Positions 1-64,000 of a DNA stretch of 64,000 nt are shown here, piece after piece; within the stretch, counting starts at the first letter, position 1; the number at the start of each line of letters is the position of its first letter. A program made the translations under genes and the position numbers. The DNA is taken from NCBI GenBank assembly GCA_046330415.1, contig JAXLSW010000009.1:3162-67161 (forward strand), read 5' to 3'. The notes beneath the pieces were generated by a model. The model ran no database searches. It saw only the letters and a program-made list of their open reading frames with translations, and had not been told where the DNA came from. Source of the stretch: Solirubrobacterales bacterium. Its GTDB lineage: Bacteria; Actinomycetota; Thermoleophilia; Solirubrobacterales; 70-9.

Positions 1-375
1 AAGCGGCACCTGCAGCGCGGGTTCGAGGAGCTGATCCGCATCCACGAGGCGGCCGGCGCGATCGAGCTGCAGGCGCTCAACAAGCGCACGCCCGTGTGGC
101 GGCGCGGCGACGACCCCGACGCCTTCATCGCCGACGTCATGGGCCTTTCGATGGCGCCCCGTGAGCTCGGGCTCTTCAGCGCCCACCAGATGGGGACCTG
201 CCGGATGGGTGCCGACCCCTCGACGTCGGTGGCGGATGGCTTCGGTCAACTGCACGACACCCCCGGCGTCTGGATCGGCGACGCGAGTGCCTTCCCGACC
301 GCATCGGGCACGAACCCGATGTTCACGGTGATGTCGCTGGCGCGTCGGACGGCGGCGGCGATCGCCGCGAGCTGA
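1..375 (+). CDS. GMC-family FAD oxidoreductase, C-terminal fragment (5' end lies outside the window)
   Basis: Frame 1 is open from nt 1. The tail FSAHQMGTCRMGADPSTSVADGFGQLHDTPGVWIGDASAFPTASGTNPMFTVMSLA is the conserved GMC C-terminal (active-site His) region. Confidence 0.8.
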   Translation, partial: KRHLQRGFEELIRIHEAAGAIELQALNKRTPVWRRGDDPDAFIADVMGLSMAPRELGLFSAHQMGTCRMGADPSTSVADGFGQLHDTPGVWIGDASAFPTASGTNPMFTVMSLARRTAAAIAAS

Positions 376-863
376 CGCGCCGCCGAGCCTGAGCGCCCCA
401 CCACCACCGCCGGGCCCCGCGCGTCGCGGCACCTCCCTGCCGCGAGCGAACCTGTCACCGGCAAGCAGGGAATAGGTCCGCTTCCGGGTGACAGGTCCAA
501 GACCCATCCGCCGCGGCTGGCGCCGGGGCGATGGGCAGCGAGGGGAGCATCGGAGATCCCGGTGAGGCCGGCCACCGCGGTGAGCTCCCACGCTCCCTTC
601 GCTGCCAATCGTGAAACGCGAGGCGATGGCGCCGCACCCCGCACGGAATCGCAATCGCACGTCTGTAGGACCTGCGATTGCGAGTTGGGCGCGGCTGCGG
701 CCGTCCGACGCGTATTGCCCTGCCATAGGTGGGTCGATACGCAACGCAGAGCGCCTGCGAGCCGAGATCCGGCTGAAGCCGGCCGGCGGCGCACGGCGGT
801 CCCTATTGACAAGGTGTCGATACGGGAATACGCTCGCGCGCGATGGCGGTGCTCCTGGGGAGG

Positions 864-1469
864 TCAGCTCGACCCGGCGTCGGCGATCGCGGGCAGCGTC
901 CCGGCGACCAGACGCTCGACGTCGTCGCGGGTGATCAGCCCCTCGGTCCAGCCCTGCAGCAGCGATTCGAAGAACCCGAGGAAGCCGAGCAAGCCGACGA
1001 GCACGCGCGGGGGAGGATCCTCGAGGCCGAGCTGGTTCATCGCGATGCCGCGGGCGAGCAGCATTCCGGATTCGCGCGTCGCGGCCTCGATCCGCTTGCC
1101 CTCGAGGTGCCGGGAGGCGCGGATCACCGTGATCGCCGGGTCGCCCGCCTCGACCAGGTCGAGGTAGCCCGCGAGGTTGCCGGGGAGCATGCCGCGCCCG
1201 CGCTCGGGGTCGACCTCGAGGCGTTCGATCACCTCTCCCCACGCCTGCTCGAGCACGGCGACGTAGAGGTCCTCCTTGCCCCCCTCGAAGTAGTGGTAGA
1301 TCAGCGGCCGGCCGACCCCCGCCTCGGATGCGATGGTGCCGAGCTCGGTCGCCGCGTAGCCGTGCTCGGCGAATACCTGGAGCGCGACGGCGACGAGATG
1401 ACGACGCCGCTCGGCCGGGGGAAGGCGCTTCGCCCGCTCCGTCGCCTGACTGTCTGCCTTCGTCATCAC
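864..1469 (-). CDS. TetR/AcrR family transcriptional regulator
   Basis: N-terminal HTH RRRHLVAVALQVFAEHGYAATELGTIASEAGVGRPLIYHYF. Divergent from the MMPL gene. Confidence 0.9.
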   Translation of the reverse strand: MMTKADSQATERAKRLPPAERRRHLVAVALQVFAEHGYAATELGTIASEAGVGRPLIYHYFEGGKEDLYVAVLEQAWGEVIERLEVDPERGRGMLPGNLAGYLDLVEAGDPAITVIRASRHLEGKRIEAATRESGMLLARGIAMNQLGLEDPPPRVLVGLLGFLGFFESLLQGWTEGLITRDDVERLVAGTLPAIADAGSS

Positions 1470-1524
1470 CGGGGATTAGACAGCACCGCGAGATGTCGTC
1501 CTGCGGCCGGATAGATTCACCGCG

Positions 1525-4092
1525 GTGACGGGCCCGCTCTACGCACTCCAGGAAGTTCGCCGCCGCAACACGGCTGGCCGGCGGTTGCGGCGTGGAGGCG
1601 GTCGTCCTGATCGGCCTCTCGGTTGCGACGGCGATCACCGGCGACCCACCGAGGACGACCTGACGATCCCCGGCAGCGACACCACCGCCGCGACCGACCT
1701 GCTCGACGACAAGTTCCCCGAGCAGGCCAACGGCACGGTGCAGATCGCGCTTGAAGCGGGTCAGGGGAAGCTCGACCAGGGCGACAACGCGAAGGCGATC
1801 AACGAGACCGTCAAGGCCTACAAGCAGCGCGACGACGTCAACTCGGTCGTCAGCCCACTGAGCGATGAGGGAGCGGATCAGCTCAGCAAGAGCGGGAAGA
1901 TCGGCTACATCGAGCTGACGCTCGACCCCGGTCCGGCCGAGCTGGAGGAGGACGAGGCCAACGACCTGATCGCGGTCGCTGACCCGGCGAAACGCGCCGG
2001 GATCGACGTGGCCGCAGGCGCCTACCTCGGCCAGGAGGTCTCGAAGTCCTCGACCGAGTCCAGCGAGGCGATCGGGATCGCGGTGGCGATAATCGTCCTC
2101 CTGTTCGCGTTCGGCACCGCCGCGGCGATGCCGCTGCCGATAGTGACCGCGATCTTCAGCCTCGGCACCGGGCTGAGCCTGATCGGTCTACTCGGCCACG
2201 TGCTCTCGGTGCCCTCGATCGCGGCGACCCTGGGGACGATGCTCGGGCTCGGCGTCGGGATCGACTACGCGCTCTTCCTGATCACCAGGCACAAGGAGTT
2301 CCTCGATCGCGGCTTCAGCGTCGAGGAGTCGGTTGCGCGCGCCACCGCCACCTCGGGCGGCGCGGTCGTCTTCGCGGGCAGCACCGTCGTCGTCGCCCTC
2401 CTCTCGCTCTACTTCGGCGGCATCCCGATCGTGCGGGCGCTGGGCTACTCGGCGGCGATCGTCGTCGCCGTCTCGGTCATCGGCGCGATCACGCTGCTGC
2501 CGGCGGTGCTCGGGATCCTCGGCGAGCGGATCAACGCCGGGAGGTTGCCGTTCGGCGGCCACTCCCACGACGACAAGCCTCACGGCTGGCTGCGGTGGGC
2601 GCGGGGAATCGGCAAGCGGCCGATCCCGGCCGCGACCCTCGGCATGGTGATCCTCGTCGCGCTGGCGCTGCCGGTGCTCGACATGTCGCTCGGCCAGCCC
2701 GACAACAGCCAGCTGCCGACCGACACCCAGACCCGCCGCTCCTACGACATCCTCAGCGAGGGCTTCGGCCCGGGCACCAACGGCCCTCTGCTCATCTCGG
2801 TCAAGCTGAACCCGCCCGCCCAGCCCGATACGAAGAAGCTGAAGAAGGTCCAGCAGCAGCAACAGCAGCAGCAGGAGCAGGCTCAGCAGCAGTACGAGGA
2901 GCAGGTGCAGCAGGCCGAGGCCGAGGGAGAGCCCCCGCCTCCCGAGCCGACGGGGCCGAGCAAGAAGCAGCAGCAGGAGCAGAAGCAGCAGGAGCAGTTC
3001 CTGAAGTCGACCGCGAGCGATCCGCGTTTGACCAAGCTGAGCAACCAGATCGGCAAGGACCCTGACGTCGCCGACGTCTCGTTCCCGTCGGTCAACAAGT
3101 CGGGGACGGCCGCGATCCTCAACGTCACCTCCGATTCCTCACCCGTCTCCGACCGCACCGTCGACCTCGTCAACCGCCTGCGCGACGACGTCATCCCCGC
3201 GGCTTTGAAGGGCTCGTCGGGCACTGTCGCCTACGTCGGTGGCTCGACCGCCGCCTACATCGACCTCGCCGACGAGATCGGCGAGAAGCTGCCGCTGGTC
3301 ATCGCAATCGTCCTTCTCCTCAGCTTCATCCTGCTGATGCTCGCCTTCCGCTCAATCGTGGTGCCGCTGACGGCGGGGCTGATGAACCTGATCTCCGTCG
3401 CGGCTTCCTACGGGGTGCTGGTTGCGGTGTTCGAGAAGGGCTTCGGCCTGTCCCTGATCGGCCTCGACCACACGTTGCCGATCGTCTCCTTCGTGCCGCT
3501 GTTGATGTTCGCGATCCTCTTCGGTCTCTCGATGGACTACCAGGTGTTCCTGCTCACCAAGATCCAGGAGCACTACAAGGAGGGGATCGGCAACCACGAC
3601 GCGGTCGTCGAGGGCCTGGCCGGAACCGCGCGGGTGATCACCTCGGCGGCCTGCATCATGGTCGCCGTCTTCACCAGCTTCGTCCTCAACGGCGACCCGA
3701 CGGTCAAGCAGTTCGGGGTCGGGCTCGCCGTCGCGGTGGCGATCGATGCCACCGTTGTGCGCTGTCTGCTGGTGCCGTCGGTCATGGTCCTGCTGGGGCA
3801 TGCCAACTGGTGGTTCCCCTCTTGGCTCGGCTGGCTCCCACACGTCGGGATCGAGGGCGAGGAGTTCTTCGCGGCGCTCGATGCCGGCCAGGGTGAGGAG
3901 CCGGACGAGGGTCACCAGGAGGACGACGGGCCGGAGGACGCGGAGCCTGCGGGCGGGGAGGACGCGCAGGACGCGGACGACGCGGACCCTGCGGACGACG
4001 CGGATGACGCGGATGACGCGGACGGCGATGAGGACGACGAAGGCGATGCGGCCGCCGGCGCGGACCGACCCGAGGCGCCGCCCGAGCCGTAG
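1525..4092 (+). CDS. MMPL/RND-type membrane transporter with a Q-rich insertion and an acidic C-terminal tail. The N-terminus is questionable.
   Basis: Two bundles of hydrophobic helices (AIGIAVAIIVLLFAFGTAAAMPLP..., LPLVIAIVLLLSFILLMLAFRS...) separated by soluble domains. This is typical MMPL architecture and TetR pairing. The annotated frame lacks TM1 (see findings). Confidence 0.8.
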   Translation: MTGPLYALQEVRRRNTAGRRLRRGGGRPDRPLGCDGDHRRPTEDDLTIPGSDTTAATDLLDDKFPEQANGTVQIALEAGQGKLDQGDNAKAINETVKAYKQRDDVNSVVSPLSDEGADQLSKSGKIGYIELTLDPGPAELEEDEANDLIAVADPAKRAGIDVAAGAYLGQEVSKSSTESSEAIGIAVAIIVLLFAFGTAAAMPLPIVTAIFSLGTGLSLIGLLGHVLSVPSIAATLGTMLGLGVGIDYALFLITRHKEFLDRGFSVEESVARATATSGGAVVFAGSTVVVALLSLYFGGIPIVRALGYSAAIVVAVSVIGAITLLPAVLGILGERINAGRLPFGGHSHDDKPHGWLRWARGIGKRPIPAATLGMVILVALALPVLDMSLGQPDNSQLPTDTQTRRSYDILSEGFGPGTNGPLLISVKLNPPAQPDTKKLKKVQQQQQQQQEQAQQQYEEQVQQAEAEGEPPPPEPTGPSKKQQQEQKQQEQFLKSTASDPRLTKLSNQIGKDPDVADVSFPSVNKSGTAAILNVTSDSSPVSDRTVDLVNRLRDDVIPAALKGSSGTVAYVGGSTAAYIDLADEIGEKLPLVIAIVLLLSFILLMLAFRSIVVPLTAGLMNLISVAASYGVLVAVFEKGFGLSLIGLDHTLPIVSFVPLLMFAILFGLSMDYQVFLLTKIQEHYKEGIGNHDAVVEGLAGTARVITSAACIMVAVFTSFVLNGDPTVKQFGVGLAVAVAIDATVVRCLLVPSVMVLLGHANWWFPSWLGWLPHVGIEGEEFFAALDAGQGEEPDEGHQEDDGPEDAEPAGGEDAQDADDADPADDADDADDADGDEDDEGDAAAGADRPEAPPEP
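2851..2913 (+). repeat. Imperfect CAG/CAA trinucleotide tract encoding a Q-run inside the MMPL gene
   Basis: cagcagcagcaacagcagcagcaggagcaggctcagcagcag... translates to QQQQQQQQEQAQQQ. Confidence 0.8.
3961..4046 (+). repeat. Imperfect GAYGCG-type hexanucleotide repeats encoding the D/A-rich acidic tail of the MMPL protein
   Basis: gacgcgcaggacgcggacgacgcggaccctgcggacgacgcggatgacgcggatgacgcggacggcgatgag translates to DAQDADDADPADDADDADDADGDE. Confidence 0.75.
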
Positions 4093-4103
4093 TCTCCGCG
4101 GCG

Positions 4104-5123
4104 ATGGAAGCCGCGAAGCTGACCGTCGCCGTCACGGGCCCGACAGGGGAGATCGGTCTCGCAGCTCTCCGCGCCCTCGACCACGCGCCGAGCGTCGGCC
4201 GGGTGATCGGCATGGCGCGCAGTCCGTTCCGCCCCTCCGATCACGAGCTCAGCGACAAGGTCGAGTACCGGCGCGGGGACGTGCTCGATCGTGACTCGGT
4301 TGACGCTCTCGTCGCCGGCGCCGACGTCGTCCTCCACCTCGCGTTCATCATCATGGGCGAGCCGGAGGAGGCTCGCGCGATCAACCTCGAGGGCAGCCGC
4401 AACGTCTTCGAGGCGACGGTGGCGGCGGGGGCGCGTCGTCTCGTCTACACCTCGTCGGTCGCCGCCTACGGGTTCCACTCCGACAACCCGCAGCCGCTGA
4501 CGGAGGACACCGAACCGCGCGGTAGCGAGAGCTTCTACTACTCCGCCCACAAGGCCGAGATGGAGCGCGTGCTCGACGAGACGCTCGCCGGCTCCGACGT
4601 CGGTGCCTGGGTGTTCCGCCCCTGCATCGTCGCCGGCGCCGGGGCTCCGATGCTGATCGAGACCATGGTCGGGTCGCTGCCGATCTTCGGCCAGCTGAAG
4701 CTGGCTCGGCGAATCGCCGACCAGGTCCCGTTCCTGGGCCCTGTCCTTCCCGACCCCGGCGTTCCCTTCCAGCTCGTCCACACCGACGACGTCGCCCAGG
4801 CGCTGCTCGCCGCCGTCGAGGGGAGGGGGGAGCCCGGCCGCTACAACCTCGCCGGTCAGGGGGCGATGACCATCGGGCGGATGGCGCGGGCGTTGGGCTG
4901 GCTCTCGATCCCGGTCCCGGGGGCCGCGGTCGTCTCGCTCGACGAGCTGCTTCGCAGGCTGCCCGGGATGCCCCCGGAGGCCGCCTGGCTGACCGCGTTC
5001 CGGGTGCCGACGCTGATGGACACGACGAAGGCGAGGACGGAGCTCGGCTGGCATCCGCACTGGGACGCCGAGGCGACCCTGCAGGAGACCATCTCCGGCG
5101 CCCGCGAGGCGGGCATCCTCTGA
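4104..5123 (+). CDS. NAD-dependent epimerase/dehydratase (extended SDR)
   Basis: N-terminal Rossmann motif VAVTGPTGEIGLA, a YxxxK-like YYSAHK, about 340 aa. Confidence 0.85.
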   Translation: MEAAKLTVAVTGPTGEIGLAALRALDHAPSVGRVIGMARSPFRPSDHELSDKVEYRRGDVLDRDSVDALVAGADVVLHLAFIIMGEPEEARAINLEGSRNVFEATVAAGARRLVYTSSVAAYGFHSDNPQPLTEDTEPRGSESFYYSAHKAEMERVLDETLAGSDVGAWVFRPCIVAGAGAPMLIETMVGSLPIFGQLKLARRIADQVPFLGPVLPDPGVPFQLVHTDDVAQALLAAVEGRGEPGRYNLAGQGAMTIGRMARALGWLSIPVPGAAVVSLDELLRRLPGMPPEAAWLTAFRVPTLMDTTKARTELGWHPHWDAEATLQETISGAREAGIL

Positions 5124-5206
5124 AGCTGCGTCCGCACCTGTTCACGCCCCTCGATTGCGGATAGATTCGGCGTTCCGAGAAGGCTTACGCGAAGGAGAGC
5201 TTGACG

Positions 5207-5566
5207 ATGGGTTTCATGGACAAGATGAAGAAGGCGGCCGAGTCCGCGCAGGCGCAGACGAGCAAGGTCGGCATCGGCGCGAGCGCCGATCAGATGGCAC
5301 TGGCCAACCTCGCGCAGAAGCTGATGAAGAGCGGTGTCGACACCCCCGCCCACATCGACTCGATGACCCCGACCGGCAAGACCGACACGCCCGGGGGCGC
5401 CGAGAACGTCATCGAGCTCACGGTCAAGCCCGCGGGCGGCGATCCGTACGCGGTGACGATGAACCAGTACATCTACCCCTCGGCGCCGTTCAGCTCGGGA
5501 GAGGACGTCACCGTCAAGGTCGACCCCGACGATCCCCAGGCCGTGATGATCTGGGGCAAGGGCTGA
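5207..5566 (+). CDS. Small soluble hypothetical protein
   Basis: GAAGGAGAG RBS lies 7-8 nt upstream of the ATG at 5207. G/C-biased third codon positions. No family recognised. Confidence 0.55.
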   Translation: MGFMDKMKKAAESAQAQTSKVGIGASADQMALANLAQKLMKSGVDTPAHIDSMTPTGKTDTPGGAENVIELTVKPAGGDPYAVTMNQYIYPSAPFSSGEDVTVKVDPDDPQAVMIWGKG

Positions 5567-5573
5567 GGCGCAC

Positions 5574-6898
5574 CTACCGCCGGCTCGAGCTCGCCCGGCT
5601 CGAGGCGGAGCCGGGCTCCGATCCCGGTGGCGGCAGCCAACGCCGGCTCAGCGGCGCCGCGGTCACACCGTGGACGACGATCGAGATCGTCACGCAGACG
5701 AACGTCGTCCAGATGATCAGCCGCGCGTCCGCCGGCGCCAGCTCGGCGGCGCCGGCCACGATCGCGGCGTAGTAGATCGAGCTGATCCCTCTGACCCCGA
5801 ACCAGCCGACGAACAGCCGCTCGCGCGCCGGGATCGAGGAGCCGAGCAGTGAGATCCAGACCGCGACCGGTCTGATCAGGAGCAGAAGCAACGGCACAAG
5901 CACCCAGCCGCTGAGGCCGGGGACCTGGATGCCGGCGACGCTGATCATGCTCCCGTAGAGCAGGATCACCGTCAGCTCGCCCAGCTTCTCGACGACCTCG
6001 GCGCCGTCGTGGACAGTGGTGTTGAGCTCGTGAGAGGACTCGTAGCGGCGGAACGCGAGACCACCCGCGAACGCGGCCAGGAAGCCGTAGGCACCGGCGA
6101 CCTCCGCGAGCCCGTAGATCAGCAGAACGGTCGGGATCGCCAGCACGCGTCGAAGCTCGTCGCGAGCAGCCCCCGATCGCGGAGCCGGCGGGCAACCGCC
6201 CCGGCCAGGTAGCCGACCGCGACTCCGATCCCCATCCCGACGGCGATCGCGTAGAGGACATCGGCGAGCAGCCAGTCGCCGATCCACGACGTCCCTCCCG
6301 GATCGATCATGAACAGCCCCGCGAACAGGAAGGGGAAGGCGAGGCCGTCGTTGAGTCCCGCCTCGCCGGTGATCGAGAAGTTCGGCTCGTGCTCCTCCTC
6401 ATCGCCAGGGGGGCCGACGCCGATGTCGCCCGCGAGGACAGGATCGGTGGGTGCGAGCACCGCGCCGAGGATGAGCGCGGCTCCGACCGAGAGGCCCATC
6501 GCCTCGTGTCCGAACAGCGTGATCGCGCCGATCGTCAGCGGCAATGCGACGATCAGGAGGCGACCGACGCCGGCCCACGCGAGCCTGGTGAACGGCCGGT
6601 CCAGCTTCAGGCCGGTCGCGAAGAGGGCGACGATCACGGCGAGCTCGGTGACGTGCTCGAGCAGCTCCGCGTCCTCGATCGGCCTGATCCAGTGCAGGCC
6701 GAGGACCTCGATCGCGACGGCGGCGACGATCCCGAGCCCGAGGTAGATCATGCTCGCCGAGAAGGCGCGCTCCCGCTGGTGTGAGAGGGCGCCGATCGCC
6801 GCGAAGATCGCGATCGCGCAGAAGACGATGCCCACGGGGTAGAGGTCGGCGAACGAGAAGCCGCGCTCGGCGGCGGTCGTGAGGGCTGCGGCGAACAC
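5574..6898 (-). pseudogene. Na+/H+ (cation:proton, CPA1-type) antiporter split by a 1-nt frame break
   Basis: The N-terminal half ends ...VGYLAGAVARRLRDRGLLATSFDACWRSRPFC* (stop at 6119). The C-terminal half continues in the -1 frame as ...ARDELRRVLAIPTVLLIYGLAEVAGAYGFLAAFAGGLAF.... The break maps to the C5 run at 6170-6174. The GTG start at 6898 is tentative. Confidence 0.8.
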
Positions 6899-6985
6899 GA
6901 AGCTGGCGATGGTGACACGTCGGCCGCGTGGCCCTCGCTCACCCCTCCACACCTGCGATCCAACGCGGATGCTGCTGCGATAATC

Positions 6986-9460
6986 GTGCCGGTGAAGAGC
7001 GCCGGAGCAAGAAGCCTTCCGGTCGTTCTGGCCGCTCTCGCCACTTCGGCGAGCCTTCTCGCCGCCGCTGCGCCGGCGCATGCGGTCAGGGCGGGCGTCT
7101 CCGTCGATCCCCGGAGCGGCGCGATCACGATCAGACCGGACGAGCCCGGCGGGCCGGTGCTTCGCGAGTCCACCCGCCGTGGGTCCGGGCCCGGCGGAAG
7201 GGTCGGCTTCCTCGACGACGGGCGCTGGTACCACGCACGGTCGTTGGTCAAGGTCAAGGAGGCCGACGGCAGGAGGACCTACGTGCTCGAGACCGGTGAC
7301 CCGTCGAAGCGGCGGATCCTGCTCGGCGTCGAAGGCCTCGACGACGGGATCACCGGGATCAGCGCCTCCTTGAACGAGGGGAGCGCGGACGCCATCGGCA
7401 TCGGCTTCGACGCCCCGAAGCGGGAGCGGATGCTCGGGTTCGGCTAGCGCTCCGACCACGTCGACCAGCGCGGCAACACGGTCGAGAACTACGTCGGCGA
7501 GGGCCCCTACCAGCCCACGGAGTACGCCGTGCCCGCCGCGAGCGTCCCGCCCTGGGGATTCCACGAGCGCAGCGACGCGACCTACTTCCCGATGCCCTGG
7601 CTGCTCTCCACGCGCGGCTATGGGGTCCTCGCCGAGAACCTCGAGACGAGCCGCTTTCGCCTCGGCAGCGAGGAAGCCTCCGAGTGGAGCGTCGAGGCCG
7701 ACGCACAGCGGCTCGACCTGAAGGTCTACGCCGGCCCCGAGCCCGCCGACGTCGTCAGGCGGATGAGCGCCGACGTCGGCCGTCAGCCGAAGCCCGACGC
7801 CCCGTGGCTCTTCGGGCCCTGGTTTCAGACCGGGCATCAGAACACGGCGCCGGGTGAGCTCTCCTACGTCGACATCCTCCGCGAGGCCGACGCGCCGATC
7901 TCGGCCGCCGAGACGCACATGCGCTACATGCCCTGCGGCTCCGACCAGAGCCAGGAGGCCGCCGAGCGCGGCCGCACCGACGCGCTGCACGCCGAGGGCC
8001 TCGCCGTGGTCACCTACACGCGCGAGGCGGTCTGCGCCTCCTACCCCGCTGCCTTCGATCCCGCAGTGGCCACCGGCGCCTTCCTCGAGCACACCGACGG
8101 GACGCCCTACACGCTGCAGACCTTCGTCGGATCCGGCGTCACCCAGGTCGGGATGCTCGACTTCACCGACCCCGCCGCCGCGGACGTCTACGGGACGATC
8201 CTCGACCGCGCCTACACGGCCGGATACGACGGCTGGATGGAGGACTACGGCGAGTACGCCCCGCCGGATTCACTCGCGCACAACGGCATGGGCGGCGACC
8301 GGATGCACAACTACTACCCGGTGGCCTATCACCGGGAGGGACGGCGCTACTCGAAGTCGAAGGACCGCCCGATCATCCGCTTCAACCGCTCGGGGTTCAC
8401 CGGAGCGGCCCGCTACTCGCAGATCGTCTGGGGAGGGGACCCGACAACCGGCTGGGGCTTCGACGGGCTCGCCTCCGCGGTGAAGGAGGCGTTGACGATG
8501 GGCCTCTCCGGGGTCTCGTTGTGGGGCTCGGACATCGGCGGTTTCTTCACCCTCTCCGACCAGAAGCTGACCCCGGAGCTGCTCGCCCGCTGGATCGAGT
8601 TCGGCGCCTTCTCCGGCGTCATGCGCTCGAAGGCGGAGGGGATCGGCGTTCCCCTCGCGTCGCGCCCGCAGATCTGGGAGCAGCCGACGCTGCCGATCTG
8701 GCGCCGGTACGCGAAGCTCCGCACCCAGCTGTATCCCTACCTGCAGGCGGCTGACGCCGAGTACCGGCGCAGCGGCATGCCGATCATGCGCCAGCTCTCG
8801 CTGATCGCCCCCGACGACCGCCGCGCCACCGGTCTCGACGACCAGTTCATGTTCGGCGACGACCTGATGGTCGCCCCGGTGCTGGAGCCGGGCGCCACCT
8901 CGCGGGGCCTCTATCTGCCGCAGGGTCGCTGGATCGACTTCTGGAAGGCGATCTCCTACCGTGAAGGCGACGGCTCCCTGCGGCTGCAGCGTGCGGCGAC
9001 GATCGGTGGCGGTCGCGCGGTCGATGTGTCGGCGCCGCTCGAGCGGATGCCGCTGATGGCTCGGGCGGGGATGCTTCTGCCCCTGCTTCCGGCCGATACC
9101 GAGACGCTCGCTCCCTACGCGGCGAGCGATCACGTCGGCCTCGACGACAGCCGCGGAAAGATGAAGGTGATCGCGCTCCCGCGGAAGCGCTCGACCGCGG
9201 GCTTCGGCCGACGCGGGAAGCTCACCTCTCGAGAGGGGCGCGGCCGCTGGGCGCTGCGGGTCGATCCGGGGAACGGCCGGGTGACCAAGCTCGATCTCGA
9301 GGCCTCGATGCGGACGCTGCGGCACCCGTTCCGGCCGCGAAGCGTCGAACTCGATGGGATCCGCCTCGCGCGGTCGGGATGGAGCTACGAGCGCCGCACC
9401 GGCGTGCTCGAGGTGCAGGCGAAGGTGCCCGCCGGCGGCACGATCTCGGCATCGCGCTGA
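6986..9460 (+). pseudogene. Secreted glycoside hydrolase family 31 (alpha-glucosidase/xylosidase-like) interrupted by an in-frame TAG at 7445-7447
   Basis: ORFs 6986-7447 and 7529-9460 are in the same frame. Signal peptide MPVKSAGARSLPVVLAALATSASLLAAAAPAHA. GFG*RSDHVDQRG aligns with GFGGRHDRLDQRG of the paralog at 35806. GH31-type catalytic region GYDGWMEDYGEY. Confidence 0.8.
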
Positions 9461-9499
9461 GCGCGGTGCCGCCCGCTTCGCGTGTGATGTGATGCGCGG

Positions 9500-10957
9500 G
9501 TGCCCGGGCGGCTCCTGATCAGCGGCGGCTACGTCCTTTCGATGGACGAGGAGATCGGCGAGATCGAGCGCGGCGAGGTCCTCGTCGAGGACGGGGTGAT
9601 CGTCGCGGTCGGCGAGTCGCTGGACGTCGTTGATGCGGAGCGGCTCGACGTCGCCGGCTCGGTCGTGATGCCGGGCTTCGTCGACACGCACCGCCACACC
9701 TGGCAGACGTGCTTTCGCGGAGTGTGCGCCGACTGGACGCTGCGCGACTACTTCCGTGGGATCCGCCAGCGGATCTCGCCCAACTGCGGCGCCGACGACG
9801 TCTACGCGGGCAACTGGATCGGCGCGCTCGAGGCGCTCGATGCCGGCGTCACGACGATCCTCGACTTCTCGCATTGCAACAACACCCCCGAGCACGCCGA
9901 CGCAGCGCTCGCCGGCCTCCGCGACGCCGGGATCCGGGCGACGTTCGCCTACGGCTACTTCCCGGCGCCGACCGCGGACTCACCCTTCGCCGAGCACACA
10001 GACCGGATCGCCGACGCGCGCCGGCTTCGCGAGGGCGAGCTCGCCTCCGACGACGCTCTGGTGACCATGGGGGTGGCGCTGACGGAGACCGGCCTGCTGC
10101 CCTTCGACCTGACGCTCGCCGAGATCACCTCGGCGGGGGAGATGGAGGTGCCGGTCGTGCTCCACACCGGCTGCTCGTGGGGCTCGCCGGTCACCGAGGG
10201 CATCCCGGAGCTCGCACACCACGGTCTGCTCGGCCCCGAGCAGGTCCACGTGCACTGCAACACGCTCGACGAGCGCGACTTCGATCGGCTGGCGGAGGCC
10301 GACTGCAAGGTCTCGGCGAGTCCCGAGACCGAGCTGCAGATGGGAATGGGGCATCCGGTGATCGGGAGGGCGCTGGAGCGGGGGATGCGTCCGAGCCTGA
10401 GCTGCGACGTGATCTCCTCGAACTCGGGCGACATGTTCGCCCAGATGCGGCTCGGGCTTCAGTTCGAGCGAGCGATGCGCAACGACCGCGAGATCGCCGC
10501 CAACCGGATGATCGAGCAGCTCGACCTGGGGGTTCGCGACGCCCTCCGCTGGGGAACCGCCAACGGCGCCCACGCGATGGGCATCGAGGATCGGATCGGT
10601 TCGCTGACGCCCGGGAAGCGTGCCGACCTGGTCGTGGTCGGACCCGGGCGTCTGAACATGACGCCGATGAGCGCCAACCCGGTCGGCACCCTGGTCGCGC
10701 AGGCGAACGCCTCGAACGTCGTCCACGTCCTCGTCGACGGCAGCTTCGTCAAGCGCGATGGCGAGCTCGTCGGCGTCGACCTCGACCGCGCCCGCCGTCT
10801 CGGCGAGGAGAGCGCCGAGCGGGTGATCGCCGCCGCGACGGCCGACGGCGGGCCGCTCCTGCCGCCGCCGGACCCGAGCTTCGACGACGCGATCAACGCG
10901 ATGGCCGCCGCGAACCTCGCCCGCGCCTGGGCGATCGAGCCTGAGGCCGGCGGCTAG
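9500..10957 (+). CDS. Amidohydrolase-superfamily metallo-hydrolase (deaminase/chlorohydrolase-like)
   Basis: LLISGGYVLSMD...VMPGFVDTHRHTWQT contains the HxH metal motif. About 485 aa. Confidence 0.85.
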   Translation: MPGRLLISGGYVLSMDEEIGEIERGEVLVEDGVIVAVGESLDVVDAERLDVAGSVVMPGFVDTHRHTWQTCFRGVCADWTLRDYFRGIRQRISPNCGADDVYAGNWIGALEALDAGVTTILDFSHCNNTPEHADAALAGLRDAGIRATFAYGYFPAPTADSPFAEHTDRIADARRLREGELASDDALVTMGVALTETGLLPFDLTLAEITSAGEMEVPVVLHTGCSWGSPVTEGIPELAHHGLLGPEQVHVHCNTLDERDFDRLAEADCKVSASPETELQMGMGHPVIGRALERGMRPSLSCDVISSNSGDMFAQMRLGLQFERAMRNDREIAANRMIEQLDLGVRDALRWGTANGAHAMGIEDRIGSLTPGKRADLVVVGPGRLNMTPMSANPVGTLVAQANASNVVHVLVDGSFVKRDGELVGVDLDRARRLGEESAERVIAAATADGGPLLPPPDPSFDDAINAMAAANLARAWAIEPEAGG

Positions 10958-10960
10958 TCG

Positions 10961-11251
10961 CTAGTCGTGGCTCGGTAGGTCGAGGGCGCTGGCGTCGAGC
11001 ATGACCTCGTCGACGTAGCACCACGCCCAGTCCTCGCCGGGCTCGAAGGAGCCGGCGAGCGGATGGCCCGCCGCCGCCGCATGCTTGGAGGCGTGCCGGT
11101 TGGGCGAGGAGTCACAGCAGCCGACCTCGCCGCAGGTGAGGCAGACGCGAAGATGGAGCCAGCGCCCGCCGCTCTTCAGGCACTCGCTGCAGCCCTCGGT
11201 GCTCGAGGGCGTGAAATCGCCGATCGCGTCGGTGTGGGTGCACTCGGCCAT
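10961..11251 (-). CDS. UBP-type zinc-finger domain protein
   Basis: MAECTHTD...CSECLKSGGRWLHLRVCLTCGEVGCCDSSPNRHASKH has the Cys/His pattern of zf-UBP. The start is taken at the internal ATG of ORF 10961-11404. Confidence 0.7.
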   Translation of the reverse strand: MAECTHTDAIGDFTPSSTEGCSECLKSGGRWLHLRVCLTCGEVGCCDSSPNRHASKHAAAAGHPLAGSFEPGEDWAWCYVDEVMLDASALDLPSHD

Positions 11252-11262
11252 CGGCTTCGAGC

Positions 11263-11829
11263 TTACGCTCCGGGGGTCTTCGGCTGCAAGAACCCGACGA
11301 TGGTCTCGCCGAGCATGCGCTGGGTGTCGGCGACATCGTGGCGGCCGATCGCGACCTCCTGCATCGCTGCCATGGAGAGCGTCTGGTAGACGTTCATGAT
11401 CCACTCGATCGTCATGTCGGTGCGGATCTCACCGCGTTCCAGGCAGCCGATCAGGTAGGCGCGGATCGGGCTCTCGGTCGCCGTACGGGTCTGTCGCATC
11501 TCGTCGGCTGCCGTCGCCAGGTGGCCGAGGAGGAAGCGGTTGCGGATGCCGACCTCGACGATCATGTCGCAGAGCTCGCGCAGCGCGTCGGTGACCGGCA
11601 GGCCGCGAGCGAAGATGACCTCGGCGCGCCGCCACGAGTCCTCGACGGCGTGGAAGTACATCGCGGTGATCAGCGCCTCGCGGTTGGGGAAGTGGCGGTA
11701 GACGGTGCTGCGCCCCAGGCCCGAGCGGTCCGCGATCTCCTGCATGCTCGCCCCGGGCTCCTCGCCGAGCAGCTTCATGGCCGCCTCGATGACGGCCTCC
11801 CGGTTGCGCATAGCGTCCTGCCGCGGCAA
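11263..11829 (-). CDS. TetR family transcriptional regulator
   Basis: NREAVIEAAMKLLGEEPGASMQEIADRSGLGRSTVYRHFPNREAL. Paralogous to the TetR at 26339-26923. Confidence 0.9.
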   Translation of the reverse strand: MPRQDAMRNREAVIEAAMKLLGEEPGASMQEIADRSGLGRSTVYRHFPNREALITAMYFHAVEDSWRRAEVIFARGLPVTDALRELCDMIVEVGIRNRFLLGHLATAADEMRQTRTATESPIRAYLIGCLERGEIRTDMTIEWIMNVYQTLSMAAMQEVAIGRHDVADTQRMLGETIVGFLQPKTPGA

Positions 11830-12107
11830 GCGCTCAACCCTCCTGTGCTGCGATCTTCCCGATCGCCGTTGCCCCCATTGACGACGAGTCTATGGCCGCA
11901 AGTTCGGTCCTGCTGCGCCGCCGGTCCAAACGGGATGCTATGTTCCACTTCAGGCGCTCGGCACCGTTCCCCCGCGGCGTCGGGCGCCTACTACTTGCGC
12001 TGAGGCCTCCGCTCGACGAGCGGGGGCCTCTCGCGTTCTCAGGCCAGTTTCGGCCGCGTCCGCCGTGGGCGCCGAGTCCGTGGCGAACACGGATCTGATA
12101 TCTGTAG

Positions 12108-12135
12108 TTAGGGTCACCTAATTAGGTAACCCTAA
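12108..12135. promoter_or_regulatory. A/T-rich 28-bp near-perfect palindrome, candidate repressor operator overlapping the promoter of the FG-GAP gene
   Basis: TTAGGGTCACCTAA|TTAGGTAACCCTAA. 13 of 14 positions are symmetric. It lies 46 nt upstream of the start at 12182. Confidence 0.5.
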
Positions 12136-12181
12136 GAACACTTCTCCCGTCTCGTCATCCCCTCGCAGAGAGGTAACTCGC

Positions 12182-14775
12182 TTGCACCACGTCCTGCCAC
12201 GATCCCTGCCCGCCGCCATCGCGGCCGCCATGCTCAGCCTGCTCGTCCCGAGCGCCGAGGCCGATGAGCCGACCTCGCTTCAACGCTGGTACGGCGATGC
12301 CTCCAGCGCCACGGGCGCAGCCCTCGCGCAGGGGAGCTGCGACGTCGACGGCGACGATCTCGACGATGCCGTGGTCGGCGCTTGGTTCTGGGACAAGGGC
12401 GCGAACTCCAACGTCGGCGCCGCCTACGTGATCTTCGGCGACCACGCGATCGAGGGCGGCGACCTCGCGACGCCGTCGGCCGCCGGCGCCGCGCGGATCG
12501 ACGGGCCCAGCGTCAACAGCTCCTTCGTCGGCTTCTCGGTGGGATGCGCCGGCGACGTCAACGGGGACGGCTTCGACGACATCGCGATCTCCCACTACAC
12601 CGCGGAGAAGGCCTACATCGTGCTCGGCGCGGAGGAGTTCGGCTCGCCGGATCTCTCCAACCTCGGCGAGCGCGGCTACGAGATCGCCGGCGATCCGGCC
12701 GGCGCGGCCAACGTCGGCTACTCGATGGCTCCGGCGGGAGACGTCAACGACGACGGTTTCGACGACTTCGCCCTCGCAGGTGTCGTCGCCGACACCCAGG
12801 GACGCACCAACAACGGCCGCGTGTGGATCGTCGCCGGCAAGGAGGACGTCGCCAACGTGAGCCTCGCCGCTCCGCAGCCGGGCGAGGTGATCCAGACGAT
12901 CGACGGACCCCAGAGCGAGGCCCGGCTCGGGCAGATCGCGCCGGCCGGCGACGTCGACGGTGACGGCACCGACGACGTGGTCCTCGGCGCCTACACGGCC
13001 ACCCCGCACGGCACCGGTGTCGCCGTTCCCGGCCAGGCGTGGGTGCTCCTCGGCGGCGGGTCGGCGTCCGTTGACCTCGCCTCCATCGGCACCAACGGCT
13101 TCACGATCCTCGGTCCGACCCGCGGCCGCGACCGGCTCGGGATCTCGGTTTCGGGAGCGGGCGACGTCAACGGCGACGGCCTCGACGACGTCATCGTCGG
13201 GGGCGACGGCGTCTACAACGCCGCGACCGGTCAGCGTCCCGGCAGCGCCTGGGTGATCCACGGCGCCGCTTCGGGCGAGGTCGTTCGCACCGACACCTCC
13301 GGCGTCGGCCCTGCGGTCTACGACTGCGTCGACGACGACTCGAGCGGAACCTGCGAGGCCGGTGAGAAGGAGGCGCGCGGCTACTGGATCCAGGGCGCCG
13401 ACTCCGACCCCGGGACCGCCTCGGAGGGAACCGGCTTCTCGCTCAGCGACATCGGCGACATCAACGACGACTCGATCCCCGACTTCGCGATCGGTGCCTA
13501 CGGCTACGACCCCGAGAACCCGGCCAACCCCGGCACGCGGATGAGCGGCGCCGGCGCGGTCTGGGTCGTTCACGGCAAGGCCGACGCCACCACCCAGGAT
13601 CTCGCGACGCTCACCCCCGTCCAGGGATTCCGCATCGACGGGCTCGCGGCCGGTGATCGCTTCGGACGCCAGGTCGCCGGGCTCGGCGACGTCGACGACA
13701 ACGGCGTAGCCGACTTCACTGTGGGAGCCGATTTCGCCGCCCGCCCGCTGGCTCCGGCGACACCGCGCACGCAGGCCGGTGAGGTAGCGGTCGCCCTGCT
13801 CGGCAAGCCGCTGACGTCGACCGCGCTCGCGAGCAGCAGCACCGGTGATCTCGAGGCCGGCGACACCGCCGATCTGACCGCCACCGTCGATGCGCCCGTC
13901 GCGGGTGGCGGGGCGCCGCAGAGCGGAACCGTCGGCTTCGCCGTCGACGGGGCGGCGATCCCCGGCTGCGCAGCCGTCCCCGTCAACGCGGTCGACGGCA
14001 CCGCGAGCTGCGACGACGTCCGCTTCGACCGCTTCGGTGACTTCGAGCTGACCGCCACCTACGAGGGCGGCGAGGACTACCTCGACTCGAGCTCCGACGC
14101 GCTCGATCAGTCCGTCGTCGAGGATTCGGTCACGACCCTCTCCGCTTCGGCGGCGGCCGTGCAGGTTGGCGACTCCGTCATCTTCACCGTCGGGGTCGAG
14201 TCAGAGGCCTCCGCGAGCCCGGCCGAGGCCGGGGCCGTGAGCCTGACTACGGCCGCGGGACCGCTCGCCGGCTGCGAGTCGATCGCGCTCGACGGCTCCG
14301 GGTCCGGTACCTGCGCCGCGTCGTTCGCCGACGTCGGAGCGGTCGAGGTGACCGCCTCCTACGTCGGCACCGACACGCTCCGTGCCTCGAGCTCCGATCC
14401 GCTGTCGGTGCGGGTCGAGGCGCCGCCGATCGATCCCCGGCCGCGACCCCGGCCCGGGCGGCGCTCGCCGGCCCCGTCGTCAAGGTGCCGCGCCGTGGAT
14501 CGGCCGAGGTCGCCGAGCTCACCTGCGGGACCCCGGCCAGCTGCGCGGTCGTCGCCGACATCAACCGCCTGCGGATCGGCAAGCGCCGCTACGCGGCCGC
14601 GCTCGATGCGCCGGCGAGCATCCCGGCCGGTGAGGCGGCTTCGGTATCGGTGACGCTGACGGATCGTGCGGCGAAGGCGCTGCGCAACCGCGGCAAGGCG
14701 ACGCTCCGGATTCGCGTCGCCGTCGGCGACGCGGGCGCGTCCGGACCCGTGACCCTGAAGCCGGAGCGCGGATGA
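12182..14775 (+). pseudogene. Secreted FG-GAP (integrin-alpha-like) repeat protein with Ig-like C-terminal domains. There is a 1-nt frame break near 14404-14470.
   Basis: Signal peptide, then repeated GDVNGDGFDD/GDVDGDGTDD FG-GAP calcium loops. The coding-looking tail ...VVKVPRRGSAEVAELTCGTPASCAVV...ATLRIRVAVGD continues in frame 1 and ends in an ATGA overlap with the next gene. The annotated frame instead runs into an R/P/S-rich junk tail. Confidence 0.7.
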
Positions 14776-16487
14776 CGCGCGCCCGGGCCGCGGCGGTCGC
14801 CGCCACCATCGCGTGCGCGACGGCCGCCGCGGCCTGCCCCGCCCAGGCAGCGCCCGAGGGGGAGGAGCGCGGGACCGCCGGTGACGACAGGGTGGTTCTA
14901 ACCGGCGGTCCCGATCGCTTCAAGGCCCGCGGCGGCGACGATCGAGTTCGAGGCGAGGGCGGAGCCGACAGGCTCGCCGGCGGAGCGGGCGACGACCGGC
15001 TCGTCGGCGGCGGTGGTCGCGACAGCCTTCGCGGCGGTCCGGGCGCTGACAAGCTGCTCGCCCGCGACGGCCGTCGAGACGCTCTCGTCGCGGGTGGTCC
15101 CGGCCGTGACGTCTGCGTGGTCGATCGGGGCGAGGCCGACCGCGCCCGCGGCTGCGAGGTGATTCGCGGGAACGGTCCTGACGACCCCGTTGGCCCCGAA
15201 GATCCGCCCGGGGACCCCGGGGATCCCGAGGACCCGGTCGACCCCGAGGAGCCCGCGCGCCCCGATCCCCAGCCCTCGGACGCCTACGTGAACCGGAACT
15301 GGACGCCGACCGTCTTTGACACCTGCCCGAAGGTGCTCCACGACAGCTACTCGGTCGTCGGCCCCGACGGCAAGCTGTATCCGACCTGGCATCCGGCTGA
15401 GGTCGTGAACCCGGCGACCGGGCAGATGTGCACGTTCGGCCACGAGCATGGCGCCGACCCGGCCGGCTCCGACATCTACGGCTGGGTCGTCGAGCACTTC
15501 ACGGCCGAGGGGTACGAGGACCGCGCGGGGATCCCGTTCGGTTTCGGCAACGAGGAGCTGACCGAGTACGCCGCTGCGAACGCCGGCGTGGCGACCCGAT
15601 ACGAGGATCACGTCGGGCACAAGGTCGACTACGTCAACGACGTCACCCTGCTCGACACCGACGGCCGCTACGTCCGCGATGACGCGGGGGAGCGGGTGAG
15701 CTGCGACTACCTCTTCAAGGTCCACCAGGGAAGCCACTCGCCGGACGCGACGACCAACAACGTCCACGAGCTGATCTTCGCGGCCCGCTGCAGCGACGGC
15801 ACCGACCTGCTGACGACGACGATGGCCCGCTTCGGCGCCCCCAACACGTACAGCCGCTCGTGCTCACCGGCGACCGCGGTCCAGACCGGCACGAGCAGCC
15901 CCTATCCGGCCGGGGGAGGCATCCGGCTGCTTCCCGATCGCGGCTGCATCGAGGAGTACGTGCTGATCCCTCCCGCGCAGACGAACCGGCGCAGCGACAT
16001 CTGGGCGCTGTACGAGAACTGGCAGCTCGAGGAGGAGCTGACCACCGCCGACGGCGAGACCGTCGCCTCCTTCGACCCGTGGTTCGCGGTCCGCAACCCG
16101 TCCCGCTACGCGTGGCCGGGGACCGGGATCGGGCGCACTCTCGACGCCGCCTGGGAGACCGAGACGGCCGACGGCGGCGTCGCCAACGCGACCCCGTGGG
16201 GCGACGTGCAGGCATCGGCGCCGTTCGAGTACCGCGATCCGCGCTCGCCCTTCGACGGCTCCCAGCGCGACTTCTACATCCAGGACGTCGAGGTGCGCAA
16301 CGAGGGCGGGCCGGAGCGGGTGTGGACCGATCCTTACGGCGGCAGCGCCTCGGCCGAGCCGTTCCCCGGGGCGATCTGCCAGCTCGTCAGCCCGACCGAC
16401 AACTCCGATCAGCCGGTGCTGAAGCGACGGCTGTTCGGCCGCGACGACGACTACGGGGCCGGCAACGGGGTTCACGCGCCCAACTGA
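14772..16487 (+). CDS. Secreted protein: RTX-like GGxGxD repeats, a P/D/E-rich linker, and a His-rich domain I do not recognise
   Basis: Signal peptide AAAACPAQAAP. Repeats GGDDRVRGEGGADRLAGGAGDDRLVGGGGRDSLRGGPGADKL. The C-terminal domain carries CTFGHEHG, HVGHKVDY and KVHQGSHSPD. Confidence 0.7.
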   Translation: MTRARAAAVAATIACATAAAACPAQAAPEGEERGTAGDDRVVLTGGPDRFKARGGDDRVRGEGGADRLAGGAGDDRLVGGGGRDSLRGGPGADKLLARDGRRDALVAGGPGRDVCVVDRGEADRARGCEVIRGNGPDDPVGPEDPPGDPGDPEDPVDPEEPARPDPQPSDAYVNRNWTPTVFDTCPKVLHDSYSVVGPDGKLYPTWHPAEVVNPATGQMCTFGHEHGADPAGSDIYGWVVEHFTAEGYEDRAGIPFGFGNEELTEYAAANAGVATRYEDHVGHKVDYVNDVTLLDTDGRYVRDDAGERVSCDYLFKVHQGSHSPDATTNNVHELIFAARCSDGTDLLTTTMARFGAPNTYSRSCSPATAVQTGTSSPYPAGGGIRLLPDRGCIEEYVLIPPAQTNRRSDIWALYENWQLEEELTTADGETVASFDPWFAVRNPSRYAWPGTGIGRTLDAAWETETADGGVANATPWGDVQASAPFEYRDPRSPFDGSQRDFYIQDVEVRNEGGPERVWTDPYGGSASAEPFPGAICQLVSPTDNSDQPVLKRRLFGRDDDYGAGNGVHAPN

Positions 16488-16536
16488 CGACGTCGGGACG
16501 CCGCGGTCGCAGCGGCAGCGGCGGTAGGTTCAAGGC

Positions 16537-17436
16537 GTGAGCGAGCGCGAGGACCTGACCTTTGAATCCGGCGGGGAGCGCTGCGCCGCCTGGCTCTATC
16601 GCCCCACCGGTGCCGGGCCGCATCCCTGCGTGATCCTCGCCCACGGCTTCGCCGGGGTGCGGGCGGCGCGCCTGTGGGCATTCGCCGAGCGCTTCCGCGA
16701 CGCGGGGATCGCCGCACTCGTCTTCGACTACCGGTGCTTCGGCGACAGCGGCGGTGAGCCGCGGCAGCTCCTCTCGATCGGGCGCCAGCTCGAGGACTGG
16801 CGCGCGGCGATCGCCTTCGCCCGCGGCCTCGACGGCGTCGACCCCGAGCGGATCGCGCTCTGGGGCACCTCGTTCTCGGGCGGCCACGTCGTCGCCCTCG
16901 CCGCCGAGGACGAGCGGATTGCCGCGGTCGTCTCCCAGGCTCCCTTCAGCAACGGGCTCTCCGCGCTCGGCGCCGCCGGGCCGAAGGAATCGGCTCGGCT
17001 CACCGTCGCCGGCCTGCTCGACGTCCTCTCGATCGTCGGCCGCGGCGAGCCCGTCAGGATCCCCGCGGTGGAGCGGCCCGGCTGCGGCGGCGCGATGGTC
17101 CAGCCGGGCGCCTACGAGGGCTATCGCTCGCTCTTCGACGATCCCGACGCCGACTTCCGCAACGAGTTCTGCGCCCGCGCCGGGCTGCTTCTCGGTGCCT
17201 ACGCGCCCTCACGCCACGCGGGTGACGTCCGCTGTCCGCTGCTCGTCTGCGTGCTCGCCGACGACGACGTCACCCCGCCCGAGCCCGCTCGCCGCATGGC
17301 CGAGCGAGCGCCTCAGGGCGAGCTGATCGACTACGGGCCGGGCCTCGGCCACTTCGCGATCTACACGGGTGAACCTTTCGAGCGCGCCGTCGCCGATCAG
17401 TCGGCGTTCCTGCGCCGCAGCCTCGGCGTCGCCTGA
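16537..17436 (+). CDS. Alpha/beta hydrolase
   Basis: HGFAG oxyanion region, GTSFSGG nucleophile elbow, about 300 aa. Confidence 0.85.
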   Translation: MSEREDLTFESGGERCAAWLYRPTGAGPHPCVILAHGFAGVRAARLWAFAERFRDAGIAALVFDYRCFGDSGGEPRQLLSIGRQLEDWRAAIAFARGLDGVDPERIALWGTSFSGGHVVALAAEDERIAAVVSQAPFSNGLSALGAAGPKESARLTVAGLLDVLSIVGRGEPVRIPAVERPGCGGAMVQPGAYEGYRSLFDDPDADFRNEFCARAGLLLGAYAPSRHAGDVRCPLLVCVLADDDVTPPEPARRMAERAPQGELIDYGPGLGHFAIYTGEPFERAVADQSAFLRRSLGVA

Positions 17437-17468
17437 GCTGCCCAGCCCGTTCGATGTCCTGAAACGCC

Positions 17469-17503
17469 GCGGCCCCGCCCGGCGGGGAACCGGACGGGGC
17501 CGC
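17469..17503. terminator. GC-rich hairpin between convergent genes (possible bidirectional terminator)
   Basis: gcggccccg (17469-17477) pairs with cggggccgc (17495-17503). No clear U-tract. Confidence 0.4.
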
Positions 17504-17565
17504 GATGGGCGGCGCGCCACCTGGGGGAGCGGCGGCGCGCCTGTCCCACCCGTATGCGCGTCAGA

Positions 17566-19062
17566 TCAGATCTGCACGCAGACGCTCTTGGTCTCGGTGT
17601 AGCACTCGAGGACCTCGCTGCCCATCTCGCGTCCCCAGCCGGACTCCTTGTAGCCGCCGAACGGCAGGGAGGCGTCGAAGACGTTGTAGCAATTGACCCA
17701 CACCGTTCCGGCGCGCAGCGCCTTCGCGGTCCGGTGCGCCTTCGAGATGTCCTTCGTCCACACACCGGCGGCGAGACCGTAGGCGGTGCCGTTGCCGGCG
17801 CCGATCAGCTCGTCGGTGTCCTTGAACGGCTTCACCGTCACCACCGGGCCGAAGATCTCCTCGGCCTCCACGGACATGTCCGCGTTGGTGTCGCTGAGGA
17901 CCGTCGGCTGCACGAAGTAGCCGGGGCCGTCGACGGCGCTGCCGCCGGTGACCGCCTTGGCGCCGTCGGACTTCCCCTGGTCGAGGAACCCGGTGACGCG
18001 GTCCTGCTGCTCCTGGGAGACGAGCGGGCCCATGTCGGTGTCGGGATCGAGCCCCGAGCCGACCTTGATCCCCTCGGCGTGCCGGGAGACGCCCTCGAGC
18101 ACCTCGTCGTAGTGCTCCTGCTCCACGAACAGCCGGGAGCCGGCCGCACAGCACTGGCCGTGGTTGAAGAAGATCGCGTTCGCCGCTCCCGGGATCGCGT
18201 CCTCCATGTCGGCGTCGCTGTAGACGACGTTCGGGGACTTCCCGCCGAGCTCGAGCGTGAGCTTCTTGAGGTTGCCCGCGGCCGCCTTGACGATCAGCTT
18301 GCCGACCTCGGTCGAGCCCGTGAAGGCCACCTTGTTGACGTCGTCGTGGGCGGCGAGGGCCGCTCCGGCGGTCTCACCGAAGCCGGTGACGACGTTGAGC
18401 ACGCCCTCGGGAACGCCGGCCTCGAGGATCAACTCGGCGAGCCGCAGCGCCGAGAGCGGCGTCTGCTCGGCCGGCTTGAGCACGATCGTGCAGCCGGTGG
18501 TGAGCGCCGGACCCAGCTTCCACGCGGCCATCAGCAGCGGGAAGTTCCACGGGATGATCTGGCCGACGACGCCGATCGGCTCGCGCAGCGTGTAGGCGTG
18601 CCACTGGGCGTCGGGCATGTAGGGGACGCTCGGCGCGATCGTGCGCCCGTCGAGCTTCGTCGCGAACCCCGACATGTAGTGGAAGAGGTCGGCGGCGAGC
18701 GGCACGTCGGCTGCCTGCGCGATCGCGAAGGGCTTGCCGTTGTCGAGCGTCTCGAGCGCTGCGAGCTCGTCGCCGTGCTCGAGGATCAGGTCGCCGATCC
18801 GGTGGATGATGCGCCCGCGCTCGGAGGTGCTCATGCTCGCCCAGGGGCCGGACTCGAAGGCGGCACGGGCGGTCTTGACCGCACGGTCGATGTCCTCGGA
18901 GTCGCCCTCGGCGACGTTCGCGAGCACCTCGCCGGTGGCCGGGTTGTAGACCTCGAAGGTCTTCCCCGATGCGGAGCTGACCCAATCGCCGCCGATCAGC
19001 ATCGGCCTTTCGCTGCCGACGAACTCGCGTGCGCGCTCGTCGATCTGGATCTCGGTTGCCAT
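17566..19062 (-). CDS. NAD(P)-dependent aldehyde dehydrogenase
   Basis: MATEIQIDERAREFV...; ELGGKSPNVV and FFNHGQCCAAGSR catalytic motifs. GGAGAGAG RBS upstream of the ATG at 19062. The longer ORF to 19431 is upstream read-through. Confidence 0.9.
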   Translation of the reverse strand: MATEIQIDERAREFVGSERPMLIGGDWVSSASGKTFEVYNPATGEVLANVAEGDSEDIDRAVKTARAAFESGPWASMSTSERGRIIHRIGDLILEHGDELAALETLDNGKPFAIAQAADVPLAADLFHYMSGFATKLDGRTIAPSVPYMPDAQWHAYTLREPIGVVGQIIPWNFPLLMAAWKLGPALTTGCTIVLKPAEQTPLSALRLAELILEAGVPEGVLNVVTGFGETAGAALAAHDDVNKVAFTGSTEVGKLIVKAAAGNLKKLTLELGGKSPNVVYSDADMEDAIPGAANAIFFNHGQCCAAGSRLFVEQEHYDEVLEGVSRHAEGIKVGSGLDPDTDMGPLVSQEQQDRVTGFLDQGKSDGAKAVTGGSAVDGPGYFVQPTVLSDTNADMSVEAEEIFGPVVTVKPFKDTDELIGAGNGTAYGLAAGVWTKDISKAHRTAKALRAGTVWVNCYNVFDASLPFGGYKESGWGREMGSEVLECYTETKSVCVQI

Positions 19063-19241
19063 CTGTATCTCTCTCCTCGTTCGCTTCCGGTGGGCACGCT
19101 CCGTGTGTGGAGCACCGATCACGACCGTAGGAACGGGGGCGTTACAAGTGCGTTGCAACTGGGAATCGGCATGACGAAGGGGTCTCGCGGCCGCTTGCCG
19201 AGAACGACGGTGGCGTAGCATCGACCCCGGAGGAGAGTGCG

Positions 19242-20747
19242 ATGGCAGAACGCGACCGTTGGGTTGCAATCGATGCGTCGACCGACCCCCGCCGCCTGGC
19301 GAGGACGCTGGCGAGGGCGCACTCCGACGTGCTCGCGGGGGGAGCCGGGGGAGAGGTGGTGCGCGACGCCATCTCGAGCTCCTGGGACCGCAGCGCCGAC
19401 GCCGGGGTCGATCCCGACGGCTCCGGCCCACCGCAGGCGATCTCCAGCGAGGAGGCGTCGTCGCGGTGGGCGAGCCACCCGCTTTCGATGGCCGAGCCGA
19501 TCCTCCGCGAGCTGCTCGCAGACGTCCGCTCCGACGACGATCAGGTGGTGCTCGTCTGCGACGCCGACGGCAAGCTCCTGTGGATCGACGGCGAGCCGGC
19601 GCTCCTCGACGCGGCTCAGGGGGTGAACCTGCAGCCCGGCGCCGATTGGGGCGAGGCGCACGCGGGGACGAACGCGATGGGCACGGCGCTCGAGGTCGGG
19701 CACTCGATCCAGGTCTTCTCGGCCGAGCACTTCTCCAGGGGCGTCCACGAGTGGACCTGCAGCGCCGCGCCGGTCCACGATCCCGACAGCGGCGACGTAC
19801 TCGGGGTGATCGACCTCTCCGGCGAGCTCAAGACCGCCCATCCGCACTCGCTGGCGCTGATCGAGGCCGCCGCGCGGGTGATCGAGGCGAAGCTCGGCCA
19901 GCTCGGCGCCCGCCGCGACGCGGTTCTGCTCGAGCGCTTCGGTGGTCGGATCGGCCCGGGGCTCGGCAAGGCGAGCGCGCTGCTCACGCCGAGCGGGCGG
20001 GTGGTCGGCTCCACCGCGCCCGGTTGGAGCGGCCTACGGCTCGAGGTGCCGGAGGGTGGCGGCATGATCGAGTTGGGGGAGGGGATCTCGGTGATCGCCG
20101 AGCCGCTCCCGGCCGCCGACGGGTTCCTGCTCTGGCGCGCCAGCGACGGCCGTCCCTCGCCGGATCGGACGCTGCGGCTGTCGCTGCTCGGCGACGACCG
20201 AGCAGGCGTATCCCTCGGTGGTCGCAGCGAGCGGCTCAGCCCTCGCCACAGCGAGATCGTCGCGCTCCTCGCGCTCGGCTCCTCGTCTGGGCACGCCGCC
20301 GACGCCCGCGAGCTCGCCGCCCGCCTCTACGGCGACGAGGGCAAGGCAGGCTCGGTCCGCGTCGAGCTGTCGCGTCTGCGCGGCCGCCTCGGTGACCGGC
20401 TGACGAGCGGGACCGCGGCGCTGGTCGGGGAGGTCCGCAGCGACTACCGCGAGGTCGAGAGGCTCGCCGGCGTCGGCCGCCTCGGGGAGGCGCTCGACTC
20501 CTATCCGGGTCCGCTGCTGCCCACCAGCCGCGTGCCTGAGATCGCCGAGCGCCGCGAGGCCCTCGACAACCGCTTGCGCGAGGCGGCTCTCGCGTCGCAC
20601 GGCTCCAGCGCGCTGACGAAGTGGCTCGACACCCCCTCAGGAAGCGACGACATCGCCGCCTGCCGCGAGCTGGTCAAGCGCCTCGACGATGGCGACCCCG
20701 CGAGGCCGAGCGCCCTGAGTCGCCTGCGCCGCATCGCCAACGCCTAG
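19242..20747 (+). CDS. GAF-domain transcriptional regulator with a C-terminal winged-helix-like module
   Basis: GTNAMGTALE...SAEHF...WTCSAAPVHDP...GVIDLSG is an AcoR-like GAF core. C-terminal LSPRHSEIVALLAL...VRVELSRLR. Divergent from the aldehyde dehydrogenase. Confidence 0.7.
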   Translation: MAERDRWVAIDASTDPRRLARTLARAHSDVLAGGAGGEVVRDAISSSWDRSADAGVDPDGSGPPQAISSEEASSRWASHPLSMAEPILRELLADVRSDDDQVVLVCDADGKLLWIDGEPALLDAAQGVNLQPGADWGEAHAGTNAMGTALEVGHSIQVFSAEHFSRGVHEWTCSAAPVHDPDSGDVLGVIDLSGELKTAHPHSLALIEAAARVIEAKLGQLGARRDAVLLERFGGRIGPGLGKASALLTPSGRVVGSTAPGWSGLRLEVPEGGGMIELGEGISVIAEPLPAADGFLLWRASDGRPSPDRTLRLSLLGDDRAGVSLGGRSERLSPRHSEIVALLALGSSSGHAADARELAARLYGDEGKAGSVRVELSRLRGRLGDRLTSGTAALVGEVRSDYREVERLAGVGRLGEALDSYPGPLLPTSRVPEIAERREALDNRLREAALASHGSSALTKWLDTPSGSDDIAACRELVKRLDDGDPARPSALSRLRRIANA

Positions 20748-20908
20748 GCGCAGCGCGGCCCGCGCGAAGCCGCAGCGAAGCCCCCGAACTTCAGGGGCCG
20801 GCGTGCCTTCCTGAGACACCCGCGCCTCCGCACCGCTCCGCTCGAGCCGCTGGGGAGACTTCCATCCGCATGCGGTCAAGATCCGCCCCAGCAGCTGAAG
20901 CGCCCCCG

Positions 20909-20938
20909 TTTGGCCCGCCCCCGATCCTTCGCTAGACT
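20909..20938 (+). promoter_or_regulatory. Putative promoter of tRNA-Glu
   Basis: TTGGCC, 18 nt spacer, TAGACT. It ends about 10 nt before the tRNA 5' end. Confidence 0.35.
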
Positions 20939-20948
20939 CGCGGGCCGC

Positions 20949-21021
20949 GCCGCTATCGTCCAGGGGTCTAGGACGCCGGATTCTCAGTCCGGAAACCGGG
21001 GTTCGAATCCCCGTAGCGGTA
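20949..21021 (+). tRNA. tRNA-Glu (anticodon CUC), CCA not encoded
   Basis: Manual cloverleaf. Acceptor GCCGCTA/TAGCGGT (G1-U72 wobble). Anticodon stem CCGGA/TCCGG with loop TTCTCAG. T-arm CGGGG-TTCGAAT-CCCCG. Overall resembles actinobacterial tRNA-Glu. Confidence 0.85.
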
Positions 21022-21026
21022 CTGAC

Positions 21027-21058
21027 GAAGCCCGCCCGTGAGGCGGGTTTCTTCGTTC
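21027..21058 (+). terminator. Rho-independent terminator-like hairpin after tRNA-Glu
   Basis: gaagcccgcc-cgtga-ggcgggtttc followed by TTCGTT. It also sits just past the 3' end of the minus-strand gene that ends at 21088. Confidence 0.55.
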
Positions 21059-21087
21059 CGGGGGATGGATCGGCAGGCCGCGAGGGC

Positions 21088-22905
21088 CTAGCGGAGGGTG
21101 ATGGTCCGCCGCACGGCCGCGGAGCGGTTGCCGGCCTTGTCCGTCGCCCAGACCTGAATCGTGTTCTTGCCCCTCTTCAGCTTCGGGGTCTTCCAGGGCG
21201 ACTTGCAGCTCTTCGGCTTCGACTTGTTCAGCTGGCAGGTGAACTCCGCGCCGGCTTCGTCCGCGCTGAAGGTGACCTTGGCTCGCTTCTTCTTCGTCGT
21301 CTTCGGTGCCTTGAGCTTCGTGATCTCGGGCGGAGTCGTGTCGCCCGGCTCTCCACCGCCGACGACCGTGTACTGCCTGGTGGCCGGCGTCTGATCGACG
21401 TTCCCGTATTGATCGACGGCTTGGACTGAGAAGGTACGAGGCCCGAGACCGAGGTCGGGTGCGTTCACGAGCGGGCCGCAGGTGGACTTGGCAGCACCGT
21501 CGAACGAGCAGCGCCACGTCGCCGAGCCGTCGTCGGAGCCCACCGAGAGGCTGTAGGGGAAGGTCGCCGTCGCACCCGGTCCAGCGGTGATCGTGGTCTC
21601 CGGGGCGACGCAGTCGTCGTTGGGGTCCGTCCGGAGCTCGTAGGCGCCGATGTCCCGGCGGATGGCGCCGTCGTCGTTTCCATCGCAGGCCCGGGGGTTG
21701 CCTTGCCAGTCCTTCGAGCCCGTCGGCGGGGCGGCCGCCTGGCCGCCGTCGATCAGGGGTGATCCGGGGGCCAGCGAGTAGTCACCGTTGCCGGGGTCGA
21801 GGAACTTGGGATCGACGTTGTCGAGATCGACGAGGTCTTTGACGTCGAAGGTCGTGGTTTCGGCGCCACCGGCACCCACCAGCGCCGGATCGTAGGCGGA
21901 CGAGTCCACGTCGATGTTGAGGGTGTCCGCCGGGAAGTACCTCTGGTGGGCGATGGCGTAGTCGTATCCGTAGATGACCGAGCTGTTGAGGCGGAGATGG
22001 GTGTTGGCGGGAGTCGGCGCACCCGCCGAAGCGGTGGCGACGATGCCGACCGAGGTTCCGCCTCCAGTGCCGGGAGCTCCCACCATCGTCGTCCCCTCGA
22101 TCAGGGTGTCGGCGCTTGCGCCCGTGCTGCTCAGGTACACCCCATAGCCGCCGCCGAAGGGGGTGACGATCACCGAATCCCGGATGTTCAGGGTTCCGCC
22201 GGTGTTCACAGCGCCGGCGCCGATGACGACGAGGGCCGACCTCTCCACCTCCGTGGTGCCGCTCGTGTTGAGCTTGTGGACGTCCCTGTAGGCGGTGAGC
22301 GTCGAATTCCGCACCGTGTTCGCGCTTCCGAGCGTCGTCACGGCGTTGTTCACGTTCGAGTTGTAGAGCCTGACCGTCGAGTTGCTCAGAGTCGCCTCGT
22401 CGCGGAGCTGGACCCCCGTCGTCTTCGTGCCGGTGGTTCCGGTGGCGAAGCTGACATGCAGGTGGTCGGCGGTCGCGTCGCCGCTGACGACCAGGCCCGT
22501 CTTGCCGGCGTTGCTCGCGTCGTCGGGAATGAGGATCGTGAGGTCGCTGATGCTCGAGCCCTGGCCACCGCTGAAATTGATGTCCGGGCTCGTCGGGTCG
22601 GAGCCGGAAAGGACGGTGGCGTCCCCGGATCCGACCAGCGTCAGCCTGCTGCCGTCACCGAAGTTGCTCAGGTAGACCGGACTCGGCATCACGAAGTTGC
22701 CCGGACCGACTTTGACCGTGTCCGCTCCCGGGTGCGTGTCGGCGGCGTCGACGGCGGCCTGAATCGCGGTGGTCGTACCCGTGAAGTTCTGGTCGCAGCT
22801 CGTGTCCGTGGGCAGCTCGGCGCAGTACGTGGCGGCCTGAGCCTGGGCCGTTCCCAGTCCAGCCAAAGCGATGCCCAGAGCAATCAGTATTCGCGGCCGT
22901 CTCAT
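21088..22905 (-). CDS. Secreted right-handed beta-helix protein with a choice-of-anchor-Q-like segment and a Lys-rich Ig-like C-terminus
   Basis: Signal peptide MRRPRILIALGIALAGLGTAQAQA. G/S/T/N-rich beta-helix repeats. ...DYSLAPGSPLIDGG...WQGNPR...DIGAYEL motif. Visibly lower G+C than the flanks. Confidence 0.7.
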   Translation of the reverse strand: MRRPRILIALGIALAGLGTAQAQAATYCAELPTDTSCDQNFTGTTTAIQAAVDAADTHPGADTVKVGPGNFVMPSPVYLSNFGDGSRLTLVGSGDATVLSGSDPTSPDINFSGGQGSSISDLTILIPDDASNAGKTGLVVSGDATADHLHVSFATGTTGTKTTGVQLRDEATLSNSTVRLYNSNVNNAVTTLGSANTVRNSTLTAYRDVHKLNTSGTTEVERSALVVIGAGAVNTGGTLNIRDSVIVTPFGGGYGVYLSSTGASADTLIEGTTMVGAPGTGGGTSVGIVATASAGAPTPANTHLRLNSSVIYGYDYAIAHQRYFPADTLNIDVDSSAYDPALVGAGGAETTTFDVKDLVDLDNVDPKFLDPGNGDYSLAPGSPLIDGGQAAAPPTGSKDWQGNPRACDGNDDGAIRRDIGAYELRTDPNDDCVAPETTITAGPGATATFPYSLSVGSDDGSATWRCSFDGAAKSTCGPLVNAPDLGLGPRTFSVQAVDQYGNVDQTPATRQYTVVGGGEPGDTTPPEITKLKAPKTTKKKRAKVTFSADEAGAEFTCQLNKSKPKSCKSPWKTPKLKRGKNTIQVWATDKAGNRSAAVRRTITLR

Positions 22906-22999
22906 GAAGTCTCTCCTGCCCCCGGGTGAAGAGTCACCAAACTAACCGAAACAGAAGCTTCGACAATCCGGTTACGGATAGCCAAACCGGCGGGTTGCC

Positions 23000-23240
23000 A
23001 TATGGGCTTCTTCGCGATCTTCCGCGGCGCCGAGGCACGCAGCACCACGTCATCGACGGCGGCGTTTGCCAGGGTTGGTGATCGTCGCCTTGACCTTCAC
23101 GACCTTCCCTCGCTTGGCCTTCTTGGGGCCCTTGAGCTTGAGGTCGACGAGGTTTCTTGACTTCCCCGTTACCGCCGCCATTCTTGAGCGCGAAGTTGCA
23201 GCTCGCAGGGGAGAAGCTGAGCGGGCGAAGCCCCCAGAAC
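23000..23240 (-). pseudogene. Degenerate remnant of a secreted-protein domain (CARDB/Ig-like), multiply frameshifted
   Basis: Minus-strand frames read ...NLVDLKLKGPKKAKRGKVVKVKATITNPGK, then after a shift NAAVDDVVLRASAPRKIAKKP. No intact ORF. Confidence 0.3.
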
Positions 23241-23403
23241 TCGCCGAACCCCTGGCCGGGGCGACCCTCGGGGAGAAGTGCGGCTCCTGGTGCTCAGTTC
23301 TCCCCGAGGGGGGTTGGGGTGTGGGGGCCTCGGGGAGATATGGGGCCTCGCCGGGCGGATACGGGGACGCGTACGGCGTCGGCGGGCCCGTCAGGTCCGC
23401 CGC

Positions 23404-24633
23404 TCAGTCGCCACCCTCCTGCACGTAGACCACCTCGAGCGCCACGCCGACTTCCAGCGAGGAATCGGCGAGAGGGCGCGGCAGCATCTCCTCCGCCTTG
23501 GCGACGCGGGCGATCACCGTGTTGCGGTGGGCGAACAGGGTCTCGGCCGTGCGTGAGGCGTTCGACTGCAGGCGCAGGTAGGTGCGGAGGGTTTCCCGCA
23601 GGGCATCCGGGGCGTCGGCTAGATCGCCGAGGACCTCGTCCACGAAGTGCTGCGCCTGCTCCTCGTCGCGGCTCACCAGGGCGACGAGACGCAGGTCCTC
23701 GTAGCGGGCGACGCGGAGGGGGGAGTCGAGGCGGCCGATGAGACGTTGGGCGGTGAACGCCTCCTCGTAGCTGCGCCGGAAGCCGCTTACGCCCGGCTCC
23801 GGCGAGCCGATCGCCACCCGCACGGCCGGGTGGGCGGCGAGCAGCCTCTCCAGCTCCTCGGCGGTGGGCTCGCGGCGCGCGGGGATCCAGCTCCACAGGG
23901 AATGGGAGGTCGCCGTGACGCTGAGCGCGCGCTCGGCGCCGCAGGCGGCGGCGAGAGCCGTGGCCGTCTCCCGAAGGGCGCCATCGGCCGCTTCGAGGTC
24001 GTCGCTCCAGACGATCGCGGCGAGATGCGGATGCGGCTGCTCGAGCGCGTAGCCGAGCCGCCGTTCGGCCCGGGCGACGTCGATCGGCTCGCCGTCGAGG
24101 ATCAGCGTCAGGGTCTCGAGCCGCTCGGCGCTGGTCCCGAGCGCCAGCTCGTCGCGTTCGCGGGTGAGCATCTCGAGGGTGGTCGCCATCGTCGCTTCGA
24201 CGTACGTGAAGATCGAACGGGCGGAGACGGCAAGCAGCTCGCGGAGCTCGGAGACGTCGTCGGTGAGCTCGAAGGCGGTGGCCATCCACGCCTCCCAGGC
24301 GGCGTTCTGCCCGCTGCGGAACGGCTCCAGCGCGTGCAGGTCGAGCCCGCGGCGGACGAGGTCGCGCACCAGCGCCTCGAGCTCAGGGCCAGTGAACGGT
24401 GAGACCTCGGCCCCGGGATCGCGCAGGTTCGAGATGACCCAGTGGGTGACGAGCGCGCGGTTCGCTCTCCGGAACGTCCCGAGCAGGGCGGGATCCTCGG
24501 AGACGGCGGGGGAGTGCTGGGCGAGGCTCGCCTCGTCGATGCGCTCGAAGAAGGTCTCGCTCCCGGTGTCCATGAGGCGCTTGGCCCCGCTCTCGAAGAG
24601 CTCGGCGACCGCAGGGGAGGGGCGCTGCCACAT
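23404..24633 (-). CDS. PucR/CdaR-type transcriptional regulator
   Basis: C-terminal PucR HTH: LRETLRTYLRLQSNASRTAETLFAHRNTVIARVAKAEEML. The start is taken at MWQRPSP (ATG at 24633). Confidence 0.8.
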   Translation of the reverse strand: MWQRPSPAVAELFESGAKRLMDTGSETFFERIDEASLAQHSPAVSEDPALLGTFRRANRALVTHWVISNLRDPGAEVSPFTGPELEALVRDLVRRGLDLHALEPFRSGQNAAWEAWMATAFELTDDVSELRELLAVSARSIFTYVEATMATTLEMLTRERDELALGTSAERLETLTLILDGEPIDVARAERRLGYALEQPHPHLAAIVWSDDLEAADGALRETATALAAACGAERALSVTATSHSLWSWIPARREPTAEELERLLAAHPAVRVAIGSPEPGVSGFRRSYEEAFTAQRLIGRLDSPLRVARYEDLRLVALVSRDEEQAQHFVDEVLGDLADAPDALRETLRTYLRLQSNASRTAETLFAHRNTVIARVAKAEEMLPRPLADSSLEVGVALEVVYVQEGGD

Positions 24634-24817
24634 GGACAGAGCATAGTCCGTGTGATGTGCATCACGCTCATTTGGGGTTGCAGTGACGGCGCGAGAGGGG
24701 AAGACTGCTGTGCAAGCTGCACAGTCGACCGTTGCATTTTCGGTGCAAGCGACGTTGTCGGGGCGCCCCACTGCGGGGATGTTTCCCCTACACGGCCACC
24801 AGGAGGAGAGCGAAGCC

Positions 24818-26329
24818 ATGATCGAGGACACCATCACCGCAACCGACCACGTCGATGTTCTCATCGTCGGCGCCGGCGTCTCCGGGATCGGTGCCGCCTA
24901 CCACCTGCAGGACAAGCTGCCGCAGAAGACCTACGCGGTCCTCGATGCGCGCGAGGACCTGGGCGGCACCTGGGACCTCTTCCGCTATCCCGGGATCCGC
25001 TCCGACTCCGACCTGCACACCTTCGGCTACGCGTTCAAGCCGTGGACCAACGAGAAGGCAATCGCCGATGGTCCGTCGATCAAGGCCTACATCCGCGAGA
25101 CCGCGGAGGAGAACGGGATCGACGCTCACATCCGCTATCAGCACCGCGTCGAATCGGCCGAGTTCTCGACCGAACGCGGGCTCTGGACGATCAAGGGGGA
25201 GAGGCTCGGCGACGACGACGCCGGCCCGTTCGAGATGACCGCCCAATGGCTCTACTGCGGCAGCGGCTACTACCGCTACGACCAGGGGTACATGCCCCAT
25301 TTCGACGGCCTCGGCGACTTCGAGGGCACGATCGTCCACCCCCAGCACTGGCCCGAGGATCTCGACTACGCGGGCAAGCGGGTGGTCGTGATCGGCTCCG
25401 GAGCGACCGCCGTGACGCTCATCCCTGCTCTTGCGGACAGCGGCGCCGGCAAGGTGACGATGCTGCAGCGCTCGCCCACCTACGTGCTGCCGGTGCCGGA
25501 GAAGGATCGGCTTGCGATCCGGCTGCGGAAGCTGCTCGGCGACGAGCGCGCGTACGCGCTCACCCGGCGCAAGAACATCTTCCGCCAGCGCGTCGTCTAC
25601 GGGCTCAGCCAGCGCTTCCCGAACGCCGCTCGCGCCCTGATCCGAAAGGTCAATGCGAAGGCGCTCGAGGGCAGCGACTGCGACGTCGACGTCCACTTCA
25701 AGCCCGAGTACGGGCCGTGGGACCAGCGGCTCTGCGCCGTCCCGGACGGCGACCTCTATCGCGTGATCCGTCACGGCCAGGCCGAGGTCGTCACGGAGAC
25801 GATCGACCGGTTCACGCCCGGCGGCATCCGCCTCGCCTCGGGCCGTGAGCTCGAAGCCGACATCATCGTCACCGCGACCGGCCTCAACCTGCTCGCGTTC
25901 GGCGGGATCGATCTGTCGGTTGACGGCGAGGCAGTCTCGCTGCCCGACACCGTCTCCTACAAGGGGATGATGCTCAGCGGCGTCCCGAACTTCCTGTTCG
26001 CGATCGGCTACACCAACTCGTCGTGGACGCTGAAGGTGGACCTCGTCTGCGAGTACATGTGCCGCCTGATCGACTACGTCGACCGGACCGGCGTGGACGC
26101 CGCCACTCCCGAGGTCCAGGACCCGGGCATGGAACTGCGGCCGATCCTCGACTTCAAGGCCGGCTACGTGACGCGCTCCATCGGCGACCTGCCGAAGCAG
26201 GGCACCGAGGCACCCTGGTTTCTGACGATGAACTACCAGCGTGACGCCAAGTACCTGCGCGACTGCCCGGTCGATGACGCGATGCGGTTCTCGTCCAAGG
26301 TGCGCGGGCGCGAGGCCGCGGCCGCCTGA
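24818..26329 (+). CDS. FAD-dependent flavin-containing / Baeyer-Villiger-type monooxygenase (EthA-like)
   Basis: AGGAGGAGAG RBS. VLIVGAGVSGIGAAYHL FAD motif, LGGTWDLFRYPGIRSD, second Rossmann motif VVVIGSGATAV. Confidence 0.85.
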   Translation: MIEDTITATDHVDVLIVGAGVSGIGAAYHLQDKLPQKTYAVLDAREDLGGTWDLFRYPGIRSDSDLHTFGYAFKPWTNEKAIADGPSIKAYIRETAEENGIDAHIRYQHRVESAEFSTERGLWTIKGERLGDDDAGPFEMTAQWLYCGSGYYRYDQGYMPHFDGLGDFEGTIVHPQHWPEDLDYAGKRVVVIGSGATAVTLIPALADSGAGKVTMLQRSPTYVLPVPEKDRLAIRLRKLLGDERAYALTRRKNIFRQRVVYGLSQRFPNAARALIRKVNAKALEGSDCDVDVHFKPEYGPWDQRLCAVPDGDLYRVIRHGQAEVVTETIDRFTPGGIRLASGRELEADIIVTATGLNLLAFGGIDLSVDGEAVSLPDTVSYKGMMLSGVPNFLFAIGYTNSSWTLKVDLVCEYMCRLIDYVDRTGVDAATPEVQDPGMELRPILDFKAGYVTRSIGDLPKQGTEAPWFLTMNYQRDAKYLRDCPVDDAMRFSSKVRGREAAAA

Positions 26330-26338
26330 GCGCGAAGC

Positions 26339-26923
26339 TCAGGCCCGGTTCGTGGCGAAGGTCCTGACGAACGTCTCGCCGAGGATCTCGCCGGCGCGCT
26401 CGGCGTCCATCCGCCCGGCGTGAAACTCGATCAGCGTCGCCGACGCGGTGGCGCTGATCATCGTCAGGATCCATTGCAGTGGCAGGTCGCCGCGGATCTC
26501 GCCACGCTCCATCGCCGCCATCACGTAGAGACGGACGGGGTCGTCAGGGTCGAACGTGCTCTCCGCGATCACCTCGTTGCCCATCTGCCGGAGCTCGTGC
26601 AGGTACTGGAAGCGCTGGCCGACCCCGATCAGCGCGGGGCCGAGGGCGCGCAGCACGTCGGCGGCCGGGGCATCCTGGTCGATGACCTCGCTCGTCGCGG
26701 TCTTCGACTCCTCGACGACGCGCTCGAAGAGGGCGTGCACCAGATCGATCCGCGTCGGGAAGTGGCGATAGACGGTCGTGCGCCCGACCCCTGATCGTTC
26801 CGCGACGGTCTTCATGCTCGCCGTCGGATTGCGGGCGAGCAGCTCCAGCGCCGCGTCGATCACCGCCTCGCGATTGCGCTGGGCGTCGATTCGCGTACCC
26901 CTGGTGTCCACCGGGATCTGCAT
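26339..26923 (-). CDS. TetR family transcriptional regulator
   Basis: NREAVIDAALELLARNPTASMKTVAERSGVGRTTVYRHFPTRIDL. The start is taken at MQIPVD. The rest of ORF 26339-27805 is shadow. Confidence 0.9.
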   Translation of the reverse strand: MQIPVDTRGTRIDAQRNREAVIDAALELLARNPTASMKTVAERSGVGRTTVYRHFPTRIDLVHALFERVVEESKTATSEVIDQDAPAADVLRALGPALIGVGQRFQYLHELRQMGNEVIAESTFDPDDPVRLYVMAAMERGEIRGDLPLQWILTMISATASATLIEFHAGRMDAERAGEILGETFVRTFATNRA

Positions 26924-26966
26924 TGAGACAGCGTAACGCCAAGTGGGATAGTAGTGTTCGGTTTTC

Positions 26967-27002
26967 GGCGCTCGGTGCTGATCCCCCGAAGCACCGAGCG
27001 CC
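26967..27002 (-). terminator. Perfect 12-bp-stem hairpin downstream of the CRTAC1-like gene
   Basis: ggcgctcggtgc (26967-26978) pairs with gcaccgagcgcc (26991-27002). No canonical U-tract on the minus strand. Confidence 0.45.
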
Positions 27003-27042
27003 ATCCTCTTGATCAAGTGCGTGCGCCCCGCGGCCGGCCTCA

Positions 27043-28908
27043 TCAGCGGCCGGGAGCGGGGATCCGAAGCAGGCGGTCGGCCCGGACGTCGCGGCGCACG
27101 ACCTTGCTCCCGTCGGGCCAGCGGGCGACGAGCTTGTGGACGCGCTCCTGCTCGCCGAGTCCCAGGTAGATCCGGTAGTGGCCGCTCGAGTAGCGGGAGT
27201 CCTCGCCCTGGCCCACCCAGCCGTACTGCCAACCCTGGTCCGTCCTGACCTTGACGGTCCCACCGATCGACTGAGCGTTGCCGATCGGGCCGAGCAGGTC
27301 GACCTCCAGCCAGTGGCCGGTGCGCCCGCTGGTGTTGCGGCGCAGGTCGATCACCTGCGAGGCGGCGAACTCGCCGCGGCCCCGCGCCGAGAGCACGTCG
27401 CGGCGCCCGTCTCCGTCGAGGTCCGGCCAGGTGACGATCCCGTAGCCGATGCGGCCGTTGGGGAGCTGCCCGTAGGCGAGCCTCCCGGTGCGCTTGAAGT
27501 CGCGCCCGTCGGACTCGTAGAGGCCTTGCGGGAGCAGGTCGACATCGACGTCGCCGTCGTTGTCGAAGTCGGCGAAGGCCGCGGCGAAGCTGCCGCGCTC
27601 GGGGATGCCGAGCTTCGCGGGTGCGCGGCGCTTCAGGACCCCGCCTTCGTTGCGGAGCACGGTGTTGCCGGCGCGAGCGGTGGCGAGCAGGTCGAGGTCG
27701 CCGTCTCCGTCGATGTCGGCGGTGGACAGCGTCTGGGGGGTGGAGGTCCCGTTGAGGGTGCGGACGCTTCCGGTCTGCCGCCAGGCGCCTGTCTCGAACC
27801 GCCACGACTGCAGCTCCGAGCCGACGGCGGCGAGAAGCGTCAGCTTGCCGCGACGGCCGAGGTCGACGAACCGGTAGACCGAGCCGACGACGGGCGGAGC
27901 GGGTCCCGACGTGAAGTGCCCCGCTCCGTCGCCGAGGTAGAGCTGAGGCGTGGCGCCGTCGCAGGTCTCGAGGATGTCGAGGTCGCCGTCGGCGTCGACG
28001 TCGGCGATCCGCGCGGCGCGTCCGCGGCAGACGCCCTTGACGAGCCCGCTCGCGGCCGTCGTGTCCGCGTAGGTGCCGGCGCGGTTGAGGAGGAGCTCGT
28101 CGTTCTGACGGCCGGTGAAGAACGGGTCGACGATCTCCCCGCCGAGGCCGCCCGTGGCGACGAAGAGGTCGGTGGTGAGATCGCCGTCGTAGTCGCCGAA
28201 GCCGAAGCCGTGGCGGTCGCGCAGGGTGAGGGTGAACTGGCGCGTCGTCGCCGGGACGGCGTCGGCGCCGACCCGGACCTGCCCCGGCTCCGTCGCCGGG
28301 TCGATGTCGACGGCGATCGGCAGGTCGATGTGCTCGACGGTGAGGTCGATCTGCGCCCCGGGCAGCGCGTCGAAGTCGAGCCGGGTACCGCCGTCGGCGA
28401 CGGGGCTGGTGCTGACGGTGGCGTTACTCGCGTTTTGGACCTGGAGATCCTCGGCGAAGAAGGTGAGGCTGCCGCTCGCGCCGACCGCCGTGGTCGCGAC
28501 GTGGAACGGGTCGCGGGGTTGATCGCGGTCGGTTGCGTAGAGGTAGAGGCCGGGGGCGGAGCGGTCCGGTTCACGGTGGAGGTCCTCGTAGCCGGGGAAC
28601 TCCGGCGTCGGGCTGAGGCCGGACTGCGTGAAGACGTCTGTGAAGCCCCCCATGCTGTCGCCTGCGAGCAGCGAGGAGTCGAACTTGTGGTTGGCGGTGA
28701 AGACGTCGAGCAGGCCGTCGTCGTTGGCGTCGGCGACGCCGAGCTCATAGAGCTTCACACCCTGGATCTGGGAGGAGTCGAGGGGCTTGAAGGTCGCGGC
28801 CTCGCCCTGCGGCGCCGGCGCGAGCAGGCAGGAGAGCAGCGCCAGCAGGGACGCTGCGACGGTCCGCCGCGCGGTCGGGCGGAATCGCTGCTCGGCGGAG
28901 TCGCGCAC
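27043..28908 (-). CDS. Secreted CRTAC1-family protein (FG-GAP/VCBS repeats plus an ASPIC/UnbV-like C-terminal domain)
   Basis: Signal peptide. DANDDGLLDVF, DVDADGDLDIL, DIDGDGDLDLL and DFDNDGDVDV repeats. C-terminal GHWLEVDLLG...GGTVKV...GEDSRYSSGHYRIYLGLG. Confidence 0.8.
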   Translation of the reverse strand: MRDSAEQRFRPTARRTVAASLLALLSCLLAPAPQGEAATFKPLDSSQIQGVKLYELGVADANDDGLLDVFTANHKFDSSLLAGDSMGGFTDVFTQSGLSPTPEFPGYEDLHREPDRSAPGLYLYATDRDQPRDPFHVATTAVGASGSLTFFAEDLQVQNASNATVSTSPVADGGTRLDFDALPGAQIDLTVEHIDLPIAVDIDPATEPGQVRVGADAVPATTRQFTLTLRDRHGFGFGDYDGDLTTDLFVATGGLGGEIVDPFFTGRQNDELLLNRAGTYADTTAASGLVKGVCRGRAARIADVDADGDLDILETCDGATPQLYLGDGAGHFTSGPAPPVVGSVYRFVDLGRRGKLTLLAAVGSELQSWRFETGAWRQTGSVRTLNGTSTPQTLSTADIDGDGDLDLLATARAGNTVLRNEGGVLKRRAPAKLGIPERGSFAAAFADFDNDGDVDVDLLPQGLYESDGRDFKRTGRLAYGQLPNGRIGYGIVTWPDLDGDGRRDVLSARGRGEFAASQVIDLRRNTSGRTGHWLEVDLLGPIGNAQSIGGTVKVRTDQGWQYGWVGQGEDSRYSSGHYRIYLGLGEQERVHKLVARWPDGSKVVRRDVRADRLLRIPAPGR

Positions 28909-28956
28909 TCCCCCTAGGGAACCAGGAATCGGGGGGAACGTTGCGGTCGCCCGGCG

Positions 28957-29640
28957 TCAGGCGCCGAGGACGTCGCGATGCCAGGTGTCGAAGAGGTCGA
29001 AAGCGAGCTCGCGGGTACGGGGTCCGAGCGCGTCGCCGCCGCTCGTGACGGAATCGGGCTCTATGCCCAGTGCGACGAGGTCGTCCCGCTCGCTGACCGC
29101 CCAGCTCGCCGCGACCTCCGGCCCCGTCTCGGGGTGGAACTGCAGGCCGAGGTTGCGGCCGAGTCGGAAGGCCGCGACACCCGCCGGCGAGCGTGCGAGC
29201 TCGATCGCCTGCGGGGGCGGTTCGAGCTGGCTGTAGTGGAAGTGGAGCCACGGACCGGGGGCGATCAGATCCGGCGCCGCGGTCTCGACCTCGGCCCATC
29301 CGGCGGCCGGAGGGTCGGCGCGGTGGACGCTGCCGCCCGCGGCGACGGCGAGCGCCTGCCCGCCGAAGCAGAGGCCGAGGACCGGCACATCGGCCGCCAG
29401 GGCGGCACGCAGGAACGCGATCTCCCCCTCGACCCAGGCAGGGCCGGGCAGCCCGGGGGTCTGGTCGGAGCCGAGCGAGCAGATCCACGGTCGTCCGGTT
29501 GGATCGGGAGGCGCTCCTCGCTCCCAGACGGGGACGGTCTCGACGGCGATGCCGCGCTCGCGCAGCCACTCGCCGAGGAGATCGGCGGGCGTGGAGGCCT
29601 CGTGCTGGAGGATCAGCGGGGGGAGGGAGGCGGTGCTCAT
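28957..29640 (-). CDS. Class I glutamine amidotransferase-like protein
   Basis: GLCFGGQAL nucleophile elbow and LQFHPE His/Glu motif. Confidence 0.8.
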   Translation of the reverse strand: MSTASLPPLILQHEASTPADLLGEWLRERGIAVETVPVWERGAPPDPTGRPWICSLGSDQTPGLPGPAWVEGEIAFLRAALAADVPVLGLCFGGQALAVAAGGSVHRADPPAAGWAEVETAAPDLIAPGPWLHFHYSQLEPPPQAIELARSPAGVAAFRLGRNLGLQFHPETGPEVAASWAVSERDDLVALGIEPDSVTSGGDALGPRTRELAFDLFDTWHRDVLGA

Positions 29641-29696
29641 CGCAGCGTCAGCCTAGCTGGGGGTCGGCCGGGCGACGCTCGTGCGGGAGGCCGCGC

Positions 29697-30767
29697 TCAG
29701 GCCGGTCCGACGCGTGCGGCGAGCTCCTCGATCCCGGGCCACTGGTAGGACGGGCGGTCGGGGCGGCGGATCATGTCGGGGTCACCCTGCGGGAGATCCG
29801 CAAGCAGGTTCGCGGTCGCCGGTTCCCACAGCTGCGCGGCCACCGTCTCGCGCGCGATGCCGATGACCCTGTTGCGGTTGCCGGCGCGCATCAGGTTGAT
29901 CCCCATCGCCTCGAGGTCGTGGTGGGTCGGCTGCACGAGCACGACGTTCGTGCCCTCCGCCCGCAGGCGCTTCGCCTCCGAACCGAGCCGCCGGCCGCTC
30001 GCCCGGTTGAAGATCAGGCCGAAGGCGGCGAGGGGGTTGATCGCGCGGATCGGGTGCAGGCTCGAGGTCGGGTTGAAGCAGATGACGAGGTCGAGGTCGA
30101 GACCGCGCAGCACGTCGAGGTTGGAGGCTGACCAGATGCCGCCGTCGACGTAGGAGCGATCGCCGATGCGGACGGGGCGGTAGAAGCCGGGGATCGAGCA
30201 GGAGGCGACCACGGCGTCCTCGATGTGAGCCTCGGGTGCGCCCTCGCGGCCGAAGGTCACCCGGCGACCGGTCGCGTAATCGCAGGCGACGACCCAGTGG
30301 TTGGGGTGGGAGGTCCAGGTTCCGGCTACGGCGCTGCGGACGATGTCGCGCAGCGGTTCGTTGCTGATGATCCCGCGCGGCGCCCAGCCGCTGATCAGGG
30401 CCGCGGGCGTGTGGCGATGAGGCCGGATCGCACTGCGGACGATCAGCTCGGGAGAGCCCGGGAACCAGGGGATCGCGCCGCGCTCGAGGTGGTAGCGAGC
30501 ACCGGCGGAGCGGTCTGCGTCGCCGGCGAAGCCACCCTGTGCGTCGGTCATCCCGGCGAACGTCTCGCCCGCCGAGTGGGCGACCATGAACCACGGCGGC
30601 AGACCGGCGGCGATGAGCGTTGCCAGCATCGAGCCGGCGGAGGTCCCGACGATGTAGTCGGCGGTGGCCGGATCCCACCCGGTCTCCTCGGCGATCGCCT
30701 CGAGCGCGCCGGTGAGCCAGGCGCCTCCCTGAACACCCCCGGCACCGAGTACGAGTCCGACGCGCAT
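29697..30767 (-). CDS. Patatin-like phospholipase
   Basis: GAGGVQGG oxyanion motif, GTSAG (GxSxG) nucleophile, later D-G (VDGG). Confidence 0.85.
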   Translation of the reverse strand: MRVGLVLGAGGVQGGAWLTGALEAIAEETGWDPATADYIVGTSAGSMLATLIAAGLPPWFMVAHSAGETFAGMTDAQGGFAGDADRSAGARYHLERGAIPWFPGSPELIVRSAIRPHRHTPAALISGWAPRGIISNEPLRDIVRSAVAGTWTSHPNHWVVACDYATGRRVTFGREGAPEAHIEDAVVASCSIPGFYRPVRIGDRSYVDGGIWSASNLDVLRGLDLDLVICFNPTSSLHPIRAINPLAAFGLIFNRASGRRLGSEAKRLRAEGTNVVLVQPTHHDLEAMGINLMRAGNRNRVIGIARETVAAQLWEPATANLLADLPQGDPDMIRRPDRPSYQWPGIEELAARVGPA

Positions 30768-30801
30768 GCGGAGGTCGATGATGTCAGCTGGGGCGGGCGG
30801 T

Positions 30802-31575
30802 TCAGGACTTCGGGCCCACGAAGCTGTCGAGCCTCTCTACGTCGGCCTTGCGCGAGACATACACGGTGTGGGGTGCGTGGGTCGTGTGAAGGCCCATGCG
30901 GTTGCAGGCAGCCACGAAGATCGACCGGATGTCAGGTGATTGGTTGGAGAAGCTGTACCGGGGATTTTTCCAGTTGGTTCCGGTATTGATGAACCTGCAT
31001 CCATCAGAGTGGATCAGCCCGCGAAGCAGCTTGTCTGGTGCATTCATCACGACCTCCCACTGCCAGTCACGCAGCTCGATGGGTCGCCCGTGCTTCACCC
31101 CCGGCCCGTGCTGCGGGAACCAGCACACCCATGACTTCGAGTAAGCGGAGACGATCACGGTGGTCAGCTCCTCGGAGTCGGTGAACCTGCTGCGCTTTCC
31201 GCCGACATGAACGCGATTGCGAGGGACCATCTCCGAGATCGCTCGCCGGGTCTCCTCCACGATGCCCGGGTACTTCGCATCGAGAAAGATGCGCAGCCGT
31301 GCCACGTTCCGAGGGTGAAGCGAGATCGACCCATCCCCCAGATACATGCCAAGTAGGTAGGGGTAGGCCGCCGGAGGGTTCCCGAAGTCGTGAGCGGCGC
31401 CCCCGCAAGCGAGGCACAGTCCTCGCTCGAATCGGTGCACGTTGCGCGGCAGTCTCCCCGCGACCCAATCTCTAATCGTGCTGCGGGAGATGCCGGTCAT
31501 CGCCGCGATTTCACTCGGGTTCCGGCCAGCCGCTGCCAGCTCCAGAACGAGATCGACCTCGGCTTCCGATCTCAT
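30802..31575 (-). CDS. HTH plus double-motif LAGLIDADG-like (homing-endonuclease-like) protein
   Basis: N-terminal HTH GRNPSEIAAMTGISRSTIRDWV. Two LAGLIDADG-like motifs, YLLGMYLGDGSI and KLLRGLIHSDGCR, about 110 aa apart. Clearly more A/T-rich than its neighbours. Confidence 0.65.
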   Translation of the reverse strand: MRSEAEVDLVLELAAAGRNPSEIAAMTGISRSTIRDWVAGRLPRNVHRFERGLCLACGGAAHDFGNPPAAYPYLLGMYLGDGSISLHPRNVARLRIFLDAKYPGIVEETRRAISEMVPRNRVHVGGKRSRFTDSEELTTVIVSAYSKSWVCWFPQHGPGVKHGRPIELRDWQWEVVMNAPDKLLRGLIHSDGCRFINTGTNWKNPRYSFSNQSPDIRSIFVAACNRMGLHTTHAPHTVYVSRKADVERLDSFVGPKS

Positions 31576-31597
31576 CGGAGCGCCGAGGTCGATTCCA

Positions 31598-31681
31598 TGC
31601 GGCCGAGAGGACTCGAACCTCCACGGGCGTTAGCCCAATGCGACCTGAACGCATCGCGTCTGCCAGTTCCGCCACGGCCGC
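31598..31681 (-). tRNA. tRNA-Leu (anticodon CAG), long variable arm, CCA not encoded
   Basis: The reverse complement reads GCGGCCGTGGCGGAACTGGCAGACGCGATGCGTTCAGGTCGCATTGGGCTAACGCCCGTGGAGGTTCGAGTCCTCTCGGCCGCA. Acceptor GCGGCCG/CGGCCGC, anticodon loop TTCAGGT, T-loop GGTTCGAGTCC. Confidence 0.85.
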
Positions 31682-31784
31682 GCGGAGGCAACAATCTAGC
31701 CGTTTCAGAGGGTCTGACGACTTGTCCAAGCATGCAAACACATGTTCGCATGGAGCTCGGACGTGATCGGACCCCTGCGGTCCC

Positions 31785-32621
31785 TCAGATCGAAGCGGGG
31801 CGGGCAGCTCGGCTTCGACGGAGGCCGCCCACCCCGGCACCGGCCCCGAACGTCGCCACAGCGCACAGCGCGATCGAGGCGCCCGCCGCGAGATCGGCCC
31901 AGTAGCTGAGGTAGATCCCGGCGGCCCCGGCCGCGACGGCGAGCGCTGCCGCTGCGATCAGGGCTGGGACGAGCCGGTCGCAGAGCTGCAGGGCCGCGGC
32001 GGCGGGGCCGATCACGATCGCGACGACGAGCAGGTTGCCGAGGGCCTGCACCGCGATCAGCGTCGTCAGTGCCAGCAGCGCCAACAGCAGCCAGGTGGCC
32101 GCACCCGGTCCCGAGCCGAGGCTCCTCGCCGACTGCGGGTCGAAGCCGCCGAGCGTGAGCGTCCGGTGTCCGGCGGCGAGCGCGGCGAGGCCGGCGAGGG
32201 CCAGCGCGGCGGAGGCGAGGAGATCGGTGTTGGAGACCGAGAGCGGGTCGCCGAACAGAAGCTCACCGAGGCGAAGTGGCGCGTCCGGCGAGAGGGCGAG
32301 CAGGGTGCCGAGCCCGAAGAGCGTCGTCACGGCGACCGCGACGGCGGCGTCCGGGCCGACGAGCTGTTGCCGGCTCGCGAGCACGATCGCCGCCGCGGCG
32401 ACGGCGAGCCCGACCGCCGCACCGATGCCGAGCGGAGCGCCGATCAGCGCCGCGACCACCAGCCCGGGAAGCATCGAGTGGGCCATCGACTCCGCCGAGT
32501 AGCTCTGGCGGAAGAGCACGACCCAGACGCCGAGCGGTCCGCAGACGACGCCGAGCACGAGTAGGTCGAGCAGCGCCTTCTGGGTGATGCCGTCGCGCAG
32601 CGGGTCGAGCAGGAAATCCAA
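31785..32621 (-). CDS. Metal ABC transporter permease (ABC-3/TroD-ZnuB type)
   Basis: Polytopic membrane protein. MDFLLDPL...QKALLDLLVLGVVCGPLGVWVVLFRQSY...AHSMLPG is typical of ABC-3. Confidence 0.85.
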   Translation of the reverse strand: MDFLLDPLRDGITQKALLDLLVLGVVCGPLGVWVVLFRQSYSAESMAHSMLPGLVVAALIGAPLGIGAAVGLAVAAAAIVLASRQQLVGPDAAVAVAVTTLFGLGTLLALSPDAPLRLGELLFGDPLSVSNTDLLASAALALAGLAALAAGHRTLTLGGFDPQSARSLGSGPGAATWLLLALLALTTLIAVQALGNLLVVAIVIGPAAAALQLCDRLVPALIAAAALAVAAGAAGIYLSYWADLAAGASIALCAVATFGAGAGVGGLRRSRAARPASI

Positions 32622-32636
32622 GATGGCCGCCGCCCC

Positions 32637-33389
32637 TCAGTGCTCGTGGTGCTGGACGACGACGGCGCGCTCACCGCCGTCGAGCACGATCATCTCGCCG
32701 CCGTAGGTGCGGGCCAGGAGCTCCGGTGTGAGGTCCTCGGGCCGGACGAAGCCGACCTGCGTCCCGTGCAGGCAGACGACGGCGTCGAACGCCCGTGCCT
32801 GGTGGATGTCGTGGGTGGAGACGAGCATCGCGTGGCCGTCCTCACGCAGCTCGGCCAAGACCCCGAGGATGCGCTCGGCGGAGGGGCCGTCGACCCCGCT
32901 CAGCGGCTCGTCGAGCAGCAGCACCCGGGCGTCCTGGGCGAGGGCGCGAGCGATCAAGACGCGCTGCCGCTGCCCACCGGAGAGCTCGCCGAACCGCACC
33001 CCGGCGCGTTCGGCCAGCCCGACCCGTTCGAGCGCAGCCTCCGCGCGCTCCCTGTCGGCGCGGCCGCTCGGCCGCCACCAGGGGGTCGTCGCGTACGTAC
33101 CCATCCGCGCGACATCGAGCGCGCTCACGGGGAAATCGAGGCGCGCCCGCTCGGTCTGCGGGACGTATGCCACGGCGGCGTTGACCCGAACCGTCCCGGA
33201 GCGCTGCGGGGTCTCTCCGAGCAGCGCGCGGAAGAGCGTCGTCTTGCCACCCCCGTTCGGTCCGAGGACGGCCGTGATGCTTCCGGCGGGCGCATCGAAG
33301 GAGACATCGCTGAGGGCGGCAACGCCGGGCCGGTACCCCGCCACAAGACCCTCGACCTCGAGCAGCGTCTCACCCGTGCTCGCGCTCAC
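32637..33389 (-). CDS. Metal ABC transporter ATP-binding protein (TroB/ZnuC type)
   Basis: Walker A GPNGGGKTT, signature LSGGQRQR, Walker B LLLDEP. Confidence 0.9.
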   Translation of the reverse strand: MSASTGETLLEVEGLVAGYRPGVAALSDVSFDAPAGSITAVLGPNGGGKTTLFRALLGETPQRSGTVRVNAAVAYVPQTERARLDFPVSALDVARMGTYATTPWWRPSGRADRERAEAALERVGLAERAGVRFGELSGGQRQRVLIARALAQDARVLLLDEPLSGVDGPSAERILGVLAELREDGHAMLVSTHDIHQARAFDAVVCLHGTQVGFVRPEDLTPELLARTYGGEMIVLDGGERAVVVQHHEH

Positions 33390-34225
33390 CGGGCCGCCTC
33401 CGCTGCCTTGGGCTCGGTGGCCTGGAGGGCGACGGCGCGGCCGACTGCCGCGACCGCGAACACCACGCCCCCGAGCACGGCGATCGCCGCTCCCGGGGGC
33501 GCGTCGAGCTCGTAGGCGAGGAGCAACCCGCCGACCCCCTCGGCCAGCGCCAGCGCCGCCGCCCCGAGCTCGAGCCGGGGAACGCTGCGCGCGAAGAGGC
33601 GGACGGTCGCGGCGGGGACGACGAAGATCGCCGCAACGAGAAGCGAGCCGACCGCGTCGAGCGATGCGACCACCGCGATGGCGATGGTGACGACGAGCGC
33701 GAGGTCGGCGCTCGCGGCGCGGAGCCCGAGCGCGCGCGAGCCGGCGGCGTCGAACCCCGATGCGATCCAGGTGTCGCGGAAGAGCAGCGCAGCAACGAGT
33801 GCGACGGCGAGCGCCGCGGCGGTGAATCGCAGCTCCCCGGCCCCGATGCCGAGCAGCGAGCCGAATAGCGCCGCATCGACACCCGCTCCCGATTCGAAGA
33901 CGTCGCTCGCGAGCACGATTCCGACGGCCAGCGCGAGGACGAGCAGCAGTGCGGTGGCCGCGTCCGTCGCGACCCCGGCCCGCTTGGAGAGGCGCTCGAG
34001 CAGTGCGGCGAAGCCGCCACCGACGCCGAGGGCGGCGATGGCGGGCGGGATGCCCGCCGGCCCCGCGATCACCAGTCCGGGGAAGGCGGCCGCGCCGACG
34101 CTGTGGGTGAAGAAGGCGAGCCGGCGGAGGACGATCTGCGCGCCGAGCAGGCCGGCGAGGGGCGCGAGCAGCGCGATCTCGAGCGCGGCGCGCTGCATGA
34201 AGGGGAGCTGGAAGGGGTCGAACAT
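33386..34225 (-). CDS. Metal ABC transporter permease (ABC-3/TroC type)
   Basis: MFDPFQLPFMQRAALEIALLAPLAGLLGAQIVLRRLAFFTHSVG. 4-nt overlap with the ATPase gene. Confidence 0.85.
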   Translation of the reverse strand: MFDPFQLPFMQRAALEIALLAPLAGLLGAQIVLRRLAFFTHSVGAAAFPGLVIAGPAGIPPAIAALGVGGGFAALLERLSKRAGVATDAATALLLVLALAVGIVLASDVFESGAGVDAALFGSLLGIGAGELRFTAAALAVALVAALLFRDTWIASGFDAAGSRALGLRAASADLALVVTIAIAVVASLDAVGSLLVAAIFVVPAATVRLFARSVPRLELGAAALALAEGVGGLLLAYELDAPPGAAIAVLGGVVFAVAAVGRAVALQATEPKAAEAAR

Positions 34226-34254
34226 GGCGCGGTTGAGGGTCGCTGCGGCGGCCC

Positions 34255-34311
34255 GAAGTTGAGATCGAATCTCGATTATGCCACGAAGTTGAGAACGGCT
34301 ATCGTTATCGA
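34255..34311. promoter_or_regulatory. Two tandem A/T-rich imperfect palindromes (candidate Fur/Zur boxes) in the divergent permease/fur promoter region
   Basis: GAAGTTGAGATCGAATCTCGATTA contains TTGAGAT-N3-ATCTCGA. GAAGTTGAGAACGGCTATCGTTATCGA contains GAGAACG-N5-CGTTATC. Both share the GAAGTTGAGA arm. Confidence 0.45.
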
Positions 34312-34312
34312 C

Positions 34313-34792
34313 ATGGCCACGAAGGCGAGAAGCTCAGCGAGCGTCGAGACACCTCCCGCGGCGGCGTGGGTCGAGCGGGCCGAGGATCAGCTCCGCCAGG
34401 CCGGCCATCGCGCGAGCGCCCCGCGCCGCGCCGTGCTCGAGCTGATCGGCGATCAGGAGTGCGTGCTCACGGCGCGCGAGATCGCCGATGAGCTGCGCGC
34501 CGGCGGCCGAGAGGTCGGCGTCGCCACCGTCTACAGGACGCTCGAGCTGCTGGAGGAGATGCGGCTCGTGCAGCGACTCGACACCGGTGGCGGCTCCGCC
34601 CGCTACGAGCCGGCGATGCCCGACGGCGAGCACCATCACCACCACCTCGTCTGCGACTCCTGTGGGCGCGTCACCCCGTTCTCCGACGACCGCCTCGAGC
34701 GGGCGATCCACGATCTCGGTGAGCGCCTCGACTACCGCGTGGCGGGTCACGACGTCGTCATGCGCGGCATCTGCCCGCGCTGCTCCGCCTGA
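34313..34792 (+). CDS. Fur-family metalloregulator (Zur/Mur-like)
   Basis: PRRAVLELIGDQECVLTAREIADELRAGGREVGVATVYRTLELLEEMRLV. HHHHHLVCDSCG...CPRC metal sites. The start is the ATG at 34313 within ORF 34103-34792. Confidence 0.85.
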   Translation: MATKARSSASVETPPAAAWVERAEDQLRQAGHRASAPRRAVLELIGDQECVLTAREIADELRAGGREVGVATVYRTLELLEEMRLVQRLDTGGGSARYEPAMPDGEHHHHHLVCDSCGRVTPFSDDRLERAIHDLGERLDYRVAGHDVVMRGICPRCSA

Positions 34793-34801
34793 GCGCAGCT
34801 C

Positions 34802-35737
34802 TCAGCCGGAGCCGAGCGCGCAGGCAGCCCCGGCGTTCCCGCCCGTGAACCCGGCGGCGAGCGCCTCCGTGTTCGATCGCATCGCCGCCAGGTACGTGGC
34901 CCCGTCGGAGTCCTCGGGCCCCAGTGTGTCGGCCCAGAGCTCGCCGCCGACGCTCGCACCGGCCTCCTCCGCGATCGTCCGCTCGAGCTCCGCCGTCGTG
35001 CCCTCCTCGGGGAAGACCGCGTTGACGCCGGTGCGGCGGATCGTCTCGACGAGGTCCGCGGTCTCGCCGGCGGACGCCTGCGCCTGCGTGCTCAGCGACG
35101 GGATCGCCGCCCCGACCACCTCGATGCCGAAGCGGTCGGCGTAGTAGCCGAGCGCGTCGTGGCTGGTCACGAGCAGCCGCTCGTCGGCGGGGATCGAGCC
35201 CATGCAGGCGGCGATCGAACGGTCGAGGCGGCGGAGCTCCGCGAGGTAGAGCCTGGAGTTGCGCTCGTACACGTCGACGCCATCGGGGTCGACCTCGGCG
35301 AGCCCGGCCGCGATCGCCTCAACGGCCAGCTGGGCATTGCGGGGGTCCTGCCACCAGTGTGGATCGATCTCGCCGTCCTCCTCCCGGGTCTCGACGTCGT
35401 CGATCAGCGTCAGCTCGGGAGCATCGCTTCCAGAGGCCTCGACAAGCTGATCGAGCCAGGCGTCGACGTCGCCCCCTGAGCGCACGATCAGATCGGCGTC
35501 GACGAGCGACTCGGCGTCGCTGGGGCGAGGCTCGTAGTCGTGGGGGTCCGAGCTGGGGGAGAGGATCTGCGTCACCGCGACCCGGTCGCCGCCGACCTCG
35601 CGGACGAAGTCGGCCACCTGCGGCGTCGTCGCGGCCACGCGCACCGCGGCGCCTGAACCGTCATCCGCCTCCCTGCAGCCGGAGATGAGGACACCTGTGA
35701 GTCCCGCGGCCAAGATGAAACTGATAATCGTTCGCAT
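34802..35737 (-). CDS. Metal ABC transporter substrate-binding lipoprotein (TroA/ZnuA type)
   Basis: Lipobox LISGC. DPHDYEP and DPHWWQDP metal-binding His motifs typical of cluster A-I binding proteins. Confidence 0.85.
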   Translation of the reverse strand: MRTIISFILAAGLTGVLISGCREADDGSGAAVRVAATTPQVADFVREVGGDRVAVTQILSPSSDPHDYEPRPSDAESLVDADLIVRSGGDVDAWLDQLVEASGSDAPELTLIDDVETREEDGEIDPHWWQDPRNAQLAVEAIAAGLAEVDPDGVDVYERNSRLYLAELRRLDRSIAACMGSIPADERLLVTSHDALGYYADRFGIEVVGAAIPSLSTQAQASAGETADLVETIRRTGVNAVFPEEGTTAELERTIAEEAGASVGGELWADTLGPEDSDGATYLAAMRSNTEALAAGFTGGNAGAACALGSG

Positions 35738-35805
35738 CAACGATCGCGGAGTCTACAACTGCAACTGCGCCATGGGGCGCGGCACCCTCGTAGGCTCATC
35801 CGCCG

Positions 35806-38061
35806 ATGGAGACCAGCGGATGGATCAAGGCGGGCGCGCTGGTTCTCGCCATCGTGATGGCGGTGTCCCTCGGGACCGCCGTCCGGAGCGAGGCCGCCGT
35901 CCGCATCGGCGCCGAGCGAATCGAGCTGACCACGCGGGGCGCCGGTGTCGAAGTCCGGCGCGACCCGCTGCGCATCACCTTCACGGACGGCCGCGGCCGT
36001 CCGGTCCTCAGCGAGCTGCAGGGCACCCGCAGGGCGTCTCGGCTCGTCCCGCCGGTCCCGCGCTCCCAGTTCGCGATCGCCGATTCGCCTCCGCCCACGC
36101 TCTACGCGCCGCTCACCTTCCTGGTCGGCTCCACCGGCATCGAGCAGACTCCGGGCAACATCTGGGAGGGCACCCTGCGCTCGGTCACCGAGGGCGGGAC
36201 GGAGTACGGCGCCACCGCGGTCAGGGCCGCGAGGCGCAGCGGACCCGGTGTCCGTCTCGTGCTTGCGACGTCCGACCCGAGTGGACGCAGGCTCGTCGTT
36301 CGCCTCGCGCCGGGGCCTTCGCCAGGGACCATCGCGCTGTCGGCGGCCCCCAATGACCCCGAGGGAGTCGCCGCGATCGGCGACTCCTTCTCCTCAGCCG
36401 GGTCGGAGGCATTCCGGGGCTTCGGTGGTCGCCACGACCGGCTCGATCAGCGCGGCACCGAGTTCTACAACTGGACGCAGCAGGAGAACCTGAGCTCCGG
36501 CTCGGCGAGCGCGTTCACGCCGGTCGTCCCGGGCGGCGAGGATCACCTCTTCCCCAATGGGCCCCACGCCGCCTACTACGTCCAGTCCTCGTTCATCTCC
36601 TCCTCCGGTTACGGCTTCCTGCTCGACCGCGACGAGCTCTCCCACTGGCGGTTGGCCTCCGATCGCCCCGATGCCTGGCAGGTCCAATCCTTCGGCTCGC
36701 GGCTCGACTACGTGGTCGCGCCCGGCACCGCGCCGGAGGCCATCGGCAAGATCACGTCGATCAGCGGTCGCCAGCGTGTTCCCCCGAGGTGGGCGCTTGG
36801 GCAGATCCTCGACCGCGAGGTGATCTACGAGAACGACTCACCGTCGAAGTACGAGGCGGAGGTGCGCCAGGACCTCGCCGACTTCGACCGCTACGGCATC
36901 CATCCCAGCGCCTACCGGATCGAGGGCTGGCAGTTCCTGCCCGACGACGTCCTCGCCGAGATCATCGCCGAGCTACGCCGGCGGGGCATCCATCCCATGG
37001 TCTACTTCCGCGCCTTCGTCGGCAAGGACGAGATCGGGACGGACGATCCGAGCGCATACGACGAGGCGCTCGCCAAGGGCTACGTCGCCACCCATGCAGA
37101 CGGCACGCCGTACACGTTCACCTCCAACTTCAACGCTGATGGAGCGCAGATCGACTTCACCGATCCGGACGCCGTCGCCTGGTGGCAGGATCGCGTCCGC
37201 CGCGCCCTCCAGCTCGGCGCCGACGGGTTCATGCAGGACTTCGGCGAGCAGGTCCTCAGCGACATGCATTTCGCCGACGGCTCCACGGGCGCGACGATGC
37301 ACAACCGGTTGCCGGTGCTCTTCCACCGGGCCACGTTCGAGGCCGTGCGCCGCTTCGAGCGCTCGCATCCGGGGCGTCACATCTTCTACTTCACCCGCGC
37401 CGGCTACTCGGGCAGCCCCGGTTCGGCGCGCTGGGAGTTCGCCAACTTCCCCGGCGACGAGACCACGGACTGGACCCGCTCCTCCGGCCTCGCCTCCCTG
37501 ACGCCGGACATGCTCAACCGCGGCATCGGCGGGGCCTATGGGTTCTCGACCGACATCGGTGGGTACTTCGACGTCGCGCTCTACCAGCCGACCACCAAGG
37601 AGCTGTTCATCCGCTGGGCGCAGTGGGCGGCGCTCTCGCCGATGTTCCGTCTTCACGGCTCAGTCGGCGCCGGCGTTCACATGCCGTGGACCTTCGACGA
37701 GGAGACGCTCGACCGCTACCGCGCTCTCGCTCGGCTGCACGAGCGGGCGATCCCGCTGATCCAGCGGCTGTGGAAGCGCGCGCGGAGGACCGGGATCCCG
37801 ATCGCCCGGCCGCTGTGGCTCAGCTATCCGAAGGACCCGGCCGCCGCTTCGCAGGATCAGGAATGGCTGCTCGGGCCCGACCTCCTGGTGGCACCGGTCG
37901 TCGAGCAGGGGGCGAGCACGCGGCGGGTTCACTTCCCCCGCGGCTGCTGGCGGACCCGCGGTGGTGAGCGCTACTCCGGACCCTCCGACGTCACCGTCGC
38001 GGCGCCGCTCTCGCGTCTGCCGTTCTTCATCCGCTGCGGCGCTCACCCGCTGGATCGCTGA
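35806..38061 (+). CDS. Secreted glycoside hydrolase family 31, intact paralog of the gene at 6986-9460
   Basis: Signal peptide. FRGFGGRHDRLDQRG. GADGFMQDFGE catalytic-region motif. GDETTDW...STDIGGYF. Confidence 0.85.
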   Translation: METSGWIKAGALVLAIVMAVSLGTAVRSEAAVRIGAERIELTTRGAGVEVRRDPLRITFTDGRGRPVLSELQGTRRASRLVPPVPRSQFAIADSPPPTLYAPLTFLVGSTGIEQTPGNIWEGTLRSVTEGGTEYGATAVRAARRSGPGVRLVLATSDPSGRRLVVRLAPGPSPGTIALSAAPNDPEGVAAIGDSFSSAGSEAFRGFGGRHDRLDQRGTEFYNWTQQENLSSGSASAFTPVVPGGEDHLFPNGPHAAYYVQSSFISSSGYGFLLDRDELSHWRLASDRPDAWQVQSFGSRLDYVVAPGTAPEAIGKITSISGRQRVPPRWALGQILDREVIYENDSPSKYEAEVRQDLADFDRYGIHPSAYRIEGWQFLPDDVLAEIIAELRRRGIHPMVYFRAFVGKDEIGTDDPSAYDEALAKGYVATHADGTPYTFTSNFNADGAQIDFTDPDAVAWWQDRVRRALQLGADGFMQDFGEQVLSDMHFADGSTGATMHNRLPVLFHRATFEAVRRFERSHPGRHIFYFTRAGYSGSPGSARWEFANFPGDETTDWTRSSGLASLTPDMLNRGIGGAYGFSTDIGGYFDVALYQPTTKELFIRWAQWAALSPMFRLHGSVGAGVHMPWTFDEETLDRYRALARLHERAIPLIQRLWKRARRTGIPIARPLWLSYPKDPAAASQDQEWLLGPDLLVAPVVEQGASTRRVHFPRGCWRTRGGERYSGPSDVTVAAPLSRLPFFIRCGAHPLDR

Positions 38062-38139
38062 CGTCGCCTCGGGAGGTCGCGTCAAAATCCGTGGACGGAT
38101 CGGATAGCTTCCCCTTCGACTCGACCCGGAGGGAGCCAA

Positions 38140-38526
38140 GTGGACGCCAGCAACCTGAAGCGATTCGCCCTGTTCAAGGACGTAGAAGAGAGCGCCTTGG
38201 GCAAGATCGCGCCCTACACGATGCTGGTCGAGTTCGCCGAGGGCAAGACGATCATCCAGGAGGGCGGCTTCTCCAACGACTTCTACGCGATCGACGAGGG
38301 AACGGCCAGGGTGGAGCGCTCCGGTGAGGAGATCGCGACGCTCGGTCCCGGCGACGTCTTCGGCGAGCAGGGTCTGCTCGAGAAGCAGGAGCGCTCAGCC
38401 TCGGTGATCGCGACCTCGCCGCTGCGCGCGCTGAAGATCGAGCACTGGGAGATCCCGCGCATGCGCCGCGCGATGCCCGAGGTGCTGGAGCAGCTCCAGC
38501 GCACGGTCGAGGAGCGAAGCTCCTAG
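38140..38526 (+). CDS. Stand-alone cyclic-nucleotide-binding domain protein
   Basis: LFKDVEESALGKIAP...FAEGKTIIQEGG...FYAIDEGTARV...LGPGDVFGEQGLL...RSASVIA is the cNMP-binding fold signature. Confidence 0.8.
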   Translation: MDASNLKRFALFKDVEESALGKIAPYTMLVEFAEGKTIIQEGGFSNDFYAIDEGTARVERSGEEIATLGPGDVFGEQGLLEKQERSASVIATSPLRALKIEHWEIPRMRRAMPEVLEQLQRTVEERSS

Positions 38527-38576
38527 CGCGAGCTCCCGTCGCGGGCGGTACGCTGCCGCACCAGTACAAGTACATA

Positions 38577-38735
38577 CGGCCGGTGGGCCAGGGAAGTCCG
38601 GTGAGAAACCGGCGCGGTCCCGCCACTGTGACCGGGTGAGGACGTCGCACGACGCGAGTCAGCCACTGGGAGCCGACGAGGCCCCGGGAAGGCGCGGCAT
38701 CAGGACCCGGAAGCCAGGAGACCTACCTCCGGCCG
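38577..38735 (+). ncRNA. Cobalamin (AdoCbl-type) riboswitch
   Basis: P1 CGGCCGG (38577-83) pairs with CCGGCCG (38729-35). Core GGGAAGTCCGGTGAGAAACCGGCGCGGTCCCGCCACTGTGA, a second GCCACTGGGA...GGGAAGGCG, and the B12 box GAAGCCAGGAGACC (38711-23). Confidence 0.85.
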
Positions 38736-38770
38736 CAGCCATGTAAACCCTCGAGGAAAGGGTGGCATCG

Positions 38771-39704
38771 ATGCCTCTCAATCACTCACGTTCCCGCGCG
38801 ATCGCCGCAGCCCTGATGGGCTCGCTGCTCGTCGCGCTCTCGTTCGCTTCGATCGCCGCGGCGGCGAAGACCAAGGCGGTTCCGGCCGAGCTCCGGGTCG
38901 TCGACGGCAAGGGCCGCGTGCTCGCCGAGCAGACCCAGTACACGGGCAACCCGTCGACCATCAAGACCGACCCGAAGGCGACCTGCTTCGGCCCCGATGA
39001 CGGCGGCTCAGGCGACAAGGTCGAGATCCCGGCGCCGACCGCGATGAGCCTGCTGGCCGACGGTGGCGCAACCGACAGCGCCATCAAGCCCCTGTCGATC
39101 ACCGACGCGTTCAGCTTCGGTCTCGGCCTCTGCGGGATCGGCAAGACCGTCGCGCCGTCCACGGGCGCTGGGCACTGAACGTCAACCACGCTCAGGCGGA
39201 GTCCGGCGGTGACTCGACGACGGTCAGCTCCGGCGACGACTCCGCACGGTCCTCTGGTACCTCGTCAAGGACTTCAACGACCCGTCTCCGGCGGAGCTGG
39301 TCCTGAAGGCGAAGCCGGCCAAGAACGGTGAGATCCCGGTTCAGGTCTTCGCCTACGGCGCCGACGGCAAGAAGACTCCCGCGGTCGGAGCGGGCGTCAC
39401 CGGCGCCGACGACGTCACCGACAAGAAGGGCAAGACGGTCGTCGCCGCCGACGGCAAGGTCGTCGACATCGTCGCGACTCTCGACGGCGCGCTTCCGTCC
39501 AACGAGGCGTCCGTCTGCACGGTCAAGGCCAAGCAGTGCCCGTCGGGCTACGCGGGGATCGTCGCCGGGACCAAGGGCGACGACAAGATCACGATCGACA
39601 CCCCGGTCACGGTCCTGTGCGCCGGCGGCAAGGACGTCGTCAAGGTCAAGGGCGGCGTCCGGTTCAAGGCCAAGGGCTGCGAGCAGGTCCAAGAGTCGAA
39701 GTAG
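38771..39704 (+). pseudogene. Secreted DUF4430 (transcobalamin beta-domain-like) protein. As assembled it needs two -1 frame corrections.
   Basis: Signal peptide MPLNHSRSRAIAAALMGSLLVALSFASIAAAA. Frame 2 stops at 39178. The text continues as (W)ALNVNHAQAESGGDSTTVSSGDD in frame 1, then VLWYLVKDFNDPSPAEL...GTKGDDKITID...ESK* in frame 3. Frame 3 is a 450-nt coding-looking stretch with no start codon. Confidence 0.65.
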
Positions 39705-39746
39705 GGGGCTCCCGTCCGCCCGCCCGCAGTCGCCCTCGCCGCGACG

Positions 39747-40727
39747 ATGCTGATCGGCATCGTCGCGGCGGGCGGCTGCGGGTTCGGGCCGGGCGAGTCG
39801 GAGCCGGGGGAGGCGAATCTGCGGGTCACGCGAGACTTCGGCTCCGAGCTGATGGTCGACGCCACGCTCACCGATCCAACCGAGTCCGACTCGGTCGTCC
39901 GCTTTCTCGACGACAACGCCGAGGTCGAGACCTCCTACGGCGGCAACTTCGTCGACGCGATCAACGGCGTCGCCGGGAGCACCGTTCAGGGTGGTGACGA
40001 CGACTGGTTCTTCTTCGTCAACGGCTACTACTCCGAGATCGGCGCCGGCGAGGCCCGGGTCCACGCGGGCGACCGGATCTGGTGGGACTACCGCGACTGG
40101 CAGCAGGCCTACCGCGTTCCGGCCGTGGTCGGTTCCTTCCCGGAGCCGTTCCTGCACGGTGAGAGCGGCGGGGAGGCGCCGGAGGTGACCCTCGAGTGCG
40201 TCGGCGGGGCCGGGCAGGGCGATGCTTGCGCCACGGTCGCCGACGCTCTCGACCATGCCGGGATCGATGCGGAGGAACGCGACCTCGATCGGCCTGAGGC
40301 GAGCGGCGACGCGTTGCGGATCCTGGTCGGCGAGTGGTCCGACCTCAGCGACGATCCCGCCGCCGCCCAGCTCGAGGACGGGCCCTCCGCCAGCGGCGTC
40401 TACGCGACGGTCGCATCCTGCGGTGATCAGGGTGGCGATGGCGGCGATGGCGGCTACCGGCTCGAGGTGCTCGGCTCCGACGCGAAGCCGCGGCTGCAGC
40501 TCGCCGACGCGGGGTTCGTGGCGGCGGTTCGCCATCGCGAGGATCCGCCCACCTGGGTCGTCGCCGGCACCGGTCCCGACTCCGTGCAGAGGGCCGCGGC
40601 GCTGCTCGGCGAGGACACGCTTCAGGACCGCTATGCCGTCGCGGCCGGGCCCTCGGGAGAGCCGGTCCCGATGCCGGCTCCCGACGAGCTCGACATCCCG
40701 GAGAAGGAGTCGGCCCCATGCGGCTGA
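39747..40727 (+). CDS. DUF4430-domain lipoprotein
   Basis: Lipobox-like IVAAGGC. SVVRFLDDNAEVETSYGGNFVDAINGVAG...DWFFFVNGYYSEIGAGEARVHAGDRIWWDY is the DUF4430 signature. Confidence 0.75.
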   Translation: MLIGIVAAGGCGFGPGESEPGEANLRVTRDFGSELMVDATLTDPTESDSVVRFLDDNAEVETSYGGNFVDAINGVAGSTVQGGDDDWFFFVNGYYSEIGAGEARVHAGDRIWWDYRDWQQAYRVPAVVGSFPEPFLHGESGGEAPEVTLECVGGAGQGDACATVADALDHAGIDAEERDLDRPEASGDALRILVGEWSDLSDDPAAAQLEDGPSASGVYATVASCGDQGGDGGDGGYRLEVLGSDAKPRLQLADAGFVAAVRHREDPPTWVVAGTGPDSVQRAAALLGEDTLQDRYAVAAGPSGEPVPMPAPDELDIPEKESAPCG

Positions 40728-41647
40728 CGAGCCCGCTGGCCTACGCGCCCCGCCGGGGCCCGCTCGGCACCGCGCGCCCATGGATCGCCGCGGTCTTCCT
40801 ACTGCCCCTCGCGGTTGCCGCTTTCACATTCGCCAACCCGATCGTGCTGCTGGCTGCGGGCGCCGCCGCCCTTCTCGCCGGGGTCCTCTCCGGGGCCGGT
40901 GCCAGCGTGCGGGCGCCGCTGCGCTGGACGATCGGCCTCGGGGTGATGGTCATCGCCGTCAACGCGATCGCTTCCCAGCGCGGCGCGACGATCCTGCTTC
41001 GCGGCTGGGAGATGCCGGTCCTCGGCCAGATCGATGTCAGCCTCGAGGCGCTCGTCGAGGGTGCGGTGCTGGCGCTGCGGATCATCGTCGCGCTGCTCGT
41101 CTTCTCGGTCTGGTCGGCGTGCGTGGACCCCGACCGGATCCTGCGTGCGATCCGCCCGATCGCCGCCCGCTCGGCGCTCACCGCGACCCTGATCGCGCGG
41201 CTCGTCCCCCTCGCGGCCGCCGACGCCGCGCGGCTCGGCGAGGCGAGCGCGCTGCGCGGTCCCGCGGCGACTCCGGTCGGCAAAGCCGCGATCGCGCGCC
41301 GGCTCGTCGCCGGGGCCCTCGATCGCTCCGTCGACGTCGCCGCCACGCTCGAGCTCCGCGGCTACGGCCTCGGCACGCGGTCGCGGATGCCGAGACACCG
41401 GCGCGTCGCCGGCGAGATCCCGTTGCTCGTCTGCGGCTTGCTCTCGCTGGGGATCCTGATCGCCGCCGGGCTCAGCGGCGCGGCGGCCTTCGACGCCTAT
41501 CCGCGAATCGATATCGACACCGACCTCGCCACGTTCGCACTGGCCGGAGCGATCGTCGCGCTCGCCTGGCTGCCCTTCGCGCTCGAGACCCTGCGCCTGC
41601 GCAGGCGCCCGCGGGTGAGCGTTGGGGAGGTGGTCCGCGTTGGCTGA
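40718..41647 (+). CDS. ECF transporter transmembrane (T) component, CbiQ/EcfT family
   Basis: Polytopic membrane protein. ...RSALTATLIARLVPLAAADAARLGEASALRG...LDRSVDVAATLELRGYG carries the Ala-Arg-Gly coupling-helix-type motifs. Overlaps both neighbours. Confidence 0.8.
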   Translation: MRLTSPLAYAPRRGPLGTARPWIAAVFLLPLAVAAFTFANPIVLLAAGAAALLAGVLSGAGASVRAPLRWTIGLGVMVIAVNAIASQRGATILLRGWEMPVLGQIDVSLEALVEGAVLALRIIVALLVFSVWSACVDPDRILRAIRPIAARSALTATLIARLVPLAAADAARLGEASALRGPAATPVGKAAIARRLVAGALDRSVDVAATLELRGYGLGTRSRMPRHRRVAGEIPLLVCGLLSLGILIAAGLSGAAAFDAYPRIDIDTDLATFALAGAIVALAWLPFALETLRLRRRPRVSVGEVVRVG

Positions 41648-43268
41648 TGTCGCGCTCAGCTGCAGCGGCCTCGACTACCGCTATCCGGGTTCGCCGAGCC
41701 TCGCCCTTCGCGGGATCGACCTCGAGATCACCCGCGGTGAGTTCGTCGTCTTGGCGGGCTCGTCGGGCTCGGGCAAGAGCACGCTCCTTCGCGCCGCCTG
41801 CGGGCTGGTCCCTCACTTCCACGGCGGCGAGATCGCCGGAGACGTCAGGGTCGGCGGCCGCACGACGCGCGAGATCGGGCCGGCCGAGCTCGCGAGCGCC
41901 GTCGGTTTCGTCGCCCAGGAGCCCGAGACGCAGGTTGTCTCGACCACCGTCGGCGCCGAGCTCGAGCTGCCGATGGAGCTGCGCGGGGCGGGTGCCGTCG
42001 AGACCGCAAGGGCGGTCGAGGAGGCTGCGCTGGCCCTCGGTATCGAGGGGCTGCTCGAACGCACCACGGACACCCTCTCCGGCGGCGAGCTGCAGCGTGT
42101 CGCGCTCGGCGCGGCGCTGGTCACCGGTCCCTCGCTCCTGCTGCTCGACGAGCCCACATCGCAGCTCGACCCCGTCGCCGGTGACGAGCTGATCGCGCTC
42201 CTGCGGCGGCTCAACGAGGAGTGGGGGGTGGCCGTGCTGCTTGGTGAGCACCGGCTCGAACGCTGCCTCGCCGCCGCCGACCGGGTTGTGGCGCTCGACG
42301 CCGGGGAGAAGGTCTTCGACGGGCCGACGGATGAGTTCGGCGGCTACGCGCGTCGCGCGGCGCCCGCTCTCGCGACGCCGGTCATGCGGCTCTTCGAGCT
42401 CGCGGGGATCGATTCCAGCCCGGCGACGGTCAAGGGCGCGCGCGAGAAGCTAGTGGCTCTGGGTCGGCTGGACGAAGCGGCGGCGGGAACCCACACCGCG
42501 CCCGGGCTTCCACCGCAGCGCCGCGACGGCACAGCGGCGCTGCGCGCTCGCAACCTGCAGGTCGAGCTCGAGGCGGCCGAGATGGTGAGGCCGGTGCTGC
42601 GGGGCGTCGACGTCGAGGTCAGCGCCGGGGAGCGGGTTGCGCTGATGGGTCCCAACGGGGCCGGCAAGAGCACGCTGCTTCGCACCGCCGCCGGTCTGCT
42701 CCCGGCGAGCTTCGGCTCGATCGAGGTCCCGAGCGGTTGCGCGCTTCTCTCACAGCGTCCCGACGACTACCTCGTCCGCGAGCGCGTCGGCGACGAGCTG
42801 CCGGGCGAGGCGGGCCGCGCGGCGCTCGCCGCGGTCGGGCTCGACGTCTCCGCCGACGCCGACCCGCGCGATCTCTCCGGCGGTGAGCGTCAGCGACGCG
42901 CGCTCGCCATCGCGATGGCGGGCCGTGGGGCCGGTGGCTCGGCGCCCGGGCTCGTCTGCCTGGACGAGCCGACGCGCGGGCTTGACCGCGCCCGCAAGGA
43001 CGCGCTCGCGGCCTGGATCGAGGAGCTCGCAGCGGCGGGCTCGGCGGTCGTCGTCGCCACCCACGACGTCGAGTTCGCCGCCCGGTTCGCGACCCGCGTC
43101 GTCCTCCTCGCCCGCGGCCGCGTGATCGCGGACGCCGATCCCCGCGAGGCCCTGGGGGGCGGCTGGTACTTCGCGACGGAGACGGCGCGGATCACCGGTG
43201 GCCGAGCGGTCACGCCGGAGCAGGGGGCGGCCCTGCTGCTCCCCGCCCGCGAGGGGGCGGAGCTGTGA
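41622..43268 (+). CDS. Fused tandem ECF/ABC ATPase (EcfA1-EcfA2-like, CbiO family)
   Basis: Two complete cassettes: GSSGSGKST/LSGGELQR/LLLDEP and GPNGAGKST/LSGGERQR/VCLDEP. The start may be GTG 41622 or TTG 41640. Confidence 0.85.
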   Translation: MGRWSALADVALSCSGLDYRYPGSPSLALRGIDLEITRGEFVVLAGSSGSGKSTLLRAACGLVPHFHGGEIAGDVRVGGRTTREIGPAELASAVGFVAQEPETQVVSTTVGAELELPMELRGAGAVETARAVEEAALALGIEGLLERTTDTLSGGELQRVALGAALVTGPSLLLLDEPTSQLDPVAGDELIALLRRLNEEWGVAVLLGEHRLERCLAAADRVVALDAGEKVFDGPTDEFGGYARRAAPALATPVMRLFELAGIDSSPATVKGAREKLVALGRLDEAAAGTHTAPGLPPQRRDGTAALRARNLQVELEAAEMVRPVLRGVDVEVSAGERVALMGPNGAGKSTLLRTAAGLLPASFGSIEVPSGCALLSQRPDDYLVRERVGDELPGEAGRAALAAVGLDVSADADPRDLSGGERQRRALAIAMAGRGAGGSAPGLVCLDEPTRGLDRARKDALAAWIEELAAAGSAVVVATHDVEFAARFATRVVLLARGRVIADADPREALGGGWYFATETARITGGRAVTPEQGAALLLPAREGAEL

Positions 43269-45232
43269 GCTGGCAGGCTGCGTCCTTCACGATCCTCGGG
43301 CTTGCCCTGCTGGGCGGCTTCGTCTGGTTCGAGCGCTCGCGACCCCCCGCTCGCCTGGTCGCCGCGGTGGCGGCGATGGCGGCGCTCGGGGTCGCCGGGC
43401 GGCTCGCGCTCGCGCCGATCCCCAACGTCGTCGCCACCACCGACGTGGCGCTCCTGGCCGGCTACGCGCTTGGCGGAGCCCCCGGCGTCGCGGTCGGGGC
43501 GCTGTCGGGGCTCGTCTCCAACTTCTGGCTCGGGCAGGGGCCCTGGACCCCGTGGCAGATGGCGGGGTGGGGGATGGTCGGGATCGCCGGCGCGGTGCTC
43601 GCGCGGGCCAGCGGGAGGCGGATGAGCAGGCTCGGGCTGGCCTGCGTCGGCGCGCTCGCGGGTTTCGCGTACGGAGCGCTCCTCGATCTCTCGGTGATGA
43701 TCGAGTTCGGCGGGGAGCAGTCGCTGGACCGGTATCTGGCGCTCAGCGCACGCGGTCTCCCCTTCAACATCGCGCACGCGGCCGGTAACTTCGTTCTCAT
43801 GCTCGCCGCGGGACCCGCCCTCGTCCGCATGCTCGATCGCTATCGCGATCGGTTCGCGTACCGCTGGAGCGATTCTCCGCTCGGCCGTTCTGTCGCCTCC
43901 CTCGCGCTCGTCGCCTGCCTGCTGACCCCGCTGCTCTCCCCTGACCGCGGCGCCGCGGCCCAGGGTCGCGACGGCGCCCGAAGCTGGCTGATCTCCGCCC
44001 AGAACGACGACGGCGGCTACGGCACCGGCCCCGACGTCGACTCCGCCACCGACATGACCGGGTGGGCGATGGTCGGCCTCGCCGCCGCCGGCGTCAACCC
44101 GCGCGACGTTGCGACCGGCGGCAACACCCCAGTCGAGTACCTGCGCAAGAGCATCGACGACATCTCCTCCATCGGCGACCTCGAGCTTACGATCCTCGGG
44201 CTCGAGGCCTCGGGGCTCGATTCGCGCGCCTTCCAGGGGCGCGACCTCGTCGCCGAGCTGCGCAGCAAGGAGCGCGACGACGGCTCCTACCAGGGTCAGG
44301 TGAACCTGACCGCCTTCGCGATCCTCGCCCAGCGCTCCGCCGGGGTGGAGGGAGCCAACGTCGGCAAGCCCGCCAGCTGGCTGCGCTCCGTCCAGATCCG
44401 CAACGGCGGCTGGGCGTCGGTGCCGAAGGGGGAGAGCGAGCCTGATTCCACCGGTTCCGTGATGCAGGCGCTGAAGGTCGCGCCGGGCGCGCACGGCCCG
44501 ATCCAGGACGGGGCGAAGTGGCTGGAGCGCAACCAGCACAAGGACGGTGGCTGGTCGCTGACGGAGGGTGGGACCTCCAACTCGCAATCCACCGCGTGGG
44601 CGATCCAGGGGCTCACCGCGGCCGGGATCAGCGCCGGGACGATCCGCAACGACGGCAACAGCGGCATCGACTTCCTCTACTCGCGTCAGTCGTCGAGCGG
44701 CTACTTCGCCTACTCCGGCTCGAGCGACCAGACGCCCGTGTGGGTGACCTCCCAGGCACTGATGGGCGTCATGAAGGTGCCCTTCCCGATCGCCGCCGTG
44801 CCTCGTGAGAAGCCCGACGACAACGGCGCCGACAACGACTCCACCGGCGGGACGTCAACGCCCCCGAGCAGCTCGCCGCCCACCTATCCGACCTCGCCGA
44901 GCCCGAGCCTGCCCGGCGGCGGACTCGACCTCGGTGGCCTCGGCGGCGCCGACTCCGGTGGCTCCAACGGCGGCGGCAACCCGGGTCCCGGCGGCTCCAG
45001 CCCCGGATCTGGGCTGCCCGACGGCCTGCCGGAGGGCGAACTTCCGACCGGTCCCGACGACGGCGAAGACGCCCCGCTGGACACCTTCGCGCAGAGCGCC
45101 GCGACGCCGCTGCCGGAGCTCCCCTCGCAGGACTCCCCGCTGCCGGGGACGATGGTCTTCCTGGCCGGTATCGGGCTGCTGGCGGCCGGTCTCGGTGCGG
45201 GGTTCCTCCACTACCGCCGCCGCCAGCTCTAG
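43265..45232 (+). CDS. Fusion protein: ECF S-component-like membrane domain, prenyltransferase/squalene-oxidase-repeat (alpha-alpha toroid) domain, P/S/G-rich stalk, and a sorting-signal-like C-terminus
   Basis: N-terminal 5-6 TM helices (IPNVVATTDVALLAGYALG..., GPWTPWQMAGWGMVGIAG...). Five repeats: NDDGGYG, RDDGSYQ, RNGGWAS, KDGGWSL, SSGYFAY. Tail LPGTMVFLAGIGLLAAGLGAGFLHYRRRQL. GTGA overlap with the ATPase gene. Confidence 0.7.
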   Translation: MSWQAASFTILGLALLGGFVWFERSRPPARLVAAVAAMAALGVAGRLALAPIPNVVATTDVALLAGYALGGAPGVAVGALSGLVSNFWLGQGPWTPWQMAGWGMVGIAGAVLARASGRRMSRLGLACVGALAGFAYGALLDLSVMIEFGGEQSLDRYLALSARGLPFNIAHAAGNFVLMLAAGPALVRMLDRYRDRFAYRWSDSPLGRSVASLALVACLLTPLLSPDRGAAAQGRDGARSWLISAQNDDGGYGTGPDVDSATDMTGWAMVGLAAAGVNPRDVATGGNTPVEYLRKSIDDISSIGDLELTILGLEASGLDSRAFQGRDLVAELRSKERDDGSYQGQVNLTAFAILAQRSAGVEGANVGKPASWLRSVQIRNGGWASVPKGESEPDSTGSVMQALKVAPGAHGPIQDGAKWLERNQHKDGGWSLTEGGTSNSQSTAWAIQGLTAAGISAGTIRNDGNSGIDFLYSRQSSSGYFAYSGSSDQTPVWVTSQALMGVMKVPFPIAAVPREKPDDNGADNDSTGGTSTPPSSSPPTYPTSPSPSLPGGGLDLGGLGGADSGGSNGGGNPGPGGSSPGSGLPDGLPEGELPTGPDDGEDAPLDTFAQSAATPLPELPSQDSPLPGTMVFLAGIGLLAAGLGAGFLHYRRRQL

Positions 45233-45250
45233 GGCTCGGGGCACGAGGCG

Positions 45251-46975
45251 ATGATCACCCGGGACTCAGCGCTTGCCGCCCTCAGCGGAGAGCGCTTCGA
45301 CGTCGTCGTGATCGGCGGCGGGGTGACGGGCGCCGGCGTCGCGCTCGATGCCGCATCGCGCGGCTACTCGACCGCGATCGTCGAGCGCGACGACTGGGCC
45401 ATCGGGACCTCGAGCCGCTCCTCGAAGATGGTCCACGGAGGGCTTCGTTACCTGCAGAACTTCGATCTCGGGCTGGTGCGAGAGGCGCTGCTGGAGCGGC
45501 AGCTCATGGTCCACCTCGCACCGCACCTCGTCTACCCGACGCCCTACCTCGTCCCTCAGCTCGGTGACGATCGCCGCGACGTCAGGGTCGGGATCGGGCT
45601 CAACATGTACGACGTGATGGCGACCACGCGGGTCGGCCAGGGACGGCGCCAGCGCGGCGGCGGGCGCCGTGAGCGCGAGCGAGTCGCGGACCTCGCAGGG
45701 GGCGATGTCCCGCCCGAGTCCTGGGCGCCGGACCGCCACCGGACGATCCCCGGCGAGGAGGTCGTCGAGATGATCCCCGCGCTCGCATCGCGCGAGCCCA
45801 GGTCGGCCTACCTCTTCTACGACTGCCAGACCGACGACGTCCGCCTCGTCCTGACGATCCTCGGCGAGGCGGAGCGCTACGGAGCCGTGATGGCGAACCG
45901 ACTCGAGGTCACCTCGTTGCTCGAGCGCAACGGCAAGGCCGACGGGGTCGTCTGCCGGTGCGGCGAGAGCGGCGCGACGGTGGAGATCCAGGCCGACAAC
46001 GTGATCAACGCGACGGGGGTCTGGGCCGACCGGATCCGTCCCGACGAGATCCTCGACGAGACCGAGGTGCCGAGGATCGCGCCGAGCCGCGGCACCCACC
46101 TGACGCTGCCGCTGGAGAAGCTGCCGCTCGAGCACGCTGCGTGCATCGTCCCGGCGGGGAGCGGCCGCACGATCTTCGTTCTGCCCTGGTACGGACGGGT
46201 CCTGGTCGGTACCACCGACAACGACTACGACGGCGACATCGATCACGTCCGGCCCGGAGGCGACGACATCGACTACCTGCTCGACGCGGTCAACTCCTAC
46301 TTCGAGACCGAGTTGGGGCGCGGCGATCTGACCGGCGCCTACGCCGGGGTCAGGCCGCTGATCTCGACCGGCGATCCGAAGAAGTCGGTGGACATCTCGC
46401 GCAAGGCGGAGCTCTACGAGACCTCCTCGGGCCTGCTGACGATCACCGGCGGCAAGCTGACCACCTGGCGTCGCATGGCGAAGCTGGTCGTCGACCGGGT
46501 CGCGATGAGGGACGGCAGCGAGCAGCCCTGCCGGACCACCGAGGTGCCAGTGGGGATGGCGGCCCGCGAGGAGGATCTCGCGCCGCCCGACGGCGTCGAT
46601 GCCGGAGCCCTCCCGGAGGGCTATGCCGAGCAGCTCGCCTTCCGTTATGGACACGCGTCGCGCGCGGTCCTGGCCGTCGCCGCCGAGCGCCCGGAGCTGG
46701 CAGCCCCCATCGTCGAGGGTCGCCCGGATCTCCTCGCGGAGGTCGTCATCGCTGCGCGCCGCGAGCAGGCCCGCTCGCTTGCCGATGTCCTGCTGCGACG
46801 GACGCGCCTCGGGATCCTCGCAGCGCCGCAGCTGCGGACCGCCGAGTCGGTCGCGGCGGTCGCGGCAGCGCTCGGCGGTGAGCTCGGATGGAGCGAGGAC
46901 GACATCCGCGCCGCAGCCGAGGCGTGGCCCGGCCAGCTCGACGCCGAGGGCGCCGACCCCGCCGCGAGCGCCTGA
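45251..46975 (+). CDS. glpD: FAD-dependent glycerol-3-phosphate dehydrogenase
   Basis: DVVVIGGGVTGAGVALDAASRGYSTAIVERDDWAIGTSSRSSKMVHGGLRYL. About 575 aa. Confidence 0.9.
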   Translation: MITRDSALAALSGERFDVVVIGGGVTGAGVALDAASRGYSTAIVERDDWAIGTSSRSSKMVHGGLRYLQNFDLGLVREALLERQLMVHLAPHLVYPTPYLVPQLGDDRRDVRVGIGLNMYDVMATTRVGQGRRQRGGGRRERERVADLAGGDVPPESWAPDRHRTIPGEEVVEMIPALASREPRSAYLFYDCQTDDVRLVLTILGEAERYGAVMANRLEVTSLLERNGKADGVVCRCGESGATVEIQADNVINATGVWADRIRPDEILDETEVPRIAPSRGTHLTLPLEKLPLEHAACIVPAGSGRTIFVLPWYGRVLVGTTDNDYDGDIDHVRPGGDDIDYLLDAVNSYFETELGRGDLTGAYAGVRPLISTGDPKKSVDISRKAELYETSSGLLTITGGKLTTWRRMAKLVVDRVAMRDGSEQPCRTTEVPVGMAAREEDLAPPDGVDAGALPEGYAEQLAFRYGHASRAVLAVAAERPELAAPIVEGRPDLLAEVVIAARREQARSLADVLLRRTRLGILAAPQLRTAESVAAVAAALGGELGWSEDDIRAAAEAWPGQLDAEGADPAASA

Positions 46976-47032
46976 GCGCCGCGTCCCACCGCGCGGGCGC
47001 TTCGCCGGGGCGCCGATATCCTTCCCCGCCTC

Positions 47033-48442
47033 ATGCCAGCACAACTTGAAAACGCGCATCTCGCCGACCTGCACGCGCTCGCCGCGGAGCTCGGTGTGGA
47101 GCGCTTCCGCATGCTTCCCCGCGACGAGCTCGCCGCCGCCATCCTCGAACGCGATCCCGATGCGAGCGTCCCCGAGCGCGAGCCCGAGCCCGAACGCGAC
47201 GGGGACGATGTCGGCTCCGATGCCGAGGAGAGCGGACTCTCTGAGCGCTCGGGAGCCCGCCGCCGCGGACGCCGTGGTGGCCGTGGCCGCCGCGGTGGTG
47301 AGGGTTCGCGAGACGATCGCGACCGCGACCGCGATGGCGACGGGGACGGCGATGGCGAGGACTCCGCCGAGGCGGAGCAGGAGACCGGCGAGCCGGTCAC
47401 GGGCATCCTCGACATCACCCCGCGCGGTCATGGATTCATCCGGATCTCGGGCCTCGGATCCGACGAGGACGACGTCTACGTCTCCCCGTCGCAGATCAGG
47501 CGCTGCGAGATGCGCCGCGGCGACGAGGTCTCGGGCCCGGCCCGCAAGCCGCGGCGAGGCGAGCGCTACCCGGCCCTGATCCACGTCGACACGATCAACG
47601 GCGTCGAGCCCGGCGCCGACGCGAAGCGGCTGACCGACGCGACGCCGGTGCATCCCAGCCGCCGGATCCCGCTGGTGCCCGCCGCGGGCGCGAGCGAGGA
47701 CGAGGCCGTCTTGATTCGCTCGATCGACCTGCTCAACCCGCTCGCCCGCGGTCAGCGGGTGCTGATCGAGGCGGGGGCGGGAACCGGTCGCACGACGCTG
47801 CTGCGCGCGCTTGCCGCGTCACTCGGCGGCGTCGAGGAGCTCGAGCTCGTCGTGCTGCTGATCGACGAGCGCCCCGAGGAGGTTGCGGATTGGACCGAGC
47901 GCGTCGGTGAGGACGCGGTTGCGATCGCCACCGCCGACATGCGCTCCGGCGAGCAGCTTCGCCTCGTCGAGCTCGCCTTCGGCCGCGCCTCGCGCCAAGC
48001 CGAGCGCGGGGCGGACGTCGTCCTCCTCGTCGACTCGCTTTCGCGCATCGCCGTCGCCGCCGACGACCCCGATCGCGTCAAGCCGATCTTCGGCGCCGGT
48101 CGCGAGACGGAGGAGGAGGGCGTGGGCTCGCTCACGGTCATCGCCACGACGCTCGACGACGACTCCGACGAGGGCGACGTGCTGCGTGCGCTCGACACGA
48201 CGGAGAGCTCCCGGATCGTCCTCGATCGTGAGCTCGCCGTCGCCGGCGTCTACCCGGCGATCGACGCCGGCGCCGCGCGCGTCGCCGGCGAGGAGCACGT
48301 CCGCGACGAGGCTGAGCTGACCGCGGCGCGGGCGCTGCGCGCTGAGCTGGCGGGGCTGACCGCGGCGGAAGCCGCGGCGCGCTTGCGCGAGCGGATCGCC
48401 GACACGCCCGACAACGCGGCGCTGCTTGCCTCGCTGAGCTGA
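47033..48442 (+). CDS. rho: Transcription termination factor Rho homolog with an atypical ATPase core
   Basis: Rho_N (LADLHALAAELGVERFRMLPRDELAAAILE). R/D/G-rich insertion. CSD-like VTGILDITPRGHGFIRISG. LLIDERPEEV and VVLLVDSLSRI. The P-loop reads GAGTGRTT (Arg where the canonical Lys sits). Confidence 0.8.
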   Translation: MPAQLENAHLADLHALAAELGVERFRMLPRDELAAAILERDPDASVPEREPEPERDGDDVGSDAEESGLSERSGARRRGRRGGRGRRGGEGSRDDRDRDRDGDGDGDGEDSAEAEQETGEPVTGILDITPRGHGFIRISGLGSDEDDVYVSPSQIRRCEMRRGDEVSGPARKPRRGERYPALIHVDTINGVEPGADAKRLTDATPVHPSRRIPLVPAAGASEDEAVLIRSIDLLNPLARGQRVLIEAGAGTGRTTLLRALAASLGGVEELELVVLLIDERPEEVADWTERVGEDAVAIATADMRSGEQLRLVELAFGRASRQAERGADVVLLVDSLSRIAVAADDPDRVKPIFGAGRETEEEGVGSLTVIATTLDDDSDEGDVLRALDTTESSRIVLDRELAVAGVYPAIDAGAARVAGEEHVRDEAELTAARALRAELAGLTAAEAAARLRERIADTPDNAALLASLS

Positions 48443-48457
48443 GCTGAGGCCCGGGTC

Positions 48458-48793
48458 ATGGCGCTCGTCGTCGGGTTCGTCGGGTTCATCTTCCTCGACC
48501 CGCCGCTCAACGTCGTCGCACTTGCCGCGGGCGCCCTACTGGAGGTCGGCGAGGCCGTCCTCTGGGTCCGCTACCTGAAGCGTTTCCGGGTGACGACAGG
48601 CGCGGAAGGTCTCGTCGGCCAGCGCGCCGACGTGGTCGAGGCGTGTGAGCCGCGCGGTCGCGTCAGGATCATGGGGGAGTTCTGGCATGCCGTCTGCCCG
48701 GAGGGGGCGACGGAGGGGGAAGCCGTCGAGGTCGTGGCGGTCGACAACCTCACGTTGACGGTGAAGCCGCTTCCAGACGCGCCACCGCGGTAG
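48458..48793 (+). CDS. NfeD-like (OB-fold C-terminal domain) membrane protein
   Basis: N-terminal hydrophobic helices, then GLVGQRADVVEACEPRGRVRIMGEFWHAVCPEG...GEAVEVVAVDNLTLTV. Confidence 0.7.
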   Translation: MALVVGFVGFIFLDPPLNVVALAAGALLEVGEAVLWVRYLKRFRVTTGAEGLVGQRADVVEACEPRGRVRIMGEFWHAVCPEGATEGEAVEVVAVDNLTLTVKPLPDAPPR

Positions 48794-48807
48794 GTGGCGC
48801 AGGCCCT

Positions 48808-49272
48808 CTACGGGCGGTAGGCGAGCCCGCCCCAGGACGGTTCGCGGGAGAGCTCGATCGGCTCGCAGTCGCGATCCGGCTGGACGTAGCCGAAGGTGTT
48901 GGTGCGGTCGTCGAAGACGATGTCGAGCTCGCCCTCCTTGACTCGCTGGTCGAGCCAGGCGCCGCGGAAGACGAGGCGGCGGATCCAGTGGACGAGGCTG
49001 CGCTGGGAGCCGTCCACGAGCTCACCCCAGTTCTCGTTGACGTGCTCTCCGAGCTCGGAGGCGGGCTCGCGGATCTCGCCGTTGACGGCGAGCTCGACGA
49101 GGTCCTGGAGCTCTTCGGGGTCGAGGCCGGGGTGGGTGAAGTCGAGCTTCACCGCGGCCTGCTCGACCCGCTGGCTGAAGTCGTTCTCGTTGAATGCGAA
49201 GCGCAACTCGCCGTACTCGAGAACGTAGTCGGAGCCCGACTCGTAGTTGCCTCTGCGTGTTGCTCTTTCCAT
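48808..49272 (-). CDS. Acidic hypothetical protein (no family recognised)
   Basis: 154-aa ORF with a coding-like codon pattern. Divergent from the Tad operon. Confidence 0.5.
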   Translation of the reverse strand: MERATRRGNYESGSDYVLEYGELRFAFNENDFSQRVEQAAVKLDFTHPGLDPEELQDLVELAVNGEIREPASELGEHVNENWGELVDGSQRSLVHWIRRLVFRGAWLDQRVKEGELDIVFDDRTNTFGYVQPDRDCEPIELSREPSWGGLAYRP

Positions 49273-49469
49273 AGGACGAAACTCCCGCCGCTGCCCTTGA
49301 GTGCCTGTGGGGTGGGCGGGAGGAGCATGTTGTCCGAAGGCCCGTCGCGGGGGCCGCGCAGAACCCTTCCGTGAACGCAGGCTTGCACCCAGTCGGCCCG
49401 GGGAGGAAAGCGCGGCGCGGCGTCGACGGCTAGGTGGGGCGCGGCGGGGTGGACCGGGGTGGAAGGGGC

Positions 49470-49808
49470 ATGAACATATCGCTGACCCCGCGCCGGCTCA
49501 GGTCACTGCCGATGGTCTGGGCGCTCGGTATCAACGTGCCCGCCGCCACCCGCTTCGGGTCGCGGCTACTCGGCCTGGCGCTGCTCCCCCGGGAGCGGGC
49601 CGGGCCCGGCCTGCTGATCCCGCGCTGCCGCAGCGTCCACACGTTCGGAATGCGCTTCGCCCTCGACGTGGTCTTCCTCGACGACGGCGGCGAGGAGATC
49701 CGGCGCGCCCGGATCGGGCCGTGCCGGTTCGCCCGCGAGCGCCGTGCCCGAGCGGTGCTCGAGCTTCCGGCCCGCCCGGGGGGCGCTGCGAGCGGCGGCG
49801 GGGTGTGA
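49470..49808 (+). CDS. DUF192 (COG1430) domain protein
   Basis: GGAAGGGG RBS. ...GLALLPRERAGPGLLIPRCRSVHTFGMRFALDVVFLDDGGEEI matches the DUF192 core. Confidence 0.7.
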   Translation: MNISLTPRRLRSLPMVWALGINVPAATRFGSRLLGLALLPRERAGPGLLIPRCRSVHTFGMRFALDVVFLDDGGEEIRRARIGPCRFARERRARAVLELPARPGGAASGGGV

Positions 49809-49813
49809 GGGAC

Positions 49814-50533
49814 ATGCTGCCCACCGTCCCCAGGATCGCCGTCGTCGTCGTCTGCGAGGACGACGACGTCACCCGCGAGCAGCTCTGCCGCAACCTCGGC
49901 GAGGATCGCTTCACGGCGCTGCCGGCGGCCGACGCGGCCGAGGCGCTTCGCCTCTGCCGATACGACGCGCCGGACGCGATGCTGCTCGACCTCACGCTTC
50001 CGGACGCGTCCGGGCTCGACGTCCTGCGGGAGATCCGAGGGGCCGATGGCCCGGCGCCGCTGTTCGATGCCGCGTTGCCGATCATGGTGGTCTCAGGTCG
50101 CGGGGCGGACGGGGAGCGCGTGAGAGGACTCACGGAGGGCGCCGACGACTACCTGGTGAAGCCCTTCTTCTACCCGGAGCTCCTCGCGCGGCTGCGCCGG
50201 CTCCTCGCCGGCCGCGAGGGGACGCGTCAGGGTCCGACCCGGATCGGGGAGCTCCGACTCGACCTGGCGACGAGGACGGTTGAGGTGGCCGGGCGCCCGG
50301 TCGAGCTGGCCAACAAGGAGTTCGAGCTGCTGCGCGTTCTCGCGCGAGAGCCGCAACGCGTCTTCACCAAGGATGAGCTCCTGCAGGAGGTCTGGGGGTA
50401 CCGCTCGAGCAGCCGCACGCGCACCCTCGACTCGCACGCCAGCCGCCTGCGCCGCAAGCTCGATCCGGGTGGCCGGTTCGTTGTGAATTGCTGGGGCGTC
50501 GGGTACAGGCTCGTGGAGGGCGGGTCGGCGTGA
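49814..50533 (+). CDS. OmpR-family response regulator
   Basis: Receiver residues: VVCEDDD, MLLDLTLPD, MVVSG, DDYLVKPF. Winged helix: ELANKEFELLRVLAREPQRVFTKDELLQEVWG...VGYRL. Confidence 0.9.
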   Translation: MLPTVPRIAVVVVCEDDDVTREQLCRNLGEDRFTALPAADAAEALRLCRYDAPDAMLLDLTLPDASGLDVLREIRGADGPAPLFDAALPIMVVSGRGADGERVRGLTEGADDYLVKPFFYPELLARLRRLLAGREGTRQGPTRIGELRLDLATRTVEVAGRPVELANKEFELLRVLAREPQRVFTKDELLQEVWGYRSSSRTRTLDSHASRLRRKLDPGGRFVVNCWGVGYRLVEGGSA

Positions 50534-51225
50534 TCGCCGGAGCGCTCATCCTGCTCGGGCTGGCCGTGGTCGCGATGGAGATCGCGCGAGTGCTCCTCGG
50601 ATTCAGGCGGGCGGTCCGGCTCAACCGCGCACTGCACGAGCTGCGCAGGCCGCTGCAGGCCATCTCGCTGTCGATCGACGGCGAGCATCCCGATCTCGTC
50701 TGCGCCGGGGCCTGTCTAGAGCAGGTGCGCGGAGCCCTCGAGGAGCTCGACGCCGCCGTCAATCGCCGGGTTCTCAGCCGGCCGCTCATTCGCACCGCGG
50801 CTGCGGGGGTGGCAGCGGCGCTCGAGGATCGCTGGCGCTTCGCCGGGGTAGACGTCTCGGCGCCGGTGGGCGCGGCCGAGGTCGTGGCCGACCCGGTGGC
50901 GCTCGGGGCGGCTCTCGACAACCTGGTCGCCAACGCGATCGAGCATGGGGGCGGGGAGGTGCGCGTCCGCGCCCTCTCCTCGGCCGGCGCGGTCCGCTTC
51001 GAGGTGCGCGACGACGGCACCGACTCCTCGGATGCGATCGGGGGCTTGCTCGATTCCTCGCGCCGCCGGTCCGCCGACCCGCGCCACGGACATGGCCTGG
51101 CCCTCGCGGCGGCGACCGCCGCCGGTATCGGCGGCACGCTGATTCCGCCGCTGCCGGTCTCCTCGGGCGGCACCGTCACCGCTCTCTCCCTTCCCGCACC
51201 GCCCGCAGGCGCAGGCCCGGCGTGA
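50530..51225 (+). CDS. Minimal membrane-anchored sensor histidine kinase
   Basis: GTGA overlap with the response regulator. One TM (VIAGALILLGLAVVAM). H-box LHELRRPLQ, N-box LDNLVANAIEHG, GHGLAL. No extracytoplasmic sensor domain. Confidence 0.75.
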   Translation: MIAGALILLGLAVVAMEIARVLLGFRRAVRLNRALHELRRPLQAISLSIDGEHPDLVCAGACLEQVRGALEELDAAVNRRVLSRPLIRTAAAGVAAALEDRWRFAGVDVSAPVGAAEVVADPVALGAALDNLVANAIEHGGGEVRVRALSSAGAVRFEVRDDGTDSSDAIGGLLDSSRRRSADPRHGHGLALAAATAAGIGGTLIPPLPVSSGGTVTALSLPAPPAGAGPA

Positions 51226-51887
51226 CGCGCCGCTCGAAGGCGGTCGGGTTCACCGTCCTGGCGGTCCTCTGCGCGGTCGCTTCGGCGAGCATCGCGTCGG
51301 GCTATCGGGAGAGCGTCGACGCGCAGCTCGGCGAGTTGCGGACGGTCGTCGTCGTCTCGGAGCCGCTCTCGCCGGGCGAGGCGCTGAGCCGCCGCGATCT
51401 CGAGCGCTCACTGGAGTTGCGTGAGGTGCCCGTGCGCTTCGCCCCGCCCGACGCTCTCGTCGATCCCGGTGAGGCGCTCGGGAGAAAGCCGTTCGCCCCC
51501 GTCCCCGCGGGCTCCTACCTGCTCGCCTCCCAGCTCCGCACACCCGGGGCGGGGAGGGAGCCCGATTCACCCAGCCTCGGCTCGGACCTCAGCCCGGTCG
51601 AGATCACGGTCACCGGCGCGGGAGCGCTCGCGAGCGCCGCCGGGTCCCCGGGCATGCGCGTCGACGTCGTCGTCGCGGGCGAGCCGGTGACCGGCGGCCG
51701 CGCCCGGGTTCGCGTCGCCGCCTCGGGCGTGCGGCTGATCGCCCTCGAGCCCGCCTCTCCCGAGGAGGCGACGAGCACCGGCGGGGACAGCTGGAACGCG
51801 ACCCTGGCCCTGTCGCGCCCGCAGGCGCTGAAGCTGATCGAGGCCGAGAACTTCGCGCGCGAGGTTCGCCTCATCCCGGCCGGCTGA
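51222..51887 (+). CDS. cpaB: Flp/Tad pilus assembly protein CpaB (SAF plus RcpC domains)
   Basis: N-terminal TM, then ...VVVVSEPLSPGEALSRRDLE...VPAGSYLLASQL.... GTGA overlap with the kinase gene. Confidence 0.8.
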   Translation: MTRRSKAVGFTVLAVLCAVASASIASGYRESVDAQLGELRTVVVVSEPLSPGEALSRRDLERSLELREVPVRFAPPDALVDPGEALGRKPFAPVPAGSYLLASQLRTPGAGREPDSPSLGSDLSPVEITVTGAGALASAAGSPGMRVDVVVAGEPVTGGRARVRVAASGVRLIALEPASPEEATSTGGDSWNATLALSRPQALKLIEAENFAREVRLIPAG

Positions 51888-51931
51888 TGGAGGTCGCGAC
51901 GATGACGACGCGAGGTTCACGGCGGGAGCGC

Positions 51932-52441
51932 TCAGAGCCCTGCGTCCGCAACCGCGTTCTCGAACGCATCCACCGCGCCGGAGCCGCGCACCGCGAAGAC
52001 GATCCGCTCGAGGCCCGAGTCCTCGCCGAGATGCCGCACGACCTCCTCGACCTCGATCCGCGCCGCCTCATCGAGCGGGAAGCCGCCGACGCCGGTCCCG
52101 AACGCGACCAGGGCCAGCGACCGGGCTCCGAGCTCGTCGGCCCGCCGCAGCGTCGCCGCCGTCGCCCGCCTGATCACATCCGCGGACGTCGGCCCACCGA
52201 GGACCATCGTCGCCGCGTGGATCACCCAGCGCGACGGCATCTCGCCGGCGCTCGTCTCGGCCGCCTCTCCCAGCCCGATCGGCGCCCGCTCGCGGCTCTC
52301 GCGATCGAGCACTTCGCCGCCGGCCCGCGAGATCGCCGCGGCGACGCCGCCGCCATGGAGCAGCTCGGTGTTGGCCGCGTTCGCGATCGCATCCACGGCG
52401 AGGGCGGTGATGTCGGTCTCGAGCACCTCGACGCGCGTCAC
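51932..52441 (-). CDS. Macro-domain protein (ADP-ribose / O-acetyl-ADP-ribose hydrolase-like)
   Basis: AVDAIANAANTELLHGGGVAAAI...WVIHAATM...SLALVAFGTGVGGFP are macro-domain signature motifs. Confidence 0.85.
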   Translation of the reverse strand: MTRVEVLETDITALAVDAIANAANTELLHGGGVAAAISRAGGEVLDRESRERAPIGLGEAAETSAGEMPSRWVIHAATMVLGGPTSADVIRRATAATLRRADELGARSLALVAFGTGVGGFPLDEAARIEVEEVVRHLGEDSGLERIVFAVRGSGAVDAFENAVADAGL

Positions 52442-52533
52442 GACACGAGCTTACGGCGGAGCGCCCCCGCCGCGGCGGGGGTCGTCCAGCGGGGTCGCGG
52501 GGGCGCTGCTTCGAGCGTCGGGATGCCAGGGGC

Positions 52534-53679
52534 ATGAGCCCCGTCGACCACGTCGAGGCCCTCTCGGCCGAGCTGCGCGCCCGGCTGGTCGAGCGTCGCC
52601 GCGCGGCGGCGGTCGCCCGCGAAGGTGACCCGGTGGAGCTCCCGGTCGCCGTCCGCGAGGTGGTGGACCGGCACGCGGCGCTCCTCTCGCCGGAGCGCCG
52701 CGAGGCTCTCGCCGACCGTGTGCTGCGTGACACGGTCGGGCTCGGTCCTCTCGAGGAGCTGCTTCGGCAACCGGACGTCGAGGAGGTGATGGTCAACGGC
52801 CACGAGGAGGTCTGGGTCGAACGCCGGGGCCGGCTCGAGCGTGTGGACGTCGCGTTCACCGACGAGGCGCAGCTCCGCGACGTGATCGAGCGGGTCCTCG
52901 GCCCGATCGGCCGCCGCGTGGACGAGCTCAGCCCGATGGCCGACGGCCGCCTCGCCGACGGATCGCGGGTCAACGTGATCATCCCGCCGCTCTCGGTCGG
53001 CGGCCCGGCAGTCTCGATCCGCCGCTTCGCTGGCATCCGCCCGAGCCCCGAGGAGCTGCTGCGCAGAGGGTCGCTGGACGGCGATCTGCTTGAGCTGCTG
53101 CGGGAGGCGATCGCCGGTCACCGCAATCTGCTGGTCAGTGGCGGGACCGGGTCGGGCAAGACGACGGTGCTCAACGCGCTCTCGTCCTTCATCGAACCCG
53201 GCGAGCGGATCATCACCATCGAGGACGCGGCCGAGCTCAGCCTCCAGCAACCCCATGTCGTCCGCCTCGAGAGCCGGCCCCCGGGGATCGAGGGCTCCGG
53301 CGAGGTCTCGATCCGAGACCTCGTCCGCAACGCGTTGCGGATGCGCCCCGACCGGATCATCATCGGCGAGGTCCGCGGCGCTGAGGCGATGGACCTTCTG
53401 GTGGCGCTCAACACCGGCCACCGGGGTGCGCTCTCGACGGTGCACGCCAATGGGCCGGCCGATGCTCTGCGCAGGATCGAGACGCTGGCGATGATGGCCG
53501 GCCTCGGCGTTCCCCACGACGTCGTCCGGGCGCAGCTCGCGGGCGCGATCGATCTGGTTCTGCATCTCGAACGAGGCCCCGGCGGAGCCCGGTTCGCGAC
53601 GGCGCTGGCCGAGGTCCTGGTCGTCGCCGGCGCGCCGGCGGTGCGCGAGGTCTGGGTTCGCGGCGGAGGGTCGGGGTGA
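52534..53679 (+). CDS. cpaF: Tad/Flp pilus ATPase CpaF/TadA
   Basis: Walker A GGTGSGKTT, ITIEDAAEL, RMRPDRIIIGEVRG, GHRGALSTVHAN. Confidence 0.9.
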   Translation: MSPVDHVEALSAELRARLVERRRAAAVAREGDPVELPVAVREVVDRHAALLSPERREALADRVLRDTVGLGPLEELLRQPDVEEVMVNGHEEVWVERRGRLERVDVAFTDEAQLRDVIERVLGPIGRRVDELSPMADGRLADGSRVNVIIPPLSVGGPAVSIRRFAGIRPSPEELLRRGSLDGDLLELLREAIAGHRNLLVSGGTGSGKTTVLNALSSFIEPGERIITIEDAAELSLQQPHVVRLESRPPGIEGSGEVSIRDLVRNALRMRPDRIIIGEVRGAEAMDLLVALNTGHRGALSTVHANGPADALRRIETLAMMAGLGVPHDVVRAQLAGAIDLVLHLERGPGGARFATALAEVLVVAGAPAVREVWVRGGGSG

Positions 53680-54530
53680 GCGCCGCCCCCGCTCTTCCGA
53701 TTCTGCTGGCCGCGGTCGGCGGCGCCGCTGTGGCGGTCGCCCTGCGCGAGGGGCTCGCGACGATGCCGGCGCTGGTGCGTCAGCTCGAGGCCGCGGCCCG
53801 GACCCTGTCGCTTGCGGGTCGCGAGAACCGTTCGCCGACCGAGCCCGAGCGGCGCCGGCTCGGAGCACTGGCGGGCGCCGCGCTGGGGATCGTCGCCATC
53901 CTCGTCGCCGGGATCGGACCGCTTGCCGGAGTCGCCGTCGCCGGACCGGCGGTGGCCGGGTGGGCGGTGGCGAGCCGTCAGCGCCGCTACCGGCTGCGGG
54001 TGGAGCGAGACGTCCCCGCGATCGCGAGCGGGATCGCGGACGCGGTTGCCGGCGGTGGCTCGCTGCGCATGGCGCTGCTGGGAGCGGGGGCGGCGATGGA
54101 GGGGCCGACCGCCGTCGAGCTCGCCCGCGTCGGAGCCGACCTCGAGCTCGGGATGCCGGCTCGGGAGGCGCTCGCCGGGCTGACCCGGCGGGTGCCCTCG
54201 GTGCGGATCGAGGCGCTGGTGGTCGCCGTGCTCTCACAGGAGCGCGCCGGGGGCGACCTCGCCGCGCTCCTGCGCCGCCACGCCGCCGCTGCCTCTCAGC
54301 AGCAGCGCGCCGAGCGCGAAGCCCGCTCGGCCACCGCGCAGGCGCGCCTCACCGGCGGCATGGTCGTGGCGATGCCGCTCCTGATGGGGGCGATCATCGA
54401 GCTCGTCTCGCCCGGTTTCACCGGCTCGATGCTCGCCGACCCCGCCGCGGTCCTCCTGCTGGCGCTCGCCGCCGCCTTGCAGGTGGTCGGCTTCCTGGCG
54501 ATCCGCCGGCTCGGAGGCGTGCGTCAGTGA
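53676..54530 (+). CDS. tadB: Tad pilus inner-membrane platform protein TadB (T2SS F family)
   Basis: Membrane protein with the GspF-like core LELGMPAREAL.... 4-nt overlap with cpaF. Confidence 0.8.
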   Translation: MSAAPALPILLAAVGGAAVAVALREGLATMPALVRQLEAAARTLSLAGRENRSPTEPERRRLGALAGAALGIVAILVAGIGPLAGVAVAGPAVAGWAVASRQRRYRLRVERDVPAIASGIADAVAGGGSLRMALLGAGAAMEGPTAVELARVGADLELGMPAREALAGLTRRVPSVRIEALVVAVLSQERAGGDLAALLRRHAAAASQQQRAEREARSATAQARLTGGMVVAMPLLMGAIIELVSPGFTGSMLADPAAVLLLALAAALQVVGFLAIRRLGGVRQ

Positions 54531-55363
54531 GCGCGCTGCTCGCCGCAGTCTGCGCCCTCTTGATCGCAGCGGCCCTGTGGCAGCTCGCGGCCGAGCGAGG
54601 CGAGGACGCCGGCGCGGCCATCCGGCGCCGTCTGCTTCGCCGCTCGGCTCGCAGCAGCGGCGTACTCAGCTCCGGGAGCTTCGTCGGCGGGCTGGAGGCG
54701 CGGATCGAGGCGGCGGCCATGGGCACGCGGCTCACTCCCGCCGCGCTGCTCGCCGTCAAGGCGGGGTGCGCGGCGCTGGCCGTTCCCTTCGCGCTGGTCG
54801 CAGCACCTGTGGCTCCGGGCCGGCTCGGCTCGCTCGTGCTCGTCGGCGTTCCCGTCGCGGCGTTCGTCCTTCCGGACCTGCTGCTCGAGCATCGAGCGCG
54901 GAGACGCCGCGGCCGCATCGCTGCCGCGCTTCCGGATGCGCTGGACCTGATGGCGACGGGTGCCGCAACCGGCCGTGGGGCGGGGGCGCTCCTCGCCGAC
55001 GCCATGCGCGGCGCCGCCGGTCCCCTGCGCGAGGAGCTGGCGCGGACGATCGCGGCGATCGAGTGCGGCGATTCGCAGGAGCGCGCGCTGCGCGCGATGC
55101 GGGAGCGCTCGCGCGGTGAGAACCTCGCGGCGCTGGCGACCGCCTTGGAGCGCTCGCGCCGCCATGGGGCGCCGCTCTCGCGGGCGCTTCACGAGCAGGC
55201 GGGATCGCTGCGCGAGGAGCACCGGCGCGCGATCGGCGAGGGCGCCGCGCGAGCCGCGCCGAAGATGCAGCTCGTCGTCGCCCTGCTGCTCGTGCCCTCG
55301 GTGCTGCTGATCGTCGCCGCGGCGATCCTCGCCAACTCGGGATCGCTGCTGCCGTCGTTCTGA
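54527..55363 (+). CDS. tadC: Tad pilus platform protein TadC (T2SS F family)
   Basis: GTGA overlap with tadB. LPDALDLMATGAATGRG...IECGDSQERALRAM.... C-terminal TM. Confidence 0.8.
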   Translation: MSALLAAVCALLIAAALWQLAAERGEDAGAAIRRRLLRRSARSSGVLSSGSFVGGLEARIEAAAMGTRLTPAALLAVKAGCAALAVPFALVAAPVAPGRLGSLVLVGVPVAAFVLPDLLLEHRARRRRGRIAAALPDALDLMATGAATGRGAGALLADAMRGAAGPLREELARTIAAIECGDSQERALRAMRERSRGENLAALATALERSRRHGAPLSRALHEQAGSLREEHRRAIGEGAARAAPKMQLVVALLLVPSVLLIVAAAILANSGSLLPSF

Positions 55364-55386
55364 CGGCGAGTGGCTCCGGCCGGGCC

Positions 55387-56271
55387 CTACTCGCCCGCCT
55401 CGGTGACGAGGCGCGAGGCGACGTCGCCGGCGGCCTTGCACATCGTGTCGAGCTCCTGAGCGTTGTCGTAGTGGCCGCGGACATAGCAGCAGAGGCTCCC
55501 GGCGGAGAGCTCCCAGGCGAACTTCTCCGGGGTGTGCTCGCTCATCCAGACGATGAAGGTCGGGGAGAAGAGCTGCTTCATCCAGACCTCGTCGTCGTTG
55601 GGTCCGTAGAAGATCTCGAAGTTCTTGTCGAGTACCTCGCTCTCGAGCTCGAGGCGCTTCATGCGCCGGAAGACGTCCTCAGCGCTGTCCATGAACCGGA
55701 ACCCCGAACGGCGCTGGCAGTTGATGTCGGCCACCTTCGCCGCGACGGAGGGGATGTCGTGCATGACGACGGTGAAGCGGTAGTAGTCGGTGTCGCGGTT
55801 GCCGTCGCTGTCGGTCGTCTCGACCTCGAAGGTGTAGAGGGCGAGCGCGCCGGGGGCGCCACCGGGAAGCGTGCCGTTCATGACCTGCTCGGCGTAGCGA
55901 CGGTCTCCCTTGCGAAGGAGCGGCGTGCTCGGCGGCAGGCTCGACTTGCCCGAGGCGCGGTTGAGGCCGCGGGCGCTCGCGTAGGCGGAGAAGAAGTCCT
56001 CCTTGGCGGCGTTGGAGGCGAGCACCCAGACGATCAGCAGGATCAGCAGGAAGATCGCGACCGCCGCGATGGCCCCGATCAGGGCGCCGCCGCCGATGGT
56101 GCCGCCGACGAAGGCGCCGATCAGGAAGACGCCGCCGATGCTCAGCGTCAGCGGGCGGCCGCTGAGGCGCTTGAAGTGAAGGCCGCGGGTGTCGTCGGCG
56201 TCGAGCGGTGCGGGCTGGGAGGGCGGGGCGACGCCCTCAGGGGGAGGCGGCGGCTGCGATCCGGACTCCAT
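55387..56271 (-). CDS. Membrane protein of unknown function (Pro-rich N-terminus, two TM helices, cytoplasmic domain)
   Basis: MESGSQPPPPPEG... then LSIGGVFLIGAFVGGTIGGGALIGAIAAVAIFLLILLIVWVL. The start is the internal ATG at 56271. Confidence 0.6.
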   Translation of the reverse strand: MESGSQPPPPPEGVAPPSQPAPLDADDTRGLHFKRLSGRPLTLSIGGVFLIGAFVGGTIGGGALIGAIAAVAIFLLILLIVWVLASNAAKEDFFSAYASARGLNRASGKSSLPPSTPLLRKGDRRYAEQVMNGTLPGGAPGALALYTFEVETTDSDGNRDTDYYRFTVVMHDIPSVAAKVADINCQRRSGFRFMDSAEDVFRRMKRLELESEVLDKNFEIFYGPNDDEVWMKQLFSPTFIVWMSEHTPEKFAWELSAGSLCCYVRGHYDNAQELDTMCKAAGDVASRLVTEAGE

Positions 56272-56464
56272 CGCGGGCAGGCTATCGACCCCGGCGGTGG
56301 GGCGTTCGTGCAACGGCCGTTGCAGGGCGGGGAGCGCCCCACATCGCCCCACCGCCGTACGGAAATGGCGGCTAATGGCTTGCTCAAGCGGTATTCAAGC
56401 GATCTGGCGGGCGCCTAGCAATGCCGTCCGACGCGTTCGATCCAATGCGCGGTGTGCTGATGTG

Positions 56465-56496
56465 TTGCACAGTGGGTCCTGGTGGGCTACTGTGGC
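56465..56496 (+). promoter_or_regulatory. Putative dcw promoter overlapped by three 10-bp-phased GTGGG-type repeats (MraZ-box-like)
   Basis: TTGCAC (56465-70), 17 nt, TACTGT (56488-93). Repeats GTGGG (56472), GTGGG (56482) and GTGGC (56492). Confidence 0.5.
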
Positions 56497-56648
56497 GCTC
56501 CAGTTGAGATCAGCGGGCCGGAGGGGCGAGGTTCCTCCCACCTCACCTCTCCGGCCCAGCTTTCTCACCGCGCCACCCGAGACCGCTTCTGAGAGGGACA
56601 TCCACCAGGGACAAGTTCGACCGTCACCGGCTTCCCACCTTCCGTTGC

Positions 56649-57119
56649 ATGACCTTTCGCGGCCTACAAGAGCTCTCCCTCGATCCGAAGAACCGGGTCA
56701 ACATCCCTGCGACCTACCGGCCGGCGTTCGCCAACGGGCTCGTGCTGCGGCCAAGCGTCGAGAACTGCATCGAGCTCTGGCCGGAGGATTCGGCCGAGGA
56801 GATGGAGGCCGCGACCCTCGGCGAGCTCAACCCCTTCAGCCGCGATTCGCGCCGGATGCAGCGCCGGATCTTCTCGATGTCGGTCAACGGAAAGCTCGAT
56901 TCCGCGGGGCGCGTCCTGCTGAGCAAGGAGCTGATCGAGAGCGCCGGCCTCGAGGGCAAGTGCGTGGTCGCGGGCGCCGGCACTCACCTGGAGATCTGGA
57001 GCCCCGAGGAATGGGACTCGGAGTCGACGGAGAACGAGAAGAAGGCCGAAGAGCTTGCAGAGAGCCTCGCCGCCAAGCACGACGCCGCACGAGGCGCGGT
57101 GCCGGGGGGCGGTGCCTGA
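56649..57119 (+). CDS. mraZ: Transcriptional regulator MraZ
   Basis: Two SpoVT/AbrB-like halves: SLDPKNRVNIPATYR and KLDSAGRVLLSKEL. First gene of the dcw cluster. Confidence 0.9.
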   Translation: MTFRGLQELSLDPKNRVNIPATYRPAFANGLVLRPSVENCIELWPEDSAEEMEAATLGELNPFSRDSRRMQRRIFSMSVNGKLDSAGRVLLSKELIESAGLEGKCVVAGAGTHLEIWSPEEWDSESTENEKKAEELAESLAAKHDAARGAVPGGGA

Positions 57120-57120
57120 C

Positions 57121-58086
57121 ATGGTGACACTGAGCTACATGCCCATCGAGCACGTCCCCGTCCTGGCCGCCGAGGTCATCCGCGACGCCGCCCCTCAACC
57201 CGGTGACACCGTCGTCGACTGCACGTTCGGCGGTGGCGGCCACTCCCGCCTGATCGCCGACCGGCTCGGGCCGGAGGGGACGTTGATCTGCATCGATCGG
57301 GATCCTGCCGCGCGCGAGCGCTTCGAGCAGATCGCCCACGAGGCCCCCTGCGAGACCCGCTTCATCGGCAGCGACTTCGCCGACGCGCTCGCCGAGCTCG
57401 CCGCCGAGGGGGTGCACCCCGACGTGATCCTCTTCGACCTCGGCGTCTCCTCGATGCAGATCGACGCCTGGGAGCGCGGCTTCTCCTACTCCTTCGACGC
57501 GCCGCTCGACATGCGCATGGACCCCGACTCGGAGCTGACCGCGGCCGAGGTCGTCAACGAGTGGCCGGAAAGCAGGATCGCCGAGATCCTCCGCAACTAC
57601 TCCGACGAGCGCCACGCGCGTTCAATCGCCCGCGAGATCGTCGCCGCGCGCCCGCTCGAGACCACGTCCGAGCTCGTCGACGCGGTCCGCGCCGGGGTGC
57701 CGCCCAAGGTCCGCTTCGGGCGTGGCAACCCGGCCAAGCGCACGTTCCAGGCGATCCGGATCGCCGTCAACGAGGAGCTCGGCCAGCTCGACGCGGCGCT
57801 GCCGCAGGCGTGGGACCTGCTCGCGCCCGGTGGCCGCCTCGCAGCCATCTCCTTCCACTCCCTCGAGGATCGCCGCGTCAAGCGGTTCCTGGCCGAGCGC
57901 GCACGCGGATGCATTTGCCCGCCGGAGCTGCCCGTCTGCCAGTGCGGGCTCGAGCCGGAGGCCGAGCTGATCACCCGCAAGGGCGTCGCCCCCAGCGCGG
58001 GTGAGGTCGCGCAGAACCCGCGTGCAGCCTCGGCTCACCTCCGGGTGGCCCGCAAGCTCGACGGCACCGGCGAGGAGGAGATCTGA
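57121..58086 (+). CDS. rsmH: 16S rRNA (cytosine1402-N4)-methyltransferase RsmH/MraW
   Basis: HVPVLAAEV...VDCTFGGGGHS...DLGVSSMQID...ISFHSLEDRRVK. Confidence 0.9.
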   Translation: MVTLSYMPIEHVPVLAAEVIRDAAPQPGDTVVDCTFGGGGHSRLIADRLGPEGTLICIDRDPAARERFEQIAHEAPCETRFIGSDFADALAELAAEGVHPDVILFDLGVSSMQIDAWERGFSYSFDAPLDMRMDPDSELTAAEVVNEWPESRIAEILRNYSDERHARSIAREIVAARPLETTSELVDAVRAGVPPKVRFGRGNPAKRTFQAIRIAVNEELGQLDAALPQAWDLLAPGGRLAAISFHSLEDRRVKRFLAERARGCICPPELPVCQCGLEPEAELITRKGVAPSAGEVAQNPRAASAHLRVARKLDGTGEEEI

Positions 58087-58883
58087 TGGGCGCGCCCGCG
58101 GTCAGCGCTCCTCGTCGCGCGGCGAAGCCGAAGCCGAAGCCTCGCGCCGCGGCCGCGAAGCCCCGCTCGCGCGCCGCCACCGCGCAGCCGAAGCCCCGCG
58201 CCACCGCCAGGCCCAAGGCACGTGCCGCGGCTCGGCCGGCCGCGCAGCCGCGCACCCGGACCGGATCGGGGGCGGTGGCGGGCGCCGGCAACGTCGTGAT
58301 GCTGCCCGTCTCGGCGGTCAGCGGCATCGCCGACAGCGGCCTGGTCACGAGGATGACGCGAAGCCGGCTCTGGATCGGCGTTCTCGGTCTCCTGCTCGGC
58401 GGCATCGTCGCGATCAACGTGCTCGGGCTCGGTCTCAGCGCTTCATCGAGCACGACCGAGTCGCGGATCGACTCCCTGCAGAGCGACAACGGCGTGCTTC
58501 GCATGCGGGAGGCCAAGCGGCTCTCCACCGAGGAGATTCAGCAGAAGGCGGCGGCGCTCGGCCTCTTCGTTCCGGCTCCCGACGCCATCAAGTACCTGCG
58601 CTCCGGGGGCGACGACGCCGCCGTTGCCGCCAAGCGCCTCGCCGCCGGCGAGATCACCGCCGGGACCCCCGCCGCTGAGGACGGTGCGGTCGCCGATGCG
58701 GCGGACGATGTCGCGACCACAGTCGATCCGGCGGCGACCACCACCACGGATCCCGCCGCCGCGGCGACGACTCCGTCGGAGCCGATCATCGACCCGAACA
58801 CCGGCCAGCCCGCCGTCGATCCCGCGACGGGAGCCCCGATCATCGCCGTCGATCCCGTGACCGGCGCCGCGATCACCGGATGA
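58086..58883 (+). CDS. FtsL-position cell-division membrane protein with a basic A/K/P/R-rich N-terminal tail and a T/P/A-rich C-terminal extension
   Basis: Position between rsmH and ftsI. Single TM LWIGVLGLLLGGIVAINVLGLGL followed by a short coiled segment. TGATG and ATGA overlaps with the neighbours. Confidence 0.6.
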   Translation: MGAPAVSAPRRAAKPKPKPRAAAAKPRSRAATAQPKPRATARPKARAAARPAAQPRTRTGSGAVAGAGNVVMLPVSAVSGIADSGLVTRMTRSRLWIGVLGLLLGGIVAINVLGLGLSASSSTTESRIDSLQSDNGVLRMREAKRLSTEEIQQKAAALGLFVPAPDAIKYLRSGGDDAAVAAKRLAAGEITAGTPAAEDGAVADAADDVATTVDPAATTTTDPAAAATTPSEPIIDPNTGQPAVDPATGAPIIAVDPVTGAAITG

Positions 58884-60580
58884 GCCCGCGTCGCAGATCG
58901 CGGGACGGTGCGATCGCGATGAGGCTGATCGAGAGGCGATCGGGGCTGCTCTTCGCCGCCTTCGCGCTCGCGTTCCTCGTCATCTTCGTGCGCGCGGCCT
59001 GGCTGCAGGCGGTCAAGGGCGGGGAGTTCAGCGCCGATGCCCGCAGCCAGCAGGTCGCCACCGCGACCATCCCCGGTATCCGTGGGTCGATCCTGGACCG
59101 CAACGGCAGCGCGCTCGCCGTCTCCGAGGAGGCGGCCACCATCTACGCGACGCCGTATCAGGTCGTCGATCCGCCGAAGGCCGCCCACAAGCTCTCCGAG
59201 GTGCTGAACATCCCCGAGGACGAGCTGCTGAAGCATCTGACGGCGCAGACGGGCTTCGAGTACCTCGCCAAGCAGGTCGACCTGGTCACCGCCAAGCGGG
59301 TGGAGAAGCTCGATCTCGACGGCATCGGCCAGCTTCCCGACTCCCGCCGGGTGTACCCGCAGGGAAGCGACGGCGGGCGCATGATCGGCGCCATCGGCGA
59401 CGAGGGGCAGGGTCTCTTCGGGATCGAGGCGAACGAGAACGGCGTGCTCGCCGGCACCGACGGCGAGATCGCCGTCACCCGGGATGCGCTGGGCCAAGAG
59501 ATCGCTCGCGACACCGTCACCGGCGCCGAGGCCGGCCACGACGTGCGCCTGACCGTCGACAGCCGCATCCAGGCATACACGGAGAAGGTCCTCAAGGACG
59601 TGGGCGACACCTACGACCCCGAGGGTGCGACAGCGGTCGTCATGAACCCGCAGAACGGGGACGTCCTGGCGATGGCGAGCTGGCCGCCGATCGACCCCTC
59701 CGACCTCAGCGACGCCACCGCGGAGCAGACGGTCAACATGCCGACGGGCTACACCTACGAGCCGGGCTCGACGTTCAAGGCCTTCACCGTCGCCGGCGCG
59801 CTCGAGGACGGGACGGTGAAGCCGAACACGACCTTCGACGTCGGCCCATCCATCCAGGTCGCCGACCGGACGATCGAGGAGGCGCACGAGGGCCTCGGCT
59901 ACCGCACCCTGAGCACCGCCGACATCCTCGCTCAGTCCTCGAACGTGGGAGCGGTGAAGATCGGCCTCGAGGTCGGTGCCAAGCGCTTCAGCGAGTGGGT
60001 GGACAAGTTCGGCTTCGGCCACCCGACCGGGATCCAGTACTCGCCCGACGAGCAGGGGATCGTGCCTCCCTACTCGGACTACTCGGGCTCATCGATCGGC
60101 AACCTGCCAATCGGCCAGGGCCTCTCGGTGACCCCGATGCAGATGATGGAGGGCTACGCGGCGATCGCCAACGGCGGCATCCTGCGACCGCCGCGGCTGC
60201 TCGAGTCGGTCGACGGGCAGCCCGTGGAGGAGCCCGACGGCCACCGCGTGATCAGCGAGCAGACCTCCTCGGAGCTGCGCAAGATGCTCGAGGGCGTGCT
60301 GGGCCCGTTCGGCACCGCGCCCGAAGTCGAGGTGCCCGGCTACGTGCTCGCGGGCAAGACCGGTACCGCGCAGAAGGTCATCGACGGCACCTACTCCGAC
60401 ACCCAGTTCGTCGCTTCGTTCGTCGGGTTCGCTCCCGCCGACGACCCGAAGCTCCTCGTCTCGGTGATCGTCGACGACCCCAAGGGCGGCGACTACTACG
60501 GCGGCACGGTGGCCGCCCCGGCCTTCGGTGAGATCGCCAGCTTCGCGCTTCCCTACCTGGGGATCGCGCCGAGCGGCTGA
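58880..60580 (+). CDS. ftsI: Class B penicillin-binding protein (FtsI/PBP3-type transpeptidase)
   Basis: N-terminal TM. SxxK (GSTFK), SxN (SSN), KTG(T) (GKTGTA). Confidence 0.9.
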   Translation: MSPRRRSRDGAIAMRLIERRSGLLFAAFALAFLVIFVRAAWLQAVKGGEFSADARSQQVATATIPGIRGSILDRNGSALAVSEEAATIYATPYQVVDPPKAAHKLSEVLNIPEDELLKHLTAQTGFEYLAKQVDLVTAKRVEKLDLDGIGQLPDSRRVYPQGSDGGRMIGAIGDEGQGLFGIEANENGVLAGTDGEIAVTRDALGQEIARDTVTGAEAGHDVRLTVDSRIQAYTEKVLKDVGDTYDPEGATAVVMNPQNGDVLAMASWPPIDPSDLSDATAEQTVNMPTGYTYEPGSTFKAFTVAGALEDGTVKPNTTFDVGPSIQVADRTIEEAHEGLGYRTLSTADILAQSSNVGAVKIGLEVGAKRFSEWVDKFGFGHPTGIQYSPDEQGIVPPYSDYSGSSIGNLPIGQGLSVTPMQMMEGYAAIANGGILRPPRLLESVDGQPVEEPDGHRVISEQTSSELRKMLEGVLGPFGTAPEVEVPGYVLAGKTGTAQKVIDGTYSDTQFVASFVGFAPADDPKLLVSVIVDDPKGGDYYGGTVAAPAFGEIASFALPYLGIAPSG

Positions 60581-60624
60581 CGCTGACGGGGAAGCCGCCA
60601 CCCGCGAACCTAGAATCGCGGGCG

Positions 60625-62145
60625 ATGAGGCTCGACCAGCTCCTCGGCGGCGGCCTGCCCGCGCGCCTGCACCGCGGCGACGGCTCGACGGAGATCACCG
60701 ATCTCGCCTTCGACAGCTCTCGCGTCGAGCCGGGGACGCTGTTCTTCTGCGTGCGCGGGATGACCTCCGACGGCCATCGCTTCGCGCCCGACGCGGTCGC
60801 CGCGGGCGCCGCGGCGCTGGTCGTCGACCATGAGCTCGGCGACCTCGACGTGCCGCAGGTGCTCGTCGAGGACACGCGCCGCGCGATGGCGCCGCTTGCG
60901 GCGCGCTTCTTCGGCGATCCGAGCCGGGAGCTGAGGATGGTGGGCATCACCGGGACGAACGGCAAGACGACCACGGCGTTCCTGACCCGCTCGATCCTCG
61001 AGGAGGCCGGTCTGAGCTGCGGCCTGCTTGGCACGGTCAAGCAGGTGGTGGGCGGCGTCGAGGAGGAGGTCGTGCGGACGACGCCGGAGGCGATCGACCT
61101 GCAGCGGACATTCCGGCGCATGCTCGATTCCGGCGATCGCGCCTGCGTCATGGAGGTCTCCTCCCACGCGCTCGTGCTCGGGCGGGCGGACGCGATCGAC
61201 TTCGACGTCGCGGCCTTCACCAACCTCACCCAGGACCACCTCGACTTCCACAGCGACATGGAGGACTACTTCGCGGCGAAGCGCTTGCTGTTCCTGCCGC
61301 CCCCCGGAGGCGCGCTCGTCGCACCGGACGTCGCCGTGGTCAACGTCGACGACGGCTATGGGGCGAAGCTCCGCGCGGAGCTGCTCGCCGCCGACGGGCC
61401 CGCGGTCGTCTCGTTCTCGGCGGCGGGTGGGGAGGCGGACCTGTCCGCCACGGACGTCTCCTTCGATGCGACGGGCACCCGCTTCGAGCTTCGCCGGGGC
61501 GACGGGGCCGAGCCACGGCAGGTGCGGCTCGGGATCCCGGGCCACTTCAACGTCGAGAACGCGCTCGCGGCCCTCGGCTGCGCGCGGGGCCTGGACGTAG
61601 ACCTCGCCACGGCTATCGGCGCCCTCGCGGACGCGGAGCCGGTCCCGGGGCGGATGGAGCCCGTCGACGAGGGGCAGGGTTTCGGCGTGCTCGTCGACTA
61701 CGCGCACACTCCCGATTCGCTGGAGAACGTGCTGCGCGCGGCGAGGCGGCTGACCGCCGGCCGGCTGATCTGCGTCTACGGATGCGGCGGCGACCGCGAC
61801 GCGGGCAAGCGCCAGCTGATGGTCGCCGCCGGTGCCGAGCTCTCAGACGTGCCGGTCGTCACCTCCGACAACCCGCGTTCTGAGGATCCCGATGCGATCA
61901 TCGCTCAGATGCTCGAGGGGATAGCGGCCGCGCGCCGCGAGGACGTGATCGTCGACGCCGATCGGCGCCGCGCGATCGCCACGGCGCTCGGGACCGCCGA
62001 GCCCGGCGATCTCGTCGTGATCGCCGGCAAGGGCCACGAGCAGGGGCAGGAGTTCGAGGGCGGCCGCAAGGAGCCCTTCGACGACCGCGACGTCGCCCGC
62101 GAGGAGCTCGGGCGGCTGCGCGAGGCGGGAGGAGCGCCCGCGTGA
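60625..62145 (+). CDS. murE: UDP-N-acetylmuramoyl-L-alanyl-D-glutamate--2,6-diaminopimelate ligase
   Basis: GITGTNGKTTT. The DNPR motif (VVTSDNPRSEDP) indicates meso-DAP specificity. Confidence 0.9.
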   Translation: MRLDQLLGGGLPARLHRGDGSTEITDLAFDSSRVEPGTLFFCVRGMTSDGHRFAPDAVAAGAAALVVDHELGDLDVPQVLVEDTRRAMAPLAARFFGDPSRELRMVGITGTNGKTTTAFLTRSILEEAGLSCGLLGTVKQVVGGVEEEVVRTTPEAIDLQRTFRRMLDSGDRACVMEVSSHALVLGRADAIDFDVAAFTNLTQDHLDFHSDMEDYFAAKRLLFLPPPGGALVAPDVAVVNVDDGYGAKLRAELLAADGPAVVSFSAAGGEADLSATDVSFDATGTRFELRRGDGAEPRQVRLGIPGHFNVENALAALGCARGLDVDLATAIGALADAEPVPGRMEPVDEGQGFGVLVDYAHTPDSLENVLRAARRLTAGRLICVYGCGGDRDAGKRQLMVAAGAELSDVPVVTSDNPRSEDPDAIIAQMLEGIAAARREDVIVDADRRRAIATALGTAEPGDLVVIAGKGHEQGQEFEGGRKEPFDDRDVAREELGRLREAGGAPA

Positions 62146-63506
62146 TCGAGCTCGATCCCGATCGGATCGCGGCCGAGTCCGGCGCGACCATCCTGCAGCG
62201 CGGGGAGGGGGGTCGGCCCGAGCGCGCGGTCATCGACTCCCGCGAGGCTGCGGCAGGTGACCTCTTCTTCGGCCTCACGGGCGAGAACACCGACGGCGGC
62301 CGCTTCGCTGAGGCCGTTCTCGCCGGTGGCGCGTGGGGCGTCGTGGCAGGGCCCGCCTGGGCGGCTGAGCTGGCGTCCTCCGGGGGGCACTCCGGCTGGA
62401 TCTACGCCGCCGACGATCCGCTGGCGGCGTTGCAGAAGCTCGCGCGCGCCTGGCGCCGGCGGATCGGCTGCCCACTGGTCGGCATCACCGGCTCCACGGG
62501 GAAGACGACCGCCAAGGACATCACCCGCTCGATCCTGCCGCGGCGTGTCCACGCGAGCCCCGAGAACTTCAACACCGAGATCGGCATGCCGCTGGCACTG
62601 CTGTCGGCGCCGCTGGAGACCGAGGTCCTGGTGATGGAGATGGCGATGCGCGGCAAGGGGCAGATCGCCGAGCTCTGCGAGATCGCCGAGCCCGACATCG
62701 CCGCGATCACGAACATCGGTCCCGTCCACCTCGAGTTGCTCGGGACCGTGGAGGCGATCGCCGAGGCGAAGGCCGAGATCCTGCAAGGACTGAAGCGCTC
62801 CGGCCGGGCGGTGATCCCTGTGGGTGCGGAGGAGCTGACGCCGCACCTCAGCGACTGGCTGCAGACGACGACCTTCGGGTCGGGCGGGGACGTGCACGCG
62901 GCGAATGAGCGCGTCTCAACCGAGCGCACCGATGCGCTCATATCGACCCCGCTCGGCGAGGCTGAGTTCACCTTCCCCTTCGAGGAGGCGCACAACCTCG
63001 CCAACGCGCTCTGCGCGGTTGGGATCGGCACGGCGCTGGAGATCGACCCGCGCGAGATGGCGCCCCTGGCCCCGCGGATACAGTTCTCCCGCCTCAGGGG
63101 CGAACGGGTGCAGCTGCAAGGGGAGATTCTCCTGCTCAACGACTGCTACAACGCCAACCCGATCTCGATGCGCGCCGCGATCGACCATCTCGCGTCGATG
63201 CCGGCGCGCCGCCGCCGCGTCGGCATCCTCGGCGGCATGGCCGAGCTCGGCCCCGACGCACCCAGCTTCCACGCGGAGATCGCCGCCCACGCCCGCAACC
63301 TCGGGATCGAGCCGCTGATCGGCGTCGGCGAGCTCGCGCGCGACTACGAGCCAGACGAGTGGGCTCCCGATCCGCTCGCCGGGGCCACCCTCGCCGAGCG
63401 CATCCTCGGACCCGGGGACGTCGCGTTGGTCAAGGGCTCCCGCTCCGTGGGCCTCGAGGCGCTCACCGACGCGCTGCGGGCCCGGCTCGGGGAGGTCGAG
63501 GAGTGA
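62142..63506 (+). CDS. murF: UDP-N-acetylmuramoyl-tripeptide--D-alanyl-D-alanine ligase
   Basis: GITGSTGKTTAKD, NDCYNANP. 4-nt overlaps on both sides. Confidence 0.9.
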   Translation: MIELDPDRIAAESGATILQRGEGGRPERAVIDSREAAAGDLFFGLTGENTDGGRFAEAVLAGGAWGVVAGPAWAAELASSGGHSGWIYAADDPLAALQKLARAWRRRIGCPLVGITGSTGKTTAKDITRSILPRRVHASPENFNTEIGMPLALLSAPLETEVLVMEMAMRGKGQIAELCEIAEPDIAAITNIGPVHLELLGTVEAIAEAKAEILQGLKRSGRAVIPVGAEELTPHLSDWLQTTTFGSGGDVHAANERVSTERTDALISTPLGEAEFTFPFEEAHNLANALCAVGIGTALEIDPREMAPLAPRIQFSRLRGERVQLQGEILLLNDCYNANPISMRAAIDHLASMPARRRRVGILGGMAELGPDAPSFHAEIAAHARNLGIEPLIGVGELARDYEPDEWAPDPLAGATLAERILGPGDVALVKGSRSVGLEALTDALRARLGEVEE

Positions 63507-64000
63507 TCGCGCCCCTGCTCGCGCAGACCGACGGGCTCAGCACCGTCCCCGTCGACCGCGGAGCGATCCTGATCGCGGGGATGGCCGCGATGTTGATCAC
63601 GATCTTCCTCGGCCCGAAGTTCATCGAGAAGATCCGCGAGCGCGAGTTCGGCCAGCAGATCCGCGAGGAGGGCCCGGAGGGTCACCACTCCAAGGCGGGG
63701 ACGCCGACGATGGGCGGGCTCATCATCTTCGCCGCGATCTCGGTCCCCTACCTGGTGCTCTCAGACCGCGACACCGAGAGCCTCGCCGTCTTCGGCATCG
63801 CGCTTGGAAGCGCCGCCCTCGGGTTCGCCGACGACTACATCAAGATCATCAAGCGGCGTTCGCTCGGGCTCTCGGCGCGCTGGAAGATCTCCGTCCAGAT
63901 CGCGCTTGCAGTCGCCCTCTGGTGGCTCGCCTTCGAGCAGGTCGGGCTCGACGCCCGCCTGCAGATCCGGGTCTTCGACGCGGACATCTACTTCGGCCCG
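63503..64000 (+). CDS. mraY: Phospho-N-acetylmuramoyl-pentapeptide transferase, N-terminal part (3' end lies outside the window)
   Basis: GQQIREEGPEGHHSKAGTPTMGGL...GFADDYIKI. GTGA overlap with murF. Confidence 0.9.
   Translation, partial: MIAPLLAQTDGLSTVPVDRGAILIAGMAAMLITIFLGPKFIEKIREREFGQQIREEGPEGHHSKAGTPTMGGLIIFAAISVPYLVLSDRDTESLAVFGIALGSAALGFADDYIKIIKRRSLGLSARWKISVQIALAVALWWLAFEQVGLDARLQIRVFDADIYFGP

Follow-up and report, generated by a model that had tools for sequence, protein, structure and literature searches.

Described systems for corrinoid capture and import

The BtuCDF-BtuB, BtuG/BtuH and BtuM systems are known to capture corrinoids with high affinity on the outer side of the cytoplasmic membrane and to be controlled by B12 riboswitches. 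Among energy-coupling factor (ECF) transporters, ECF-CbrT of L. delbrueckii (Santos et al. 2018; PDB 6FNP) transports cobalamin and cobinamide at nanomolar affinity (PMC5997447); its S-component CbrT is a stand-alone protein of 182 aa with no fused ectodomain and uses a shared group II ECF module. CbrT was predicted by Rodionov et al. 2009, as cited in Santos 2018 (PMC5997447), and CbrT/CbrUV serves as a signature of B12 uptake in comparative genomics (e.g. PMC8123684).

Two further precedents combine an importer with proteins resembling transcobalamin. The accessible portion of Burroughs, Balaji, Iyer & Aravind 2007 (Biol Direct 2:4; PMC1796856) describes surface or secreted transcobalamin-like SLBB proteins (SLBB is the beta-grasp family to which DUF4430 belongs), often two paralogues per operon, encoded with alpha/alpha toroids, a CbiO-like ATPase and a CbiQ-like membrane protein, and predicted to scavenge B12. 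The examples given there are mainly from Firmicutes and archaea, not Thermoleophilia, the toroids are fused to SLBB domains or stand alone, and no toroid–S-component fusion is described in that portion; the word 'riboswitch' has no occurrence in the paper. The second is the lsa1836-1840 operon of L. sakei (bioRxiv 10.1101/864751), the sole experimentally studied five-part operon, which encodes an S-component, a fused ATPase pair, EcfT, and toroid-like and transcobalamin-beta-like proteins as separate polypeptides. It has been linked experimentally to uptake of heme, not B12, and its S-component is said to lack cobalamin-binding residues. Searchable literature yielded no report of corrinoid binding by any bacterial DUF4430 or toroid protein. 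The kind of system considered here was thus predicted in 2007–2009 and the concept is not new, and the earlier note's view, that it knew of no experimentally characterized system of such composition, is not supported.

A cobalamin riboswitch precedes five genes

The window analyzed is a 64,000-nucleotide stretch of DNA from a Solirubrobacterales bacterium. Five genes, all on the plus strand, lie 3′ of a riboswitch:

38567..38744, plus strand: cobalamin riboswitch aptamer (RF00174), full-length Rfam match
38748..38766, plus strand: 19-nt expression-platform element CCCTCGAGGAAAGGGTGGC, invariant in 15 aligned leaders
38771..39703, plus strand: g1, divergent secreted protein of the DUF4430/SLBB type with a beta-rich domain after it (from ORFs, raw sequence and orthologues)
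39747..40727, plus strand: g2, DUF4430 protein with a lipobox-like Cys11, then two alpha/beta domains (Pfam, AF2, Foldseek)
40718..41647, plus strand: g3, ECF T component, EcfT/CbiQ (Pfam CbiQ, NCBI name)
41622..43268, plus strand: g4, fused double ECF ATPase, EcfA-EcfA′ (two ABC_tran domains)
43265-45232, plus strand: g5, whole ORF
43265..43861, plus strand: g5 residues 1-199, extra N-terminal TM helix and CbrT-like ECF S-component domain (phmmer, profile, hydropathy)
43880..43936, plus strand: g5 residues 206-224, seventh or eighth TM helix (hydropathy; AF2 helix 205-224)
43967..44809, plus strand: g5 residues 235-515, predicted extracytoplasmic alpha/alpha toroid with prenyltransferase/squalene-cyclase-like repeats (Pfam, AF2, Foldseek)
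44819..45223, plus strand: g5 residues 519-653, disordered Pro/Gly/Ser-rich linker, then C-terminal TM anchor (628-653) and RRRQL tail (AF2, hydropathy)

The Rfam cobalamin model RF00174 is covered in full at 38567-38744 on the plus strand with 80.4 bits (E 3.4e-18; gathering score 31.5), which bears out the riboswitch that the earlier note had placed ahead of the operon, and the GCCACTG core elements and B12 box that it had named are likewise there: both GCCACTG elements and GGAAGCCAGGAGACC are present in the raw sequence. The aptamer helices are conserved in the consensus fold of 15 sequences. Just 3′ of the aptamer, CCCTCGAGGAAAGGGTGGC is predicted in the 15 aligned leaders to form a hairpin (CCCU / loop CGAGGAA / AGGG) that contains the Shine-Dalgarno sequence, 4 nt 5′ of the g1 ATG, a start codon kept across loci. 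The element is matched exactly in 60 loci and found once in the window, where none is expected by chance; no intrinsic terminator was found 3′ of the aptamer. The regulation of the operon is in part directly evident and in part something we infer: once the cell contains enough coenzyme B12, riboswitch and hairpin would together stop the operon from being translated.

The ORF calls reproduce the claimed overlaps of same-strand neighbors, g2/g3 at 40718/40727, g3/g4 at 41622/41647 and g4/g5 at 43265/43268 (GTGA), which suggest co-translation. The run of five genes proposed earlier stands for g2-g5, each of them a single ORF, but g1 is not one ORF, being interrupted by two changes of frame.

Conservation of the arrangement

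A survey was made of related loci with complete upstream DNA, all from Solirubrobacterales/Thermoleophilia metagenome-assembled genomes (MAGs). The order g1-g5 and the riboswitch are kept in all 70, over g1 identities from 85% to about 30%, and the aptamer lies at the same position in every one. The linkage to the riboswitch is therefore universal in the relatives sampled, and the arrangement is not due to chance. The 20 neighbor ORFs scanned (27043-38526, 45251-62145) include neither a gene for B12 biosynthesis nor one for an enzyme that depends on B12; nothing nearby therefore corroborates a demand for B12, which counts against the reading favored below.

The ECF module

By sequence, g3 is EcfT and g4 a fused EcfA-EcfA′ ATPase, as had been claimed. 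The g3 product (MFN8150106.1, named 'energy-coupling factor transporter transmembrane component T' by NCBI) matches Pfam CbiQ with 33.4 bits (gathering score 25) and has two extra hydrophobic segments C-terminal to the match. The g4 product contains two ABC_tran domains (149 bits), and its best NCBIfam models are ECF_ATPase_1 (236 bits) and ECF_ATPase_2 (231 bits), both scores being below the equivalog cut-offs. The TTG start codon of g4 is uncertain; the product from this start has no exact copy in the protein collection. In Rodionov's naming, we take g3 to be CbrV-like and g4 to be CbrU-like, the fused 'duplicated ATPase' module presumably corresponding to what is called CbrU/CbrV in SEED/Rodionov. 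The dedicated module with its fused ATPase is a likeness to CbrU/CbrV of comparative genomics, and its presence in the same operon is a difference from L. delbrueckii ECF-CbrT.

The names of these families raise the question of whether the operon moves Co2+ through a CbiMNQO-like transporter, the surface proteins being unrelated. Cobalt uptake is commonly under B12 riboswitches, g3 matches CbiQ, and g4 resembles CbiO (TIGR01166, 193 bits). However, CbiQ and CbiO are generic Pfam/TIGR names for ECF T and A components, g3 reaches only 17.9 bits against TIGR02454 (ECF_T_CbiQ; cut-off 111.8), the operon has no CbiM or CbiN gene, and the membrane domain of g5 matches CbrT, with no CbiM family match returned. 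We regard cobalt transport as highly improbable.

A CbrT homologue fused to a toroid

The N-terminal part of g5 is, as judged from its sequence, a homologue of CbrT, the characterized B12 S-component. Residues 33-199 align with residues 13-178 of 6FNP_A (phmmer, E 6.1e-12; profile search, E 4e-14), and a W21-x-E-R-S-x-P loop and an Ala-rich TM1 are invariant; the Pfam ECF_trnsprt match of 22.1 bits is below its gathering score of 30.7. This homology identifies the system as a CbrT/CbrUV-type transporter, sharing with ECF-CbrT of L. delbrueckii the S-domain, ECF T and A components, and a B12-linked genomic context. The supposed distinctness of the system consequently fails for CbrT. It survives for BtuCDF/BtuB, BtuG and BtuM: no BtuF-type binding protein, TonB-dependent receptor or BtuM-like protein is encoded by the five genes, and no homology was detected with Pfam or NCBIfam. 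Counting against the best reading, the AF2 model of the S-domain is of low confidence (pLDDT 50-70); the relative placement of the g5 domains is unreliable (pTM 0.50).

Relative to L. delbrueckii CbrT, g5 has one more TM helix at the N-terminus and another behind the S-domain, and then a toroid of 280 aa, a linker that is disordered and a second anchor. S-components have N-in/C-in topology, and helix 206-224 would therefore lead the polypeptide out of the cytoplasm across the membrane. The toroid beyond it matches SQHop_cyclase_C, SQHop_cyclase_N and Prenyltrans above the Pfam thresholds, which together with the CbrT homology on the same chain substantiates the claimed S-component/toroid fusion. 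It is modeled by AF2 with a pLDDT of about 95 and is flanked by TM helices (AF2 and hydropathy), and residues 519-630 have pLDDT <50 ahead of a helix at 628-653 (hydropathy segment 630-648). The model suggests a toroid of ~280 residues outside the membrane, with a C-terminal TM anchor securing it through a long stretch of disordered linker. It is this attachment of a surface toroid to a CbrT-like membrane subunit that is unusual here.

The nearest neighbors of the toroid in both sequence and structure are squalene-hopene cyclases (profile match 2.9e-18), drimenyl-diphosphate synthase and prenyltransferase beta subunits, the best Foldseek matches being 8PAK and 8PAJ (TMt 0.61, where TMt is the TM-score normalized to target length). 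These neighbors count against the best reading. The toroid could on this ground have a catalytic role, modifying lipids of the envelope as a prenyltransferase or class II terpene cyclase, its fusion to the S-component having nothing to do with ligand capture. We give this very little credence. First, the DxDD motif is absent from the toroid and its identity to the enzymes is just 12-19%. Second, its predicted site is extracytoplasmic, between two TM helices. Third, its gene is invariably accompanied by genes for DUF4430 proteins and an ECF module, all controlled by a B12 riboswitch. Nor do the searches support the toroid as the alpha domain of transcobalamin, as had been supposed: chains of transcobalamin, intrinsic factor and haptocorrin are absent from its top 50 structural matches and from sequence matches at E<=1.

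Predicted surface proteins with a transcobalamin-like fold

The g2 product is identical to an NCBI 'DUF4430 domain-containing protein' and matches Pfam DUF4430 with 53.6 bits. Its lipobox-like Cys11 is invariant in 23 homologues; the signal peptide is atypically short in the window sequence, which counts against the best reading. Foldseek matches of the AF2 model (pLDDT 82) include 3U7Z (a bacterial DUF4430), haptocorrin 4KKI, transcobalamin beta 5NO0/5NP4 and intrinsic factor 2PMV, and the C-terminal part resembles BcsB domains. The DUF4430 domain superposes on the beta domains of the eukaryotic proteins with TMt about 0.65 (5NO0/5NP4 for transcobalamin) and rmsd 3.4-3.6 A, in agreement with the description of DUF4430 as the C-terminal domain of TCN proteins (PMC4350170) and with the homology that the earlier note had given for it. 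Topology and fold point to g2 as a lipoprotein and g1 as a secreted protein, both with transcobalamin-beta-like DUF4430/SLBB domains. The idea of a transcobalamin architecture divided among polypeptides is accordingly supported for the beta domain, and not supported for the toroid as its alpha domain. An alpha/alpha toroid is found here too, but alpha and beta parts are on different polypeptides, the toroid is nearer to terpene cyclases/prenyltransferases, and the parts would be tethered to the membrane and would feed a transporter, where the eukaryotic proteins serve receptor-mediated endocytosis.

Of the two DUF4430 proteins claimed, g2 is clear and g1 is frame-shifted here and only weakly placed at the family level. 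Stitched g1 has no Pfam match at E<0.01 and, after orthologue-guided repair, scores 19.8 bits against DUF4430 (gathering score 23.8); 28 of 33 orthologues match DUF4430 at E<=0.01, and the g1 and g2 families align with hhalign (probability 87.7%, E 3.4e-6). Frame A (38771-39178) gives a 135-aa product ending at a TGA stop (39176-39178); the remainder of the protein is read in frame B (about 39169-39248) and then in frame C (39249-39703), which ends with the stop at 39701-39703. Intact orthologues have about 250-355 aa, and against the two of 313 aa in loci L001 and L002 the gene lacks 1 nt at one point and carries 8 extra nt at another ~80 nt away, both in the DUF4430 core.

This disruption also counts against the best reading. 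Either g2 suffices in this genome or assembly errors account for the indels. That the operon is decaying, with g1 a true pseudogene whose premature stop may lower expression of g2-g5, is somewhat short of an even bet. Its case is that two indels fall so close together inside a conserved core, that frame C lacks a separate start codon, that NCBI annotates just the 135-aa fragment (MFN8150103.1), and that the long neighboring genes in the window look intact, so that the assembly is not generally error-ridden. On the other side, repaired g1 is 85% identical to L001 and no more diverged than g2 (80%), so that any inactivation would be very recent, and several related long-read MAG loci (L011, L026 and L075) have similar multi-frame breaks in several genes, typical of indel errors in assembly or sequencing, in which case g1 would be intact.

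A proposed role in corrinoid uptake

The locus is a genuine B12-controlled operon, in which a B12 importer of the ECF type is joined by surface helpers resembling transcobalamin; the RF00174 match and the homologies to CbrT, CbiQ and ABC_tran support the earlier note in so far as it saw an ECF importer operon under a B12 riboswitch with extracytoplasmic accessory proteins. The riboswitch, its conservation in 70 of 70 loci, the CbrT homology, the CbiQ and ABC_tran matches, the g2 fold, the toroid model and the precedents together make it likely that this is a corrinoid-repressed operon for a CbrT/CbrUV-type ECF importer with its own dedicated module (group I) and with predicted cell-surface capture proteins.

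The L. sakei operon counts against this reading and raises an alternative cargo: heme, the ligand put forward for lsa1836-1840 and also docked there into the modeled alpha/beta pair (bioRxiv 10.1101/864751), or a different tetrapyrrole that is not a corrin. Cobalamin riboswitch control at all 70 loci is not expected for a heme importer, however, and the g5 S-domain has as its homologue CbrT, which is specific for B12; we consider heme uptake very unlikely. The cargo might also be corrinoids that are not yet complete, such as cobinamide, cobyrinic acid diamide or further precursors, imported for salvage instead of or besides finished B12, with the surface proteins widening or setting corrinoid specificity. 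CbrT itself carries cobinamide (PMC5997447), a review files cbrUVT under 'cobyrinate diamide uptake' (PMC8123684), 'B12 or its precursors' is the wording of Burroughs et al. (PMC1796856), and a riboswitch that senses the end product suits either cargo. Nothing in the window separates precursors from finished B12, and no cobU/S/T or cbiB/P adjoins the operon or occurs among the scanned neighbors; salvage seems a less likely emphasis, and it is a refinement of the corrinoid importer rather than an alternative to it.

As a corrinoid importer, the system would bind its ligand at the cell surface jointly through a DUF4430 domain and the toroid, deliver it to the CbrT domain, which lies immediately beneath on the same chain, and drive import by ATP hydrolysis in g4, transmitted via g3. 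The CbrT–toroid fusion is a new architectural variant of an already predicted system, in which the capture of corrinoids by the surface parts is predicted.

Riboswitch and organization of the operon

Comparison with Rfam reveals a cobalamin riboswitch in the 5′ leader of the operon, on the same strand as its genes, as the earlier note had claimed; the match extends over the full RF00174 model (positions 1–189 of 189), and its 80.4 bits compare with a gathering score of 31.5. Two GCCACTG elements are directly legible in the window sequence, as are AGCCAGGAGACC and the B12 box, GGAAGCCAGGAGACC. The run of five same-strand genes described downstream of the riboswitch stands for the most part: g2 to g5 are intact ORFs overlapping as described, but the first gene, g1, is broken by two frame changes.

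Riboswitch and intact genes of the operon
38567–38744, + strand, cobalamin riboswitch RF00174 (Rfam, 80.4 bits, E 3.4e-18)
39747–40727, + strand, g2, intact ORF, DUF4430 protein
40718–41647, + strand, g3, intact ORF, EcfT (CbiQ)
41622–43268, + strand, g4, intact ORF, fused double ATPase
43265–45232, + strand, g5, intact ORF of 655 aa, S-component–toroid fusion

The single-sequence MFE fold of the leader is uninformative (z-score −0.57), and the structure was taken in its place from the consensus fold of 15 leaders. Two features stand out. First, the helices of the aptamer are retained. Second, an invariant hairpin (CCCU / CGAGGAA / AGGG) lies immediately 3′ of P1 and carries the Shine-Dalgarno sequence; a conserved ATG follows it. 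The 19-nt hairpin element is present as an exact match in 60 related loci and is unique within the window, with zero matches expected by chance. No intrinsic terminator was found 3′ of the aptamer, and a by-eye search for a kissing loop of the L5–L13 type gave no convincing conserved aptamer complement to the loop of the Shine-Dalgarno hairpin. We infer from the leader sequences that the riboswitch probably acts on translation of the operon.

Conservation and distribution

Relatives of g5 were sought in one genome per species, and the best 80 of the 204 loci found were examined, all of them from Solirubrobacterales, Conexibacter, Thermoleophilia or unclassified Actinomycetota-type MAGs. By tblastn, the order g1-g2-g3-g4-g5 is present in every locus with sufficient upstream DNA. 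In 58 loci a strict B12-box pattern precedes g5 by 4.1–4.7 kb, and Rfam identifies the riboswitch (66–86 bits) in all 12 of the remaining upstream-complete loci, so that its linkage to this gene set is kept, in the same place, in 70 of 70; the other 10 of the 80 loci end upstream and were left out of this count. Heme uptake, which has been claimed for a five-part operon of L. sakei (bioRxiv 10.1101/864751), is unlikely to be the function here because the B12 riboswitch is universal in the upstream-complete loci.

The fusion seen in g5 defines a large family, with 453 clusters at 50% identity (E≤1e-30). The top 120 homologues are fusions of about 620–680 aa, and the more distant members are likewise fusions of an S-component and a toroid. 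One distant member, P0311 (816 aa), has an added C-terminal PAP2 (phosphatase) domain.

The first gene and its frame changes

The reading frame of g1, the gene for the secreted, divergent DUF4430-like protein, runs from the conserved ATG at 38771 to a TGA at 39176–39178 after 135 codons. The rest of the coding sequence shifts to a second frame near 39169 and to a third at 39249, which reaches the stop at 39701–39703 and contains no start codon itself. In the NCBI annotation the gene is represented by just the 135-aa fragment, called a hypothetical protein. At two related loci, L001 (85% identity in g1) and L002, a single ORF encodes an orthologue of 313 aa. Aligned with their DNA, the window copy lacks 1 nt and has 8 nt inserted about 80 nt away, both changes falling within the most conserved motif, GFW.LNVNH...GD.LWYL. 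These frame changes may mark a recent pseudogene, or they may be an assembly error. The break is local, as the other long genes of the window appear intact, and relative to L001 the repaired g1 has not diverged further than its neighbor g2 (85% identity as against 80%). Operon genes are split over two or three frames in several related MAG loci (L011, L026, L075 and others), a pattern consistent with the indel errors of long-read assemblies and one that bears on how g1 is read.

The family assignment of g1 depends on this repair. As first stitched it had no Pfam match, whereas after orthologue-guided repair it matches DUF4430 (PF14478) with 19.8 bits, which is under the gathering score of 23.8; the orthologues of L002 and L001 score 26.7 and 21 bits. 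In a family-level Pfam test DUF4430 is matched at E≤0.01 by 28 of 33 orthologues, and hhalign relates the g1 and g2 families with a probability of 87.7%. Members of the g1 family consist of a signal peptide, a divergent DUF4430-like domain and a beta-rich domain, with RTX calcium-binding repeats in the long forms. There are two size classes (L004–L047 and L044–L080): a short one of about 250 aa with a Cys-x-x-x-Cys tail at its end, and a long one of about 310–355 aa with RTX calcium-binding nonapeptide repeats and sometimes a Lys/His-rich tail. The window g1 belongs to the long class and has few RTX repeats; Pfam HemolysinCabind is matched by 10 of the 33 orthologues.

The DUF4430 protein g2, a putative lipoprotein

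The product of g2 matches DUF4430 (PF14478) with 53.6 bits against the gathering score of 23.8. Its AF2 model (pLDDT 82) is matched by Foldseek to the bacterial DUF4430 structure 3U7Z, to haptocorrin (4KKI) and to intrinsic factor (2PMV), and to the isolated transcobalamin beta domain (5NO0/5NP4) with a target-normalised TM-score of 0.65 and an rmsd of about 3.5 Å. The link to transcobalamin is given by structure search only, and sequence searches of the PDB, with the single sequence or a profile, returned no meaningful match for g2. In TCN proteins, DUF4430 is the C-terminal domain (PMC4350170). The C-terminal 200 residues of the g2 model form alpha/beta domains that are weakly BcsB-like by Foldseek.

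Cys11 of g2 is invariant and sits in a lipobox-like context. The ancestral start of the gene is a GTG in L002 (5470–5490), preceded by GGGGA, from which the signal peptide (MRPSAV...AAGGC) has about 21 residues; this codon is altered to GTC in the window (39701–39760) and to ATT in L001 (5450–5500). Of canonical starts the window retains only the ATG at 39747, farther downstream, and from there ten residues, none of them basic, precede the invariant lipobox cysteine. Unless its translation begins at a non-canonical codon, g2 has an exceptionally short signal peptide.

The S-component–toroid fusion

Residues 33–199 of g5 align with residues 13–178 of the 182 in chain A of PDB 6FNP (E 6.1e-12 with the single sequence, 4e-14 in a profile search), and in the single-sequence search this chain is the only PDB match of the S-domain at E≤1. 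The structure is that of the ECF-CbrT complex (PMC5997447), and the matched chain is taken to be CbrT because no other membrane chain there has the size of an S-component. The Pfam ECF_trnsprt model gives the S-domain 22.1 bits, under its gathering score of 30.7. From this homology and from control by the riboswitch, the S-domain is predicted to bind and transport cobalamin and cobinamide.

Members of the CbrT family stand alone at about 180–200 aa, whereas g5 has 655 aa with extra transmembrane helices and a toroid. Hydropathy and the AF2 model agree on an extra N-terminal helix (residues 4–22) and on a further helix (206–224) after the S-domain; in the AF2 model residues 519–627 form a disordered Pro/Gly/Ser-rich stretch, and the protein ends in a C-terminal transmembrane anchor (628–653) and a basic tail. 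Both termini of S-components are cytoplasmic, and with a helix following the S-domain the toroid would thus lie outside the membrane, between the helices at 206–224 and 628–653. The extra N-terminal helix, which precedes the CbrT-like domain, is encoded within 43265–43354 (residues 1–30), and the loop that follows, W21-x-E23-R24-S25-x-P27-x-x-R30, does not vary among 17 homologues, suggesting that it makes a conserved contact in the cytoplasm. Sortase anchoring of g5 was considered and rejected: LPGTM, a transmembrane helix and RRRQL succeed one another at its C-terminus, but LPXTG is not conserved in the family consensus.

The toroid itself occupies residues 235–515 and is modeled with a pLDDT of about 95. 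Profile searches relate its sequence to squalene-hopene cyclase (2.9e-18) and related enzymes. Its best structural matches by Foldseek are the single-domain cyclases 8PAK and 8PAJ (target-normalised TM-score 0.61), followed by drimenyl-diphosphate synthase, prenyltransferase beta subunits, the type II terpene cyclase MstE and the TED domains of complement C5; from a weak TED_complement match we do not propose a thioester role. No chain of transcobalamin, intrinsic factor or haptocorrin is among its top 50 Foldseek matches, nor among profile matches at E≤1. The matches are dominated by terpene cyclases and prenyltransferases, and the toroid shares with the alpha domain of transcobalamin the alpha6/alpha6 fold class. 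These matches raise the question of whether the toroid is itself an enzyme, a class II terpene cyclase or prenyltransferase, which seems improbable because g5 contains no DxDD (D.DD) motif and the toroid is predicted to be extracellular. Its fold class and its context make it reasonable to infer that the toroid serves as the counterpart of the transcobalamin alpha domain. The alpha and beta domains of transcobalamin, intrinsic factor and haptocorrin are joined in one polypeptide, whereas here g5 supplies the toroid and separate products, g1 and g2, the DUF4430 domains.

The ECF module

The CbiQ family is matched by g3 with 33.4 bits (gathering score 25), and NCBI names the protein an ECF T component. 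Two extra hydrophobic segments (residues 234–288; 41417–41584) are situated C-terminal to the CbiQ match (residues 23–218), and these might contact the added transmembrane helices of g5. The 548-aa g4 protein contains two ABC_tran domains by Pfam; its best NCBIfam models are ECF_ATPase_1 (236 bits) and ECF_ATPase_2 (231 bits), the equivalog cut-offs of which (315 and 330) are not reached. Judging by gene content, the operon encodes a group I ECF importer, with the S-component encoded beside its dedicated T/A module. Transport of cobalt through such a CbiQ-containing module is an unlikely alternative, as there is no CbiM or CbiN.

Genomic surroundings

The window has a G+C content of 71%, and GenBank contains proteins identical to g5, g2, g3 and the N-terminal fragment of g1. 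None of the 20 ORFs scanned around the operon (27043–38526 and 45251–62145) is B12-related. Directly upstream of the riboswitch is a gene for a 128-aa protein with a cyclic-nucleotide-binding domain (38140–38526, + strand), and such a gene also precedes the operon in L002 (3922–4308); this gene shows no evident connection with the operon. The opposite strand has, some 3 kb upstream, a ZnuABC-like metal-uptake operon (ZnuA / ABC-3 / ABC_tran; 31785–35740, − strand) with two ABC-3 permease genes; next to it is a gap of about 1 kb (30767–31785) in which no ORF passes the coding filter based on G+C at third codon positions. Tad-pilus-like genes (51222–54530, + strand) for an SAF/CpaB-like protein, a T2SSE ATPase and a T2SSF protein are followed downstream by a cell-wall cluster with a PBP transpeptidase and a Mur ligase (58880–62145, + strand). 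Apart from the riboswitch, Rfam matches the window only at a tRNA gene (20949–21021, + strand; RF00005, 61.6 bits).

Proposed function and relation to known systems

The comparative evidence supports well the reading of the locus as a riboswitch-linked system for corrinoid capture and import, as the earlier note had suggested. The proposal rests on the riboswitch, the ECF module, the CbrT-homologous S-domain and the accessory folds resembling the transcobalamin beta domain. The toroid and a DUF4430 domain would catch the corrinoid at the cell surface and pass it to the fused CbrT domain, and import would be driven by g4 acting through g3. Corrinoid precursors as the cargo fit equally well, and would refine the proposal of corrinoid import.

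The novelty claimed for this arrangement was overstated. CbrT is said to have been predicted as the B12 S-component by Rodionov et al. in 2009, as relayed by Santos 2018. CbrUVT serves comparative genomics as a signature of B12 uptake, and import of cobalamin and cobinamide by ECF-CbrT has been shown experimentally (Santos 2018, PMC5997447). Burroughs et al. 2007 (PMC1796856) describe bacterial secreted transcobalamin-like SLBB proteins, often as two paralogues, in operons with alpha/alpha toroids and CbiO/CbiQ, and predict that these proteins scavenge B12 or its precursors. With such descriptions and predictions preceding it, the locus belongs to a kind that is known and has been characterised in part. 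A limited literature search found no description of a covalent CbrT–toroid fusion with added transmembrane helices, and no biochemical test of corrinoid binding by a bacterial DUF4430 or toroid protein.

To our knowledge, ECF transporters are defined as functioning without an extracytoplasmic binding protein, and we know of studies of the B12-specific CbrT solely as a small free subunit. A tentative and rather doubtful possibility is that the fusion, with its added transmembrane helix and second anchor, makes an ECF transporter with a built-in equivalent of a substrate-binding protein, in which DUF4430 closes over the toroid in the manner of the transcobalamin beta domain and the corrinoid is handed straight into the CbrT cavity below. 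Were this so, the tethered S-component would be unable to dissociate freely or to be exchanged, its toppling would have to work while tethered, as a variant outside current ECF models, and a bacterial split-domain origin of the animal B12 carriers would gain support.

As the general idea was published in 2007–2009, the gain is a tractable variant and not a new principle. In this family CbrT is joined covalently to a surface toroid, always with two proteins resembling the transcobalamin beta domain and with a B12 riboswitch. It offers a tractable case for corrinoid binding by bacterial transcobalamin-like parts, for the route of the corrinoid to the S-component and for the toppling of a tethered S-component, and it bears on competition for B12 among these monoderm (single-membrane) bacteria.

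Follow-up and report, generated by a model that had tools for sequence, protein, structure and literature searches.

S-components of ECF transporters are N-in proteins with six transmembrane helices, and, to our knowledge, ECF transporters are defined as working without classical periplasmic-type binding proteins. In Gram-positive bacteria, the ABC importers OpuA and GlnPQ have substrate-binding domains fused to the permease. Like the protein described here, as we read it, they tie an extracytoplasmic capture domain covalently to a translocator, giving a high local concentration; unlike it, they belong to the type I ABC importers, and their capture domains have classical periplasmic-binding-protein folds. 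Among the closest known systems is ECF-CbrT of Lactobacillus delbrueckii (PDB 6FNP), for which transport of both cobalamin and cobinamide has been demonstrated experimentally (Santos et al. 2018, PMC5997447). In Lactobacillus, CbrT stands alone, at about 175-182 aa, and it uses a shared (group II) ECF module (PMC5997447). The gene directly upstream of cbrT, in the cbrS position of the nrdJ-cbrS-cbrT-pduO cluster, encodes a DUF4430 protein.

Two further systems also share parts with this locus. Operons in which genes for secreted toroid and transcobalamin-like beta-grasp proteins accompany CbiO-like and CbiQ-like genes, together with a second paralogous SLBB gene, were predicted to be B12 scavengers (Burroughs, Balaji, Iyer & Aravind 2007, PMC1796856); the architectures reported there join the toroid to SLBB or wall-binding domains, and a toroid-S-component fusion is not mentioned. 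In L. sakei, Lsa1836-1840 encode by description an S-component, a fused A-A' ATPase, a T-component, a secreted beta-like protein of DUF4430 type and a secreted alpha-like toroid; each of the five has its own gene, arranged S, AA', T, beta, alpha, and the authors propose heme as substrate (bioRxiv 10.1101/864751). Finally, mammalian transcobalamin, intrinsic factor and haptocorrin combine an alpha6/alpha6 toroid with a DUF4430-family beta domain, and B12 is sandwiched between the two domains of transcobalamin (PMC1796856).

We analyzed a window of 64,000 nucleotides from a Solirubrobacterales bacterium (contig JAXLSW010000009.1). It contains a gene that probably encodes the S subunit of a dedicated (group I) ECF importer for B12 or a related corrinoid, translationally fused to an extracytoplasmic toroid accessory domain. 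We assign this class and substrate because its S-domain is homologous to CbrT, a cobalamin riboswitch leads the operon and the operon contains an ECF module. The features are as follows, in operon order, the fused gene being last.

38567..38744, + strand: cobalamin riboswitch aptamer at the operon head (Rfam RF00174)
38762..39703, + strand: first operon gene, a secreted DUF4430-like paralogue, disrupted here (comparison with orthologues)
39747..40727, + strand: DUF4430 (transcobalamin beta-domain family) protein, probably a lipoprotein (PF14478, E 3.1e-14, 53.6 bits)
40718..41647, + strand: EcfT, a CbiQ-type T-component (PF02361 CbiQ, E 4.5e-8, above cutoff)
41622..43268, + strand: fused EcfA-EcfA' ATPase with two ABC cassettes, 548 aa (two PF00005 stretches)
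43265..43861, + strand: S-component domain of the CbrT family, six transmembrane helices, aa 1-199 (PDB sequence match)
43826..43876, + strand: Arg-rich, predicted cytoplasmic linker RMLDRYRDRFAYRWSDS, aa 188-204 (conserved Arg; positive-inside rule)
43889..43960, + strand: seventh hydrophobic segment (aa 209-225), then P226 and AAA-Q (aa 230-233)
43967..44800, + strand: alpha6/alpha6 toroid, predicted to be extracytoplasmic, aa 235-512 (AlphaFold2 model, Foldseek, Pfam)
44801..45139, + strand: disordered stalk rich in P, S, G and D, aa 513-625 (AlphaFold2, alignment)
45140..45232, + strand: LPGTM (aa 626-630), Gly-rich transmembrane helix (630-648), HYRRRQL (649-655) and stop

This locus and ECF-CbrT have in common an EcfT, two ATPase domains, a B12-linked gene context and a DUF4430 protein encoded beside the S-component. 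They differ in that the ECF module here is dedicated and encoded in the operon, that the S-domain continues into the seventh segment, toroid, stalk and helix, and that the operon here would be regulated by its riboswitch and includes a toroid, whereas no toroid gene lies near the Lactobacillus cbrS-cbrT clusters examined. Unlike in L. sakei, the genes run beta', beta, T, AA', S::alpha, and a single chain carries both S and alpha. In mammalian transcobalamin both domains are part of one soluble chain; here they are separate polypeptides, one of them tied to the transporter. What the covalent S::toroid fusion adds is a variation on a known type of system, since ECF operons with toroid and DUF4430 proteins had been foreseen as early as 2007 and reported from L. 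sakei.

The fused gene (43265..45232, + strand) is a single open reading frame of 655 aa. Its GTG start overlaps the stop of ecfA-A' as GTGA, with GGAG 4 nt upstream, and its homologues share MSWQ as N-terminal start; the overlaps of stop and start suggest translational coupling. All the sequence features on which the original prediction had been built were found in this frame. Hydropathy peaks fit six transmembrane helices within aa 1-190; another hydrophobic stretch covers aa 206-224 and the final one aa 630-648. The full-length AlphaFold2 model shows, in order, the S-domain helices, a helix at 205-224, a 12-helix toroid at aa 235-510 and a helix at 629-653.

We then compared the S-domain with solved structures. 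Its sole PDB sequence match was CbrT (6FNP_A, E 6.1e-12), with query residues 33-199 aligned to 13-178 of the 182 in the chain, which is nearly the whole protein. Other searches gave E 2.7e-11 and, with profile A1, E 2.4e-14. No other solved S-component in the PDB matched up to E 10, and the Pfam model ECF_trnsprt scored below threshold (22.1 versus 30.7). The domain has many invariant alignment columns, and its S-component motifs, PNVVATTD (aa 53-60) and GPWTPWQMAGWG (aa 92-103), both lie where a 75-sequence alignment is invariant or close to it. Thus the claim that the first 200 or so residues form an ECF S-component was supported, and could be narrowed to a CbrT-like one.

The substrate is identified by upstream features that the original prediction had overlooked: a cobalamin riboswitch, two DUF4430 genes and a dedicated ECF module. 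The riboswitch matches the full-length RF00174 model with 80.4 bits (gathering score 31.5). It precedes the same operon in 8/8 sampled related loci and in a distant fused locus of 39% identity, making 9/9 fused loci checked in all; an unfused CbiQ-toroid locus beside a MerR-PduO adenosyltransferase gene also has one. The DUF4430 protein is the counterpart of Lactobacillus CbrS, and the Cys of its GGCG motif is invariant in four orthologues. It belongs to the same Pfam family as the beta domain of human transcobalamin, which also matches PF14478. Its paralogue is 313 aa (L001) and 329 aa (L005) long in intact orthologues, with weak PF14478 matches; here two indels relative to L001, a deletion of 1 bp and an insertion of 8 bp, break the frame, so that the called frame ends at 39178. 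The best NCBIfam matches of EcfA-A' are ECF_ATPase_1 and ECF_ATPase_2, and EcfT is syntenic in all related loci that cover its region.

The topology of the fusion is predicted from several of its features. An N-in S-component of six helices, the Arg-rich loop RMLDRYRDRFAYRW after helix 6 and one further hydrophobic segment would together place the toroid outside the cell, as the original prediction had proposed. The linker after helix 6 is assigned to the cytoplasm because it is Arg-rich, in line with the positive-inside rule, and its residues R188, R192, R196 and W201 are invariant among relatives. The RRR tail after the last helix further supports an extracytoplasmic toroid.

The toroid itself has the repeats NDDGGYG (aa 247-253), RDDGSYQ (337-343), RNGGWAS (379-385), KDGGWSL (426-432) and SSGYFAY (477-483). 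Pfam matches to the fusion exceed their gathering scores for SQHop_cyclase_C (37.6 bits), SQHop_cyclase_N (33.1) and Prenyltrans (28.1). The domain has a pLDDT of about 97 in the full-length model, and modeled alone it forms 12 helices (pLDDT 93.2, pTM 0.91). Its best PDB matches in Foldseek are the single-domain class II terpene cyclases 8PAK and 8PAJ (TM 0.70), followed by SsDMS, SHC and prenyltransferase beta subunits. A prenyltransferase or squalene-cyclase-type alpha/alpha toroid, as first suggested from the repeats, is thus borne out by Pfam, AlphaFold2 and Foldseek alike. The best NCBIfam match of the toroid region is the SCO2321 family of membrane proteins (NF053823, E 1.1e-29, three stretches); with 103.6 bits, however, it falls far short of that family's cutoff of 300, and we found no literature on the function of this family. 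There is no significant similarity to the transcobalamin alpha domain: PF01122 gave E 0.33, hhalign a probability of 0.6%, and profile hits up to E 10 included no transcobalamin, intrinsic factor or haptocorrin chain. The top 50 Foldseek PDB matches are terpene cyclases and prenyltransferases and contain no cobalamin binder, transcobalamin included, which leaves fold class and the DUF4430 partner as the grounds for the transcobalamin analogy. We infer that the toroid binds rather than catalyzes, because it is predicted to lie outside the cell and its family alignment has neither an invariant catalytic motif nor an invariant Cys or His; capture of B12 is suggested by its context.

These observations are consistent with the following model. 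When B12 is scarce, the riboswitch would permit expression of the operon. The S-domain would insert N-in with its six helices, the seventh segment would export the toroid, and the last helix would re-anchor the chain and leave the RRR tail inside. On the outer face, the corrinoid may be bound and locally concentrated by the toroid and the DUF4430 protein(s), in parallel with the alpha and beta domains of transcobalamin sandwiching B12. The corrinoid would then be handed to the CbrT-like domain, which would topple against EcfT, driven by ATP hydrolysis by EcfA-A', and release B12 into the cytoplasm. The strongly conserved Gly-rich C-terminal helix probably packs on membrane parts of the complex, holding the capture domain beside the S-domain. 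CbrT by itself binds B12 with nanomolar affinity (PMC5997447), so that an extra capture device is not obviously needed, which counts against a capture role. The break in one of the two DUF4430 genes of the window speaks, similarly, against the B12 model, as do the lack of a toroid gene near the examined Lactobacillus clusters and the heme proposal for L. sakei.

Several other explanations had to be weighed. A fusion can arise when an assembly loses a stop codon, a concern raised in the original prediction, and here the source is a metagenome-assembled genome, a neighboring gene of the same operon carries two indels, and two database relatives are evident read-through or frameshift artifacts. 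However, hundreds of independent assemblies, at 39-88% identity, have the same continuous frame and keep the linker residues, and the chance that assembly or gene calling joined two genes is close to negligible. The fusion is common to hundreds of soil actinobacteria: 285 GTDB species genomes of the Thermoleophilia encode a relative, all 80 of the 80 loci kept from them are fused with the same synteny, S-component and toroid occur together in 90 of the top 150 clusters at 50% identity, and about 112 of 120 listed protein clusters share the architecture, with roughly 600-690 aa and the same basic tail. The three outcomes named beforehand as speaking against the fusion (a cytoplasmic toroid, an N-terminal domain unlike S-components, an assembly join) were not what we found. 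Nor is the toroid likely to be an active terpene cyclase or prenyltransferase that acts on an envelope lipid and is coupled to the transporter. Class II terpene cyclases and prenyltransferase beta subunits match it best in both sequence and structure, and these matches, like its QW-like DGGW repeats, would fit such an enzyme, but the family alignment lacks an invariant DxDD or DDxxD (the DxDD-like position reads E-P-D-S) and any invariant Cys or His as a potential Zn ligand. Furthermore, the domain is placed outside the cytoplasm, where prenyl diphosphates are unavailable, and it is linked to B12 rather than isoprenoid genes, making this very improbable. A substrate other than cobalamin, such as cobalt, heme or another tetrapyrrole, is a less distant prospect, though still an unlikely one. 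Cobalamin riboswitches control cobalt transporters as well, and the T and A subunits bear the Pfam and NCBIfam 'cobalt' names CbiQ and cbiO. Heme has been proposed for the related L. sakei operon (bioRxiv 10.1101/864751), but a heme importer would have no reason for control by a B12 riboswitch such as precedes this operon. Against these substrates, too, are the absence of any solved S-component other than CbrT among S-domain matches up to E 10, a Pfam scan without any CbiM/NikM-type match, the classing of transcobalamin's beta domain, which contacts B12, in the DUF4430 family, and the PduO-type cobalamin adenosyltransferase genes that adjoin related loci. The dedicated B12 or corrinoid importer is the reading we favor.

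The remaining alternatives concern how the chain is processed. The original prediction saw in the tail the layout of a sortase sorting signal, with M instead of G at position 5; cleavage after Thr would link stalk and toroid to peptidoglycan. The tripartite layout (LPGTM, helix, RRR) is present, the tail scanned alone reaches 16.0 bits against the LPXTG_anchor model TIGR01167 (cutoff 15.9), and Gram-positive anchors occur on some proteins of the transcobalamin-like clade (Burroughs et al., PMC1796856). Across 99 relatives, however, the motif has the consensus [L/A]-P-[A/S]-T-P: P is conserved in 80 and T in 75, A is commoner than L at position 1, and position 5 is P in 52 and otherwise A, F, L or T, with G in just 6/99. 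A consensus relative scores 14.9 bits, below the cutoff, and the NCBIfam scan of the full-length fusion listed no anchor model. The helix (pLDDT 85-89) is nearly invariant (G-4 in 99/99, L-7 in 95/99, L-11 in 93/99, then R+2 in 99/99) and has Gly-x-x-x-Gly-like spacing, a conservation far beyond that of a discarded signal and one that implies a retained, interacting helix. Moreover, no ORF within the window contains the sortase motif TLxTC, and cleavage would free the toroid from the very membrane transporter to which it is fused. Sortase anchoring is thus quite unlikely, and this part of the original prediction, whose overall interpretation is partly supported, was not supported. A second claim, tethering of the toroid at both ends, is uncertain: the seventh segment (pLDDT low, 50-67) could be either an anchor that crosses the membrane or a signal peptide within the chain, and its signal-peptide-like layout means that it may be cleaved. 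Signal peptidase I might cut after the Ala-x-Ala of A230-A-A232, much as the cytochrome b-c1 precursor FbcH of Bradyrhizobium is divided at a signal sequence within it. The products would be a free CbrT-like S-component of about 232 aa and a toroid hanging from the C-terminal helix on a wall-spanning stalk of about 110 aa. Basic residues, a hydrophobic run, Pro and small-x-small follow one another in 74/75 relatives, an n-h-c layout kept though the sequence itself varies; the run is only 12-15 residues in some relatives, short for a stable membrane span; and unfused relatives have an ordinary N-terminal signal or anchor at that place. The disordered stalk (pLDDT < 50 over aa 535-624), which aligns poorly and varies in length among relatives, is sensible only for a toroid whose other end is unattached. 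On the other hand, Ala-x-Ala is frequent by chance in a proteome of 72% G+C and the small-x-small pattern used is lenient, the median uncharged run of 21 residues and a hydropathy equal to that of the C-terminal helix fit a stable anchor too, and the strict conservation of the fusion would need another reason, such as stoichiometry or co-insertion. We therefore hold cleavage to be a serious possibility, somewhat short of even; it would refine the importer model rather than exclude it.

Few microbes produce B12, many scavenge it, and to our knowledge the uptake routes beyond the BtuCDF and BtuB systems are poorly known. In the operon described here, one riboswitch controls a CbrT-type ECF importer, DUF4430 (PF14478, transcobalamin-beta-like) proteins and a secreted toroid. 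Its parts are the following:

38567..38744, same strand as the target gene: cobalamin riboswitch (RF00174, 80.4 bits), at the head of the operon
38762..about 39703 (+): gene for a secreted DUF4430-like protein, frame broken in the window; the paralogue is intact, with 313-329 aa, in the related loci L001 and L005
39747..40727 (+): DUF4430 protein (PF14478, E 3e-14, 53.6 bits)
40718..41647 (+): EcfT/CbiQ, the T-component
41622..43268 (+): two-cassette ATPase EcfA-A', a 548-aa chain, directly upstream of the target gene
43265..45232 (+): the target S::toroid gene, last after EcfA-A'

The genes for EcfT and EcfA-A' lie immediately upstream of the target gene on the same strand, with overlapping stop and start codons. 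From this position and from synteny, EcfT and the two EcfA ATPase domains are the predicted partners of the S-domain. With the riboswitch and all of these genes, the locus encodes a full ECF importer with a dedicated module, regulated through B12. Given the operon context (riboswitch, DUF4430 genes, EcfT and EcfA-A'), we predict with good confidence that the target protein is the S-subunit of an ECF B12 importer under riboswitch control, with an extracytoplasmic accessory domain fused to it. The ATPase joins EcfA and EcfA' in a single chain, as reported for Lsa1837 of L. sakei, and its gene, with a TTG start codon, shares 26 nt with the end of ecfT. A promoter and terminator scan of the operon gave nothing above chance.

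The target ORF runs uninterrupted for 655 aa. Its GTG start shares the sequence GTGA with the stop of the upstream gene, GGAG is found 4 nt 5' of it, and the N-terminus MSWQ is common to the protein and its relatives. All the motifs quoted in the original prediction sit at their expected positions; the proposed bundle of 5-6 transmembrane helices appears in hydropathy as six hydrophobic helices (aa 1-190), and the proposed extra hydrophobic segments as peaks at aa 206-224 and aa 630-648. AlphaFold2, with a 75-sequence alignment, modelled the helical S-domain confidently. The N-terminal part had been read as an ECF S-component. Indeed, it matches PDB chain 6FNP_A (E 6.1e-12; query 33-199 against residues 13-178 of 182; E 2.4e-14 with the family profile), which is CbrT, the S-component of a Lactobacillus delbrueckii ECF transporter that imports cobalamin and cobinamide (PMC5997447). 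No other chain among all PDB sequences matches the first 212 aa up to E 10, and the Pfam model ECF_trnsprt scores under its gathering threshold (22.1 vs 30.7). On sequence grounds, the S-domain belongs to the CbrT family and is homologous to it across the six-helix S-component fold.

That the fusion is a real gene and not an assembly join is borne out by hundreds of fused relatives and by synteny. A protein search with the target returned 6784 proteins at E <= 1e-5, the best 120 clusters of which are almost all 620-680 aa long with both domains, and an identical protein is annotated in a Solirubrobacterales MAG. An exhaustive search of 50%-identity clusters gave 453 matches at E <= 1e-30; both domains are present in 90 of the top 150 of these, the rest being mostly contig-end fragments. 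When one genome per GTDB species was scanned, 285 had a relative and 80 loci were kept, in every one of which (80/80) S-domain and toroid are fused. These loci share the order cNMP-binding gene, DUF4430-like, DUF4430, ecfT, ecfAA', S::toroid, glpD, rho. The cobalamin riboswitch was present in all of the related loci sampled (8/8) and also in L082, the locus of a fused relative at 39% identity; PduO-type adenosyltransferase genes occur in or beside related loci. These homology comparisons exclude an assembly artefact. That toroid and S-component are naturally joined in one gene argues strongly, on genomic grounds, for a toroid that works at the transporter itself. The locus can also serve as a marker for annotating B12 uptake in Thermoleophilia, a group that the matching assemblies suggest is common in environmental metagenomes.

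Unfused toroid genes exist as well, with their own signal or anchor and next to a CbiQ or ATPase gene. One such locus, L081 (5608..9464), has a cobalamin riboswitch, a small ORF, CbiQ, a toroid protein with its own anchor, stalk and C-terminal helix, and a fusion of a MerR DNA-binding domain to a PduO-type adenosyltransferase; no ATPase or S-component gene was called in this cluster. In another, L083 (131..2547), the gene next after that of a two-cassette ATPase encodes a toroid protein of 325 aa; this protein has an ordinary signal peptide and lacks stalk and C-terminal helix, and there is no S-domain between the two genes. Two larger apparent fusions were set aside. The protein P0120, with an added nitroreductase domain, is a frameshift artefact, and P0006 (985 aa; locus L002, about 7032..9974), which joins the A' half to S::toroid, resembles read-through of the ecfA stop; that stop is missing in L002, through sequencing error or a further fusion.

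S-components are six-helix proteins with both termini inside the cell. In this family, an invariant Arg-rich stretch (RMLDRYRxRFxxRW) comes after helix 6, ahead of a seventh hydrophobic segment and then the toroid, and YRRRLP follows the last helix. The extracellular location that had been proposed for the toroid is thus supported by S-component topology, the Arg-rich loop, the segment before the toroid and the basic tail after the last helix, which together place toroid and stalk outside the cell. In the stalk, AlphaFold2 leaves aa 535-624 without order, and a terminal helix is modelled at aa 629-653.

The two extra membrane segments have had different evolutionary fates. In the seventh, the sequence is variable and the hydrophobic run is just 12-15 residues in some relatives; its signal-peptide layout (basic residues, hydrophobic run, Pro, small-x-small) is constant in 74/75 relatives, Ala-rich patterns of the small-x-small kind being common in this composition. 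The C-terminal helix, by contrast, is near-invariant and Gly-rich (G-4 in 99/99, L-7 in 95/99 and L-11 in 93/99 relatives). This contrast suggests that the toroid was once encoded by a gene of its own, whose signal peptide became the seventh segment and may be cleaved still, and that the last helix is probably a retained membrane element that interacts with others. A toroid released at its N-terminal end would account more readily for the long disordered stalk.

The C-terminus had also been likened to a sortase sorting signal, which would have the tail processed by a canonical sortase. The general layout is there, with a hydrophobic segment (aa 630-648) and the basic tail HYRRRQL at the extreme C-terminus, and the isolated tail reaches 16.0 bits with TIGR01167 LPXTG_anchor against a cutoff of 15.9. 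However, this score is borderline, a consensus relative scores 14.9, and GVDTG_CTERM gives 20.5 against a cutoff of 29 in an NCBIfam scan; both matches lie over the helix and tail, and neither includes a signature motif. LPXTG-type signals carry G (rarely A or N) at position 5. Such a motif is not borne out by comparison with 99 relatives, in which position 5 holds P 52 times, A 11, F 9, L 8 and T 8 times and G just 6 times, and position 1 is A in 41 and L in 26. The family pre-helix motif is [A/L]-P-[A/S]-T-P, of which, to judge from the alignment, the LPGTM of the window is a local variant. ORFs with the TLxTC motif, as expected of a sortase, were not found in the 64-kb window. The family motif, the anchor scores, the absence of such an ORF from the window and the conservation of the helix make canonical sortase processing very improbable.

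The middle domain had been described as terpene-cyclase-like, and this description held: PF13243 and PF13249 score above their cutoffs, QW-type repeats are present, and the model is a 12-helix alpha6/alpha6 toroid. In the AlphaFold2 model of the full-length protein, aa 235-510 form this domain at pLDDT about 97; a toroid-only model likewise has 12 helices (pLDDT 93.2, pTM 0.91). By Foldseek, the nearest PDB structures are the single-domain class II terpene cyclases 8PAK/8PAJ (TM 0.70), followed by SsDMS, SHC and prenyltransferase beta subunits. Conservation, judged on 21- and 75-sequence alignments, points away from catalysis. An invariant DxDD is absent from both alignments, DDxxD is not invariant anywhere in the family, the invariant Asp residues are all isolated (D394, for instance, lies in E-P-D-S-T-G), and there is no invariant or near-invariant Cys or His of the kind that forms the Asp/Cys/His Zn2+ site of prenyltransferase beta. 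Because these motifs are all missing, cyclase or prenyltransferase chemistry is not expected from the sequence. The NCBIfam model for the SCO2321 family membrane protein, NF053823, scores 103.6 bits on the target, with a curated cutoff of 300.

We also considered whether the toroid is a transcobalamin alpha domain. PF01122 gave E 0.33 (10.3 bits), and hhalign against the alpha domain of human transcobalamin (TC) a probability of 0.6%. Chains of TC, intrinsic factor (IF) and haptocorrin (HC) are absent from the top 50 Foldseek PDB matches of the toroid-only model, among which there is no cobalamin binder; a Foldseek search of PDB with the full-length model likewise left the relation unsupported, and a toroid profile search of PDB sequences up to E 10 found no TC, IF or HC chain. 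As homology was negative or not significant in four kinds of test, we keep only an analogy of fold class.

The second half of the comparison with transcobalamin concerns the DUF4430 proteins. Human TC aa 334-406, the B12-contacting beta domain, fall in DUF4430, the same Pfam family as the operon protein; the human sequence used is identical to PDB 7QBF_A, and the membership is also stated in PMC4350170. An hhalign comparison of a four-sequence DUF4430 alignment with the TC beta domain was not significant, the alignment being too shallow, and the link therefore rests on Pfam co-membership. A PDB sequence search with the DUF4430 protein returned zero matches. The protein at 39747..40727 is probably a lipoprotein, to judge from an invariant Cys within a lipobox-like GGCG(F/L)G. 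This Cys is preceded in the window by just 10 uncharged residues, with no in-frame start upstream, and the counterpart in L005 has a normal basic signal peptide. The roughly 200 aa C-terminal to its DUF4430 domain have no family match. Compared with locus L001, which is 88% identical, the broken gene at 38762..39703 lacks 1 bp near 39167 and has 8 extra bp near 39240; it is either a pseudogene or the product of MAG consensus errors.

The same pairing occurs in the characterised Lactobacillus system. There, too, cbrT is immediately preceded by a gene for a DUF4430 protein (136-149 aa), in the place that cbrS occupies in the nrdJ-cbrS-cbrT-pduO cluster of PMC5997447. The loci concerned come from Lactobacillus helveticus and from a contig on which CbrT shares 99% identity with the 6FNP chain; the DUF4430 gene lies directly 5' of cbrT at 4589..4999 in L084/L085 and at 96..545 in L086. 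By family assignment, the pairing of CbrT with DUF4430 is common to the target operon and the Lactobacillus system. That the upstream neighbor of Lactobacillus cbrT belongs to DUF4430 is a new observation, and it extends the pairing to the sole experimentally characterised ECF B12 transporter, whose partner appears unstudied.

Systems of this type have been predicted before. Burroughs et al. (2007, PMC1796856) described secreted toroid and transcobalamin-like beta-grasp proteins, the latter often accompanied by a second paralogue; the operons also contained genes resembling CbiO and CbiQ, and a role in B12 scavenging was predicted. In L. sakei, one operon comprises the five parts found here as individual genes, and heme uptake was proposed for it (bioRxiv 10.1101/864751). 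Whereas TC carries both domains, the DUF4430 partners of the target (39747..40727 and the broken 38762..39703) are separate polypeptides. Particular to this lineage are the covalent linkage of S-component and toroid together with the conserved helix at the C-terminus, a dedicated module and riboswitch control. We did not find an S-component::toroid fusion described in the literature on DUF4430, CbrT, transcobalamin-like proteins, SCO2321-2325, Lsa1839/1840 or S-component fusions, and a 2024 survey of S-component-fold fusions makes no mention of prenyltransferase, squalene-cyclase or CbrT-type fusions. The target is thus a new architectural variant of an already predicted type of system and not a new kind of system.

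The analysis establishes a CbrT-family S-domain with a dedicated ECF module, a B12 riboswitch and DUF4430 partners, fused to an outward-facing, non-catalytic toroid. In the mechanism that we propose, the toroid and the DUF4430 protein or proteins would bind corrinoid on the outer side of the membrane, in the manner of the two domains (alpha and beta) of transcobalamin (PMC1796856), and pass it on to the S-domain, whose toppling, as is usual in ECF transport, would then carry it into the cell. The weakest step is the binding of B12 by the toroid, argued by analogy: the toroid has no significant alpha-domain similarity and no cobalamin binder among its top 50 structural matches, and CbrT alone binds B12 at nanomolar affinity (PMC5997447). 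A joint reading, which we put forward tentatively and think possible rather than probable, is of a two-part, transcobalamin-like capture device: the toroid half would be made as a polyprotein with the S-component, released by signal peptidase at an internal signal peptide and held in the complex by its conserved Gly-rich C-terminal helix as an extra membrane subunit, and the DUF4430 half would be a protein of the kind of CbrS, the neighbor of Lactobacillus CbrT. ECF transporters are defined in textbooks as working without an extracytoplasmic binding protein, and the locus raises the question of whether they sometimes have extracytoplasmic capture proteins. If the two-part reading is true, B12 uptake by ECF transporters would quite generally involve accessory capture proteins that have been overlooked, and these could be the bacterial ancestors of the animal B12 carriers. 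Interest in the locus would rise if the toroid-DUF4430 pair is a genuine ECF capture device, or the chain a polyprotein processed by signal peptidase.

Finally, most of the related loci examined share the neighbors of the operon. These are a gene for a small cNMP-binding protein (38140..38526, +) on the upstream side and, on the downstream side, rho after a gene for a glycerol-3-phosphate dehydrogenase of GlpD type (45251..46975, +); no functional link of these flanks to the B12 operon is evident. Just upstream of the operon region is a metal-uptake cluster of ZnuA, ABC-3 permease and ATPase genes (31785..35740, -). The window also encodes two GH31 glycosidases (7529..9460 and 35806..38061) and several secreted FG-GAP, RTX and Ig-like proteins. 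The Rho termination factor (47033..48442, +) carries, between its N-terminal and RNA-binding domains, an Arg/Gly/Asp-rich low-complexity insert of about 80 aa (RRRGRRGGRGRRGGEGSRDDRDRDRDGDGDGDGED).
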